This document shows positions 1 to 64,000 of a stretch of DNA of 64,000 bases, in pieces. A program made the position numbers and the translations under genes. Below the pieces are notes generated by a model, which saw only the letters and a program-made list of their open reading frames with translations, searched no databases and had not been told where the DNA came from. Position 1 is the stretch's first letter; each line of letters starts with the position of its first letter. Origin of the DNA: Octopus bimaculoides (Eukaryota); contig NC_068990.1 in the NCBI RefSeq assembly GCF_001194135.2, positions 94,385,856-94,449,855 of the forward strand, written 5' to 3'.

Positions 1-1215
1 CCATAGATAGCAATTTGCTGGAATAAAAACCGTTTGGAATGCACTAAGTTTATTATGAAAAATATGTTAAATCCTGAGCAACTATTCAACTATTTTCTTT
101 TAGCTTCAGTATCAAAGTCTTTCTTCTAAGCTTAGATGAAACCCATACAAATATTCTTCAGCTGTTGATTACAAACTGAAATATCGCATGTCCATTAACC
201 TACTAATTTATGGTGTCTAAGACCCAACCATGTATGTTAGAGACTGTGTCTTTAATATGACCTTACGTACCCTGGTGTTGCATGCAGAATTATTTTCATT
301 TGGGAGCTGAGTTGTCCTCACAATGGTGTCATGCTGTTTACGTGAAGGAGTGCATGGTTGAGCCACAACTATTGATTCCAAACTGAAATATTGCATGACT
401 GTGGGTTTTCAAGTGCTTCCTGGCAACCCCCCACCCCCTCGCTTACCACATCATTTCTTTCATGCAGATTTCTCTCATGTGGTGCTGTTGAGCGCACCCA
501 CAGGCTTAATTTTTCACATAGATGTAGTTCCTATGTCTGCTGATTGTTCAATGTGGTAGCAGCAGCTGCAAAGGAGAGTATATCCACTGAGAGCTTTTAG
601 GTGCATTCAAAAATCACATATCCCCCCATCCACTTCTCTATGACATGGTTAGGGCCTGGAATATTCCAAACAGATGCATAACATGTCACTTACTCAAATT
701 AGCCCTTCATTTAACCCACAAATGCTTTGTTGTCAATGCTGCACTTCTCCAGTATCACATGTTTCAACTTAACTGTACCATATATACAAACTGTGACATT
801 TCAATCCCAAGCAACGCTGGGTATGTCTGCTAGTCTGTTAATATAGCAGTAATTAAGTATTTATTACATCTACTTCTTCACATGAGACCCTTTGAGTTCA
901 AATCAGTGATGTGTTTGTATTCCCGAGGAACATCATATCATGCAGTTGTGCACTTTCCAAGTTTAGTGGAATAAGAAATCCTTTACTTGTAAAACAGACC
1001 AGTATAAGAAAAATGTAAAAATGAATGCACTCATGTGTATATCACTGTTATCAATGATTCAATAATTCTATCAAGTGAGGTGTGTAAATGTGTCTTCTGC
1101 TTTTCTGTCTCTCTTGCTAATAATTTGTTTTTAGTAGATTGCTGAAAAATTAAGCCATCATTGTGTGATATATCACCTAGTAGTAATAACGAGCTGTTTC
1201 TGGTTATGTTTCTAG

Positions 1216-1380
1216 GTGAGAACAACTGGTCGTGTGGATGTACAGACACATCAGCCTATAAAAGGTAGAAAACGTGGTGGTGGTGCTCGGTTTGGAGAAA
1301 TGGAAAGAGATGCCCTCATTGCACATGGTTCTTCGTTTCTTTTGCAAGACCGTTTACTCAACTGTACTGACCGATGCCTG
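1216..1380 (+). CDS. POLR1B: RNA polymerase I second-largest subunit (RPA2), penultimate coding exon
   Basis: Acceptor tttctag|GTG and donor CTG|gtcagt, 165 nt, phase 0. Encodes [61 protein letters not shown] is the universal second-subunit motif; the HGxSFLLxDRL context matches the Pol I paralogue. Confidence 0.95.
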
Positions 1381-2156
1381 GTCAGTGTTGCTTTTCTTAT
1401 TATTCAACAATTTTGACAAGTTCTTTTTAATATCTTTCTCAGGCCTCCATCAATCAAAGTTAACCATAGATCTATACATACCTATGTGCAGGCCACCTAA
1501 GCAGAGCTTTTTTTTTCTTTTCTTTTTTAAAATTTTGTTGAAGGAAGACTGTCAGGGGCTCATGCATGCTAGTCCCCTCTTACACACCATCGTCATTTAG
1601 TGACCATGTTCCTTGATGTCTTTTGTTGGATAGTTTGACAGGATCCAATGGCCCCCAAGGGCTACATCAGTACCTGCTTTGCCATGGTGTTTATGGCTGG
1701 GTACCCTTCCAAATGCCCCTCAATTTACAGTGTGTTTGTGTGACACCAGTATTTATGTGTTTGTTGCCATGCAGCACACAAGGTTAAGATCCCCTTCAAC
1801 TGAGGGGGACTACAGAAGAGAGGGAGGCAGCTTTATACTTGGGGATGAAGGGTTAAATTATAGAAGGGGACCAGCAAAGAATGGGTTTCTTGTTGAGGCT
1901 ACTCATATTATAGAAAAGAGAATGGAAATAGCCAGGGTAAAGCTGGATTATAGATAAAAATAGGGGTAATGAAATGTCAGGGTGAACTCTCAAGGGACAC
2001 CAAACCATGTTGATTTCACTGATCTGGAAGGGCCTTTCCCTCCAGGTAGAACCCTTAAAAAGATAATCTCTCTTTTATAATCATTGTAGTAGGGATTGAA
2101 CACCTGATGTTCAGGTCTTTGGTCTTTTTAATCATGTTTTTTTAATTTTATTTCAG

Positions 2157-2366
2157 ACAAAAGTTTGCACTGAATGTGGAAATATACTTTCTCCTATTCA
2201 GTCCCCGGTTGATAGCACAAAAATAGCTTATGATATGCAACATTGGTCATGCATGTTATGTAAGAAGTCAGAGACTATTAAAAATATCACCATTCCATAT
2301 GTGTTCCGTTACCTTGTCGCAGAATTGGCTGCTGTAAACATCAACCTAAAAGTTGATGTTAAATGA
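2157..2366 (+). CDS. POLR1B: RPA2 terminal coding exon (C4 zinc-binding clamp region)
   Basis: Acceptor ttttatttcag|ACA, in frame with the previous exon. Encodes TKVCTECGNILSP...WSCMLCKKSETIKNITIPYVFRYLVAELAAVNINLKVDVK*, with CxxC...CxxC and the PYVFRYLVAEL terminus typical of RPA2. Confidence 0.95.
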   Translation, partial: TKVCTECGNILSPIQSPVDSTKIAYDMQHWSCMLCKKSETIKNITIPYVFRYLVAELAAVNINLKVDVK

Positions 2367-2570
2367 TGCGTTTGTTGTATGACACCTGTAAGTATTTTGA
2401 TGATAGGTTTTTTCTTGGAGTTAATGAGCTGCTGATAAATTCATCAAAGATTTTTTGTTTTCTTTTATTGTATCATGTACACCTGACAGTTATTGGAAAG
2501 CAGCTATTTGTCAAGTCAGTGTATAAAAAATCAGTTTTCTAAATTTCCTGTTTTATCAACAACAACTTGT

Positions 2571-2576
2571 AATAAA
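2571..2576 (+). promoter_or_regulatory. Probable POLR1B polyadenylation signal
   Basis: AATAAA about 205 nt after the stop, followed by T-rich sequence. Confidence 0.5.
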
Positions 2577-2675
2577 GATATTTTTATACATAATTTTGAT
2601 TAATCTTCTCTCTATATTATTGTTTTCATATGTGTGGAGATGGAAATGAATATAAAACAATATTTTTTATGTTAT

Positions 2676-2681
2676 TTTATT
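2676..2681 (-). promoter_or_regulatory. Probable polyadenylation signal of the convergent uncharacterised gene
   Basis: AATAAA on the - strand about 58 nt past the stop at 2739. Confidence 0.45.
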
Positions 2682-2738
2682 GTTTGTAGACTGAAGACGA
2701 TCAGTGAAATGAGAAGAGTTTCTATTCATTTTGGAAAC

Positions 2739-3103
2739 TTAATGATATGGCTTGTCAATGCGATGAGTGTACTGTGTTCCTGTGCAAAAAACATTTTCGT
2801 ACATAGGGTTATTCCGATCAATTTCTTCTGTGAAGCTTGTCTTCCCTGAAACAATGTTTGGAATATGGCCATAATTGGGTACATCGCAGGGCCCTATTTT
2901 AAAAATCGAAGATACGTCTTTATGTCGCCTGTAAAGCTTTTCGTCTAAGACATCGTGATAGTTTATGTAATAACGTCTGCATGGCATAGGTGCCATGTGA
3001 AATTTGTTTGCTGTTTGAGAATACAAGAGTTCCCGCTTGTAGCCATTTAACATCAAATGGGGATGTATACTTGGAAGTATGCCAATATTTCTATATCGAA
3101 AAC
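2739..3103 (-). CDS. Uncharacterised 206-aa protein, coding exon 2 (terminal)
   Basis: Acceptor ttttttttag|GT joins the phase-1 donor of the upstream exon (T+GT = Cys). Open frame FRYRNIGILPSIHPHLMLNGYKRELLY...HRIDKPYH*. Confidence 0.8.
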
Positions 3104-3860
3104 CTAAAAAAATAAAAAAGTGATAGATTTTTTAAAAAGAAAATAGTCTATTTATCACATAATACATTATTTATTTAAAATATTATTTTAGAAACATTGG
3201 GAAACATGAAAATAAGTAAATGAATCTTTGTATAAAGAAATTATTGAGTTAAAAAAGACCATTGGACAGAAAATAAAGAGATGGAAAACCACTTGCATGA
3301 TTCAAACGACATATTTACGGTAAACTTGATTATTGTGACATTGTTTTACCAAATCAACTTCCTGATCACTCAAATAAGATGCTTTTCATCTTACAAAGTG
3401 AGAAACAAAGTTTATTTATGTTTAGAACCAATTAGGTTGAATAATATGAAAATTGGGGGTCTTTTATGATGTATCTTGGGTACAAAGTTATAAAGAATAG
3501 TTCATAATTATTTCACATGCCAGCCTCTACTTGCTGTATATACTTGATTATACTGGAAACAATCACAGCATATCTCCAAAGGTAGTGGGCTATCATCATT
3601 GCCTCAGCAGAATTTGAACTCAGAACAAAGTGACAGACAAAATACCGCTAAGCATTTCGCCCGGCATACTAACGATTCTGCCAGCTAATAATAAACTATA
3701 ATTAAATCCCTTTATCATTCACTTACAGATTTTATTTATATGAGTGTCTCTGTTTAATATAGTAAGGATTTTATTCAAGTTGGTTTGTTTGGGCAACAAC
3801 AATCACTGTAATATTAAACAAAAGTAATTATTTCAGAAATATAAAAAGGAAAAAGCTTAC

Positions 3861-4116
3861 ATGATGGAGTGTCTCTTGTTCGAACAAAGTCGACATATTG
3901 ATCTTCACATTGTATGTCCATACTGTCCCTCTTGATTAAATCTGGTAAAGTCCTGTAGTTATGGTATGCAATCCATCTCCTTTCACTTGGTACATAATAT
4001 GCTGGACCTCTCCAGTTATGGGACTTCCAGTCTCCAGACAAATAATTATTTGTTGGCATATGGTACTCAGGTACTTTAGCTCCTGATGGAGTCACACCGG
4101 CAGGTGAAAAAAGCAT
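3861..4116 (-). CDS. Uncharacterised 206-aa protein, coding exon 1
   Basis: Acceptor ctttccctttcag|aaga then ATG at 4116. Encodes MLFSPAGVTPSGAKVPEYHMPTNNYLSGDWKSHNWRGPAYYVPSERRWIAYHNYRTLPDLIKRDSMDIQCEDQYVDFVRTRDTPS; donor T|gtaagc, phase 1, compatible with the next exon. Confidence 0.8.
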
Positions 4117-5031
4117 TCTTCTGAAAGGGAAAGTCAAGAAGGAATCTTCTGTGCAATGGTGTCACTCTGGGTATTGAAATAAGATTCATGCGATAACAAA
4201 TGAGCAGACCAGTTAGAACACTTGGATGTACTCAAATGAATAGGGGAGTGACCCTGAAGGGCTTCTCAGGACAGCACACTCTATAAGCTATGCCACTGAA
4301 TCTATTGCAAATATCTTTTCAAGATAATACAGATTTTATTCTCAACTACTGGGTAAGTTAAAATGTGAAAAATTCATGAAACCCCTGCAGGAAAATCCCA
4401 CCCAGGCCATTCAAATTGGCAGTTCAATAACATAACTATTTAAGATGTTAAGAAATAGAAGCCTTTTAAAAGGGCTAGAAATCAATATAAGAATGAGGAA
4501 AGAAATCCTCATAAAGGGGTTTCGAAATGAGGATCTGCCTCAACTCATTATGTAAACGAGCCACTATCTGTTTCATGGTTGGACCATCAGTGACTAAACT
4601 ACAGAAAAGTTTTTAAATTGTGATAGAATATGACTGGGATTAAGGAATGGCTACAGTTGCATGGTGTTCACTGATCCACCTCTGAGTCTTGTTTGAGATA
4701 CTTTACTTCATCTAAACAGTGTGGGATACAGTTTGTCCTAGAGTTAAATTTTTACAAGATTTTCCCCATAAATTACTTTATAATCGTAATGTATGCCGTT
4801 TGAAAGGTATTTTATATAAAATTTCATTGAAAAAAAAAAAACTATTTTCCTAAAAGTTATGAAGGAAAAACCCGGATCTTGTGAATTTTCCGAGGTCCCC
4901 GCCCCCGTTGCTTTGCGCGCATTTTTTTTTTTTTTTTTTGCATATTCGTTTCCTACACATTTTTTTTTTTTTTTAACACCCATTGCACTATTTTTTTGAT
5001 TTTCGTTTCCAGGTCAAGTTGTAAACATTAC

Positions 5032-5100
5032 CTGTATTTATTGATAACAAACTAAATCACAGATTAGTGTTTGGGCGATGCTGCTGGCTAACCCCTCGAC
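5032..5100 (-). other. Candidate 5' UTR exon (3' boundary only) of the uncharacterised gene
   Basis: Donor CAG|gtaatg at 5031; an in-frame stop upstream means it is non-coding. The 5' boundary is not defined. Confidence 0.4.
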
Positions 5101-5663
5101 TTTAAGAGGAAAAATCCAGATACAGGGAATAATTGTGTTTGGTTGTGTAATTCGGACTAGCAAAACAAAATTTGTTTCACGTTTTCAAGAATTTTAATTT
5201 ACCAATTTACTTTGATAGTAAATCTATCGTTCAGTTGAAAATGTAAGCTTGCGTGTATGTAATCACAATAAAATTTTTGGATAAGGGTATTCGGATTTTA
5301 TTTTGTTTCTTTTATTTTTCTATCACTAATTACAAAAATGGAAACCACAAAGTTATTCAAAAGTCATCGACTTTAAGCAAATTCTATTTTACTTCCATGT
5401 CCGTATGTTCCTGTGGCGAGAGAAGAGAATATAAATTGCTTACGTATCGAAATCGTGACCTCATACTAATAAAAACACGCGTACACATGTAATGTCATTC
5501 ATTCTCTGAAAACTTCCTTAAATATTTATTAATCTGAGAAAACTATTCAAACAAAAGCGATTCAGAAGAAAATGGAAATTTTATAAAATCAATATCTTAC
5601 ATGGATTTCTGTTTATTGAAATTCACTAGATTGCGCGAAACATCCAAATACTACAACTTCCCT

Positions 5664-5711
5664 GTTGCTATGGTAAACTTGCGTCACATCCTGTCCTGCT
5701 GCCTTAGTAAC
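5664..5711. promoter_or_regulatory. Two RFX X-box-like motifs plus a CRE/ATF-like site
   Basis: GTTGCTATGGTAAAC (5664-5678; strong left half-site, one extra base in the right half) and GCTGCCTTAGTAAC (5698-5711; perfect RGYAAC half-site) against consensus GTNRCC-N0-3-RGYAAC. TTGCGTCA at 5679-5686. Next to a CpG-rich patch (5757-5820). Confidence 0.6.
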
Positions 5712-7074
5712 GATATTTATTCAGCGTACAGTATCGAAGTTGTTAAATAGTCATTACTGCCGGGTCGCGGCTGAGTACACCGCTTGTTCTTGTATGTGTG
5801 ACCCACCATCGCCCCCGCTGCTCACTTTGTTCTTTTTATTTTTATTGAAGACCTCTGTTGCAAGTATTTGAGCCAGGTTTGAGAATATTTAACGCTGATC
5901 TCAGGAGCCCTGTAAAGGGGCATGGACCCTTCTCACTTGATTAAAAAAAGATTTTAAAAAACAGCAAACAAAAATAAACACTACACAGATTGAAAATGTT
6001 TAGCAAAGTTGATTGTTTTTTGCAATCAAGTAAATATCTGTTTTGTGGGGAATTTTTCTTCTTCTTTTTCTGAACGTAATCTAGGTTGACCAATAAAAGA
6101 GAGTGTCTGAAGGGTTTTAGGAGACAGCTGTTGGTCAAGCCTGAATTATTACAAGGTTGTATCTGTGTAATGATGCAGCAAGAGTAGAGAAGCAGTTTGT
6201 TGGTTATTTGAAATGAAGACTTTCTACCAATAAAATTGCACGCATGTGATGTCTGAAAGATTTCAACGTAATCCTTTCGTCACTGAAAATTTTATTAAAT
6301 ATTCGTAGAATATAGAAAACTTGGCGGACAAGGCGGACCTTATCCGCCGAAATCTTACTATTCGGACCCTGCATAATTTGAAGTGTACTCTCTCGCTCAG
6401 TCAGTCGGAGGTCAGTTTCCACAAATAAAGCTACCAAATCCTGACTGCATTTATAATACAATATGAATCAAAGTATTTTAGAATGATAAAACAGATTTCA
6501 TTTAATTTGTCTATAAATTTTGTTGACTGGCTAGAATTATCATGAGTATATATTTTAAAATAAAATAGAAAAGTTACAGATTTTAGCTCGCCTTTAGTCG
6601 AACACATTAATAGTCATGTGCTGTCTTGAAAAGTAACGTAATGCATTACTTGTCAACTTATCTGGCGATCCTGATGTAGAAGAAAAGATTTCCAGACTGG
6701 TTTATCGAAGTTTTGAAGCAAAGTAGTTCATTATGGATGCATTCATCATTATTCAATTGTAAGAATTGAAGGAAATAAAACATAAAATAGCCAGGTCAGA
6801 AAGATCGGGGTGATGATAAGACACGGGATAAGGGACACATCCAAAACATAGAAATAGGCTGGAATTTTTGGTAATGACTAGAGTCCGTTCGAGACACGTT
6901 GAGGATGATGGCTGTAGTGACCAGAGAAAGTTTTTGCTGTTTGGTAACAGTGTGCAGCGGTGGTGAGGCGAGTGGGGTTGAGAAGAGAATTCGTCGCGGA
7001 GAGAGCGAAGTAATAAAAAATTGGTAACTTTATTTGTAGGATTACTATTTACATATGATTATGGTGCAAAAAGA

Positions 7075-7485
7075 TTTTTATGTGCCACCAGCACGGAAGC
7101 CAGTAAAGGAGGCGCAGGCATCAGCCTCGTTCAGATGGTGCTTTTTATGTGCCACCAGCCCGGACGCCACTCAAGGCGGCGCTGGAGTCAGGCACGTTCA
7201 TATAGTTGTTTTTATGTGCCCCCAGCACGGAAGCCATATTAAAAAAAAACATCTGAACGAGTCTGATGCCAGAGCCGCCTTGAGTTGCGTCCGGGCTGGT
7301 GGCACATAAAAAGCACCATCTGAACGAGGCTGATGCCAGCGCCGCCTTGAGTTGCGTCCGTGCTGGTGGCACATAAAAAGCGGCATCTTAACGAGGCTGA
7401 TGGCAGCGCCGCCTTCAGTTGCGTCCTTGCTGGTGGCACATAAAAAGCACCATCTGAACGAGGCTGATGCCAGTGCATGTTTGAG
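7075..7485. repeat. Minisatellite of ~66-bp units derived from the internal part of an RTE-tail SINE (left block, two orientations)
   Basis: Repeated GGCACATAAAAAGCACCATCTGAACGAGGCTGATGCCAGCGCCGCCTTGAGTTGCGTCC(G/A)TGCTGGT; orientation flips near 7245. Confidence 0.85.
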
Positions 7486-10400
7486 CGTACATATGTATGA
7501 ATGAACGATCGAACGAATGAACGTACATACGTACGAATGTACGGACAAACGAATAAACGTACGAATGTACGAACGAACGAATGTACGTACGTAAGAACGA
7601 ACGTACGTACGTACCTACGAACGAAGGTAGGTACGTACGAACGAACGTATATACGTATGAACGAACGATCGTACGTATGAACAAATGATCGAAGGAAAGA
7701 AAGAACGTACGTACGAACGAATTTACAAACGAACGAACGAACGTAGGTACGTATGTGCGTACGTACGAACGAATGAACGAACGTACGAAAAAACGATCAA
7801 ACGTAGGAACGTACGTACATACGTATAGACGTATGTACGTATGAGTGAACGAACGAACGAACGAACGAACTACGTATGTTCGTACGTACATATGTTGGTA
7901 CGTACATATATATGAATGAACGAAGAAACGAACGTACGTACGTAAGAATGTACGAACGAACGAACGTACATACGAATGACCGAACGAACGACCTAACGAA
8001 CGAACAAAGAAACGGACGAACGGAAGAAAGTATGTACAAACGTACGTACGTACGAACGAACGAACGAATAAAGAAATGAACGTATGAATGTAAGAACGAA
8101 CAAACGAATGAAAGAACGATCGAAAGTAGGAACGAACGAACGATCGAACGAGTGAATGAACGAACGTTCGTATGTATGTACGTACGAACGACCGAACGAA
8201 CAAACGTACGAACGAACGTACGTAAGTAGGTACATATGTATGTACGTACGTACGTACGTACAAACGAACGAACAATCGAACAAATTAACGAACGTACGCA
8301 TGTACGTACGAACGAACGTACGGACGTACGAACGAACGAACAAACGAACGAACGAACGAACGAAGGAAGAAACGAACGAACGTACGCATGTGCGAACGAA
8401 AGAAAGATCGAACGAACAAACAAACGAACGAACGAACGTACGTACATACATCCGTACGTAGGAACGAGCGAACGAACGTACGTACGTACGTAAGAACGAA
8501 CGAAATCAAGGAACGAACGAACTAACGAACGAACGAACGTACGTACGTACGTACATACGTAAGAGTAAACGTATGAACGAACGAACGAAAGAACGAAGTA
8601 ACAAATGAACGTACGTACTTACGTACGTACCAACGAATGAACGAAAGAACGAACGTACGTACGTATGTATGAAAGTACGAACGAACGAAGTTACGTACGT
8701 AAGTACGAACGAACGTACGTACGTACCAACGAAGGAACGAACAATATAATGAGCGAACGAACTAACGAATGAACGTACGCACGTAGGAACGAACGAACGA
8801 ATGTACGCACATATGTACGTACGTAAGTACATACGTTTGAAACAACGAACAAACGAATGAAAGAACGTAAGTACGTACGTATGAACGAAAGAACAGAAGA
8901 AATAACGAACGAACGAACAAACGAAACAAGGAACGAACGATGAAACGAACGAACAAAGGAACAAGAGAACGAACGAACAAACGAACAAAAGTACGTACGT
9001 ACGTACGAACGAAATATCTAACAAACGAACGACCGAAGGTACATACATATAACGAACGAACAAACGTGCGTACGTACCTACGTACGAATGAACGAACGAA
9101 CGAACGAACGTACGTCCGAACGTAGGTACGTACGAACGAATAAAAGAACGAACGTACGTACGTACGTTCGTAATACGTACATAAGAATGTCAAACGAACG
9201 AACGTACGCATGTGCGAACGAAAGAAAGATCGAACGAACACACAAACGAACGTACGTACGAACGAACGTACATACATCCGAACGTAGGAATGATCGAACG
9301 AGCGATAGAACGAACGTGCGTACGTACATACATAAGACTGAACGTACGAACGACCGAACGAACGATTGAACGAACGAACGGACGAACAAAAGAAAGAAGG
9401 AACGAACGATGGAACGAACAAACAAAGGAACAAAAGAACGAAAGAGCTAACGAACGAAAGAGCTAACGAACGAACGACCGAAGGTACGTACATATAACGA
9501 ACGAACGAACGAAAGAACGAACGAACGTGAGTACGTACCTACGTACGTACGAACGAACGAACATACGTCCGAACGTAGGTACGTACGAACGAATAAAAGA
9601 ACGAACGTACGTACGTACGTAGTACGTACATAAGAACGTCAAACGAGCGAACGTACGCATGTGAGAACGAAAGAAAGATCGAACGAACACACAAACGTAC
9701 GTACGAACGAACGTACGTACATACATCCGTACGTAGGAATGATCGAACAAACTAATGAACGAGCGAACTAACGAACGAACGTACTCACATATGTACGTAC
9801 GTACGAAATAACGAACAAACAAGTGAAAGAACGTAAGTACTACGAACGAACGAATGAACGACAGAAGGACGAACGATCGAACAAACGAATTAACTAACAA
9901 AACGTAGGTACATACGTACGAACGAACGAACGACCGTACGTACGAAGGAACAAACGAACGCAAGAACGTACTTAGGTACGTATTTAGGCACGAATGAAAG
10001 AACGTACGTACATACATCCGTACGTAGGGATGATCGAACGAGCGAACGAACGAACGTACGAACGTACATACGTAAGAGTTAACGTACGAGCGAACGTACG
10101 TACGTACGAACGAATGAACGTACGTACGTACGAACGATCGATCGAACGAACGAACGAACGAACGAACGAACGAAAGAACGAAGTAACGAATGAATGTTCG
10201 TACTTACGAACGAACGAACGAAAGATCGAATGTACGTACGTACGTATGTACGTAAGTACGAACGAACGAAAGTACGTACGTACGTATGTAAGTACGAACG
10301 AACGATCGAACGAACGAACGAAAGAACGTACGAACAAACGAACGTAATTACGTACATACGTATATAAGTAAGTACGTACTTACGAATGAACGAACGAACG

Positions 10401-12401
10401 AACGAACGTGCATACGTACCTAAGTACGAACGAACGAACGAACGAACGTAGGTCCGAACGTAGGTACGTACGAACGAATAAAAGAACGAACGCACGAAGG
10501 ACGAACGATCGAACAAACGAATTAACTAACAAACGTAGGTACATACGTACGAACGAACGAACGACCGTACTTTCGTTTGTTCGTTCGTTCGTTCGTACGT
10601 ACCAACGTTCGTTCTTTCGTTCGTTTGTTCCTTCGTATATTCGTTCGTTCGTACGTACATATGTACCTACTTACGTACGTTCATTCGTTCGTTCGATCGT
10701 TCTTTCGTTCCTTTGTTCGTTCGTACATACGTACGTTCATTCTTACGTATGTACGTACGTTCGTTCCTAAATTGCGTTCGTTCGTAAGTACGTACGTTAG
10801 TTCTTTCGTTCGTTCGCACGTTAGTTCTTTCGTTCGTACGTACGTTCGTTTGTTCGTTCAATCGTACGTTCGTTCGTTCGTATTTATGTGCGTACGTTCG
10901 TTAATGTGTTCGTTTGTTCGTTCGTTCGTACGTACATATTTACCTACTTACGTACGTTTGTTCGGTCGTTCGTATGTACAAAATACCTACGTTCGTTCGT
11001 ATGTATATACGTACGTTCATTGTTACGTTTGTTCGTACGTACGTGCGTACGTTCGTTAGTGTGTTTGTTTGTTCGTTCGTTCGTTCGTACGTACATACCT
11101 ACGTTCGTTCATTCGTTCGTTCTTTCGTTCATTTTTTTCGTTCGTACATACGTACGTTCATTTTTTCGTACGTACGTTCGTCCGCTCCTTCGTGTGCTCG
11201 TTCGTTCGTTCGTTCCTACGTACGCAAGTACGTTCGTTCGTTCGTTTGTTCCGTCGTCCGTACGCTTGTTCGTACGTATGTACCTACATTTGTTCGTTAA
11301 TTCGTTCCTTCTTTCGATCATTTGTTCGTTCGCTCGATCTTACGTATGTACTTACGTTCTATCATTCGTTTCTTTCATGTTTCGTACGTACGTACATACG
11401 TTTGTTCGTTCGTTCCTACGTACGTACGTGCGTTCGTTCATTTGTATGTTCGTTCCTTCGTTGGTACGTACGTACGGACGTATTTACGTTCGTTCGTACG
11501 TATGTACTTATACACGTACCTACATACGTTTGTTCGTTCGTTTGTACGTACGTAATTACGTTCGTTCGATCGTACGTTCTTACTTACGTACGTACCTTCG
11601 TTCGTATGTACCTACGTTTGTCAGTTAATTCGTTTGTTCGATCGTTCGTCCTTCTGTCGTTCATTCGTTAATTCTTTCGTTCGTACGTGGTAATTACGTT
11701 CTTTCATTCGTTTGTTCGTTGTTTCGTACGTACGTTCGTTCATTAGTTTGTTCTTTCCTTCGTTGGTACGTACGTACGTACTTATATACGTATCTTCGTT
11801 CGTTCGTAATTATTTTCGTTTGTTCGAACGTACGTAAGTAGGTACATATGTACGTACGAACGAACGAAGAAACGAACAACCTAACGAACGCACGATTGAA
11901 CGAAAGAACGTACGTACGTACGAACTAACAAACGAACGAACGAAAGAAATTTCGAATGAACAGACGAAAGAACGTATGTCCATACGATCAAGCGAACGTG
12001 CGTACATACATCCGTACGTACGACCGAAGGTACGTACATACAAAGTACGGACAAACGAGCGAAAGAATGAACTAACGAATGAACGTACGTACATATGTAC
12101 GTACGACCGAACGAACGAAAGTGCGTACGTACCTACGTACGAATGACCAAACGAACGAAGGTTCGTACGCACCTGCGAACGAAAGAAAAATCGAACGAAC
12201 AAACGAAAGTACGTACCAACGAAAGAACGAACGAACGTATATATATCCGTATGTAGGAACGATCGAACGAACGTACGTACATACGTAAGAGAGAACGTAC
12301 GAACGAACGTACGAAGAAACGAACGTAATTACGTACGTACGAACGAACGTACGTACGTACGTACCAACGAAGGAGCGAACAAACTAATGAACGAACGAAC
12401 G
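7486..12401. repeat. 4.9-kb complex CpG-rich satellite of (GAAC)n/(GTAC)n/(TACG)n tetramers
   Basis: Sequence is almost entirely acga/aacg/tacg/cgta tetramers; the segment ~10571-11825 is in the opposite orientation. Confidence 0.95.
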
Positions 12402-12745
12402 TGAGTTGCGTCCATGCTGGTGGCCCATAAAAAACAGCATCTGAAGGTGGCTGATGCCAGCGCCGCATTCAGTTGCGTCCATGCTGGTGGCACATAAAAA
12501 GTACCATCTGATACCAGCGCCGTCTTAAGTGGCGTCCATGCTGGTGGCACATAAAAAGCACCATCTGAATGAGGTTGATACCAGCGCCGCCTTGAGTTGT
12601 GTCCATGCTGGTGGCACATAAAAAGAACCATCTGAACGAGGCTGATGCCAGCGCCCCCTTGAGTGTCGTCTGTGCTGGTGGCACATAAAAAGCACTATGT
12701 GGTGCTTTTCATGTGTCACCAGCACGGAAGCCAGTCAAGGCGGCA
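12402..12745. repeat. Same ~66-bp minisatellite (right block)
   Basis: Resumes at TGAGTTGCGTCCATGCTGGTGGC...; orientation flips near 12700. Confidence 0.85.
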
Positions 12746-15700
12746 CTGGCATCAGATAATTTTGAATAGGCTGGGGCTGGTTATGCGGAACTGGTGTAGG
12801 ATACAACCGTTAACTCACTTTATTTGCCATAGATGAAATTGTCTTTTCTTTTATCTTCTTCTGAGAAAAATGGTATCAGCTGGTTGAATGTCCTTGCGGA
12901 ACATTTGCGTTTCCTAGCTTACCTTGTAGATTGCCTTCATTACAACTACTGAGCATCATCAATCCTTGACTTCATTGGATGGCAGGTGACACTGCTGTAT
13001 TCCTCCACCCATAGTGTGTCCAAAATCACCATCATCACCAAGCAAGCTTGCCTTTTTACTTGTCAGTGACCCAATCATGCAACAGGTTGTACTGGATTAC
13101 ATGTTCTCAGTAGTAGAAGAGCAACCTGATATTGTTTAACTGACCTTAAATTACCATTTTAAATGCTATCATTATGTAAGTGTAATGTACAGCTAATTTA
13201 AGTCAATTCTAACTCTTGATGTGGAGATATTTTCTAAATTTTCAACCAATTAAATTTTACTAAAAGAAATAAAAAAGTTGCATTATCTCTGAATACGTCT
13301 CTCCTTAGAAAAGTTGATCTTGTAACTCTTGAGGTATACTGCTGCTAACAGAATCCCATAATTAACAACCAAAAATAGAATAATTTTGCAGCTAATATAG
13401 ATTTATTGGTAAAATGTAGCAGGGCTATGATCTGAAGGTTGAGTGTTCTTTATAATTGAAAGAAAAAAAAAATATATATAGTAAAATCTCAATTTTGGAT
13501 CTTTATATATTTGTCTTAGTTCAACTTTTATGCATTTTGAAGTGGTTTCCCTTTTGTTACTAGGTTTCTGTTAAAATCTATTTTATTTGTTTCAGTTCAT
13601 TTTAAAAGAAATGAAGAATTTAATAAAAATGTCTTATTTAGTGTTTGAAACACAAATAAAACTTGAAATTTTGATGGAAGTCTTTAAAACGGGAAGTTTT
13701 ATATTGTGGAACTTAGGGTGGTTTCAGGCAGGTTGTTATCAAAAGGGTTGAAATAGACTGGACTGATTGGTTTTAAAATAGTCTTCATGGCTGTATTTAG
13801 TTAGTCTTAGAGTTGGATCAGTAAAAAATAAAGAATGCAGAAATATTCAAGTTTTTAACTTTGTGTAATTTGGAAAGTAATGCCTGATTTATTATTCTTC
13901 AATCTTAATCTTCAAATCAAGACCATAATCTCTAAATTAATGACACTATTTTAGAATATTTTAACTATACATGTCAGTATTCAAGCATAAACGCTCAACT
14001 GAAAATTATGCTGTAATGTGGGACATAAAAAATTCTAATTAAACAAGAAGCAAACATATTAAACAAATTTCCTAATGAATGAATCATTTCTTGATTTAAC
14101 AATTTATTGGAGTATTGATCTTAGTTTCTATAACCAGACATGCTTTATTTCATTGGTACTACTTACATATAAAACTCCATATAAGGAGAGGCAATACTGA
14201 GGAAAAAAAAAGATTAAAAAAGTTTTTCTGATCATTGAGTAACAGGAAGCATTGTTTGTGAGAGAAACTTCTGACTGACTGAGTTTCATGTTGCTGAAAG
14301 TTGTCAAGTTTAAACTGTTGTTAGTCAACGTTTGCAGGTATGAGGGGACTTGAGAGGGTTGTATAGAAAAGGTTGAGGTGGAAAGAGAAGTAGATGAGTG
14401 GGGAGGGGGAACAGTGGTGGATGTACCAGACCCCCCCGTAAGCTTGCAAGAACAGAGGCAATAGAAAAGGTAAAAGTTTTTAAGTAACTGCTCCTGATTC
14501 TATGATACAAACTTCCTGTTTTTAAGTGACTCTAAATTAAAACTGTTCGTCAAAATTTCATGTTCAATTTAAGATAAAAAGAACAGTTTAATAATGGCAT
14601 TATGTTAAAAAAATTCTTCATTTTCAAAATTAGTTGAAACAAAAGCAGTGCATTTCAAAGGAAATCTGGTTGATAAGAAAGGTTAAAGAATCTGTCGGAT
14701 AGTTTTGGACGAATTGTGCAAGAAGGATAACAAGAAGAAAAAAAAGGTACAAATATTCAGTTGAATAATTTTATTTTGTTACCATAATTTAAAAGAAATA
14801 ACTTTGGAGAGAGTTAGATTACAATTGAGCATGTTTATTATCCTTTGGGATAATGATAGTAACGTTTTAAGTGAAATGTTTTTAGATGCGAGAAAATCTG
14901 ATTTAGGACTTGTGACTTTTTTTTCTCTTCCCCCAAATCATTTTGTGAAGTTTAAATGAAGTGAATAGAAATACTACAACTACTACTACTACTGCTGCTG
15001 CTGCTGTTGGTGTTTCAAGAGAGCAATAAGATTCTGGCCTTGAGCAAGTCACTTTATTCTGTCATGGTAGTTTCACTTTATAAAAAGAGTGAATTGGTTT
15101 GCATTTAAATCTAAATTGATACTAAATTCTCCATTAAGATTTAAAAGCGTGGTTCTTAACCGGGATAGTAGCACCCCTTTGGAGGGTGAATGTGAGCTGA
15201 CAAGGAGGTGGTGCTGGTTGCTTTAGGGGGGTGGGGGTGATTTTTCTTAGAAATAATTTGTTGCTGAGCTACAAAGGTTAAAACCACAGATTTAAAGTAA
15301 ATAAAATGCAGGAATGACAACTGTTTAAAGGGCAGAGATATTAAATGTTGATATCTGGTTTTTAAAGGGGAGGCTAAACTAAAAGATACTTCTAGAAAGT
15401 TCTGCTTTCTTAATGAAGCTAATAAGTCATTGTAGAAAAGAAAAATGAAAAATGCAATCTAATTGAGTGATTAGAATACTCTCTTGATTAACGAGCTACA
15501 TGCATGTACATCGTGCATTGTTTTCTTTGGCATATTCTTTGATAGGACTGTCTCATTAGTCCACTTCCACATAACCATAAAAACTTGAAGCATTTTCTGG
15601 TGCTACTGGGAGGAGTGGATACCAATAATAGCAGTTAAATGACTAAGAGCAATAGAGTGATCTAGAAATAGAAATATTTATTTTCCAAACAAAATATTTC

Positions 15701-16941
15701 TCAAGTTCTTTTTTTTTTTTTTGTACTAATATAACTGAAAGAGATGTCCCAAAATCTGTTGGGTAACCTGAGTACAGACAGATAGCTTTGTCACTCTTTC
15801 TTATGAGGAAAGAAATCTTCAGGAGAAAGATAAGTCAGTCTGAAGCCTGTCTACTTTCAAATTAATTATCAAGGCTGAATGGTCAAACAGAAAACCTGCA
15901 CTTTTATAAGGAAACAAAGTTTATGATTATATACTTCTGAGGAACATTTTAAATCAATTGAAATAACTCCAACTTGGGATAGAAACTGGGTCCTTATATA
16001 TTGCAACACTTTCCACCAGAAAATGGCTGTTAAAATAGGACCCACAAAAAAAACATACAACCATTTAAAAAAAAAAGAAAGAGCTTAGATGTAGGCATTG
16101 TTACTCAACAAATATGTTTGAAGCAATCCATCATCATTTAACGTCCGCTTTCCATGCTAGCATGGGTTGGAATCCATCTAGAAATATTTCCTTCTGTTAA
16201 TCGAGTTACTCAACTTACTTTTGCTTCTAGGATGCAGTGTTAATGTCATTTTATTAAGTTCCAAACAGTAGAGTTTCAGGTTCAGTCCTACTGCAGAGCA
16301 TCTGGGGGCAGGTGTCTTCTAAGGCTGACCAATCACAAGTTGATGACATGTGATGTCACCATCATCATATGGTGTCTTTCGTTTCCAGTATCCCTTAAAC
16401 ATCTCGTGATGAGGAGTGGATGGGAAGAGCTTGCCTGGAAAGGGTTGGTGACAAAAAATGCATCAGGCTGCAGCAAACCTGTCTCACTGAATTCCATCTG
16501 ATCCATGCTAAACATGGAAAAAGCGGATACGATGATGATGACGACACATTTGTTTCAAGGAATACTTTTATTGCCATCTGCGAGTAATTTTTTTTTTTTT
16601 TTTGTTAATGCAAGAATTATTGATCTTAACAGCATGTATGCTTTAAACATGGCCTCTGTGACTGGGTTAGTGCTTTTGTGGTATACAGGCAGCTACACTG
16701 TATATTGCTGCTAGTTTTGTGATACAACCTGAAGTCTAACTTTTTAGACAATGAAAGTGTGTGTGTGTGTGTGTGTGTATGCACATATAATTAATTTATT
16801 AATTGGCAGAACTTAGTGACCCAAGGGTTGTCTTTTGTGCATTGATAAGTGCCAATGCATGAAACTCTTGGCACTTGAGTTGCTCTGGCTCCAGTTAATA
16901 AATATATACTCATGTTTTGGATTATATTTGATACAAACAGG

Positions 16942-16944
<3 letters not shown>

Positions 16945-17017
<73 letters not shown>

Positions 17018-17425
17018 TACATACAGTCATTTAACATCTACTTGTCCACATTTGGGTCAGATGAAAATTTGTTGAGGCAACCCTTTCAGTTTCCAAGCAA
17101 GAGGAATACATGACCTGACATGTTTTTCACAATGAACACCACTTGTATGACAGTGATGCTTGTTTACAAGCATGAATAGATATGACAGACTTCAATTTCT
17201 GTCCACCAAATCCACTTGAGGCTTTGGTTAGCCTGGAGGGTATAGAAGCTACACAACCATGGTGCTGTGCAGTGGAATTGAACCTGAGTCTACATGGTTG
17301 GGAAGAAAGTTTCTAGCCAGCTGCACACATATCTATCTATGTATGTGTGTGTGAATATATGTGTGTGTGAATATATATGTGTGTGTGTGAATATATATAT
17401 GTATGTGTGTGTATATATATATGTA

Positions 17426-17485
<60 letters not shown>

Positions 17486-17550
17486 GAGGCCAAACAGAAG
17501 CTTGCTTATACATTTTAAGAAAGCAATTTTCAAGACTGTTAAGAACAAGC

Positions 17551-17592
<42 letters not shown>
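16945..17592. repeat. Compound (GT)n/(AT)n/(CA)n microsatellite cluster
   Basis: Runs at ~16945-17020, 17340-17481 and 17552-17592. Confidence 0.9.
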
Positions 17593-17594
<2 letters not shown>

Positions 17595-20500
17595 TTTAAT
17601 TTGTCTTAAAAGCATCAAACTCGTCTTCAGTAACTTTTGGAAGCCCTGTCCTGAATTTTCACAACCTGGAATAAGTTTTGAATAATCACAGCAATACATG
17701 CTGTAGGATATAAGCTTACAACTTGAAGAGGGGAGCACCGAGTGTCTATGTTATAAACATAGTCTTTCTGATATATATATCTATAATCACAGAGCAGTTG
17801 TGTTAGTTCAGATTTTAATTTAGCTACAGAAAAAATGCTTGGCACATGTAGTTTACCCTGCACTTTCAATTTTAACAGAATCCATTACAAACAATGACTT
17901 TTGAATATTAAAATCCATCTCTTGTTATTCAAAGGAATAAATATCAATTGAGAAACTGTTGAAGTGTCTGAAAATAGATGCTTGGACAAGTGTCTCAACA
18001 CACACAATGACAAACTGCTTCAGTTTCACAAGATATGTTTTTTACTATGTACAAAATCATTCATTGACAGTGAAATGTGTTCAGAGAATAGAGAGGTTGG
18101 GAAGTATTTCAAAGCTGTTCACTTTTACTGTTCTTTTAATCAAAATAGTTTTTCTTCCATTTTGTAATCAACATGGGCTCAAAAGAAGAACATTTAAATA
18201 AATATGTTAGTGAAGGTTAAATGCATGAGTGACAACAGAAATGACTTCATTGTCCTTTTTAAAGATGGGAAGATTAATCCTTGAAAGGATGGTCATGGTA
18301 AACAAGCCTCTCTTGTCCAGTATATATTGCTGTCCAAGTCTCATATCAAGATGAGAGATTCCCCTCCCCACCCGGCAGACATAATAACATTTTGTTAACG
18401 ACAAACTAATCACTCAGCTGGTCATCGTTTAACATCTACCGATTCACACTTTCCCATTCTAAGATGATTTGAACAAAAAATATCTAAAGTCTTTACCAAC
18501 AAAGTATCTAACAACACAGTTAGATTCCATCTGTGTAGACATTTCAGGAAACTTTTTGAAATTTCTCCTGAACTTTGATAATTTATATTTTTTTCTCATT
18601 TATTTCTCTTGCATTCATTCTTTCCCATAACCTCTTGGCATTGATTTATAAAGAATAATTTTGATCAGAAACTTAATTTTAAGGGAAAGAAGATAGTGAA
18701 TATAATTTATACCAGAATAAATCACTGGTATCATTATAATCAATCTCTTAAGTATGAAAGACATTTAAGTTTCGTAGGCCATCATCATGGACCTTCAGTT
18801 AATTTAGATAAAAGGCCAAGGAATTCACTACAAAGACTCTAACCATTCCATGGCCAGGACTTGCAGGGGACTGAAAGGCAAAATTGATTTTGGCAGGATT
18901 TTTAACTCAGAATATAAAGAGAAATATAGTTTTGCCCAACACTAACGGTTCTGTCAATCCACCACCCTAATAATGAATTAGTGATAAAACTTCTTAATAA
19001 TAAGTAAAGATGACTTTCTTGACAGCATTAGGTCCCTGGTTGAAGTAATTCCTACAAGAGATTATATCAAGTTTGAACTCAATCTCACCACATGGCCACC
19101 AGAGATGTTAATTAGCAAAATTTTATATATATTATACATCAAGTCTGAGATTTTAATGATGGTGGGAAGAGGGGGGGGGGTTCTTGCTCCTTGCCACTTA
19201 TTTAAATGTAACTGAAGGAATTTCATTTGTATGGAAACCTAAATTATACACCTTCCAACTGTATTACAGCACAACCAAATAAGCTCAGTCATGAATTTGG
19301 GGAATAAAACTGAGCGCATGACTGGTATTTATCAAGCAGCAGACAAAAGTCAAGAAGTTGACAACCTGGCAATAATCTGAATGTAAAGGGACGTAACTAG
19401 AGTTAATCTGCTTTATTTGTTAATCCACTGCCTGCAACAAGGTGACACAGACAAGGTGGTGTAAGTCTTCTCCCATTAAGTTGGATTTCAGATCCAACTA
19501 AACTTTGCAGCAGACAAAGGAATGCAACTAAGTATAGCAAGGTGTGTGTGTTCACATATAATTTGATGCTCGATTTCTGCCTCTTACTCTTAATAATGGC
19601 TTCAAATTTTGGCACAAGACCAGCAGTTTTCGTAGGAGGGAGTTAGTTGATTACATCAACCCCCAACACTCAATTTATTTGATTCTGAAAAAAAAGTAAA
19701 AGGGTAAGTTGACCCTTTCAGAATTTGAACTCAGGAATGTAAAGAACTGAAAGAAATTCTAAGCATTTCTGTTCACTCCTAATAATAAAGGATTTCTATT
19801 GGAGACACAAGACTACAGTTTCAAGGAAGATGTAACCAATGAGTTCAGCACTTGATTGGAATTTGGCTTTTTCACCCTTTCCTTGAGACTTTTGCTTCTC
19901 AACGCCATTGTAATAACTCCTTGGTTCAGGGTCTTTGACTAAAACTCTAGGCACACCAAAGCTTTGAGAGTAGATTTGATAGATGGAAACTGAATGAAGC
20001 CCATTGTATGTTTGTCCCCCAACACCGTTTGACAACTGGTATTGGTTGTTTCTATAATGTAATTTAGAGGGGTTCAGCAAAAAAGAGATCAGGCTTATAA
20101 AAAAAAAAAAGTACAGGGGTTGATTTGTTAGAGTAAATCTTTCAAGACAGTGCCCCAGCATGGCCACAGTCTGACTGGAAACAGCTAAACATTGGGACTT
20201 GAACTCCAGACCAGAGAAGGGGGGACCACGCTAAATACTTCACTCAATAGGAACAGGGTCAGCAATTTTGATGGTGTTAGACAATCTCCTTGACCCCTGG
20301 GCTGGTCATTTATTAACACTGAAGGGACGAAAGGCAACGTGGACTCCAGCAGGATTTAAACTTTGATCATGAAGTGTTCGAATAAATACCACAAGGCATT
20401 TTATCTGAGGTTCTAACGAGTCTGTCAATTAACCACACAATTCACACCACCATTAAATATTTCTTCCTAATTTTGGCAAAAAGTCAAGTTTTGAAAGGAG

Positions 20501-20766
20501 GAGGCAAGTTGATTGCAGCCCAACCCCCAACCCCCACTCCTGAACTGGTACTTTAAAGTTATTGACCCTGAAAGAATAAAAAGACAAAGTTGACATGGCA
20601 GGATTTGAACTCAGAAAATGAAGAGCTGAAAGCATATTGTTTGCACAAAGGATTCTGCCAACTTTGCTGCCTTTTACCCCCTATTAAAAAAAAAACAACT
20701 AAATATTAGGAATGTACTCTACCCCCACTTTTAAAACCAATTCTGGGAATATTAGTTCTAGTTGTC

Positions 20767-20802
<36 letters not shown>

Positions 20803-21465
20803 AGCTGCAACGTCTTGAGCCACAGAAGAACTGGGAATGGCAGACAAAAGCAGAAAGGATCACAGACGTAATATTGAAAACATTCACACCAGTCTCCAGT
20901 CTCTCACTCAACAAACAGATTAATAAAAGAGGTACACACACACACACATATTAAAAACAAGTCTTTTACACAGGTTAAATGTTTTGTGATCAGAGCCATC
21001 TTCCCATTGGTAAATAACTGACACGGGCGGGGGAGGGGAATCTCACACAACAGTTTATGAAAGCCCTGAAAGGATGATATTCATGATGATGATGATGATG
21101 ATAATGGTTTGTTTTTTGTTTCTTTCTTTTTTTTTAAATATAAGCATGAAATCTTAAGCCAAAAGCTTTATGTGTTATCCCCCCAAGAACATAACTGCTT
21201 GCTGTCAGATAAGATATTGGTGAAGCAGGTGCTAGGAATTCAATGTTTTAAACATTTTGGCATTGCACCTCTTTGAAGAATCAAGATGATAATAACTTCT
21301 TACAAAGTTCTGAAATTTTAAAATTATAGTTTAAAGGAAAGTTGTGAAGTTTAAAGTCTTTCCTCAAGAATATTTTGTGATTCCTGTGAATCTGTTCCAA
21401 GCGTGAAAGGGTGATTGAGATCAGCATCTTACCATTCCACCTCACCTGCCACACACGACAACAAC

Positions 21466-21516
<51 letters not shown>
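21466..21516. repeat. (AAT)n microsatellite in the OCRL 3' UTR region
   Basis: Direct; similar (AAT)n runs at ~33650-33675, 45018-45056, 53332-53371. Confidence 0.9.
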
Positions 21517-21518
<2 letters not shown>

Positions 21519-21573
21519 ACTATTTAAAAAGAAACCCCTTAAATGTGGTATGATGATGTTGCTGTGATGGTGT

Positions 21574-21692
21574 TCATTCATCATACTCATTCACAAGAAA
21601 GTGGAATACAAACATAGCTTTCTTTTCTGTGTCTGCCTGACAATTCCTCTCCGACTTGAGTGGACGTAAGAACAGGTGGCCAAAAATGGAGG
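21574..21692 (-). CDS. OCRL: OCRL terminal exon (end of RhoGAP-like domain)
   Basis: ctatttccag|CC; (A)SIFGHLFLRPLKSERNCQADTEKKAMFVFHFLVNEYDE*. Confidence 0.9.
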
Positions 21693-23230
21693 CTGGAAAT
21701 AGAAAAGTAATGTCTTTATGCTGAATTAATTATATGTTTAACATTATAGAACATCACGTAATCTATTGGAAAGAGTGTTTCATTAAAACCCTAGTTAATG
21801 AAAACATATGATCATAATTTTGTGTCCCTTTTACACTCATTAGTCCTCTATACTCTCAGGGTAGCAGGGGTATCAAATTTTATAAACATTCTATAAGGGA
21901 TATTTTGATAAGCACAGAAGAAATCAATAACAATTTTCAGTATAAGAGAAATGATGTTATATTAGTTCTAGTTTTATGTGTGTGTGTTAGGTTCAACTTT
22001 AAAAGCTGTTAAACTAGACTCGAGAATATAAAGGAATTGAGAAAATTTTAAGAGTCTACTCCCATTAGGTTGGATTTCAGATCCAATCAAACTTTACAGT
22101 TAAAATAAGTAGGCTTTGTGTATACACAGCAGAGAAAAGGGGTTTATAGATTGGGGCTGGAGGAAGAAGGGGTGAGAAAGCTGAGAAAAAGAAAGTCAGA
22201 GGTTGAATTAATGATGTACACTTTCCTAAGAAGTGCATGATCCAGCCATGACAAGTGTATCATCTTCATATTTCTAAAACCAAACTAACATTAACCATTA
22301 CTTTTGCTAATTGTTTTGGGTTCTTGTGTAGTTGTGAGCAGGCATTAAGCCTTTCACTCATGTCCTAGTAAAACATCAAAAGTGTTAGAGAGAGAGTCAG
22401 TTGCTTTGTGTTTTCTGCTGAGAAGATGAGCAATGAAGTATCTTGCTCAAGGACACAAAGAATCATTGTGTCCAAGAATGGAACTGGTGATCTTCTGATT
22501 GTGAAGCCAAAGCCCTAACCACTGAACCATCTGTGTTCACAGATCCCACTAATAGTCAAAAAGGTTTGAATTGAAGAAATAATAGTATGAAACAAATTTT
22601 GTCATGTTAATAGAGTATGTTAGTTGTATTTTCAGTCATGGGGGAAGGGCATGTGTGGCCTAGATGGGTTGGAACTGTAAGATGGTGGGTTGAGTTCCTG
22701 GATGGGGGTAGCACGAGATGATCCTGAGCAAGGAGAATGAATATCAGCCTTACTGCTGGTGCAGCAGCACCGTCTTTCTTTTCCAACTGCCACATCCTTG
22801 ATGTTCCACAGGGACAAAGGTAGGAGGGTGTCAGTGACAGCTCTGGATAATGCAAACACTAGACAAAAGCATGGTACATGTTACCCAGTCAGACATACTT
22901 GCAAGTAGAGGGGAAGGGCAATTTGAAGGGGTTTTTGGGTTTTAAGGAGGAAAGTAAAATTAATGTGTTGTTTTAATACAGAATTATCCACGTGAAGGCC
23001 CACCCAGCAATAACGGAGTGAACATGTGAGCAATCGATACTCAAAAAGACTCGTTGATTAAAGCAGAACCCAAAAGTCCACGTGCAGAACAAAGCAGTAT
23101 GCAAATTAGAAGAACTGTTATTTGTAGAAAATAACAAAATACAAATACATTTACTAAACAAGGCAAAGTCACCAAACTCAGTTGGATACCAAGTCAGAAC
23201 ACAATATAATGAAAAATAAAAAAATCTCAC

Positions 23231-23342
23231 CAAGAGTTTTGTGATCCAAATTATTAGCTTCCGAATGTTCTAAGAGCTCTCGCAGGAATGCACATATGTA
23301 CTTGAAGACAGTTCGATTATGTTCAGGAATTGAACTAAGAAC
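23231..23342 (-). CDS. OCRL: OCRL exon (RhoGAP-like)
   Basis: ctcatcag|GTT...G|gtgaga; VLSSIPEHNRTVFKYICAFLRELLEHSEANNLDHKTL. Confidence 0.93.
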
Positions 23343-23559
23343 CTGATGAGAAAATAAAATAAAAATACAAAAAATCAGCTTCGAAAGAGAAAAAAAAAAA
23401 ACGTCAGGTTTTTCATTTTATACATTTCAACTTTTTTCTTATGATGACCGAAATAAATTTAAATATTAGGAAGCCTAACCGTTAGAGGAAGTTATAAAAA
23501 TGTAAACATACACCATGTATGCTTTTGATGTGTGGAAAAAGGAGAAAAAAAAGGTGGGG

Positions 23560-24780
23560 AGACAGCTGCTGACAGACTGTTTTGCAGTTTGTTGACTGCT
23601 GCCAAGAGAGAAACAAGGCAGATGTTCTAACCAGGGTGAAAAAGGGTTAGGGGAAGAATCGAAGAAAAGGGTAGCATTGGTGTGTTGGTTAACTGACTCC
23701 GAACTAAGGAAACTATCATACCATGCACCAGCCGGGGGTGGGTAGGGCACTGTATTTCGCCAGGAGGATTGACAGAGCATCCAAAAAAGTGGTCAGGAAC
23801 TGTGACAGGTGTCAATCCATCAACCCTGCTCCAGGTGTGCATGAGCAGGGAAACATCTTGGTAGAGCACAACTGGAGATGACTGGCAGGGGACGTACCTT
23901 TCAATGGTTGACTGTGGGGATTGAGGGCAGGCACTGCAGACAAGATGGCACGTATTCTAAACAAGGTATTTTTAGAGCGGAGCGCTGTGGACAAATTGCT
24001 GATGGACAACAAGGTGGAAAGTGCACTGCTTTTTCAGAGCGGAATACAGGCCGAGTGGAAATGGGATTGTGGAAAGACATCATCAAACGATCAAGGTCAC
24101 AGCGGAAAGGGGACACATGTCTCACCGCTGGAAGCAGTATTCTGGTACAACAGGTTGCCCCGATCAGGACAGGCCGAAGAGTCCATGCCACATAGGGTGA
24201 TATTCAAATATGAATGGCAGCATCCAAGTAAACCATTGGGATGCCTTGTGGAAGAGAGAAAGAGAGAGAGGGCTTGTCTTCATGGAGGTGTGAAATGAAG
24301 TCTGGGTCAAGTTGCCAAAGGTAAGCTGCACAACTCAGTGGAACAGAGGAATGGTGACAGCTGCCAATTCCAAAAACATTTCTGTGGATGGATTGCTGTG
24401 TCACGTCTTAGATGTTCGTAGGATTGATGGTTCGTTGGATGATGATTGTGGAGAAGAGGAAGAGAATGAGGTTCCCAGCTTAAGAAGATCACAACGTACA
24501 AGGTGGGTGGGTGAAGTGAGGAGGTCATCTTTGAGATTGGGGGGGAGGGCGTGTGGGGATGAGCCAAAAGAAGAGGAAGCATGAGAAGGGAAGTGGGAGG
24601 AGAGAGGCGAGTACCAGCCACTTTTTGCTTGCCGGAGGCATCGTGAATGGATGTTAGGGAATTCGCTCCCAGGTTGGTCAGATAGCAGCTGCTTATATTG
24701 GGTGACAGGGGAAGGGCAGGATCGTCAGAGAGATTACTGCTAGACAAGTGTTGACGAGAGGGAGGCAGGTGAACCTCTTT
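23560..24780 (-). mobile_element. Degenerate Penelope-like retroelement (RT C-terminus plus GIY-YIG region)
   Basis: Frameshifted fragments resemble PLE motifs: YLDAAIHI..SPY (HSYLxxxSxHP...SIPYSQ), TALRSKNTLFRIR...GTSPASHLQLCST (RRxxNLRDxLVR...GTFPC..RCxTC), LEHLPCFSLGS (EQHLIFxLGTL). Confidence 0.7.
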
Positions 24781-24924
24781 TCATTTCCCATGAACAACAA
24801 AAACATACATAAAAGTGTAATCTCGTAATCTCTCTCTGACACACATGTATATAAAAATTACTTTAACAAGAACTGAGACAAAAACATTGGAAATGTTAAA
24901 CATTTTCAAAACCAAATTTCTTAC

Positions 24925-25052
24925 TTGTCGAGAAAAATTGTAGTTGTTGCTGACTTGAAGGCATTTGTGGTAAACATTACAAGGAATCACAGGTTCTGGC
25001 AGACACCTCAGGAACAATATCAAAGCACTGGTCACAGAATGGATACTACCAG
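24925..25052 (-). CDS. OCRL: OCRL exon (RhoGAP-like), downstream of the AT-AG minor intron
   Basis: (P)GSIHSVTSALILFLRCLPEPVIPCNVYHKCLQVSNNYNFSRQ; donor CAA|gtaaga. Confidence 0.92.
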
Positions 25053-26211
25053 CTACATTGCAGTCAAAGAAATATTATTTTAAAACATGTTTAACTTCTC
25101 TACAATTTGGCATGGCTGATGACTTAGTGGCCTACAAAAGAAGAGAGACTTGAAACAGCCTCAAAAACTATCTTTTTTTATCCATTTCTATTTCCCATCC
25201 AGAGACTTCCAGCCTGGCTCTTTCAATAATTTAATTATCAAGAGATTTGTTATACACAAGTTATAAATTTCAATATCTCAAGATGTTTAAATATTGTATT
25301 TGCAAAGGAAAGGGATTTCTCCAGAATCTATGACTCAGAAAAAAAAAAAAACAGGCATTTGTAAAGAGTGTATGAAACTGATTAAAATTGTTAAATCTAA
25401 GAGGAGCAAGTTGACATGGGCAGTAAGTTCCTGGAAAACCACAGTTTGGTTACATGTCCATAAAAATGCTATTTACTTTACTCTTGCCCTTGGCATGAAA
25501 GTCCCAATTTCAATCCTTTGATGTCTATTGCACCAGTACAATACAATAAAATATATTTTTCATTTCATTTAAAACCTGTGCGATTCCACAATACAGATGG
25601 TGAGAAATGAAGATGCAGGTCCTCGTATCTAATTAAGATAGGTGTGGCTGAGAAGCTGGTTTTCTGACCATCTGGGCAAGTGTCTTTTACTATAGCTTGG
25701 ACTCACCAAAGCATTGTGAGTGAATTTAGTAGACAGAAACTTTGAGAAGACCATTGTGCATGTAGGTTGAGTGGGGTTAGTACCATATGATACTAATAAA
25801 CAAGTATCCTTGTCATACAAGCAATATCTTCCATGAAAAACATGGTCCCGGGGAATCATAATACTTTCGCTGGAAACAGGAAGGGCATCCAGTGGTAGAA
25901 AAGGATCTACCTCAACTAATTCCATCTGATGTATGCAAGCATTGAAAGGTGAACATTAAAATAATGATGATAAGAATACAAAACAATGCAATATGGTTCT
26001 TTGCTTTAACATTTTTGTGATGATTTTAATGTCAACAAAGAAAAACAGAATAGGCTTTGAATTTCCTTCTGAAGACAATTTGAAAAATTTCAGTCAACCA
26101 CTATACAGCTATTGCATGGAATGGTAATAACATCCCATTTTATTCAATTAACATTTGATAGGAAAATTAACAAAAAGATTAATGGGATTAGGGTATTAAT
26201 TAAAAGGATAT
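25053..26211 (-). other. OCRL: U12-type (minor spliceosome) intron with AT-AG termini, 1159 nt
   Basis: 5' site C|ATATCCTTTT (26211-26202); branch TTCTTTGAC (25071-25063), then tgcaatgtAG|CT. Splicing gives ...PEKI-PGSIHSV, matching vertebrate PETIPGSNHSV. Confidence 0.88.
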
Positions 26212-26296
26212 GAATCTTCTCAGGAGCACCAGCATCAAGACAATCTCGAATTTGGTAAATTTCAGTATTGAGGCCATCTTGTTTGAAAAGGTCTTC
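26212..26296 (-). CDS. OCRL: OCRL exon (RhoGAP-like, arginine-finger region)
   Basis: ttttttacag|GAA; EDLFKQDGLNTEIYQIRDCLDAGAPEKI+C, then ATATCCTTT. Confidence 0.92.
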
Positions 26297-27144
26297 CTGT
26301 AAAAAAGATGAGAATTTTTCAACTGAATATTTTAACCAATTTTTTATTACATCATACATTTGGCATCATAAATTCACAAGTGATTAGACTGCAGCTTCGC
26401 TGGAGCATGGCCATGGAGAATTTTATTTGAATGAATTGACACAGTACTTATTCTATCAATCTCTTTTGCTGAACTCTAAGTTACGGGCATGTAAACACAC
26501 CAACATCGGTTGTCAAGTGGTGGACAAAGATACACACATACACATAATACATATATACACATGTATGATAGGCTTCTTTCAATTTCCGTCTACCAAATCC
26601 ACTCATGAGGCTTTGGTCAGCCTGACACTGATAGAAGACACTTGGCCAAAGTGCCATGGTGTGGGACTGAATCCAAACCATGTGGGTGAGAAGCAAACTT
26701 CTTACCATGTAGGCAGATCTGTAGTTCACTTGACAAATGTATGTATAACCCTTCGTGGGCCGGTGGAGGTCCCTTGGGACCCCAGCAAATTTTAAAAGTT
26801 ATGCAACTTTTACATTTTTTTTATTTAAATGATTTTATATCTCATGACTTTTATTGTCAATAGTTTATGTAGGCACATACAAATTTGGAGTTAAAAATTC
26901 CCAGTCCTATGGATGTTATAGCATCAAATATGGTCATTGGGGTCCAACTGGACCCCATTGGCCTTCTGTGAAATTATTCTTTCCTATTCCTTTTTCAGAT
27001 ATTCCGATGAACGACAAATCAATGTATTTTTTCTTTTATTCTTTTTGTTTTATTTTATATTTAGTGCTTTATGTATAATTTATAAAACTATAAAAAAGTG
27101 CTAAATTTCTTGTTCTGTACCATGCACTCACACATATATACATC

Positions 27145-27318
27145 ATCATCATCATCATCATCGTTTAACGTCCGCTTTCCATGCTAGCATGGGTTGGACG
27201 ATTTGACTGAGGACTGGTGAAACCGGATGGCAACACCAGGCTCCAATCTAAATTTGGCAGAGTTTCTACAGCTGGATGCCCTTCCTAACGCCAACCATTC
27301 AGAGAGTGTAGTAGGTGC
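27145..27318. mobile_element. Young RTE-tail SINE-like repeat with (CAT)n tail
   Basis: catcatc-gtttaacgtccgctttccatgctagcatgggttggacg...ggatgcccttcctaacgccaacc; near-identical to copies at 34400-34575 and 58630-58800. Confidence 0.85.
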
Positions 27319-27674
27319 AAACAAATATTACTTTATGGATAGTGTAGAAATGTGCAAAAATAAAAGGGGACCCTAATGGCCTTTAGTGTAATTCCAACTC
27401 TGCCAGCCTACGAAGGGTCAATACAAACTTGGGCTGACCTTGAGAGTGAAATTATTTGATAGACAGAAACTGTATGGAAACCAGTTGTGTGTGTGTGAGA
27501 CCCCATTGTCTCTGTGGCACAAAAACAGTGACGGTATTTATGTGTCGCAGTTCAGGGGCTTCATTTTGTTTGAAGACTAATGGAACGAAAATAGATTAGG
27601 CCTAAACAACTCTCATTCAACCCATGCCAGCATAGAAAAAGAAAATGCAGAAACAATGAAGAAATATACAGGCA

Positions 27675-28060
27675 CAGGTGTGGCTGCTGACCCAAGCAAA
27701 GCTGTGGCGTTAAAAGGTTGCTTTGCAACTGTGTGGTTTTGGGTTCAGTCCCACTGCACAGTACCTTGAGCAAATGTCTTCAGGGCTGACCAGTGCCTTC
27801 TAAATGAATTTGGGAGACAGGAACTGTGTAAAAGCCAGTCGATACACACACACACACGTGTGAGAGAGATTGTGGTTGTCCCCACCACACCCAACAATGC
27901 CTGACATCAATAGTGGTTTATGTCCCCATAACTTAGCAGTTCAGCAAAAGGAACTAACAGAATACCAAATAAGTCCAGGGGATGATTTGCTCAACTAGAA
28001 CCCTTCAAAGTGGTGCTCCAGCATGGTCATAAGCCAATGACTGAAACAAAGAAAAGCTAA
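27675..28060 (+). mobile_element. tRNA-related SINE (family 2) with internal (CA/GT)n
   Basis: ggtgtggctg...gggttcagtcccactgc..caccttgagcaa.tgtcttc...gacagaaactg consensus; related copies at ~16260-16330, 17160-17330, 19790-20170, 25640-25830, 26560-26710, 31760-31900, 38690-38810, 58340-58480, 62870-63170. Confidence 0.7.
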
Positions 28061-28558
28061 ATGATAAGATTATACGAAGTATAAATGTATACAAAGTGTT
28101 TGCTTTGTGGAAGTTTACATTTTATACAAAAAAAAAACAACATTTTATAGGAATTAGCTTTGAATCGAAATTCACATCTGTTTACCTCAAGAAAATAGAA
28201 TGGCAAAATTGAAAGCTTTCTTATTCAGCAGGACATCTCTTCAAAGCTGTATGGTGATGTAATGAATGGATGGATAAAAAAAATGTAGTCAGACTGTAAT
28301 ATATGGATTGTCTGATGTATCTAGGAGTTGTCATTACCTACCTTGGTTTAAGTTTTGACTATGTGAAATCATTGGCTCTATATTTATCGGATAGAAATCT
28401 GATATTTGAAAATGGATTATTAGAGCAAATTATTGTATTTTCAGTTAAGAAGAGTAGTAATTGCCATAGCATGGTTTGAACTGACAACTCCTTTGTTGTA
28501 AATCTTATAAATTACAGTCAATGAGTCATGAAAAAAGCTGCCAGGATAGCTTTCTTAC

Positions 28559-28675
28559 CTGTGATCGACCATATTTAAACAAATGATCAATTAAACGCCA
28601 AATCTCCTTTGGGACTGCATACAACCGACCTCCTGTGGCAGCAATATCCACATCCTTTAAACTACCTGGCTGTTC
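28559..28675 (-). CDS. OCRL: OCRL exon (start of RhoGAP-like domain)
   Basis: ttattcag|GAA...CAG|gtaaga; EQPGSLKDVDIAATGGRLYAVPKEIWRLIDHLFKYGRSQ. Confidence 0.93.
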
Positions 28676-30066
28676 CTGAATAAAAAGTGCAAACAATATT
28701 AAAGTAACTTGTAAAAATTGAATGTATTGAACACTGAGAATGTCACATGTATCACTTTCTCAAACGATGCCCACCTCCCATTTATATTAATTCTCATCTA
28801 AATATCATCATCATCATCATCATTTAACATCCATATTCCATGCTGGCACAGGTTGAATGGTTTAACAGGATCTGACAAGCAAGAAAGCGGCATTGAACTC
28901 CAAAGTGTATTTTGGCAAGGTTTTTATGGCTGGATATCCTTCCTAATGTGAACCCACTTTAGTGAGTGCACTGGGTACGTTTTTGGTAGCCCCAGCACTA
29001 GTGAGGTAGCTTGCAAGACAAAATCCCTTTGCAGAGTGGAGGTGCAATATTGAAGGAAGTGGCTTTGCACCAAATGTTGAAAGGGCAAGAACAGAGGTGT
29101 TGCTGTAGATAAGATAGATGGCTACCACAGCAAGGAAGGGAGAAGAAAAGATGGTGGAGAAGAGGTGCCAAGGTGTACCCTAAAGATACAAGAAGGTGGA
29201 TAAAAAGAGAATGACTGAGAATTGGGAATGGCTAGATGGGTAAATTTAGGAGAATGACAGATGGTTGAGATGAGAATAGAAGTGAACAGTGAATATAGAT
29301 CTTTCTTTTTCCTCCTTTTCATTCATAAAACGAAGTAATGAAGGTCAAAGTGTTTGTTAATCTTATTTTCACAAATTCCCTCAAGTTATTGGCAGGAGCC
29401 CACCCCACTCTCTTCTATCAAATAAATTCAGGTGTTTAGTTCCATATTCCAAAAGCAACAACAAAAAAAAAAAGGTATTTATTATATCATTCATACTAGA
29501 AAGGCCACTCAACTGATTAGCACTCAATCACTTAGAGACCCACCCCAGATGTGCTGTTTCCTATTGGTACCTTTTCTATTGAGACTATAATGGGTTCTGT
29601 TCTCTGGAGCTGGCTTGTACCTCTTTCACTTAGGCACAACTGGCCCACTTGTCACTCAACATCTCTTCAGTCCCATTATTTCTAATCCTTCCTCCCCACC
29701 AATCTCTGAAATCTTCTCTCAGCTCATATCTTTTCTGCAGTTATTGATTTGCAACAGTTCAATCACAACAATCAATTTCACTGGTCATAGCTATTTGCTT
29801 CTTCCTCCAGACTCAGCAAGCAAAAACAAAAACAAAAAAAAATGGTTGGTGTTCAGAAATGTGATTAATTGTGAACGTCTTTATCACAGTATTACATGTT
29901 GTAAGTTGATTTTTGTAGTGGTAGTCAGCTGTGTCTGACATGAAAAGAAATGTGAACAACGGTGACTGTTTTGAAGGAATTCCAAGACAATTCAAGACAA
30001 AATGGAGAAAGATAAGACCCCCCCCACACACATTGAAAGATTTTTTTTTTTTAAAGTACAACTCAC

Positions 30067-30177
30067 CAAATCTATTAGTTGAGCCACAGGCACTTCTCGG
30101 ATTGGTTGTTGCATTTGAATAAGAGCTTCTATAGAAGATCCAAAGCTGGTTGGAATGAAATTACCTGATACTGTGAT
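30067..30177 (-). CDS. OCRL: OCRL exon (ASH/RhoGAP hinge), downstream of the AT-AC minor intron
   Basis: ITVSGNFIPTSFGSSIEALIQMQQPIREVPVAQLIDL; donor TTG|gtgagt. Confidence 0.93.
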
Positions 30178-32081
30178 GTATATAAGTTAAAGAAGAAACA
30201 ATGTCACCAAAACTGTCAAGAGTATACGTCAAGGGTGTCACGAAAGGGTAGACTGTTACCTTTACAAGGGAGGCAGGACAACTAGTTAGGAAAAGATATG
30301 CAAAAATCACGATGGTATACAATACATCTTTCTCTTTTTTGCAGATTTAACACATGATGGCATCTCCTGCAGTGGATTTTGGTAAAATGGAAGCACGGGC
30401 GGTCATGAAGTTCCTCTTTTTGCAAGATGAAGGAAGATATGTGACTTTGGCTTCGAATTGGTAGACCAACCACCTTACTCTTCTGACTTGGCCCCTTCCG
30501 ATTATCCCCTCTTTCCACAACTGAAGAAACATTTCAAAGCAAAGAAATTTCACTCCAACTCAGAAGTGATTGCTGCTACAGAGGTCTGGTTGGAGGCCCG
30601 ACCTCCTGAATTCTTTTTACAGGGCTTAGAAAAACTGAAGGACCACTGCAATAAGTATATGAATCTGAAAGGGGAATATGTTGCATAAAGTCATAATCAA
30701 TTGATTCTTGTGTTTTCTTTTACCCAAAACCAGAAACTTCCCAGCAACCCCACCCTGTACAAGGGAGACATCATTGATTTCTTGCTCTGTTTCTCGTTTC
30801 TGCTTTGTAATGGAATCATTACAGAATTGTGGTTTTTGAAGCTGAAAATTTCCAACAGGTGTTAGGAGTTATTTTCCCCTATTTGTCTCCTTAGTATAAT
30901 GAGTAGTTATAGGGTTAGGGGTCAAACAAACGGCTCTCTTTTCATATCTTCTTTCCTCTCTTCCTTTGTCTCTCTTTGGAATCTCTTCCAGTATTTGATG
31001 AAAGACTATCTTGAAGAATGTTTATTGTTCTATAACGTTTTTTACCTTCATTGAGCGTCAACCTAATAATATTAACTGTGAATGTCCCTTGGACTTCTGT
31101 CGTTTTTTGTATTTAAGTTGCTTTATATCTATCAACACACACCTTTGTCTATCTTTCATTCTTATATAACTATTAACATTATAATGTGTCTTTGAAAGAC
31201 AAATAATAAGTAGTTGTAACATACTTGGTCTTTTTTAAAGATATTGAAAATGTAGAGAAAAGCTGTTTTCCAAGGGGGAACTGATACCATGCAATAAAAC
31301 TAACACAATGCATCAAGTAATTATACTCTACCAACTAACTAAACCCTTGGGAAATGGAAACTGAAATAAGCCTCTCTGTGTGTGTGTGTTTACATTTGTG
31401 CATCTGGAAATTGTTTCATTGTGGGTGGGGACATTGCTGTTTATATGTCAAGATTACTGCCACATGCCTAAAACAATCAATAAACCAACATGTATGATGC
31501 ACACTGGCACATACACACACACATGTGCAAGCATGTGTAATGTCCACTTTCTCATGCTTGCATGGTTCAGACAGAATATCTACAGTTGCATGCACTTCCT
31601 GTTGCCAACCTTCACCTATTTCTAAGCAAAGTAATATTTCACCATGACCAAGGACTGGAAACAAACAACCTTGCTGGTAGAGAGTGATGCTCATTTACAA
31701 TTAGCATGTGATGTCTAGACAAAGGTACACACAAACAAACACACATATATATGACATGGTTTGATACAGTTTTTGTCAGCCAAATTCACAAGGTAGCTGA
31801 CCTGGAGCTCTAGTAAAAGACACTTGCTCAAAATACTGTGCAGCAGGGGCTGAACTTAAAACTATGTGGTTGCCAAGTGAACTTCTTAACCACATGATGA
31901 TGTCTGCGCTGGTATCTAGAAAAAATTTGCTTACAATATCTGTAAGTTTTGGCTAGACCTATAAAATCTGTTTATTAAAATACCATTGATAATTGGCTAT
32001 AACTTGACTAACATATTATTGTTTTTCTATTTATTACTACCATGTTATGTTGTCCAACAATAAAAGCTATTAAAAGGATAT
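30178..32081 (-). other. OCRL: U12-type (minor spliceosome) intron with AT-AC termini, 1904 nt
   Basis: 5' site TTT|ATATCCTTTT (32081-32072); branch TTCTTTAAC (30194-30186), then ttatatAC|ATC. Splicing gives GGKDCF-ITVSGNF, matching vertebrate GKDYFLTISGNY. Confidence 0.92.
30345..30760 (+). mobile_element. Internally deleted mariner (Tc1/mariner) remnant inside the AT-AC intron
   Basis: MEARAVMKFLFLQ (N-terminal HTH start) fused to QPPYSSDLAPSDYPLFPQLKKHF...KGEYVA* (YSPDLAPSD motif). Right end ccagaaacttcccagcaacccc..gta is TIR-like; no left TIR seen. Confidence 0.85.
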
Positions 32082-32206
32082 AAAACAATCTTTGCCACCA
32101 ATAAGGTGAAGCACCAAGATGTCTTCAATTTTATCTTCATGACTGTTTAGTTTAGAAACAGTTTCTTCATCAACATACACCTCTAGCTCCACCTCTTGCA
32201 TACCGT
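32082..32206 (-). CDS. OCRL: OCRL exon (ASH domain)
   Basis: acgttgcag|AC; (D)[41 protein letters not shown]. Confidence 0.93.
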
Positions 32207-32580
32207 CTGCAACGTAGAAAGAAAAGGTACCAATTATTAACTCTTTTGTTACCATTTTTCTGCTGAAATACACTGATTTTGTTTCAATTAATTTTAAAAA
32301 TAAGAAAGAATTTAGGGTTAGGGTCTTGTCATTATAACCCTTGTCATTATTAAGCTAGTATTTGGAATAGAAATTAACATGGAACATATCTTGAAGGTAT
32401 TAACTGTTTCTCCTTCCTACCACAAACACAACAAGTTGAAAGATCAACTTGGTCATTGTAATAAGGCACAAAGAAAAATCAGGTGGCTCTGACTTCAGAG
32501 ACCTAACTAAAATGAAGAGGTCAGTGATAAAGATGATTAAAGAACATTAAAGTGAAAAAGATAATGACGAGTTTTCTTAC

Positions 32581-32677
32581 CTTGCTTAATAAATGCTTTA
32601 TATGGAGTAATCTTCAACCAGGGCTTGCAATAACTGTCTCCATTTAACTTTTTAATGAACTCAAATTCAACTAGCCC
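32581..32677 (-). CDS. OCRL: OCRL exon (ASH domain)
   Basis: cttttattag|GGG...G|gtaaga; GLVEFEFIKKLNGDSYCKPWLKITPYKAFIKQ. Confidence 0.93.
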
Positions 32678-33498
32678 CTAATAAAAGAAATAAAAGGGTC
32701 ATTTTGTTTCAAAGAGTTTAAGGAGTCATCATCATTATTATCATTTAATGTCCATCTTCCATAGAGGCACAGGTTGGATGCTTCGACAGGTTCCAACAAG
32801 CCAGAGAACTGCAGTAAGCTCTAACGACAGAAAGGGCATCCAGCCACAGAAACTATGCCAAAGCTAACACCAACTATTTTACTTGGTACTAGCACTAGTG
32901 AGGTCACCAAGCATCCTGCAAAATGAGGCCCCTTGAATGAGTGGAGGTGTAGTATCAACAGGGGTGGCTTTGTGCCATGTGTTGAGAGGTTAAAGTGTGA
33001 TGGGAGAGAGGGACAGGTGCCATACTGTCGAGGAGATACATGGCTACACCAGCTGGAAAGGGAGAAAGAGATGTCAGGGTGTACGGTCAAGGTGGAGGTA
33101 AGAGAGAATAGAGAGAAAGGGCCAGGAAGAGTGGATGGGTAAGTTAGCAAGAGTGTGAAAGGTTAGTGGCAGATGGACAGAAACGAAGATAGAGGTGAAT
33201 GCAGTGAATGAAGGACACAATTAGAGGTATGGTCAATGGAGAATCTCAATTGGAAAGTGGGGAGCAGGGGAAGGAAAATTGGAGTGGGTCAGGGAGGAAG
33301 TGGTGAGGAATGGTAACATATACAATAAAATTATAGTAATTATATCAGAGGCTTTCTGGTGTCACTTCATCCATCCCAATTCACTCAAATATAATGCAGA
33401 GTAGCCTTAAATCTTCCCCTACTCAAACCGTTGTGCTAATATGGGAAAATCAAACTGAAAATGAGTGAACAAAGAATAATTAAGATAGAAAGCTTCAC

Positions 33499-33567
33499 CT
33501 GGCCAGTATTGCTTACAACCACTTTCTGTTTCTTGGATTCATAAAATTTCACTTCACCAAAATTCAG
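33499..33567 (-). CDS. OCRL: OCRL exon (ASH domain)
   Basis: tttccttccag|CTG...CAG|gtgaag; LNFGEVKFYESKKQKVVVSNTGQ. Confidence 0.9.
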
Positions 33568-33642
33568 CTGGAAGGAAATGAATTGAAAAGATGTTTAAAC
33601 TTCTTTCTTTTTAAATTTATTTTAAAAAATTTTTTATTTTTA

Positions 33643-33675
<33 letters not shown>

Positions 33676-33748
33676 GAAAGAATAGCAACACTTATGCATT
33701 ATTTCTTTTTATAGAATTCATGGCTGAAGTGGTGAGAAATTGACTCAC

Positions 33749-33859
33749 TTCTGCAATGTCAATCTTAACTTGAGGCAGGTATTCATTTTCAAGTCTGTCT
33801 AACCGCTTCATGATATCTTCGTAAACCTTTTTGGATTTTTCTTCATCAACAACTTTCAA
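33749..33859 (-). CDS. OCRL: OCRL exon (phosphatase-ASH linker helix)
   Basis: tttttcag|TTG...GAA|gtgagt; LKVVDEEKSKKVYEDIMKRLDRLENEYLPQVKIDIAE. Confidence 0.93.
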
Positions 33860-34244
33860 CTGAAAAATATAAATTACAATTTGTGAATTTAAAGAAGTAT
33901 TCAGTGTAGAGAGAGAAAGCACCTGTTGGATATCTTATTTTCCAGAAATTACATACTTGTTTTTACATTTGTTGTTTTCAAATAAACAATTATGTGGAAC
34001 ACACATATTTGCCATTCAAAAATACGCAAAAACGTTCACTTCACTTACTGTATTAACAAATGCATGATCATTCTAGAAGCACTTCAATTTCAGCTGGGCA
34101 TATTCAGGGAAAAAAAGGTTTTAGTGCATTGAAGCCCAGCTTCACATACAGACCTTGGGGTAATTTTCAAGACATTTCATGGCTAAAAGTGCATTATATA
34201 TACCATTAAATATGGTAATGATTTATTATTTGCTATAAACATTT

Positions 34245-34575
34245 TTGTTGAGCGTGGCCGTTGCCAGTACCGGCTGACTGGCTCCTGTAGGATTTTCGAG
34301 CGAGATCGTTGCCAGTGCTCCTGGACTGGCTTGTGCGGGTGGCACATAAAAGACACCATTTCGAGCGTGGCCGTTTTCGTGCGGGTGACACGTAAAAGCA
34401 CCCACTACACTCTCTGAGTGGTTGGCGTTAGGAAGGGCATCCAGCTGTAGAAACTCTGCCAAATCAGACTGGAGCCTGGTGTTGCCATCCGGTTTCACCA
34501 GTCCTCAGTCAAATCGTCCAACCCATGCTAGCATGGAAAGCGGACGTTAAACGATGATGATGATGATGATGATGT
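34245..34575. mobile_element. Young RTE-tail SINE-like repeat (opposite orientation to the 27145 copy)
   Basis: Reverse complement of the same consensus, ending in (GAT)n. Confidence 0.85.
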
Positions 34576-37500
34576 GACCCATACATTGACAGTTCCATAG
34601 CAACTGGTCAAAGATAAGGCCAGTATATATATAGGATTCAGGATTTTACTATATTTGTTACCACTACTTACACAACTTTTACTGCTGCTGCTGCTGCTAC
34701 TACTACTACTACTACTACTACTACCTCTGCTAGTTCTCTTGTTGTTGATACAACCATTCCCATCCACTTATACAGTTTTTGACATCCTTCTCTCAATGGT
34801 TTCTCTTCTGTGATCATGGACTGAGAGATTCTGTCCTTCAAAGCTTTAGCATTCATATTATTCACAAATGCAATACTTATTCACATTATTTTGAATTAAC
34901 CATGTATTATCTAGTAGCTAAGAGATTTTCATGATGTGATTGCTTATTTTTAGAATAACATTGTAGAATAGATGTGAGAGGCCTGGTAGAATATTTCATC
35001 TGAATCTGGCTCCTTAATTTGCTGTGTTGCACAATGCCAAAAGTGCTGAATGACTGACAGATGAAAGGAGGACAGAGTTCATGAATTGCAACTAAAAGCC
35101 ACATTAATTGACCCACCACGAACTTCAGGCGATGGTAATCAGATTTATTGACCTACAGAGATCATCATCTTCATCATTTAACATCTGTTTTCCATACTGG
35201 CATGGGCTGGAATAGTTTGACAGGAGTTGGCTTGAGGTCCTTGTGAATTCTTGGCTAAGAAGCAGCCAAGAATTCACAAGGACCTCGAGCCCACAAGAGT
35301 TAACGAGTGAAACAGAGACAGACAGAAACAAGAAAAATGCCCCTGTTATTTGAATACTATACAAAAATGTCTTTAAAAAGACTTTTCTTTTAAATTTACC
35401 AAAATTTAATTTTTCAAAAATCTATTATTCATATTAACTGTTGAAAAGATCTCAAGGATCGAAACCGGTTCTGTAATGTTCTTTATAAAAGTATTTTACC
35501 ATTTTCTACTTTGTCTTTTTTCCATATATATATCTACTCGTGTGTTCCTCTTCAACCTTTTACATATATATATATTTAGATTAACATTAAAACATTCAGA
35601 AAGAGAAAAAGGAGAAAGGAAGTAAAAGAAAGAGCAAGCTAGAAATGAAACAATGCTGAGAGAACTGAAAACTTAACATTTAACTTTTCAAAACTATAAC
35701 ATCTATAATGAAAATATTTAACAAATTTCTAAATCTATTTAATGAATTAATAAACCAAAGAAACAGATGACAAATATATTCACTGACAAAGTCTCACATA
35801 TATAAATACCTAGATTTTTGTTCATTTCTTGAAATAACTTTTCTCCTCTTAATGCATGTCCCAAGGGTTCTCTTTGTCTCCCTCAATGATCAACTAGTTT
35901 TGATTTCACAGCAATGTCTGTTCACAGCTACCATGTCAGCTACAACTACACCATGTCAACCTCTTCCAGCACACTCTACCTTATTGTTTATCTGACCTGT
36001 CATTTTCATAAAAAGCCTGACATAACAAAAACAAAAAACAATGCAACTCACTCACTTTTGCAGTATTTGTTGCACATTGAATGTTTTCGTTATTAACTCT
36101 GAGTTGAATAATTTTTTCCAAGTGCAAGCTGTCATCTTAAACCACCTAATGGACAAGAGTTGTTGAGTGGGTTTGGACAAGCAAATTAGACATCACACTA
36201 ACAAGTGTGTTCACTATTATATTGGTAGCTACTTTCATCACCACCCCCTCACCAAAGCTGCCACTTTGGCCAGCACAGCTAAGCACTAATTAAGAAGATT
36301 CACTGCTGTGTTCACAGTTTACAAGTACAAATATACATTTTCAACTGGTTGGTAGTGAACACACACAAGGTTAACATAATGTACACACACACACATTTTT
36401 CTTTTGTACTGTTGGCAAGGAACATTCATTAGACAATTACACCAGACTACCTTGAAGAAAGCTCACAAACTGGTGGTTTATAGTAAATTGGTTGATGTTA
36501 AAAGAGAATACTTTGCTGTAACAATTTATATAAAACATTATAATCAAGCTGAACCAATAGAAAATGTATTTACAAGTGAGAGGAGGGAGAGAAGGGAATG
36601 CTAGCATGGGTATCTCTATATATAAAGAGAGAGAGAGGTGGAAAGAGAAAGACAACTTGACAAGAAAGAAGTAACTTAGAGAGAAAGAGGGAATCAGTCA
36701 AGAAGAAAGAAAGAAAGAAAGAAAGAGAGATAATGTGGAAGATTTAATGAAGAGAGTTGAATTTCTTTAAAGAATTTGTAACAATATTTTTTCCTTCTTT
36801 TTGTTGGGTCTGGAAGAAGGGACCAGTGCCTGTGGCCTTTGTAAGCTCTTCCGACTCCTCGACCAGTGAAGCTGATGCTAGGAAAGACATAAGGAGGAAG
36901 GGAATTGCAGGAGGGGGGAAGGACTGGGTGAATTATAGGGAGGGGCTGGGATGTTGGACACAACAAGAGGAAGAGAGAGATAAATAGATGGCGAGAGTGC
37001 CTGGAAACATGTGGCATTGAGCCCAGCCAACTCCAAGGAGCAGAGGACTAATAGAGTAGTAATAGGAAAGGCAGAGAGAGAGGGAACCTTGGAGAAGTGG
37101 GTCAGAAACTGGAGTGTATCTGTGAGAGGTTTTACGTTAATCACTTGAGTGCCTGTTTTCTAGATGAGGTCCAGGTTGTCTGTGCAGAACAGCATTCACA
37201 CTGCTCCTCATGTGAGGGCAATACTCTGCTGAGAGCAACTTATGAAGATGGTGAGCTGGAAGAGTGTTGGAAAAATGCTTTGTGGTACTTTACGATCTGA
37301 GTTCAAATCCAACTGAGGTCAATTTTGCTTTGTACACATTGTAAGGTAGTTGGTATTAGGAAGGGTGTTTTACCATAGGAAACATGTGAAAGCTGACACT
37401 AGAGCTTAGCAAAGCCCTGCAGCTTGTCAGATCCTGTCAAACTATCCAATCTGTGCCAGCATATAGTTTCAATAATTATGGCTACAATAATGAGTTTAAA

Positions 37501-38081
37501 AAATTTTTTTAAAGTTTATAATTGGGTGGAGGTAGAATATAAAAATAATACAAAGATCTTTGAGTTAACATTTAGAAAACACTTTTGTTTGTTTTTTGCA
37601 TGGGTGTGTGTTTCCAGAGTGGCATCGAAGTCAATTAAACTTCTGAAGATAGGCATCAGCTTTAACAGAGTTTTGATTAGTTGAAAGTATTTTATTTTAT
37701 TTATGTGTAGCTGGGAGAAGAATGAACATTTATTTTCCTCTTCCTATTTCAATTGATAATATCAACATTAAAAGATGAAACAAAGGTAAAATGAATAAAT
37801 TATGCGAACGACTGTGTGTGTGTGTGTGTGTAAAAAGCCAGTGAAAGAGTTGGCTTGGTATCATGTAGCATGCTTTTGTCAATTGTTTTAGGTGCCTGTG
37901 TGGTTACAAGCAGACATAGATACATCTTGACTCTGACATGCTTTAACTCAGTGGAATAGCCAAGATAGGAGACTGGAACAATCTGAAGTGGAAGGCCTTC
38001 CTGGTCCACGAATAGAATCCACAACATTCATGACTGTGAGTTGAATACCCTAACCACAACTTTGTATGCAGAGGTCGGTAT

Positions 38082-38120
<39 letters not shown>

Positions 38121-38859
38121 ACACATTAATAATCTGGAGTCAAACAATGAAGATACACTTGTACCACATTCCTGCAATAACAACTTAAATAGTGTTGCCT
38201 TTCATTTCAATTATGGTTTCATCTTACAAATTCAAAGTAGGATGAGTTTTTTTTTTTTTTCCTGGAAGAACAGAAGAATGAAACAGTGATTGAAAGACAT
38301 CAACCACTAAATCCTGGTTAATATTCTCATCATCATTTTAATGTCTATTTTGCCATGTTTACATGGGTCAGACAAGAGTATTTTATGATAAACTTTTCTG
38401 CAGCTGGAACTCCTTCCCGATCCCAACCTCACTTATTTGAAAGTGAGATAATAACCTTCTAGGTCTATTGAGCAACAAACTGCCTAGATAATAGGGTTAC
38501 AAGGAGAACTGGAAACAATGCATAATGTATGAATGAGCTTTTTCACTACAAAGATCACACAACATAACAAGACATGCCAGGGTCTTCACAAGAGACTACA
38601 AACAAATGACACTGCTTGTGAAGCCCTTCTTTATAAACTAGTGAATGAATACCTGTGTGCAGTAATATGAACTCACTTGTGCCCCTCCACCACACAAACA
38701 GAGGTTTCTTTCAATTTCCCCTCACAAGCCTCAGTCTACCTCGGGCTACAGTAGCAGATATTTGCCCAAAATGTCATGTCATGAGGCTGAACCTGAAACC
38801 ACACAGTTCTGCCATCAACCGATTTATTTATGGGCTGCTAGCATAAATATTTATGTTAT

Positions 38860-39830
38860 ATCTAAGACTGGCTGCCCCTGGGAGCTTCTCTACACTGATG
38901 ACCTTATTCTTAAAGCTGAATCACTACCAGACCCAGAGAAGAAATTTCAGGTGTGGAAGCAAAGCCTGGAATCTAGAGTTTTAGAGTTAATTAAGCAAAG
39001 ACCAAAGTCCTAGAAAGTAGGAAAACAGACAAATCACAAGTCTCTTCAGGGAGACGGCCCTGCTTGATATGTAAGAAGGGTGTTGGTAGGAACTCCATAC
39101 GTTGTACCCAGTGCAGACTTTGGACACATAAGAGGTGTAGCTGCATCACAGGAAGGTTAACAGAGAAAATAGTCTTTGTGTGTGGCAAATGTGTGGCTAC
39201 AATAAGCACTAAAAATGCACAGACTTCTTCAAATGCTTGGGGGATGCTTAGAAGAAGTAGATAGCTTCTGTTACCTAGGCAACCTAGTTAGCAGTGGAGG
39301 AAGGAGTTCTGAAAATGTAGTTCCTAGAATAAGAGCAGGCTGAGCAAAGTTCAGAGAGCTTCTACCTTTGTTGGTAACTAAGGGCCTCTCCCTCAGAGTG
39401 AAAGGCAGATTGTATGATGCCTGTGTATGTACAGCTATGCTACATGGCAGTGAGTCATGGGCTGTGACTGAAGAGAATGTGTGAAGGCTTGAAAGAAATG
39501 AAGCCAGCATGTTCTGCTGGATGGTGAATGTCAGTGTGCAGGCACATGGCAGAATATAATTGATTTAAGACAAAAACTGGGTGTAAGAGGCATCGGATGT
39601 TGTGTGCAGGAGTGAAGACTGCACTGGTTTGGTCATGTGATGCGTATGGATGAGGACAGCTGCATAAAGAAGTGCCAATCTCTAACTGTGGAGAGAACCC
39701 ATGGAAGGGGTAGACCGAGGAAGACATGGGACAAAGTGGTAAGAAAGGATCTTTAGATGCTGGCCCTCACTGAGGAAATGACAAGGGACCAGAAGTTGTG
39801 GTGGTTTGCTGTACTTGATAAGATACATCA
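38860..39830 (+). mobile_element. RTE-clade LINE, 5'-truncated RT C-terminal fragment
   Basis: KTGCPWELLYTDDL (YADD motif), GRNSIRCTQCRLWTHKRCS zinc knuckle, KGRLYDACV.TAMLHGSE, GRPRKTW; stops and frameshifts present. Confidence 0.9.
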
Positions 39831-40046
39831 AGTTAAGTGAAATTGCTGTTTTTCACACATGCAGGTTTGTCCTTTGCCAGTGCCACATAAAAATGCACTC
39901 ATGCACATATACACAAAGACCATGTGATATTGAGACATCTGGTACACACACACAAACAAATATATTCTATGTGTGAGAGAGAGAGAGGGGAAGGAAAGAA
40001 GAAAGAATGATGAGAAAGGAGGAATAGATTTAGAGCATATACTCAC

Positions 40047-40182
40047 GCCAACATCAAAGATGGAACTGACAGGTTTGTGGTCACTTATTTTCAGTTCATT
40101 ATGAGATCTGTAACAACTCTGGCAGACAGCGGAACCTTTCCATAAAATACGGTCACACCAGGCAGGCGCACGGCATTTTTCA
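40047..40182 (-). CDS. OCRL: OCRL exon (5-phosphatase catalytic motif 2)
   Basis: aattttag|T...GGC|gtgagt; [45 protein letters not shown]. Confidence 0.96.
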
Positions 40183-40940
40183 CTAAAATTAAAGAGACAA
40201 AAAGTTACATTAATCCAAGGGAAATGCTTATTGGGAATTACGCACACAAGTGTTTCTTTTTTTCCCCCAAGTGGTTCAATGGCATGTGTGCAATGTGATA
40301 AAGGTAACAGGAAGTAAAGCTGGCTCTAAATTTAGGTTAACAATATTAATATCCATAGAAAGAGGTGTGGAGTGGAGAAGTAGTGATTGTGGTGAATGTT
40401 ATGGGAGTGGTGGAAGGCATACAATAGAAGCAATGGTGTTTGTAGTTTAGCACCCAGTCCCCACCCCCACCACTGCAAGTGACCCATGATAAAAGACATC
40501 TACAGTTATCCAGCCTTTTGTATATTCAAGACTATATGGTCTAATGTATCTTTCCATTTTGAAGTAAAGTGTTCGTGGGATTTTGCTGCTATCTCTAGCA
40601 TAGTCAAATGACCATATACAAGCTTTTTCTGTCAGTTCATTTGGCTGAGAAGAGAATTGGTGTGTTAACCCTCTCAGACCTGAGCCCCTGTATCTAACTT
40701 TACCCTCCACCTGGGCTCCAGAGCAGAAAATTAAATAGTTGCATATACAGTCCAAGAGTAATGATTCGAAGCAAACTAAAGGACAGAATCGGCTGCAGCT
40801 TCTTTTTCTGTGTCTGTTGTTCATTATGGCTTTATCAAGAATCCAGCAGAGATGACGTTTAAATTATTCCTAATATGGTGTGACAGGGTTAAGATAAGTT
40901 GGAGGTGGTGATAACAGCAACAGAAGAGAAAATGGATATT

Positions 40941-40943
<3 letters not shown>

Positions 40944-40988
<45 letters not shown>

Positions 40989-41075
40989 GTTGTTACATCT
41001 TTGACATTGAAAGCAATGTATTATGTATAATGAACCATGAATGATGAAAGTGAGAAGGGGAGAGAGGGATTAGGA

Positions 41076-41123
<48 letters not shown>

Positions 41124-41148
41124 TGGTAGTAGTGGTAGTAGTAGTAGT
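40944..41148. repeat. (AG)n and (GTA)n microsatellites
   Basis: (AG)n at 40944-40987; (GTA/GTG)n at 41078-41148. Confidence 0.9.
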
Positions 41149-41593
41149 AACTGTTATTATTGTTTGGTCCCAATCAAATTTCAGTTGTGACCATTTTGAG
41201 TTTATTGTCAGATATAAAGAATTCCCCTTCTTTTTCTTAAGACTTAGCAAAGGGAGGAAAGGTAGCATTAATGATTTTTCCAAGAGCTCTGTGACTGGAG
41301 GGAGAAAGTTATTTTCAGATGGGAAACCTGACCAAGAAGCATGCAACNNNNNNNNNNNNNNNNNNNNNNNNNNNNNNNNNNNTACTACAAGCACGCAAGG
41401 GATCAGGTGGTGGAGTCAAGCAGAGCAATAGATCAAGTCTGTACTCGGGTCTTGGACAACATTATCCTTTCTACTTTTTTTAAGAGAGAAGGGTGTGATT
41501 TGAGGGAGATATGGCTGCCACATATGTTTAGTGACTGTGTATGATGTAAGAGAGAAAATCTGGTGATGGAAATGAATTCTAAGTAAATCCTAC

Positions 41594-41703
41594 CTTGAAT
41601 CCCAGTTGTCTGTGCCTGTGTCATATTTATATGTTGGTCTAAAGGAAATATCACCTTCTGTAAAACCTTTGAACACATCTGACTTTCCTAATTGTTTATA
41701 GAG
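41594..41703 (-). CDS. OCRL: OCRL exon (5-phosphatase)
   Basis: attttcag|CTC...AG|gtagga; LYKQLGKSDVFKGFTEGDISFRPTYKYDTGTDNWDS. Confidence 0.95.
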
Positions 41704-42261
41704 CTGAAAATATCAGAACAGATGAAAGAAATCATATAAAAAAAAGAGAGAAGAATATCAGTGTCAATTGGAGAAGTGTTGCTCTTCTATTTTGACAACA
41801 GGAAAAAAACTAATGAAAATATTTACAATTTACTTTTTAATTTTTTAGAATGTTTTACAAACATGATAATCAATATAAAGATATTACATTGGTATATAAT
41901 TGATAATGACTATAAAGATATTATCATCATCACTATCATTTAACGTCTGCTTTCCATGCTGGCATGGGTTGGATGGTTTGACTGAAGACTGGCAAGCCAG
42001 AAGGCTATACCAGGCTCCAATCTGATCTGGCAAGATTTCTACAGCTGGCTGCCCTTCCTAATGCCAACCACTCTGAGATTGTAGAGGGTGCTTTTTATGT
42101 GCCACTGGCATGAGGGCCAGTAAGGTGGTACTGGCATTGACCATGACAATGAATTCACTTGGCTCACCAGAGCTTCTCAAGTGCAGTTAATTGCCCAATA
42201 ATTGAAGAGTACTCTTAAATGGGCCAGTTATGCTACACTGGCATAAGCCACAGTTACAGTC

Positions 42262-43139
42262 TCACTTGGTTTGCTGGGTCTTCTCATATACAACATATTG
42301 CCAAAGGTCTCGGTTGCTTGTCATCGCCTTCGTGAGGCCCAAAGTTTGAAGGTCATGCTTCACCATCTCATCCCATGTCTTCCTGGGCCTACCTCTCCCA
42401 CAGTTTCGCTCCACTGTTGGGGTGTGACACCTTTTTGTGCAGCTCTCCTCATCCATATGCAACACATTATCATACCAGTGCAGTCGTCTCTCTTGCACAC
42501 ATCTGATGCTTCTTAGGTCCAATTTTTCTCTCAGGGCACTTACACACTATTGTGTGTGCACACTGACATTACACATCCAGCAGAGCATACTAGCTTCATT
42601 TCTTGCAAGCTTACGCATGTTCTCAGCCATGTAGCATGGCTGTTCGCACACATGCGTCATACAGTCTACCTTTTACTCTGAGTGAAAGGCCCTTTGTCAC
42701 CAGCAGAAGTAGGAACTCTCTGAACTTTGCCCAGGCTATTCTTATTCTAGTAGCTACACTTTCAGAGCATTCACCCCAGCTACTGACTTGGTCACCTAGG
42801 TAACGGAAGCTATCAACTACTTCTAGTTTTTCTCCCTGGCATATGATGGAAGCTGTTTTCTGCACATTTTCAGTGTTTATTGCCCCTGAGCATTTACCAC
42901 ACACAAAAACTATCTTCTCAGTTAGCCTTCCTTTGATGTTGCTGCACCTCTTATGTGTCCAGAGCTTGCACTGGGTACATCTTATGGAGTTTCTACCTGA
43001 AGGGATTTGTGATTTGTCTGCCTTCCTACTTACTAAGACCTTGGTTTTTGCTCGATTCACTGTAAAGTCCTTCGATTCTAATCCTTGCTTCCACACCTGA
43101 AACTTTAGTTCTGATAGTGACTCAGCTATTAGAGCAAGG
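42262..43139 (-). mobile_element. RTE-clade LINE fragment
   Basis: WKQGLESK...NSIRCTQCKLWTHKRCS...VDSFRYLGDQ...RVKGRLYDACVRTAMLHG and GRGRPRKTWDEMVKHDL. Confidence 0.9.
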
Positions 43140-43199
43140 TCAACAGTATAGAGGAGCTCCCATGGGAATCCTGTCTTGAATTCCTCTGTTATTGATCGT

Positions 43200-43535
43200 T
43201 ACCAATGTCGCCTTCCTGGCACGTGAAAAGACATTCGAGCGAGATCGTTGCCAGTGCCGGTGGACTGGCTCCTGTGCAGGTGACACATAAAATACACCAT
43301 TTCGAGCATGGCCGTTGCCAGTACCACCTGACTGGCCCTCGTGCCAGTGGCACGTAAAAGCACCCACTATACTCTCGGAGTGGTTGGCGTTAGGAAGGGC
43401 ATCCAGCTGTAGAAACTCTGCCAAATCAGATTGGAGCCTGGTGTTGCCTCCTGGTCCACCAGTCCTCAGTCAAATCGTCCAACCCATGCTAGCATGGAAA
43501 GTGGACGTTAAATGACGACGATGATGATGATGATT
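43200..43535. mobile_element. RTE-tail SINE-like repeat
   Basis: Same consensus and orientation as 34245-34575; older copies at ~41930-42260, 47425-47500, 51170-51550. Confidence 0.8.
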
Positions 43536-44227
43536 TTCCAGCAGGATTTGGTGCCTGCATCAAGTGCCAAAAGCAAGGAGATCCAGATTTGTTGATCATC
43601 ACAAGAGTATGGCTCACCTGATCCGGACACCAGAGCAAGAGAATCAATGAAGTAGAATAATAAAAGAAAATGATTAACTTGTGTCCGAGTAATCAGGTGG
43701 AGCTAAAGGCAGTTATTGAGATGACCTGTGATTCCATGACATCTGAGCATCCTCAGGATATATTCAAGAGAAACTAAAAGAATTTCAGCCAAGTCTTAAC
43801 CAAAATTCTGTAATTATCCATTTTTTAAAATCAATTTGTTCTAATATAATGATCTGTCTTGGATGTCAGGTACCACATTCTAATGTTTAGGAAGATTGGA
43901 TTTTTAATGATTCTTGTACGGCAATGATGCAGTTGTTATCATCATCAACGTTGTCTTAACATCCACTTTTCCCTTCTTGCATCCGTCAGATGCCTTTCCT
44001 ATCACCAACTCTCACTGGTTTTCAAGTAAGTTAATACTTACCGATGGCCAGACTTTGTTTATGCAGAAGATTGGAAATCAATGATATTGCTTGCATGACA
44101 GTGACACTCATTTACAACTTGCGTGTGTGATGTGCATCGTTAATAACCTGATTGTCTTAAATTTGATGGTGATATGCAGATGATTTATGATACAGATACC
44201 AACTTGAGTGAAGTGAATGATACCAAC

Positions 44228-44339
44228 CTGATCATAAGGAAAAAGTTTGGAGTAAACTTTGCTATCAATATATTTCTTCACATCATTGATATCGATTTCT
44301 GATAAACGGTAGTTTAAATCACCAATCCAAAAGATAACT
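44228..44339 (-). CDS. OCRL: OCRL exon (5-phosphatase catalytic motif 1)
   Basis: tttttctag|A...CAG|gttggt; VIFWIGDLNYRLSEIDINDVKKYIDSKVYSKLFPYDQ. Confidence 0.96.
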
Positions 44340-44936
44340 CTAGAAAAAAAAAAAGGCAAGAAAAGGAGTGAAATTATTTTGTTTGTTGATGTTTCTTTAT
44401 GCTTAAATTACAGGAGAGAAAAATGAGAAGTTGCTAAACTCAGGTGAAAATGATATATTAGCCTCACAGGTGAAAATTAACAACTTCCTCTTAGTCTATT
44501 TCATTGAATGAATGGAGGCATTGTAGAGCATTGGGGTCTCTTTTGTCTTGTGGGGGATAAGGAAATTGCGTTGGTGCCGTGGTAATATACACCTAGTACA
44601 CTCTGTAATGAGTGTACTGGCGAATGGATTGAGACAATGTAGAGTTGAGAGAAATCTTTTAGTCTTGTCAAGAACATGAGAACCTCTTTGTATGGTGGTT
44701 GTATGACAAAATGGAGTGAGTCAAGTGATTGGTATTTTGGCTCTGTTAATGTTTTTATCTTTTGTAAAGAATCAATGTGTCGGTGATGAGATCCCTTTTG
44801 GTGGGACAACAGAGGGGAACGAAAAACCCATAAAACAAAAAGATACGAATTAAGAACAAAAAACAAGTGATAGAAAAAGACAGAGATAGGCAAAATAATA
44901 GAAAAAGAGAGAATGGGAATAAAACAGCTTATATAC

Positions 44937-45007
44937 TCATGGTCGTGCATAGTAAGGTGAGGAACGAACTGTCGGAACCGGAGGCGGCTGACAATATCTC
45001 TGTAGTC
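44937..45007 (-). CDS. OCRL: OCRL exon (5-phosphatase)
   Basis: tttctttctag|GAC...GA|gtatat; DYRDIVSRLRFRQFVPHLTMHDH. Confidence 0.9.
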
Positions 45008-45016
45008 CTAGAAAGA

Positions 45017-45055
<39 letters not shown>

Positions 45056-45084
45056 CATAATAAATACAAAACAGTTTTGTAAAA

Positions 45085-46150
45085 CAGTTCAGGAAGGAAT
45101 TTGGCCTTGATAAATGTGCAAAAGCTACCTTTATCAGAGGGAAAATGAGAGAAACATCCAATGTTAAACTTGACCCAGGGAATGTTATAAAGGAGTTAGA
45201 ACCAGAGGAGGGTTACAAATACTTAGAGGTATATGAAGGTGATGGAATTAAACATTCAATGACGAGGGAAAAGACCAGAAAAGAATGTTATCACAGGGTA
45301 AGGGCAATACTCAAGATAAAGCTGAATGCAAGAAACAGGATCGAAGCTTTAGCCGTACTAGTTGTGGCTTGGAATCTAGAATCTTGATAGAAAAATTTGA
45401 AAATTGTTGACAATGAATAGAATGCACCACCTTAAGGCAGATATAGAATGACATTACTTGCCAAGAAAAGAGGGTAGCTAATGGACTGTGGCAACTAAAA
45501 TTCACACTGAAGATTGCCACAATTGGCCTAAACACTTACCTGAAAAACTCTGATGACTGGATGTTAAAACTTAAAGCACGGAAACAAGAAAATCGCATAC
45601 TCAGTAGCAAAACAAGTAAGGAAATATCTAAGCGAATTTCAAATACAGCTAGTCCCAGGATTAGATATACTGGAAAGAAGCACAGAAAAGCTAAGCGTAT
45701 GAAAACCCTTGCTAAAAGTGCTACCTTAGATATTTTCACTGATAAATGGAAAGAAAAGTCTCTCAATGGCAAATATCCAAAGGGAGCTAATAATGCTGAT
45801 ATTGACAAAACCCTTAGCATTGGTTGGCATTTTCTGGCTTAAAATCAGAGACAGAAGGGTTTATCATAGTAGCCCAGGATCAATGGCTACCTACAAGAAG
45901 CCATCAGGCTAACATGTCATGTATGCTACCAACAGGCTAAAACCATCAATCATATTGTCTCCAAAACCATCTCAGTTGTTGTAGGTGCCCTGGGAATGAT
46001 CAACAAAAGTAAGACAAATGTTTTGACCAGATTCCTGAGAACCCAACAATCTATGAGACTCAAAAAATTGTGTTGACATCAACCACCCACATTCTCAGGA
46101 AGTTTCTTGCCATCCAATATATACGTGCCTTAGGTCACTGGTTGAGACCG
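45085..46150 (+). mobile_element. R4/Dong-like non-LTR retrotransposon fragment (RT thumb to RLE domain)
   Basis: FGLDKCAKATFIRG...GYKYLEV...LNARNRIEA; later SETEGFIIVAQDQ and VVGALGMINK...QKIVLTSTTHILRKFL; degenerate. Confidence 0.8.
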
Positions 46151-46493
46151 GATCATAAGATGAAATTAAAGGGCCTCAGAGTTAATTTAGCAAAGAACAA
46201 AATACTAGAAAGCAGGAAAGCAGACAAATTACTAATCTTTTTAGGGAAAAGGTCCTGCTCGACATGTAGAAATGCCATCCAATGCAGGCTGGCAGGCTGG
46301 CAGGCTGGCAGGGGACTACAAATACGAAGGACACACAGGAAATAGATTCTCCTCTAATGCTCAGGGATTTCCTTAAGAGGCAGTAGATAGTTTCTATAAC
46401 CTACGTGGCCAAACCTACAGGGTAGGAGGATTCTCTGAAAGTGTAGCCGTTAGAACACTTATTACTACCTTCATATTTGCATATAAATCTTAC

Positions 46494-46601
46494 CTGGTTT
46501 CTCCGTTCAAATTCTTCCTGATGGGCAGCCAAGTGAGAATTTATGAAGCACAATGAAGTGTTATGAATTGTCATTCTTACAGCCACTCCTCCTTTGTTGC
46601 C
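46494..46601 (-). CDS. OCRL: OCRL exon (5-phosphatase)
   Basis: ccttttccag|GGC...CAG|gtaaga; [36 protein letters not shown]. Confidence 0.96.
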
Positions 46602-48209
46602 CTGGAAAAGGAGAAAAGAAACAGCATTAGACCTAAGTACATTATGAACATTCTCATGATAGATACACTACTACCCTTTAACATTTAAACCGGCCATATC
46701 TGGCCCAAATATTCTGTTTTCTGTTCCAACTGACCAGATCTTGTCTCTCACACTTGCACTACAATGTCATTCAAATATTAAACAATCACAACATTGACAT
46801 CTCAAAGATACAAGAAAATGCATGATTAATTCAAAACAATGTGAATATATAAGTATTACATTTGACAGAGGAATCTGAATGTGAAAGGGTTAAGGGGAAA
46901 TATATTAAGAGAAATAGAATTTAGGTCCTCAAGTGTTGAATACTTAAGTAGAAAAGCAAAAGCAGTTTTAAAATGTAATATTTTAGCTTCTGGTATAAAA
47001 CCATCTCCTTTTTTTACTTTCACTTAATTGAAGGGTTTTTTCTCTTTAACCTGCAAGTTACTTGGTGACCTCCCTAGTGCCAGTGTCACAAACAAAGGCA
47101 CCCAGTCATAGAAACCATACTAAAGTAGACATTGAAGCTCAACATCCAACCATGCCAGAATGTTAAAATGATGATGACTAGAAAGTCAAACCAACTCTAT
47201 CCTACAAAATAGCAAAATACTTAAAATTTATTTGAAATAAATTACAAATTCAATTAACTGTACAACCTAGAATATTATTATTCTAAGATGATTTGAAAAT
47301 AAAACATTTAGATGATCATATAAGCCAACACAATAAACTCCCTAACACTTGCTCCTTGAAGGTTTGCTCAGGTGCCCCTATCATCTTCTCAGCTATTGTT
47401 ATCTACCCTTATGTAATGCAAGTGGTTTCACCAGTCCTCAGTCAAATCGTCCAACCCATGCTAGCATGGAAAGCAGACGTTAAACGACGACGATGATGAT
47501 GATCATGAAGGTAGCCTTGCATCTCTATTGTGTGTCATACCTCTGCAGGTCCCTAGCATAAATCCGCCACCCCTCCACACTCTCAAATAACACCCTTTTA
47601 GTTGAGGAGTCCTTTTCCTTTTTCTTGTAAGATGCTGCTGTCATGTAAAAAAAGCACCCAGTCCACCTTGTAAAGTAGTCGGCATTAGGAAAGACATCTG
47701 GCCATAGAAACTATGCCAAAGCTGACTTGGAACATGATGCAGCCCTATGGCACACAAGATCCTGGCAGCATGGGTTGGCTGTTAAAATGTGCAACCCATA
47801 CAAGCAAAGATGATGACGACTGCATGTCTAGACAATTCATCATCATCATCCTTTAACATCTGCTGTCCATGCTTGCATGGATTGGACAGTTTGACCAGGG
47901 ATGGCAAGCTGCACCAGACTCCATTCTGATTCAGAGAAGATTGGAAAATATATGAACTGATATGTGAACATAAGAAAAAGATGTAAGAGAGGTTAATAAG
48001 TTACTCAGTCTAAATCGTTACAGACTGATTTAATGTCTTGACAATTTTTGTGTCTTGTAACTTGCAAGATTTGAAGAGATCCTTTTACTAACTAGAAATA
48101 TTGCGTTTGAAATGCTAATATTTATAAACAAACTACATGTATTGGCTTTCTTGTAATTCACAGACAGCAATTGACTGAATTATAAAAATATCAAAAAGTC
48201 GTTTCTTAC

Positions 48210-48326
48210 CAAAAGTCCCATGATGCCAGTTGCTACATAATCTGCATCAATATATTTCACAAAGGGGCTTAATTCTTTAGTCACAAATACAATCAACATT
48301 ACACCAACGAGTCGGATAAGTTTCAC
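48210..48326 (-). CDS. OCRL: OCRL exon (5-phosphatase)
   Basis: tatttccag|GTG...TTG|gtaaga; VKLIRLVGVMLIVFVTKELSPFVKYIDADYVATGIMGLL. Confidence 0.95.
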
Positions 48327-48769
48327 CTGGAAATAAAAATATCATTAGTGTTAAGTCAATTAATAGGCACCTTCATATCTATAAATAAACTGTATCGTTT
48401 CAAGCAAACGACAAGATGGAATTTCTTAATGTTGAGCAATTCCAGTTGGGAACCAAGCTAATAGCTCTGATGGAGTTGTATGGAAAAAAAAAACACCAGA
48501 GTCTGTTGAGGTTTTGATAAACAACAATTTATTCTTTTCCTACACAAAAAATGAATGCTGTCATTACTATGGATGACAAAATGTTGAGAGAGTTTTTGTT
48601 CTTGGTGTAGTTGTAGCAGCAGATAAAGCATTGTTAGTTGCTTGATGGCTACTAACTTCTAATGTCGTTTGTCCTCTGTCCATTGCCTCCGTGTTGTCGA
48701 CTGCCGTCTCAGTTGGCCAACTCCTAGAGTGTCTGTCAATGATCTCTGCTGCACCCCAAAGCTTTCTGT

Positions 48770-49380
48770 CTAGAATGAAAGGCAGATTGTACAATGCCTC
48801 TGTATGTACAGCTATGCTACATGGCAGTGAAACATGGGCTTTGACTACAGAGGACTTGCAAAAGCTTGAAAAAAGCTAGAAAAAAGCTAGCATGCTCCAC
48901 TGGAGAGATAATGTCAATATGCACACATGGCAGAGTGTAAATGATTCAAGAGAAAAATTGGGTATAACAGGCATCAGATGTTGTGTGCAAAAGACAAGAC
49001 TGCGCTGGCTTGGTCATGTGATGCATATGGACGAGGACAGCTGCATGAAGAAGTACCAATCTCTAATTGTGGAGGGAACATGTAGAAGGGGTAGACCCAG
49101 GAAGACATGGGACAAAGTGGTAAGAAAGGATCTTCAAACACTGGGTCTCACTGAGGAAATGACAAGGGACCAGGAGTTGTGGCAATTTGCTGTACTTGAG
49201 AAGACACATCAAGCGAAGGAAAATTGTTGTCATCCATACATACAGGCTTGTCCTTTACAAGTGTCGGTGCCACATGAAATGCACTTGTATCAGTGCTGCG
49301 TAAATGCACCCAGCACACTCTGTAAAGTGGTTGATATTAGGAAGGGCATCCAGCCATAGAAACCATGACACAACAGACAA
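48770..49380 (+). mobile_element. RTE-clade LINE 3' fragment
   Basis: MKGRLYNASVCTAMLHGSETW, RLRWLGHVMHMDEDSC, RRGRPRKTWDKVVRKDL. Confidence 0.88.
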
Positions 49381-50010
49381 CTGGAGTTTGGACAGCTCCT
49401 ATCAAACTGTCCAGCCTATACGATAAATGATGAAGAAGATGATGTTGAAAGGCTGAGAAGGAAGCGCGTCAAAGGAAAAGATCTTTGCTGGCGCCTATTT
49501 GATGCAAAGTTGTGATTGATCAGATTTGGTTTATAATGTGGGCAATATTGTAGTGAATTTTAATATTGAGCAATTGCTAAACATTCCTGCCACAGAATAT
49601 TCCATGAACATGAGATGACTAAAAATTTCTATTTGGATAATTTTATTTATTTTTAATCATTCTCTTATTTTCCTTCTGGTGAAAGAAATGTTCTTTATGT
49701 CCACAGATAAAGATGTCTGGATTTACCGTGGAGTTCTGAGATGGATTTTGGCAGAAAAAGAGATTGTTTTACAAAGGATTTAAACATCCTTTTTTGGGTT
49801 GGTGGGTTTTGCAGTTGGCAAAATAGTTTGCTCAACCAGAAAACCTTCAAAAGCTGTGAATGGACAATAGTTAAAATTCTTGCCACAGTAATTAGAATGT
49901 ATGTAGAAGACTTTATCACCAGCATAAAAAAAAAAAAAAAGAAAATAGGCATTTAATTGTACAGGGAAATCATGTTCCTTATATATATTTTCCTCTTCTT
50001 TAAACCATAC

Positions 50011-50125
50011 CTTTTTATATTTAGCTTTAGGATGGAGGCAAGATGTTACTATTTGTAGCCATTCTCCTTCTTTGGGGGATTCACTAAAAATGAAAGCTTC
50101 TTTACTGAGATCCAGCTCTTGAAAC
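50011..50125 (-). CDS. OCRL: OCRL exon (5-phosphatase)
   Basis: ctttattag|G...AAG|gtatgg; [38 protein letters not shown]. Confidence 0.95.
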
Positions 50126-50813
50126 CTAATAAAGAAAAGTATGTAATTATATATATGTATATATATATATGCATATGTATATATATAGTCAATCTAAACA
50201 AGAACAAGCAAGAAAAAACAACAATGCGAGGACGTGGTAAAAGTACTGTGTTATTGGACGCTCAAGAGAGGATAGAAAACAAAGAGGATTCCACGTTTTG
50301 AGCAGAGCTCTTCATCAGAAATAAAAAAAAAAGTCCAAAGAAGGGAGGACAGAGAAAGAAAATCGCCAACAATACACACGCAGTCACATATTGAAAATAT
50401 ATATTAAAGTGCAACCCAAAGTATATTATTGCTTTGCACTGAAACAACAGAAAATACTGAATGATATAATGTTCTCCGTAAAAAAAAAAAATGACTCAGG
50501 AATTTCAATTTGTTTTATAAAAATGATGAGTTATGTATTAAAGGAAATCCAAGACAAAACTTGTGCTAAAATATCTTCCAAGAGGAAGTGTGCAGGTTAT
50601 TATAAAAAAACAAAATTAAAAGAGTAAAAGAGTATAGAATATTTTGCAGAAGGAACAAACAATCTGTTGATCATGATTCATGTGTATAATAAAGCTGTGA
50701 AGAAAATGAAAAAGTTGGAGTCTAATTTTTTTTTAACTATTAAAGGGTAGGTTTAATATAATTTATATATACAAAAATTGCTGTGGTTTTTAAGTAAAGA
50801 GTAATATACACAC

Positions 50814-50915
50814 CCAACAGCATAAATATCTGGGGGTTCAGGATCAGATGCTAACCATGTATGGATTGAAACAGTAGGGGACTGGCCATTCACATTCCAG
50901 GTGCCACAGAAAACT
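50814..50915 (-). CDS. OCRL: OCRL exon (start of 5-phosphatase domain)
   Basis: tgtcttcag|A...GG|gtgtgt; [33 protein letters not shown]. Confidence 0.95.
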
Positions 50916-51951
50916 CTGAAGACAAAATAAAATACACATAGAAAAGCAATATCACTGATTTAACAACTAAGATTGTAATTAGGTAATATTCCTCCAAATT
51001 TCTATAATGGCACCAGAGAGACAAACTGACATTTCATAAGATGGACAAGATCAATGAATTTCAAATTATGAAGAAAATATTTCAGGTTTTCAGACAAATA
51101 AAAAAATTGAGTCAAGTACATCAACATCAGCAATATCAAAATCAAATCAAATGGAAATTGTAGTTGTGAGCCCCGTGCCAGTAGCACGTAAAAAGCACCA
51201 TCTGAACATGGCCAATGCCAGTGCTGCCTTGACTGGCTTCCGTGCTGGTGGTACATAAAAAGCACCATCCAATCGCGGCCGATGCTAGCTCCTCTGGCCC
51301 CTTGTGCCGGTGGCATGTAAAAAGGACCATCCAATCACAGCCAATGCCAGCTCCTCTGGCCCCTTGTGCAGGTGGCACGTAAAAAGCACCAGCTACACTC
51401 TCGGAATGGTTGGCATTAGGAAGGGCATCCAGCTGTAGAAACACTGCCAGATCAGATTGGAGCCTGGTGCGAATTCCTGGCTTGCCAGACCCCAGTCAAA
51501 CTGTCTGACCCATGCCAGCATGGAAAATGGACGTTAAACGATGATGATGAAAGAAGTCTGAAGGATTTGTTAATTTATCATTATATTCTGTAGTAAACGA
51601 AAGAAAAATTTTCCCCCAAATATGGTTGTAAGATAAGTAAATGTTAAGAAGCTCAAATTAATGACAGCATATATCACATTATCTTAATCCAAAGATTAAG
51701 TAGATAAGTCATACATTAAAGGACTCAATACCGACCACTTCACATTGGGTACTGGAACCCTTTATCATAACACCATCACTAGCATCAGTGTCTTGTCCCC
51801 TTTCTATAATACGTTGTTTCTGTTATCCCCTGAAGGAAGGGGAGTGTTGAAAGAGGACCAGAACAAAAAGGTCCTCAAAGATGGGAAAATAATGGGGTCA
51901 GAGTAACAGGATTTATGGAGGATGTGAAAAATGTGTTGACCAAAAACTTAC

Positions 51952-52071
51952 TTGACTTTTTGTATGTTTGTATATTCATCTTCACAATTCATCATCAAGT
52001 GACTAACCATATTTTCTCTAGGGGTCAGCTTTTGTGAGTAACTATCCATGGTGTCATTCTTGAAAGTATCA
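51952..52071 (-). CDS. OCRL: OCRL exon (pre-catalytic helix)
   Basis: tttcttcag|T...AA|gtaagt; DTFKNDTMDSYSQKLTPRENMVSHLMMNCEDEYTNIQKV, comparable to vertebrate [20 protein letters not shown]. Confidence 0.9.
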
Positions 52072-52949
52072 CTGAAGAAAAAAAGACAAAAAAATACTGA
52101 AATATCTCAAAAGACAAACTTGTATGTTTGTTAATGTTGCTGTTGTTGTGTAACTCAAGGTTACACAATTTTGTCATCAGTTTCTAGAATACAGAAGGCA
52201 GTAATTTTGAGAGGAAGTGGTTTAGTTGATATCATCAACCTGAATACTTGCTTAGTATTTTATTTTATCAACCCCTGAGAAATGAAAGGCAAAGGTGACC
52301 TCAGGAGAATTTGAACTCAGTATATTACAAACCAAAAGAAATAACACAAGTTATTTGGTCCGATGTTCTAACAAGTTTGCATCTCTGGCATCCTAATAAT
52401 AATTCGTTCAACCCCAGTATCTGACTGGTACTTTACCTTATATTTGTTGAACTCAGAATGTAAAAAGCTAGAAGAAATACTACTGAGCATTTTGTTTGAT
52501 GACACACGAGTTTGCCAACTCACTGCCTTCCCTAATAATAATAAAATAATAATAATATAACAACAACAAATTTTATAAAGAATTTTGTTTTGAATAAGAC
52601 ACAGACATTAGTTTTTTAATTACACTGCACCTCGCCTGTTTGCACCTTTAGATGCAAAAACCTGTAGTGCCTGGACATCTTTGAGACTTGGGTGCAGCTT
52701 GTATAAAGTAAAAGAAAGGCAAATGATAATAATAGCAATAATGACCCTTTCTACTAAAGGCCTGAAATTTTGGGAGAGGGGACTAACTGATTACATCGAC
52801 CCTGGTGTTTCACTGGTACTTAATCTATTGACCTTGAATGGGTGAATGGCAAAGTTGACCCTGGCAGAATTTGAATTCAGAACATAAAGATGGACAAAAT
52901 ACTGCAAAGCATTCTGCCCAGTGTGTTAACGATTCTGCCAGCTCACAAG

Positions 52950-53330
52950 AGTACCTAATAATTGATGTGGCAGTGCCAGGAGATCAACATATCATCATGA
53001 AAGAAAGAGAAAAGATTGATAAATATGGAGAGCTGAGAATTGAGATTGCCAAGATGTGGCAGCTACGAGAGTACTTAAAGATTGTTCCTGTTGTCATTGG
53101 AGCATTGGGTTCAATACCACACAATCTGAAGAAACATTTGGAAACTTTAGAAATACCCTACAATCTAGGTGTATAGCAAAAGTCGGCATTACTTGGAACT
53201 GCACGGATATTGCGTAAAGTACTGTCTGTCCAAGGGCCTTGTTGTGACTTGATAAACAGTACAAACGCCCGGTAGACACAACATCCTTCAATCAACAACA
53301 TCATGATAGTGGATAATGTGCAAAGTCTTA

Positions 53331-53340
<10 letters not shown>
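52950..53340 (+). mobile_element. R4/Dong-like element 3' end (restriction-like endonuclease) with (AAT)n tail
   Basis: YLIIDVAVPGD...EREKIDKYGELRIEIAKMW...PVVIGALG...QKSALLGTARILRKVL, followed by (AAT)n. Confidence 0.85.
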
Positions 53341-53372
<32 letters not shown>

Positions 53373-53570
53373 TCTATTTTGCCTCAATACATCTAGTTGA
53401 ATGAAAATGTCATGCTCTCAATACTGCCATCAAAAATAAAATGTTTAAGATAACCAAACAACCATAAATGAAATTAAATGAAAAGATGAAAGATAACAAA
53501 ACAACAGTGGAGAACAGATAAGAACAACAACAAAACAAGTAATTCCTCTGTTGAAGAGTTGAAAACTTAC

Positions 53571-53811
53571 AATGTTTCATTTAATGAATCGTTGCTTCGA
53601 GCCAAATCTGAGAAATTCTTTAGTTTGCTGTTGGAATTGGCAGGATGCAATAATGCAGGTGAAGCTGATCTAGAGTCTGGCCCACTTCCAGTGCCCTTTC
53701 TTGTATAAACAACAGGAGATCGATTGCGGGGCTTGTGTTCAACTTGTAACCGGGATGAAGCATCAACCCTTGAGGCATGTGTACAAAGTTCAGTGTCATC
53801 TTTCACTGGTT
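53571..53811 (-). CDS. OCRL: OCRL exon (low-complexity PH-phosphatase linker)
   Basis: Long pyrimidine tract ...ttccactccag|AA and donor TT|gtaagt. Open 241 nt (EPVKDDTEL...SNDSLNET); phase 2 fits the next exon. No Met, so an upstream coding exon is needed. Confidence 0.8.
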
Positions 53812-56800
53812 CTGGAGTGGAAAAAGGGAGGGAAATAATAAATAAATAAAAACAGGAGTTAGACATGTCTTTAGAACAAACAGATTCCACTTTCTTCCTC
53901 GTGTAATAACATTCCCTCTTCACATTTAGCTCCAAAATACTCATCAGTTTCCACAAAAGTTGATATATTCTTTGTTCTTACCTGTATTAATTGTAGGCAG
54001 GTGAAGCAGGTGATCCGACAACTCTTACCCCTTCCTCCACCTCACTAAAAATATTTCATGCATGCAAACATTATCACTGATAAAGAACTTGGTCTGTAAC
54101 AATTTTACTTTTCTAAAATTGAAGGTGGTTTTAGGCTAATTTTTAGGTGCTGATTTCAAATAATAGACAACACACCATATTTAAATTGCCTTCTAATGTT
54201 GTTTGTGCATTTTGTATGATGCACAGAAGGCATGATGCTGTGGAATTTTCTGAGATAAAATCTTTTCATAGACTTGTGTTAACAAACACTTATATGAGAG
54301 CAAGACAAATATTGTTACTATACAATATAGGCCAGAAATGGGGAAAATAGCTTATCATCATTATTTAAAAAAAATTTTTTTTTTTTGCATTTTAGGAAAA
54401 TTATCAGTGATACGAATTCGTTATTTCAAACTTTTCTGTTCATTTAATACTGAAGTAGTATTTACAAGTCTATTTAAAGATGAAAGTCAATTTCTGACAA
54501 AGCCCACATGCCACAACCTCCCACTTACTATATCACAGTGAAAGAATCAGAGAATGAGACTATAAGTTAACAGGCTACTAATAAAGACAATACTATATAG
54601 CATATAATACAGGTTTTGCAATGAAGGAATAGTTATAAACTATATTCAAGTACTTCTTATGAAGTCGAAACTGTAAATTTTGTAAGGTAACAAGAGTGGG
54701 AGAGCAGTTTGAAATTTATTTTTCTTGAGAGTTTTTCTAAGATGGCTTGCATATAAAACTAGCCTCGATAACTACAGGAATGTATTTCCTTATTTCTGTA
54801 ATAGTTGGTTGTGTTTTTGAGTACAATGAAGGCCCAAGGAAAACTAACTTCTACATTTTCTAGCTGTTTGTTTAACTTGTAACCTAATATGGCCAGTACC
54901 AGTGGGTGTAGGATGTGCAAGTACTGCATAGATGTCTTGCTACATCTGTGGCAATGCAATTTCAGATTTTGTTACAAGAAAATATTTTACAAATTTTGGA
55001 ATGAAATTGGCCAATCAAACCAAAACCAAGTCCTTCTCACTAATCACCCAAATTTCCATTGTAAATCAGAAGTAATTAACTAAAAGAAACAAGATGGGAT
55101 TTGGTGTAGCAACAGTCTGGGAAGAACTGACAAATCATATTTGAGATTGCTTTTTTGTTTGATCTATATTTAGGGACATATCTCCAAGACCCTAATGAAG
55201 AGACATTACCAACTAGTCATTGTGCTAAAGTGCTTGTTGTATTTTTTAAGTTAGATGCCATCAATAAACTGCATGCTGTACATTGGAAGGAAGCACTGAA
55301 GATGAAATCTACTGATACAAGAGGAGCTAAACGCTTCACCCAGTTTAAATCTTTCAAGACTCAACAGAATTCCTGGGAACTGGGTTAAATCAAAATTACC
55401 TGCGAGTTCCAGGAACAACATTTAACTTTCATTGGTACAAAGAAAAAAAAAAAAAAGATCTGATGCAGCTCTTTTAGTAAAGGAGATGATTTGTAAAATT
55501 TTGGAATGAACCAAACAAATGACAGATTTTTATAAAAAAGGTTAAAATTAAATCTAAAGTGTGTTTTTGCTGAGCAATGGAAATGTATTTGGTTCTGCCA
55601 GGCCATTCAATACATGAAACCATGAATGTGGTATTGGAAAAGGCTTAAATACTTCCAACACAACTGAATGATATGTGGAGATCAAAAAGTGATTTTCACG
55701 TTGTTTAATCAACAAAACAGTTACACTAGATTTCATGGGGTGGGAGAATTGTGCTCATGGGACAACTGAGTTAAAAGAGACCATTGCGTGAGAAAAGAAT
55801 GGTCGGAAAGAAGAGTTTTTGAGGTTAGAAAGTAGAATATTATGAACATCCCCCTTAGTAAACAGTGAACATATCTTGTTCCCAGCATTTCATATTAAAT
55901 TAGATTTGACAAAAACATTAATGTATTAGCTAAGGTAGATGATTCAAATATCTATCGAGAAACTGAAGGTAGTTATCTTTGATGGGTTTAACAATGAAAG
56001 ATGAGCTATTTATGGGTTTACTTAAACCTGTTAAAAGAAAATACTCAGGTAGCTTTTTTTGGTAACAACAAATCCCGAAATTACAATGTGATAAATAACT
56101 TCCAGAAGCTAGGGTATGAATATTAAAGTGTATTAAAGTGTATTAAAGGGTATGAATATTAAAGTGTATTGCCTGCACAACCAATTGGGCTACTTTTTTT
56201 TTGCCATTTTGGGGGTAAAGAGCAAGGTGACCATTTCCATTAACTCATGAAAAAAACTATAGACGTAAGCTACCAGGAATGATGAAATACAAATACAATG
56301 ACAGACTAATTATCAATGTTTTATAATCCAAGAAGAGAAAGATGCTTCCTTAATTCTTAAACAGTTCACTTGCCATTCCAACCTTGTTTTTATATTTAGT
56401 CTACATTTTCAGTTGCTAAATTAACATGAAATAGAGAGAATTTGTTGCCTAACTGATGCATCTCTTGCCACAATACTATTTTATTATATGTGAGTTATTT
56501 CAGTGACATTTGATGTATTTGACTGTTTTATTGTGGTTGGATAGTGTAAGAATAACTACAGATGTGTAACAATTTAATAAATTAAAACAATAAAATGTAT
56601 ATTTCATAAAAGTGGTACCTAAGTATAACATGGAAAAGATTAGATTTTCCATAAAGCAGTTAAAATCACTCTCTTTATAATTATAGATTATATCCTTTAC
56701 ACTGTATTCCTAAAATTGAAAAAAAAAGAAGGAAAAAACTTGATGTGATACATCATCATCATCATCATCATCATCATTTAGCATCCGTTGATGATGACAG

Positions 56801-56829
56801 ACAGAAGATTTGAAAGAGGAAGGATGCGG

Positions 56830-57600
56830 GGGATGATCAGCTCTGATTGATAGAGCTGATCATTGTTCCTTGGTGGCTGTCTTCAGGCCAGCTGCTTTTG
56901 AGCCTGTTTGCAGAGGTTGGATAGTCTCAATGTACAATAGTATCTGCTCAGCGGTCAGACTAAATGGCCACCAACTGGAATGTTTCCATTTTGTACAGAC
57001 AGCAACAGAAGAAACTGTCCAACTTTGGAGTCGTGTATGTTTTGCATTGTGGACTGGATGTGGAACTAGAGAGATTGTGGCATCCAATAAGGCGAAAGAG
57101 TCTCGCATACCCTGCATCAGTTCTTGCTCTCCTAGAATGGCAGCCCACAATGTGGCTTTTTTACAATTGTGTGTGTGTGATAGGTACAGTGACAAGAGAC
57201 ATTCAACAACCCTTTCAGCTTTAATCTGGAAACTTAAAGACAAAGGGACCAGTTTCAACATGAACGGAAAATCCACTCCAAATCCAAACCCTATATTAGT
57301 GGGTCCAAAAACTGTTCAGTATGTTCTCTTGAAAAACTTGAGAACCTCCAATGAATATATAAATTCGAGGAAAGAGATTTTTTTTTCTGTATGTCTGCAT
57401 TTCAAGAAATACATCTCGTTGGAAGTTAAAAGACCACAGACACTCGGTAAACCATCAACGTCTGGTTTATGTCTGCTGGACAGCAAATTATTGGTAATCT
57501 TGGTTATCTCCCTTGTGTTGTTCTTCTTGTCTGCCAGCATCCATATCTAAACGTTATCTGCTCAAAAGACAACTGACAAATGGTGTGGTTTTCAGTTTGA
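56830..57600 (+). mobile_element. Degenerate Penelope-like element, GIY-YIG C-terminal part (Naiad-like motif)
   Basis: HSTTLSALIWKLKDKGTSFN, then after a frameshift IHSKSKPYISGSKNCSVCSLEKL, then NSRKEIF..VCLHFKK; matches the PLE tail STELSKYIWxLK...KPY...CxLCxxEK...NxRxE...CRH. Confidence 0.7.
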
Positions 57601-57804
57601 TAAATGGTGGAAACAAATTATTTTGACCAGGAAACCTTGGGTTACTATAACTGCAACAAGATTTGTGGTTTTAGATTATAAGATTTTATATATATATATA
57701 TAATAATTTTTTTCCCAGAGGATGTAGCAACCGTTACCAATATAGCATAAGAACTTACCTTAGGAGATCATTAATTAGATTCCTTAAGGGTCGTTCTCAC
57801 AGTT

Positions 57805-57956
57805 TATATTTATATCATAAGGTTTTTAAACTTTTAAATTTTCATATTCAAAAGAGACAGAGACTTCAAATTCGATATATCGATTTATTCGATATATCGA
57901 ATTTGAAGTCTCTGTCTCTTTTGAATATGAAAATTTAAAAGTTTAAAAACCTTATG

Positions 57957-57967
<11 letters not shown>
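57805..57967. repeat. Perfect inverted repeat, 79-bp arms, 5-nt spacer
   Basis: 57805-57883 is the exact reverse complement of 57889-57967; spacer TTTAT; runs into (AT)n. Confidence 0.95.
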
Positions 57968-58006
<39 letters not shown>

Positions 58007-58104
58007 ACTGCCAGATCAGATTGGGGCCTGGTGCAGCCTCCCGGGGAAAATGAACTTACACTCACCCACCCATGCCACACGAACATATATGATGGGCTTC
58101 TTTA

Positions 58105-58331
58105 GTTTCTTATTTCTTTATTACCCACAAGGAGCTAAACATAGAGGGGACAAACAAGGGGATTAAGTCGATTACATCAACCCCAGTGCATGACTGGTAC
58201 TTAATTTATCAATCGCAAAAGGATGAATGGCAAAGTCGACCTCAGCAGAATTTGAACTCAGGACGTGACGGCAGACGAAATACCGCCAAGCATTTTGCCC
58301 GGCGTGCTAACGACTCTGCCAGCTCACCGCC
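58105..58331 (-). mobile_element. tRNA-related SINE, near full-length copy (family 1)
   Basis: 5' GGCGGTGAGCTGGCAGAGTCGTTAGCACGCCGGGC (A-box-like) and GAGTTCAAATTC (B-box-like). Partial copies at ~3597-3687, 18880-18965, 19600-19770, 20290-20440, 20500-20670, 37250-37330, 52230-52530, 52790-52945, 62590-62830. Confidence 0.8.
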
Positions 58332-58488
58332 TTCTTCAGTTTCTGTTTAGCAATTTCCCTCATCAGGTATTAGTTGACCTGTGGCTATCGTATAAAATTT
58401 TAGCCAATGACATCCGTGCAGTGGAATTGAACTCCTAGTAATTTGACTCCAAAGTAAATTTCTTAACCTATAGCCATGTCTGTACCTA

Positions 58489-58537
<49 letters not shown>

Positions 58538-58624
58538 CACACATTCACATATGCAAATATATATATACTTTATATATATGTGTGTACATAGTTCAGAAAT
58601 GTATATTTCAGAAACACACACACA

Positions 58625-58905
58625 CACACATCATCATCATCATCATCGTTTAACGTCCGCTTTCCATGCTAGCATGGGTTGGACGATTTGACTGAGGACT
58701 GGTGCAACCGGATGGCAACACCAGGCTCCAATCTAATTTGGCAGAGTTTCTACAGCTGGATGCCCTTCCTAACGCCAACCACTTAGAGAGTGTAGTGGGT
58801 GCTTTTACGTGTCACCCGCACGAAAACGGCCACGCTCGAAATGGTGTCTTTTATGTGCCACCCGCACAAGAGCCGGTCCAGGGGCACTGGCAACGATCTC
58901 ACTTT
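58625..58905. mobile_element. Young RTE-tail SINE-like repeat
   Basis: Same consensus and orientation as 27145-27318. Confidence 0.85.
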
Positions 58906-59759
58906 GGTGAAAGATATAAACACCAATGAGAAAGCCAGTTATAAACTAGTTANNNNNNNNNNNNNNNNNNNNNNNNNNNNNNNNNNNNNNNNNNNNNNNN
59001 NNNNNNNNNNNNNNNNNNNNNNNNNNNNNNNNNNNNNNNNNNNNNNNNNNNNNNNNNNNNNNNNNNNNNNNNNNNNNNNNNNNNNNNNNNNNNNNNNNNN
59101 NNNNNNNNNNNNNNNNNNNNNNNNNNNNNNNNNNNNNNNNNNNNNNNNNNNNNNNNNNNNNNNNNNNNNNNNNNNNNNNNNNNNNNNNNNNNNNNNNNNN
59201 NNNNNNNNNNNNNNNNNNNNNNNNNNNNNNNNNNNNNNNNNNNNNNNNNNNNNNNNNNNNNNNNNNNNNNNNNNNNNNNNNNNNNNNNNNNNNNNNNNNN
59301 NNNNNNNNNNNNNNNNNNNNNNNNNNNNNNNNNNNNNNNNNNNNNNNNNNNNNNNNNNNNNNNNNNNNNNNNNNNNNNNNNNNNNNNNNNNNNNNNNNNN
59401 NNNNNNNNNNNNNNNNNNNNNNNNNNNNNNNNNNNNNNNNNNNNNNNNNNNNNNNNNNNNNNNNNNNNNNNNNNNNNNNNNNNNNNNNNNNNNNNNNNNN
59501 NNNNNNNNNNNNNNNNNNNNNNNNNNNNNNNNNNNNNNNNNNNNNNNNNNNNNNNATGATAGGAAGTCTTAAATATGCAGGGAAAAACAGAAAGAAAGGA
59601 AAAAAAAAAAGAATGGTAATTGGTGTTTGGGACTTCCTGGTGATGTGTGTTTGAGTGTGTAAACAAATATCATCATCATCATCATTATCTAGCCAAGCTT
59701 AATCCACACATAATATCCATCTTTAATCCACACATGGTATCCATCTTTGTCCTCTATTA

Positions 59760-60145
59760 GTTGAGGCCGTTTCAGATTGATTGATGGGATCTCCACCAGT
59801 GTTGGATCCTTGATGATTGGGAGCAATGAGTTTGGTAAGTAAACATATACTTGGGTCTATGTTAGGCAGGTCCTCCTCCTTCCATGCATTCTCTGCATTC
59901 AGCAACCTTTCCTAGTGGCACTTCTATGCTTCCTTCTTTGCAGAGTCACCAACTGCAAGTGAGCCCTCATCCATGCGAACACACTTCTCTCTTATAACAT
60001 CTCAGTTTTCTCTTTGAAACGTTGTCTTGCAATCCGAAACACCTCAAGTCTCTGGCCCTCACGCCACAGAACATTGGCAAACTTCTTCCTTTCTGCTTCC
60101 CCCAAGGCTAAGTATGCTTGCCTTCTAGCTTCCCTTCTACCTGAC
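59760..60145 (-). mobile_element. RTE-clade LINE fragment (between endonuclease and RT)
   Basis: REARRQAYLALGEAERKKFANVLWREGQRLEVFRIARQ...LNAENAWKEEDLPNIDP. Confidence 0.75.
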
Positions 60146-60719
60146 GTATGTGTGTGTGTGTGTGTGTGTATATTACACACACACACACACAATTTACAGA
60201 CACATACATTTAAATATGTATGTCAACATAGAGAGGGCAAAAGATGCAAATATTATCAAGAAAACTAAGAAACTGATGCTGCCAAACAAAAACCTCTGGT
60301 GGTATTTCTTCTGCCCAAGTTGCATAGAACAATTCCTTGTTTCCCTCAACAATGTAAATGTAAGGAAATATATCAATTGACTTATTGAACCAACAGCTTT
60401 TCGAGCAGTGAACAGTATGTTATATTTACACAAGTGCACATAAAATACTCTCTCAACCCCCACAGATGTCACATGTGTAGCATGTCGAACATGAAGTATA
60501 TATATATATATATATATATATATCACACTGCATCTAATGTATTAGCACACCCTGTATGCACATACTGGTGCTATTGTCACTATTATCACCTCAAACACAA
60601 TACCATACACAATATATAATCATCATCATTTAACGCCTGCTTTCCATGCTGGCATGGGTTGGACAGTTTGACTGAAAACTGGCAAGCAAAGAGGCTGCAC
60701 CAGGCTCAATCTGTTTTTG

Positions 60720-61145
60720 GGTATTTTTTATGTGCCACNNNNNNNNNNTCAATCTGTTTTTGGGTATTTTTTATGTGCCACCAGCATTGGAGCCAGTCAA
60801 GCAGCACTGGCATCAACCATGCTCGGATGGTGCCTTTTATGTGTCACTGGCACAGGTGCCAATCAGGCGGCACTGGCACCAACCACGCTTGAATGATGCT
60901 TTTTACATGTTACTGGCACAGGAGCCAGCCAGGTGGCACTGGTATTGACCACATTTGAATGATGCTTTTATGTGCCACTGGCATGAGTGCCATTCAGGTG
61001 GCACTTGTATGGACCACGCTTGAATAGTGCTTTTTACATGCCACTGGCATAGAAACCAGTCAGGCGGCACTAGCATTGGTTACGCTCAAGTGGTGCTTTA
61101 CACATGCCACTGGCACAGGTGCTAGTCGGGTGGCACTGACTTTGG
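60720..61145. repeat. ~55-bp minisatellite from the internal part of the RTE-tail SINE
   Basis: About 7 copies of (gg)tgcttttacatgccactggcac...cagg(c/t)ggcactgg. Confidence 0.75.
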
Positions 61146-64000
61146 CCACAACTATGATCTCAATTGGTTCAACAGGTCATCAAAAATTTAGCATATTGCC
61201 CGATTGAAGGGGTACTTTTAAAGGGGTCAGTTATGTGATACTGGCATCGGCCACAGCTACAATCTCCCCTGGCTTGCCGGGTCTTCTCANNNNNNNNNNN
61301 NNNNNNNNNNNNNNNNNNNNNNNNNNNNNNNNNNNNNNNNNNNNNNNNNNNNNNNNNNNNNNNNNNNNNNNNNNNNNNNNNNNNNNNNNNNNNNNNNNNN
61401 NNNNNNNNNNNNNNNNNNNNNNNNNNNNNNNNNNNNNNNNNNNNNNNNNNNNNNNNNNNNNNNNNNNNNNNNNNNNNNNNNNNNNNNNNNNNNNNNNNNN
61501 NNNNNNNNNNNNNNNNNNNNNNNNNNNNNNNNNNNNNNNNNNNNNNNNNNNNNNNNNNNNNNNNNNNNNNNNNNNNNNNNNNNNNNNNNNNNNNNNNNNN
61601 NNNNNNNNNNNNNNNNNNNNNNNNNNNNNNNNNNNNNNNNNNNNNNNNNNNNNNNNNNNNNNNNNNNNNNNNNNNNNNNNNNNNNNNNNNNNNNNNNNNN
61701 NNNNNNNNNNNNNNNNNNNNNNNNNNNNNNNNNNNNNNNNNNNNNNNNNNNNNNNNNNNNNNNNNNNNNNNNNNNNNNNNNNNNNNNNNNNNNNNNNNNN
61801 NNNNNNNNNNNNNNNNNNNNNNNNNNNNNNNNNNNNNNNNNNNNNNNNNNNNNNNNNNNNNNNNNNNNNNNNNNNNNNNNNNNNNNNNNNNNNNNNNNNN
61901 NNNNNNNNNNNNNNNNNNNNNNCATGTTTTCATCCAAGATGGAGATGAACATCAACATCCCATGCAACAGATGTGCCTCTTTTAACAACCAATGGTAACC
62001 TGGTTAACCCACAAATAAACAATATTTATCCACCAATGTGATGCTGAGCACTCATTCCCACTGTTAGATATTAACATATATATATATACATTTACATGTA
62101 ATGGAAATGTTTGTAGAGAGCATTTAGAAGTACCATAAATAGTTGGAAAAAAAAATGCTGTATTCAAAGCAAGAAAGCAAAACAAACAAATAATAATAAA
62201 AGAAAGAATAAAACTATTTATGGTACTTTTAAAATCTCCATGCAATTATTTCTTTTCCAAATTAGTTGCTGGACTGAGAGTAGGGGTCAACTTGATAGGC
62301 AGCGATAATGTAAAAAAACTGTTGCCATCACAACATTTGAGAAAGAGAGGTGAAAACATTGTAACAACATGAGAGAGAGAGAGAGAGAGAGAGAGATGCT
62401 ACAACTATATACCAAGAGTGTTGAAGACCAAGCAAAAGTCGATTTCCCATATCAGTTGCAGACAAGACTTCAGCCAAGGAAGACATGTTTCTACTTTTGA
62501 AATGAGACTCGTTTAGTTTAGGTATTCTTACATCATGAAAGTGCTTTAAAAATATGCAATTATTGAACAACATTAGAAGACCTGATTAAGATGGCGAACT
62601 GGCAGAATTATTNNNNNNNNNNNNNNNNNNNNNNNNNNNNNNNNNNNNNNNNNNNNNNNNNNNNNNNNNNNNNNNNNNNNNNNNNNNNNNNNNNNNNNNN
62701 NNNNNNNNNNNNAAATTCTGCCAAGGTTGACTTTACCTTTCATCCTTTCGGGGTCAATAAATTAAGTAGCAGTTGAGTACTGGGGTTGATGTAATTCACT
62801 TAACCCCCTCCTGCCAAATTTCAAGGCCTTGTGCTTATTCATAGAATGGATCGTAACACCTGATTCTTGTTGTTTTCTTTTATCTACGGTCACAGGACAA
62901 ACAACAAGCTTGCTTTGCAACCAAAGGGTTTTGGTTTCAGTCCCACTGTGCAACACCTTGGATAAGGTGTCTTCTACAATGGCCCTAGGCTGATGAATGC
63001 CTTGCAAATGTATTTGGAAGATGGAAACTGAGTGGAAGCTCTTATGTGTATCCATACAGGTATTGGTTTGTTTATCTCCTGGTAACTTAGCAGGTTGGCA
63101 AAAGAGACTAACAGAGATGCTGATAGACAAAGTACTAGACATCAGAGATAATAAGTCCTGAAGTTGATTTGTTCAACTAAAATCTGTGAAGGCAGTGCTC
63201 CAGCATGGCTGCAGTCTGAAACAGTAGACAACAGATATGTTGTTGTTTAGCTACAGGTCAATTTTAATAAAACAATCTGTGAACAAAGACCTTGTCGCCA
63301 TGACAATTCCCTCATTGTTTTACATGCAAGACAGCTGAGGGCCACATTATTCAATATGCTCTTTTCTAAGATGTTGGCATGTAAATTAAGAGATTCGACA
63401 TTTTTAGAATGTCAAGTGATCATGCAGAAGCCCCTACATTAGCTATTATTAAAACTATGTACAGGTGACACAAGGGGGCTGAAGTAACCCTGTACTGTTG
63501 CTAAACTTAAATAACTGACAGTAACTATGTGTAGCTCAATTATAAAGATATAAAAGCTAGAAAACTAAAGGTTTCCCTGTCTGTCCCTCGTCCATCCACT
63601 AATGGCCTTCTCTTCAATCACATTTATTTCATGTTTACATCTTCACTTTCTTTATTGCATATTTGTTTATTTGTTTACTTTCTGTCATGTTTGGTCCCTT
63701 GTTTGTTTGTTCGCCATTTCCCTAAAAAACGGATGTTAAATGATGACGACAATGATATATATACGTGTGATTATATATATATATATATATTATGCTTTTA
63801 TGCCTGCTTTCCATACTGGCATGAGTTGGAAGTTTCAACAAGGAGGTCCAGCGGGTTGGCGAACCATGTTGTGTTGCATGAATGTTTCAGTTTTAGTGTA
63901 GTTCTTATAGTCTATAAGTGAATACCTTTCTTAACACCCACACATGATTGCTTAGATAACTACAAGGACCATGGAAAACATTCATTTTGACAATTGTATT

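What the first reader, a model, noticed from the sequence alone, without database searches (positions are those of the whole stretch)
25053..26211. Minor-spliceosome intron with rare AT-AG termini in OCRL
Seen: the exon ending EDLFKQDG...PEKI has no usable GT donor and is followed by a perfect U12 5' site, ATATCCTTT. The next exon is preceded by a U12-like branch (TTCTTTGAC) and, 8 nt later, AG rather than AC. Joining at AT...AG gives C+CT = Pro and restores PEKI-PGSIHSV (vertebrate PETIPGSNHSV). Known: U12 introns are mostly GT-AG or AT-AC, and AT-AG is a rare documented subtype. Inference: this could be an intermediate in AT-AC to GT-AG subtype switching, and standard gene predictors will probably mis-model this junction.
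Basis: partly seen in the sequence, partly recalled or inferred. Interest (0 to 1): 0.78.

Follow-up and report, generated by a model that had tools for sequence, protein, structure and literature searches.

The report
Octopus OCRL minor intron, AT–AG ends
An octopus OCRL intron removed by the rare "minor" splicing machinery really does start with AT and end with AG, but it is a one-base (G→A) variant of an ancient, conserved GT–AG minor intron, so it is a real but ordinary example of a known phenomenon.

Summary
On the minus strand, intron 26211..25053 (1,159 nt, phase 1) of the Octopus bimaculoides OCRL gene starts ATATCCTTT. It has a U12 branch site, TTCTTTGAC, 8 nt before a terminal AG. 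AT…AG is the only join that reproduces the NCBI protein (…PEKI|PGSIHSV…) and aligns without a gap to human OCRL.

The evolutionary reading is not supported. The orthologous intron has the same position and phase in O. vulgaris, Argonauta, scallop, abalone, amphioxus, elephant-shark INPP5B and a coral. In all seven it is a U12-type GT–AG intron (GTATCC… plus a TCCTTRAC-like branch site). O. vulgaris differs from the window at the 5' site only by G versus A at +1. AT–AG here is therefore a recent derivative of GT–AG, not an AT–AC→GT–AG intermediate.

All of this is known biology. OCRL and INPP5B are listed minor-intron genes. AT–AG is the commonest non-canonical U12 subtype. GT–AG→AT–AG changes are documented (ACTR10, XPO4, SCN10A).

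The mis-modelling prediction held for the 2015 gene model, which used a cryptic GT and dropped six residues. It did not hold for NCBI Gnomon.

Untested: independent reads at 26211 and spliced RNA from this species.

The parts
26212..26296 (-). Upstream OCRL exon (EDLFKQDG…DAGAPEKI plus the first base of the Pro codon); ends in phase 1.
   Evidence: exact match to P0001 residues 785-813. Its own upstream intron is GT-AG (28558..26297).
25053..26211 (-). The U12-type intron with AT–AG termini: 1,159 nt, phase 1.
   Evidence: the only split that reproduces the annotated protein; the orthologous intron is U12-type in 7 other taxa.
26203..26211 (-). U12-type 5' splice site ATATCCTTT. The A at 26211 (+1) is the single base that differs from the GT–AG orthologues.
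   Evidence: The 12-mer ttc|ATATCCTTT is identical to the curated 5'SS of the human/mouse SCN8A and TMEM231 minor introns. O. vulgaris has ttc|GTATCCTTTTAATTAATA, identical from +2 to +18.
25063..25071 (-). U12-type branch-point sequence TTCTTTGAC; presumed branch A at 25064, 11 nt upstream of the last intron base.
   Evidence: Identical in O. vulgaris; TTCCTTGAC at the same spacing in Argonauta. The spacing fits the 11-13 nt optimum quoted in PMC3584512.
25053..25054 (-). 3' terminal AG.
   Evidence: Same AG in O. vulgaris. No in-frame AC is available at a workable distance from the branch site (read directly).
24925..25052 (-). Downstream OCRL exon (…PGSIHSVTSALILFLRCLPEPVIPC…FSRQ), part of the RhoGAP-like domain.
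26228..26229 (-). Cryptic in-frame GT (G|GTGCTC) inside the upstream exon. The 2015 gene model used it, replacing GAPEKIP with A.
   Evidence: the reconstructed join is contained in P0128.
30178..32081 (-). Second U12-type intron of the same gene: canonical AT–AC, phase 0, 1,904 nt. It runs ttt|ATATCCTTTTAAT … TTCTTTAACttatatAC, and its first 13 nt are identical to those of the AT–AG intron.
   Evidence: Conserved as AT–AC in Argonauta and Haliotis.

Best explanation
This is a bona fide U12-dependent (minor-spliceosome) intron of the Octopus bimaculoides OCRL gene. It is the orthologue of a U12-type GT–AG intron that has occupied this exact position and phase since before the cnidarian–bilaterian split.

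In the O. bimaculoides lineage, or at least in the sequenced genome, a single G→A substitution at intron position +1 turned GT–AG into AT–AG.

Inferred mechanism, from established knowledge of minor splicing:
- U11 snRNP recognises ATATCCTTT, where both A and G are natural first bases.
- U12 snRNA pairs with TTCTTTGAC. The C→T departure from consensus would keep a G·U wobble.
- The 3' site is chosen by its distance of about 11-12 nt from the branch A, so the same AG is used as in the relatives. This yields …PEKI|PGSIHSV….

The mixed A…G termini are tolerated by the minor spliceosome, probably with lower efficiency than the ancestral G…G pair.

Shown: sequence anatomy, uniqueness of the join, orthology and polarity.
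Inferred: actual use of the junction in RNA, U12 dependence, and efficiency.
For: - Anatomy.
- Gap-free alignment of the join to human OCRL.
- NCBI O. bimaculoides and O. sinensis models all carry the join.
- The 5'SS 12-mer is identical to curated mammalian minor-intron 5'SS, and the BPS is close to GMFB's GTTTCTTTAACT.
- Orthologues at the same position and phase, all GTATCC… plus a TCCTTRAC-like BPS 6-13 nt before AG: O. vulgaris (92% identical intron, G at +1), Argonauta, Argopecten, Haliotis and Branchiostoma, Callorhinchus INPP5B, Orbicella.
- OCRL and INPP5B are catalogued minor-intron genes in mouse and human.
- AT–AG U12 introns exist naturally, and several are human AT–AG versus mouse GT–AG (XPO4, ACTR10, SCN10A). 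ACTR10's AT–AG is described as recently derived from GT–AG.
- O. sinensis is among the species with conserved minor introns in the pan-eukaryotic survey.
Against: - No RNA read or independent genomic read from O. bimaculoides could be examined. The A at 26211 rests on one assembly, and the use of the junction rests on Gnomon models.
- Reviews say AT–AG combinations 'appear to be disfavored' and splice poorly. A +1 change in an essential, conserved gene is therefore somewhat unexpected.
- The branch site has one mismatch to consensus.
Confidence: 0.77

Rival explanations
1. Base-call or assembly error, or a heterozygous or rare allele. The true or common O. bimaculoides sequence has G at 26211, and the intron is an ordinary U12-type GT–AG intron like that of every relative.
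For: All 7 orthologues have G at +1, including congeneric O. vulgaris, whose 5' site is otherwise identical from +2 to +18. The window is a draft assembly with five N gaps. The site is expected to be under purifying selection.
Against: The two octopus introns differ at about 8% of aligned sites (1240/1343 identical). Real substitutions are therefore far commoner than typical consensus errors. No gap or low-complexity run lies near 26211. A is a natural first base for U12 introns, and GT–AG→AT–AG replacements are documented in mammals.
Confidence: 0.15
2. The genomic A is real, but it is deaminated to inosine (read as G) on the pre-mRNA by ADAR. The spliceosome would then see an effective GU–AG U12-type intron, as reported for the human NUP210 and CRYZL1 AT–AG introns.
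For: Parada 2014 lists U12-like AT–AG sites edited to GT–AG. From general knowledge, coleoid cephalopods edit RNA at exceptionally high levels.
Against: The 400 nt around the 5' site fold no better than shuffles (z = 0.02), and the splice site is unpaired in the MFE structure. The only complementary segments are 12-15 nt at 80-83%, no better than 18 other pairs found in the same 1.5 kb. The neighbours C-A-U are not the preferred ADAR context (general knowledge). AT–AG U12 introns do not need editing to splice (discussion).
Confidence: 0.04
3. One reading: the intron was ancestrally AT–AC, and AT–AG is a surviving intermediate on the way to GT–AG.
For: Sheth 2006 proposed AT–AG as a viable intermediate of AT–AC/GT–AG switching. 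Another U12 intron of this same gene family (intron 1) does show AT–AC in scallop and amphioxus versus GT–AG in abalone and Argonauta.
Against: At this intron, GT–AG is found in O. vulgaris, Argonauta, two other molluscs, two chordates and a coral. An ancestral A at +1 would need many independent A→G changes, against a single G→A.
Confidence: 0.02
4. The AT site is not used. The major spliceosome uses the cryptic GT at 26229 with the same AG, giving a protein six residues shorter (…DCLDAAGSIHSV…), as in the 2015 gene model.
For: That join is in frame and was predicted by one pipeline.
Against: G|GTGCTC matches the U2 consensus poorly beyond +3. The 3' end has a U12 branch site close to the AG and no polypyrimidine tract. 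The deleted GAPEKIP segment is conserved from coral to human. Transcript-derived decapodiform proteins P0003/P0004 keep the full segment.
Confidence: 0.02

Closest known systems
Mammalian U12-type AT–AG introns that are GT–AG in a sister lineage (ACTR10, XPO4, SCN10A; Sheth 2006 PMC1557818 Table 3; Parada 2014 PMC4176328 Fig. 2B)
   Same: A U12-type 5' site and branch site with A at +1 and G at the last position. They differ from a GT–AG orthologue by the single +1 base. For ACTR10 the AT–AG state is explicitly described as recently derived from GT–AG.
   Different: Different genes and phyla. Those cases have EST or RNA-seq support, whereas the octopus junction is supported here only by gene models and conservation.
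The catalogued minor introns of vertebrate OCRL and INPP5B (MIDB, Olthof 2019 PMC6717393; INPP5B AT–AG conserved in human and mouse, Sheth 2006)
   Same: Same gene family. The elephant-shark INPP5B intron at exactly this position is U12-type, and mouse Ocrl and Inpp5b each have a minor intron near the 3' end. The family is already known to contain an AT–AG minor intron.
   Different: I could not establish which INPP5B intron is the published AT–AG one. The listed 5'SS ATC|ATATCCTTC fits the first (PH-domain) intron better than this one, but that is inference only. At this position the shark orthologue is GT–AG.
A-type (AT–AN) minor introns dependent on CENATAC (de Wolf 2021, PMC8280824)
   Same: By its termini the octopus intron belongs to the A-type class, which includes AT–AG. 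In human cells that class is spliced less efficiently and depends on CENATAC.
   Different: Nothing is known about CENATAC or intron-retention levels in octopus. This is an expectation, not a result.
A-to-I edited AT–AG splice sites (NUP210, CRYZL1; Parada 2014)
   Same: U12-like AT–AG termini, in an organism known for heavy editing.
   Different: No duplex is predicted around the octopus 5' site, and no RNA data are available.

Membership tests
U12-type (minor-spliceosome) intron | Extended 5' splice site [A/G]TATCCTT starting at +1 | tested here: met
   ATATCCTTT at 26211..26203. The 12-mer is identical to the MIDB 5'SS of SCN8A and TMEM231.
U12-type (minor-spliceosome) intron | Branch-point sequence TTCCTTRAC-like, with the branch A about 10-15 nt (optimum 11-13) from the 3' splice site | tested here: met
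   TTCTTTGAC at 25071..25063, A at 25064, 11 nt before the last intron base. There is one C→T mismatch. Comparable CTTTAAC/CTTTGAC sites are accepted in MIDB. Spacing rule from PMC3584512.
U12-type (minor-spliceosome) intron | No polypyrimidine tract between branch site and 3' splice site | tested here: met
   The last 40 nt are AAACATGTTTTAAAATAATATTTCTTTGACTGCAATGTAG. The neighbouring GT–AG introns have T/C-rich 3' ends.
U12-type (minor-spliceosome) intron | Orthologous introns in other species are U12-type (positional conservation) | tested here: met
   Same position and phase, with GTATCC… plus a BPS, in O. vulgaris, Argonauta, Argopecten (weaker BPS), Haliotis, Branchiostoma, Callorhinchus INPP5B and Orbicella.
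U12-type (minor-spliceosome) intron | Excision depends on U11/U12/U4atac/U6atac snRNPs | not testable with these tools
   Needs knock-down or an in vitro splicing assay.
AT–AG subtype of U12-type introns | A at +1 and G at the last intron position in the genome | tested here: met
   Window bases 26211 (A) and 25053 (G). This rests on a single assembly.
AT–AG subtype of U12-type introns | The AT…AG junction is used in mature mRNA of this species | not tested
   Only indirect evidence: NCBI Gnomon models carry the join. No O. bimaculoides transcript contig was available; the 90% cluster of P0001 contains only one Logan fragment, from another exon.
Intermediate of AT–AC → GT–AG subtype switching (Burge/Sheth model) | Ancestral state of this intron is AT–AC (or at least A at +1) | tested here: not met
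   7 of 7 orthologues, including a cnidarian outgroup, are GT–AG.
OCRL/INPP5B inositol polyphosphate 5-phosphatase gene | Domain architecture PH – 5-phosphatase – ASH – RhoGAP-like, with exact identity to an annotated orthologue | tested here: met
   Pfam PF16776, PF03372/PF22669, PF21310 and PF00620 on the hits. Window exons equal residues 165-932 of XP_052827352.1.

The most novel reading that the evidence does not exclude
The genomic A at +1 is real and is converted to inosine on the pre-mRNA. Excision of this conserved minor intron in O. bimaculoides would then depend on A-to-I editing (an effective IU–AG intron), coupling cephalopod hyper-editing to minor splicing of an essential phosphoinositide phosphatase gene.
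Probability: 0.04. Interest if true: 0.65.

Novelty: new member of a known kind. Interest (0 to 1): 0.3.

Why it matters
The practical value is mainly in annotation.
- Non-GT minor introns in this gene broke or distorted several published cephalopod and bivalve gene models. Resources built on the 2015 octopus annotation probably record this intron as a false GT–AG intron.
- In evolutionary terms it is a clean, well-polarised invertebrate example of a U12-type GT–AG intron acquiring AT–AG termini by one substitution. This runs opposite to the textbook AT–AC→GT–AG direction, at an intron conserved from corals to vertebrates.
- If the A is fixed, comparing retention of this intron in O. bimaculoides and O. 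vulgaris would measure the cost of mixed termini in vivo.

None of this changes current understanding of minor splicing.

Tried and rejected
- homologue search with the 71-aa joined peptide found no candidates because the query was too short for the word index. It was replaced by a 617-aa composite.
- exact look-up of P0001 was not on record, since only the longest isoform is kept.
- the O. sinensis, Acanthosepion pharaonis, Chiloscyllium and Limulus loci could not be fetched because the gene ranges exceed 100 kb. As a result no decapodiform cephalopod, vertebrate OCRL or arthropod genomic sequence was examined.
- folding and inverted-repeat search for an ADAR duplex around the 5' site gave nothing above chance.
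- raw motif counts in the window are not significant on their own. The extra matches at 56690 (+) and 14682 (-) have no exon context and were dismissed as chance.
- I ran no further search on hunting Logan fragments. The 90% cluster of the octopus protein holds only one Logan member, from another exon, and the short query had already found no fragment sharing words with these two exons.
- I considered and rejected an alternative 3' site. There is no AC at a workable distance from the branch A, and the next AG (25047-25046) would shift the frame.
- I could not decide from the literature which mammalian INPP5B intron is the published AT–AG one.

Full report
**What is in the sequence**

The finding lies on the minus strand. 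An exon runs from 26296 to 26212. It encodes EDLFKQDGLNTEIYQIRDCLDAGAPEKI and ends with one extra C, so the intron is in phase 1.

The next bases, from 26211 downwards, are ATATCCTTTTAATTAATACCC. Near the other end the sequence reads …AAATAATATTTCTTTGACtgcaatgtAG|CTGGTAGTATCC. The motif TTCTTTGAC is at 25071..25063, the AG is at 25054..25053, and the next exon starts at 25052.

Joining 26212 to 25052 gives C+CT = Pro and the peptide …DAGAPEKIPGSIHSVTSALILF…. This peptide aligns without a gap to the human OCRL ASH–RhoGAP crystal-structure sequences (PETIPGSNHSV; E = 7e-17).

**Which gene and organism**

A composite of the exon peptides retrieves inositol polyphosphate 5-phosphatase OCRL/INPP5B proteins from across animals. 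The best hit is NCBI Octopus bimaculoides OCRL isoform X2 (XP_052827352.1, P0001).

An exact k-mer mapping shows that the window's exons translate to residues 165-932 of that protein with no mismatch. The window is therefore O. bimaculoides OCRL, minus strand, from about 53.8 kb to the stop codon at 21,577.

I resolved every junction by asking which split reproduces the protein. All the other introns in the window can be GT–AG, with two exceptions:
- The target intron, for which AT–AG at 26211/25053 is the only solution.
- A second intron at 32081..30178. This one is a textbook AT–AC U12 intron (ttt|ATATCCTTTTAAT … TTCTTTAACttatatAC).

**Is it more than chance?**

Motif counts alone are not significant. 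RTATCCTTT occurs 3 times in the window against 1.7 expected, and TTCYTTRAC occurs 3 times against 4.3 expected.

The signal is positional. Two of the three hits of each motif lie exactly at the 5' ends, or 6-8 nt upstream of the 3' ends, of these two OCRL introns, on the coding strand and in frame. The leftover hits have no exon context.

The 12-mer ttc|ATATCCTTT is identical to the curated 5' splice sites of the SCN8A and TMEM231 minor introns. The branch site resembles accepted ones such as GMFB's GTTTCTTTAACT. The branch A at 25064 is 11 nt from the last intron base, within the 11-13 nt optimum quoted by Turunen et al.. There is no polypyrimidine tract.

**Orthologues and polarity**

I fetched genomic loci for relatives and resolved their junctions in the same way. 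At the same amino-acid position and the same phase 1, the intron reads as follows.

| Species | 5' end | 3' end |
|---|---|---|
| O. vulgaris | gattc\|GTATCCTTTTAATTAATA… | …TTTCTTTGACtgtaatgtAG |
| Argonauta hians | gatac\|GTATCCTAGAG… | …TTCCTTGACcagaacatAG |
| Argopecten irradians | tac\|GTATCCTTTCA… | …CAG |
| Haliotis cracherodii | ttc\|GTATCCTTGCC… | …CTCCTTGACctctcccAG |
| Branchiostoma lanceolatum | tac\|GTATCCTTACT… | …ACCCTTAACccctgaccCAG |
| Callorhinchus milii INPP5B | tgt\|GTATCCTTCTC… | …TTTCCTTAACcctttgtgctcacAG |
| Orbicella faveolata (coral) | tgc\|GTATCCTTCTG… | …GTTCCTTGACgtgttccaAG |

All seven are U12-type GT–AG. This is an ancient minor intron that predates the cnidarian–bilaterian split, and its ancestral termini are GT–AG.

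The O. vulgaris intron is 92% identical to the window's (1240/1343 aligned bases). Its 5' site is identical from +2 to +18, and its branch site and AG are the same. The only difference in the splice signals is G versus A at +1. By parsimony, one G→A change occurred on the O. bimaculoides branch.

The change runs from GT–AG to AT–AG.

**What is already known**

- Olthof et al. 2019 (MIDB) list OCRL and INPP5B as minor-intron genes in mouse and human. Each has two minor introns in mouse, one at the 5' end and one near the 3' end.
- Sheth et al. 2006 counted AT–AG as the most frequent non-canonical U12 subtype (11 human, 8 mouse). They listed INPP5B among genes with a conserved AT–AG U12 intron, and XPO4, ACTR10 and SCN10A as AT–AG in human but GT–AG in mouse. 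They had already suggested that AT–AG may be a viable switching intermediate.
- Parada et al. 2014 describe the ACTR10 AT–AG site as recently derived from GT–AG in primates. They also report A-to-I editing of the +1 A in the U12-like NUP210 and CRYZL1 AT–AG introns.
- MIDB counts for human are 555 GT–AG, 172 AT–AC and 15 AT–AG.
- Turunen et al. note that AT–AG combinations appear disfavoured and probably splice poorly.
- de Wolf et al. place AT–AG in the CENATAC-dependent, less efficient A-type class.

The octopus intron is thus a new instance of a well-described kind.

**Gene models**

The prediction that predictors would stumble is partly borne out.
- The original 2015 O. bimaculoides model (UniRef A0A0L8GSZ9, P0128) reads …DCLDAAGSIHSV…. 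I reproduced this exactly by splicing from the cryptic GT at 26229 (G|GTGCTC) to the same AG. It replaces the conserved GAPEKIP with a single A.
- All NCBI Gnomon models carry the AT–AG join. These are XP_014778567.1, the two current O. bimaculoides isoforms, and the O. sinensis isoforms.
- The other U12 intron caused more damage. The O. vulgaris models stop at …GGKDCFISF and the gene is split in two. The Acanthosepion model skips the flanking exons. The scallop Gnomon model seems shifted by 5 nt.

**Mechanism and rivals**

The best explanation is minor-spliceosome excision using the inherited 5' site, branch site and AG, with a tolerated A at +1. The anatomy, the uniqueness of the join, the orthology and the polarity are shown. 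RNA usage, U12 dependence and efficiency are inferred.

The main rival is that the A is an assembly error or a heterozygous allele. I give this about 0.15. The site is expected to be constrained and every relative has G. However, neutral divergence between the two octopuses is about 8%, far above assembly error rates, and the local sequence is clean.

The editing hypothesis gets about 0.04. The region folds no better than shuffled sequence (z = 0.02), the 5' site is unpaired, and only chance-level complementary segments exist.

**Limits**

- No O. bimaculoides reads or transcripts were accessible. The 90% cluster of the protein contains only one Logan fragment, from another exon.
- Several loci were too long to fetch: O. 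sinensis, cuttlefish, shark OCRL and Limulus.
- I could not determine which mammalian INPP5B intron is the published AT–AG one. The listed 5' site ATC|ATATCCTTC fits the first (PH-domain) intron better, but this is inference.

**Verdict**

The feature is real and correctly described. The gene and the intron class are right. The evolutionary interpretation is reversed, and the phenomenon is already documented elsewhere. Interest is low to moderate.

Noticed in passing
window 30178-32081 (minus strand): A second U12-type intron in the same gene: canonical AT–AC, phase 0, between …GGKDCFI and TVSGNF…. Its first 13 nt (ATATCCTTTTAAT) are identical to those of the AT–AG intron. It is AT–AC in Argonauta and Haliotis and AT–AG in the coral Orbicella (L007: ttt|ATATCCTTGGA…TTTTCTTAACggtagacAG). 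It is absent from amphioxus and elephant-shark INPP5B.
   Followed up: partly
L001 (Argonauta) first intron; L003, L004, L005 first introns; outside the window in octopus: A third U12-type intron, after …EKC(L/V)I in the PH domain, phase 0. It shows genuine subtype switching: AT–AC in scallop and amphioxus, and GT–AG (GTATCCTTTT / GTATCTTTT) in Argonauta and abalone. Mollusc OCRL therefore carries three minor introns. The human OCRL 5'SS listed in MIDB (GCC|GTATCCGCC) probably belongs to this intron.
   Followed up: partly
P0122, P0125, P0123 (O. vulgaris, L002); P0005 (Acanthosepion); P0007 (Argopecten, L003): Published gene models break at the AT–AC intron. O. vulgaris OCRL is split into two genes, with the upstream models ending …GGKDCFISF by reading into the intron. 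The cuttlefish model drops the exons flanking that intron. The scallop Gnomon model has no AT–AC solution and reads FFIS where an AT–AC join would give FFIT, which suggests a 5-nt misplacement.
   Followed up: partly
window ~7200-12700: About 5.5 kb of simple or tandem repeat that is open in all three minus-strand frames (endless FVRSFVRTYVRS… and NERTNERT… 'ORFs'), with extreme AT skew (0.55 at 8-10 kb). It lies downstream of the OCRL stop codon.
   Followed up: no
window ~42265-43198 (minus strand), inside the intron between the exons at 44.2 kb and 41.7 kb: Long stop-free stretches (191 and 94 aa) that look like a decayed retroelement insertion in the OCRL intron (e.g. …CTQCKLWTHKRCSNIKGRL…, …RGRPRKTWDEMVKHDL…).
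   Followed up: no
window 41348-41382, 58953-59555, 60739-60748, 61290-61922, 62613-62712: Five runs of N, so the window comes from a gapped draft scaffold. OCRL exons for residues 1-164 are not in the window; the O. sinensis gene spans about 163 kb.
   Followed up: no
window 56690-56698 (+) and 14682-14690 (-): One extra ATATCCTTT and one extra TTCTTTAAC with no exon context. Judged to be chance matches.
   Followed up: yes
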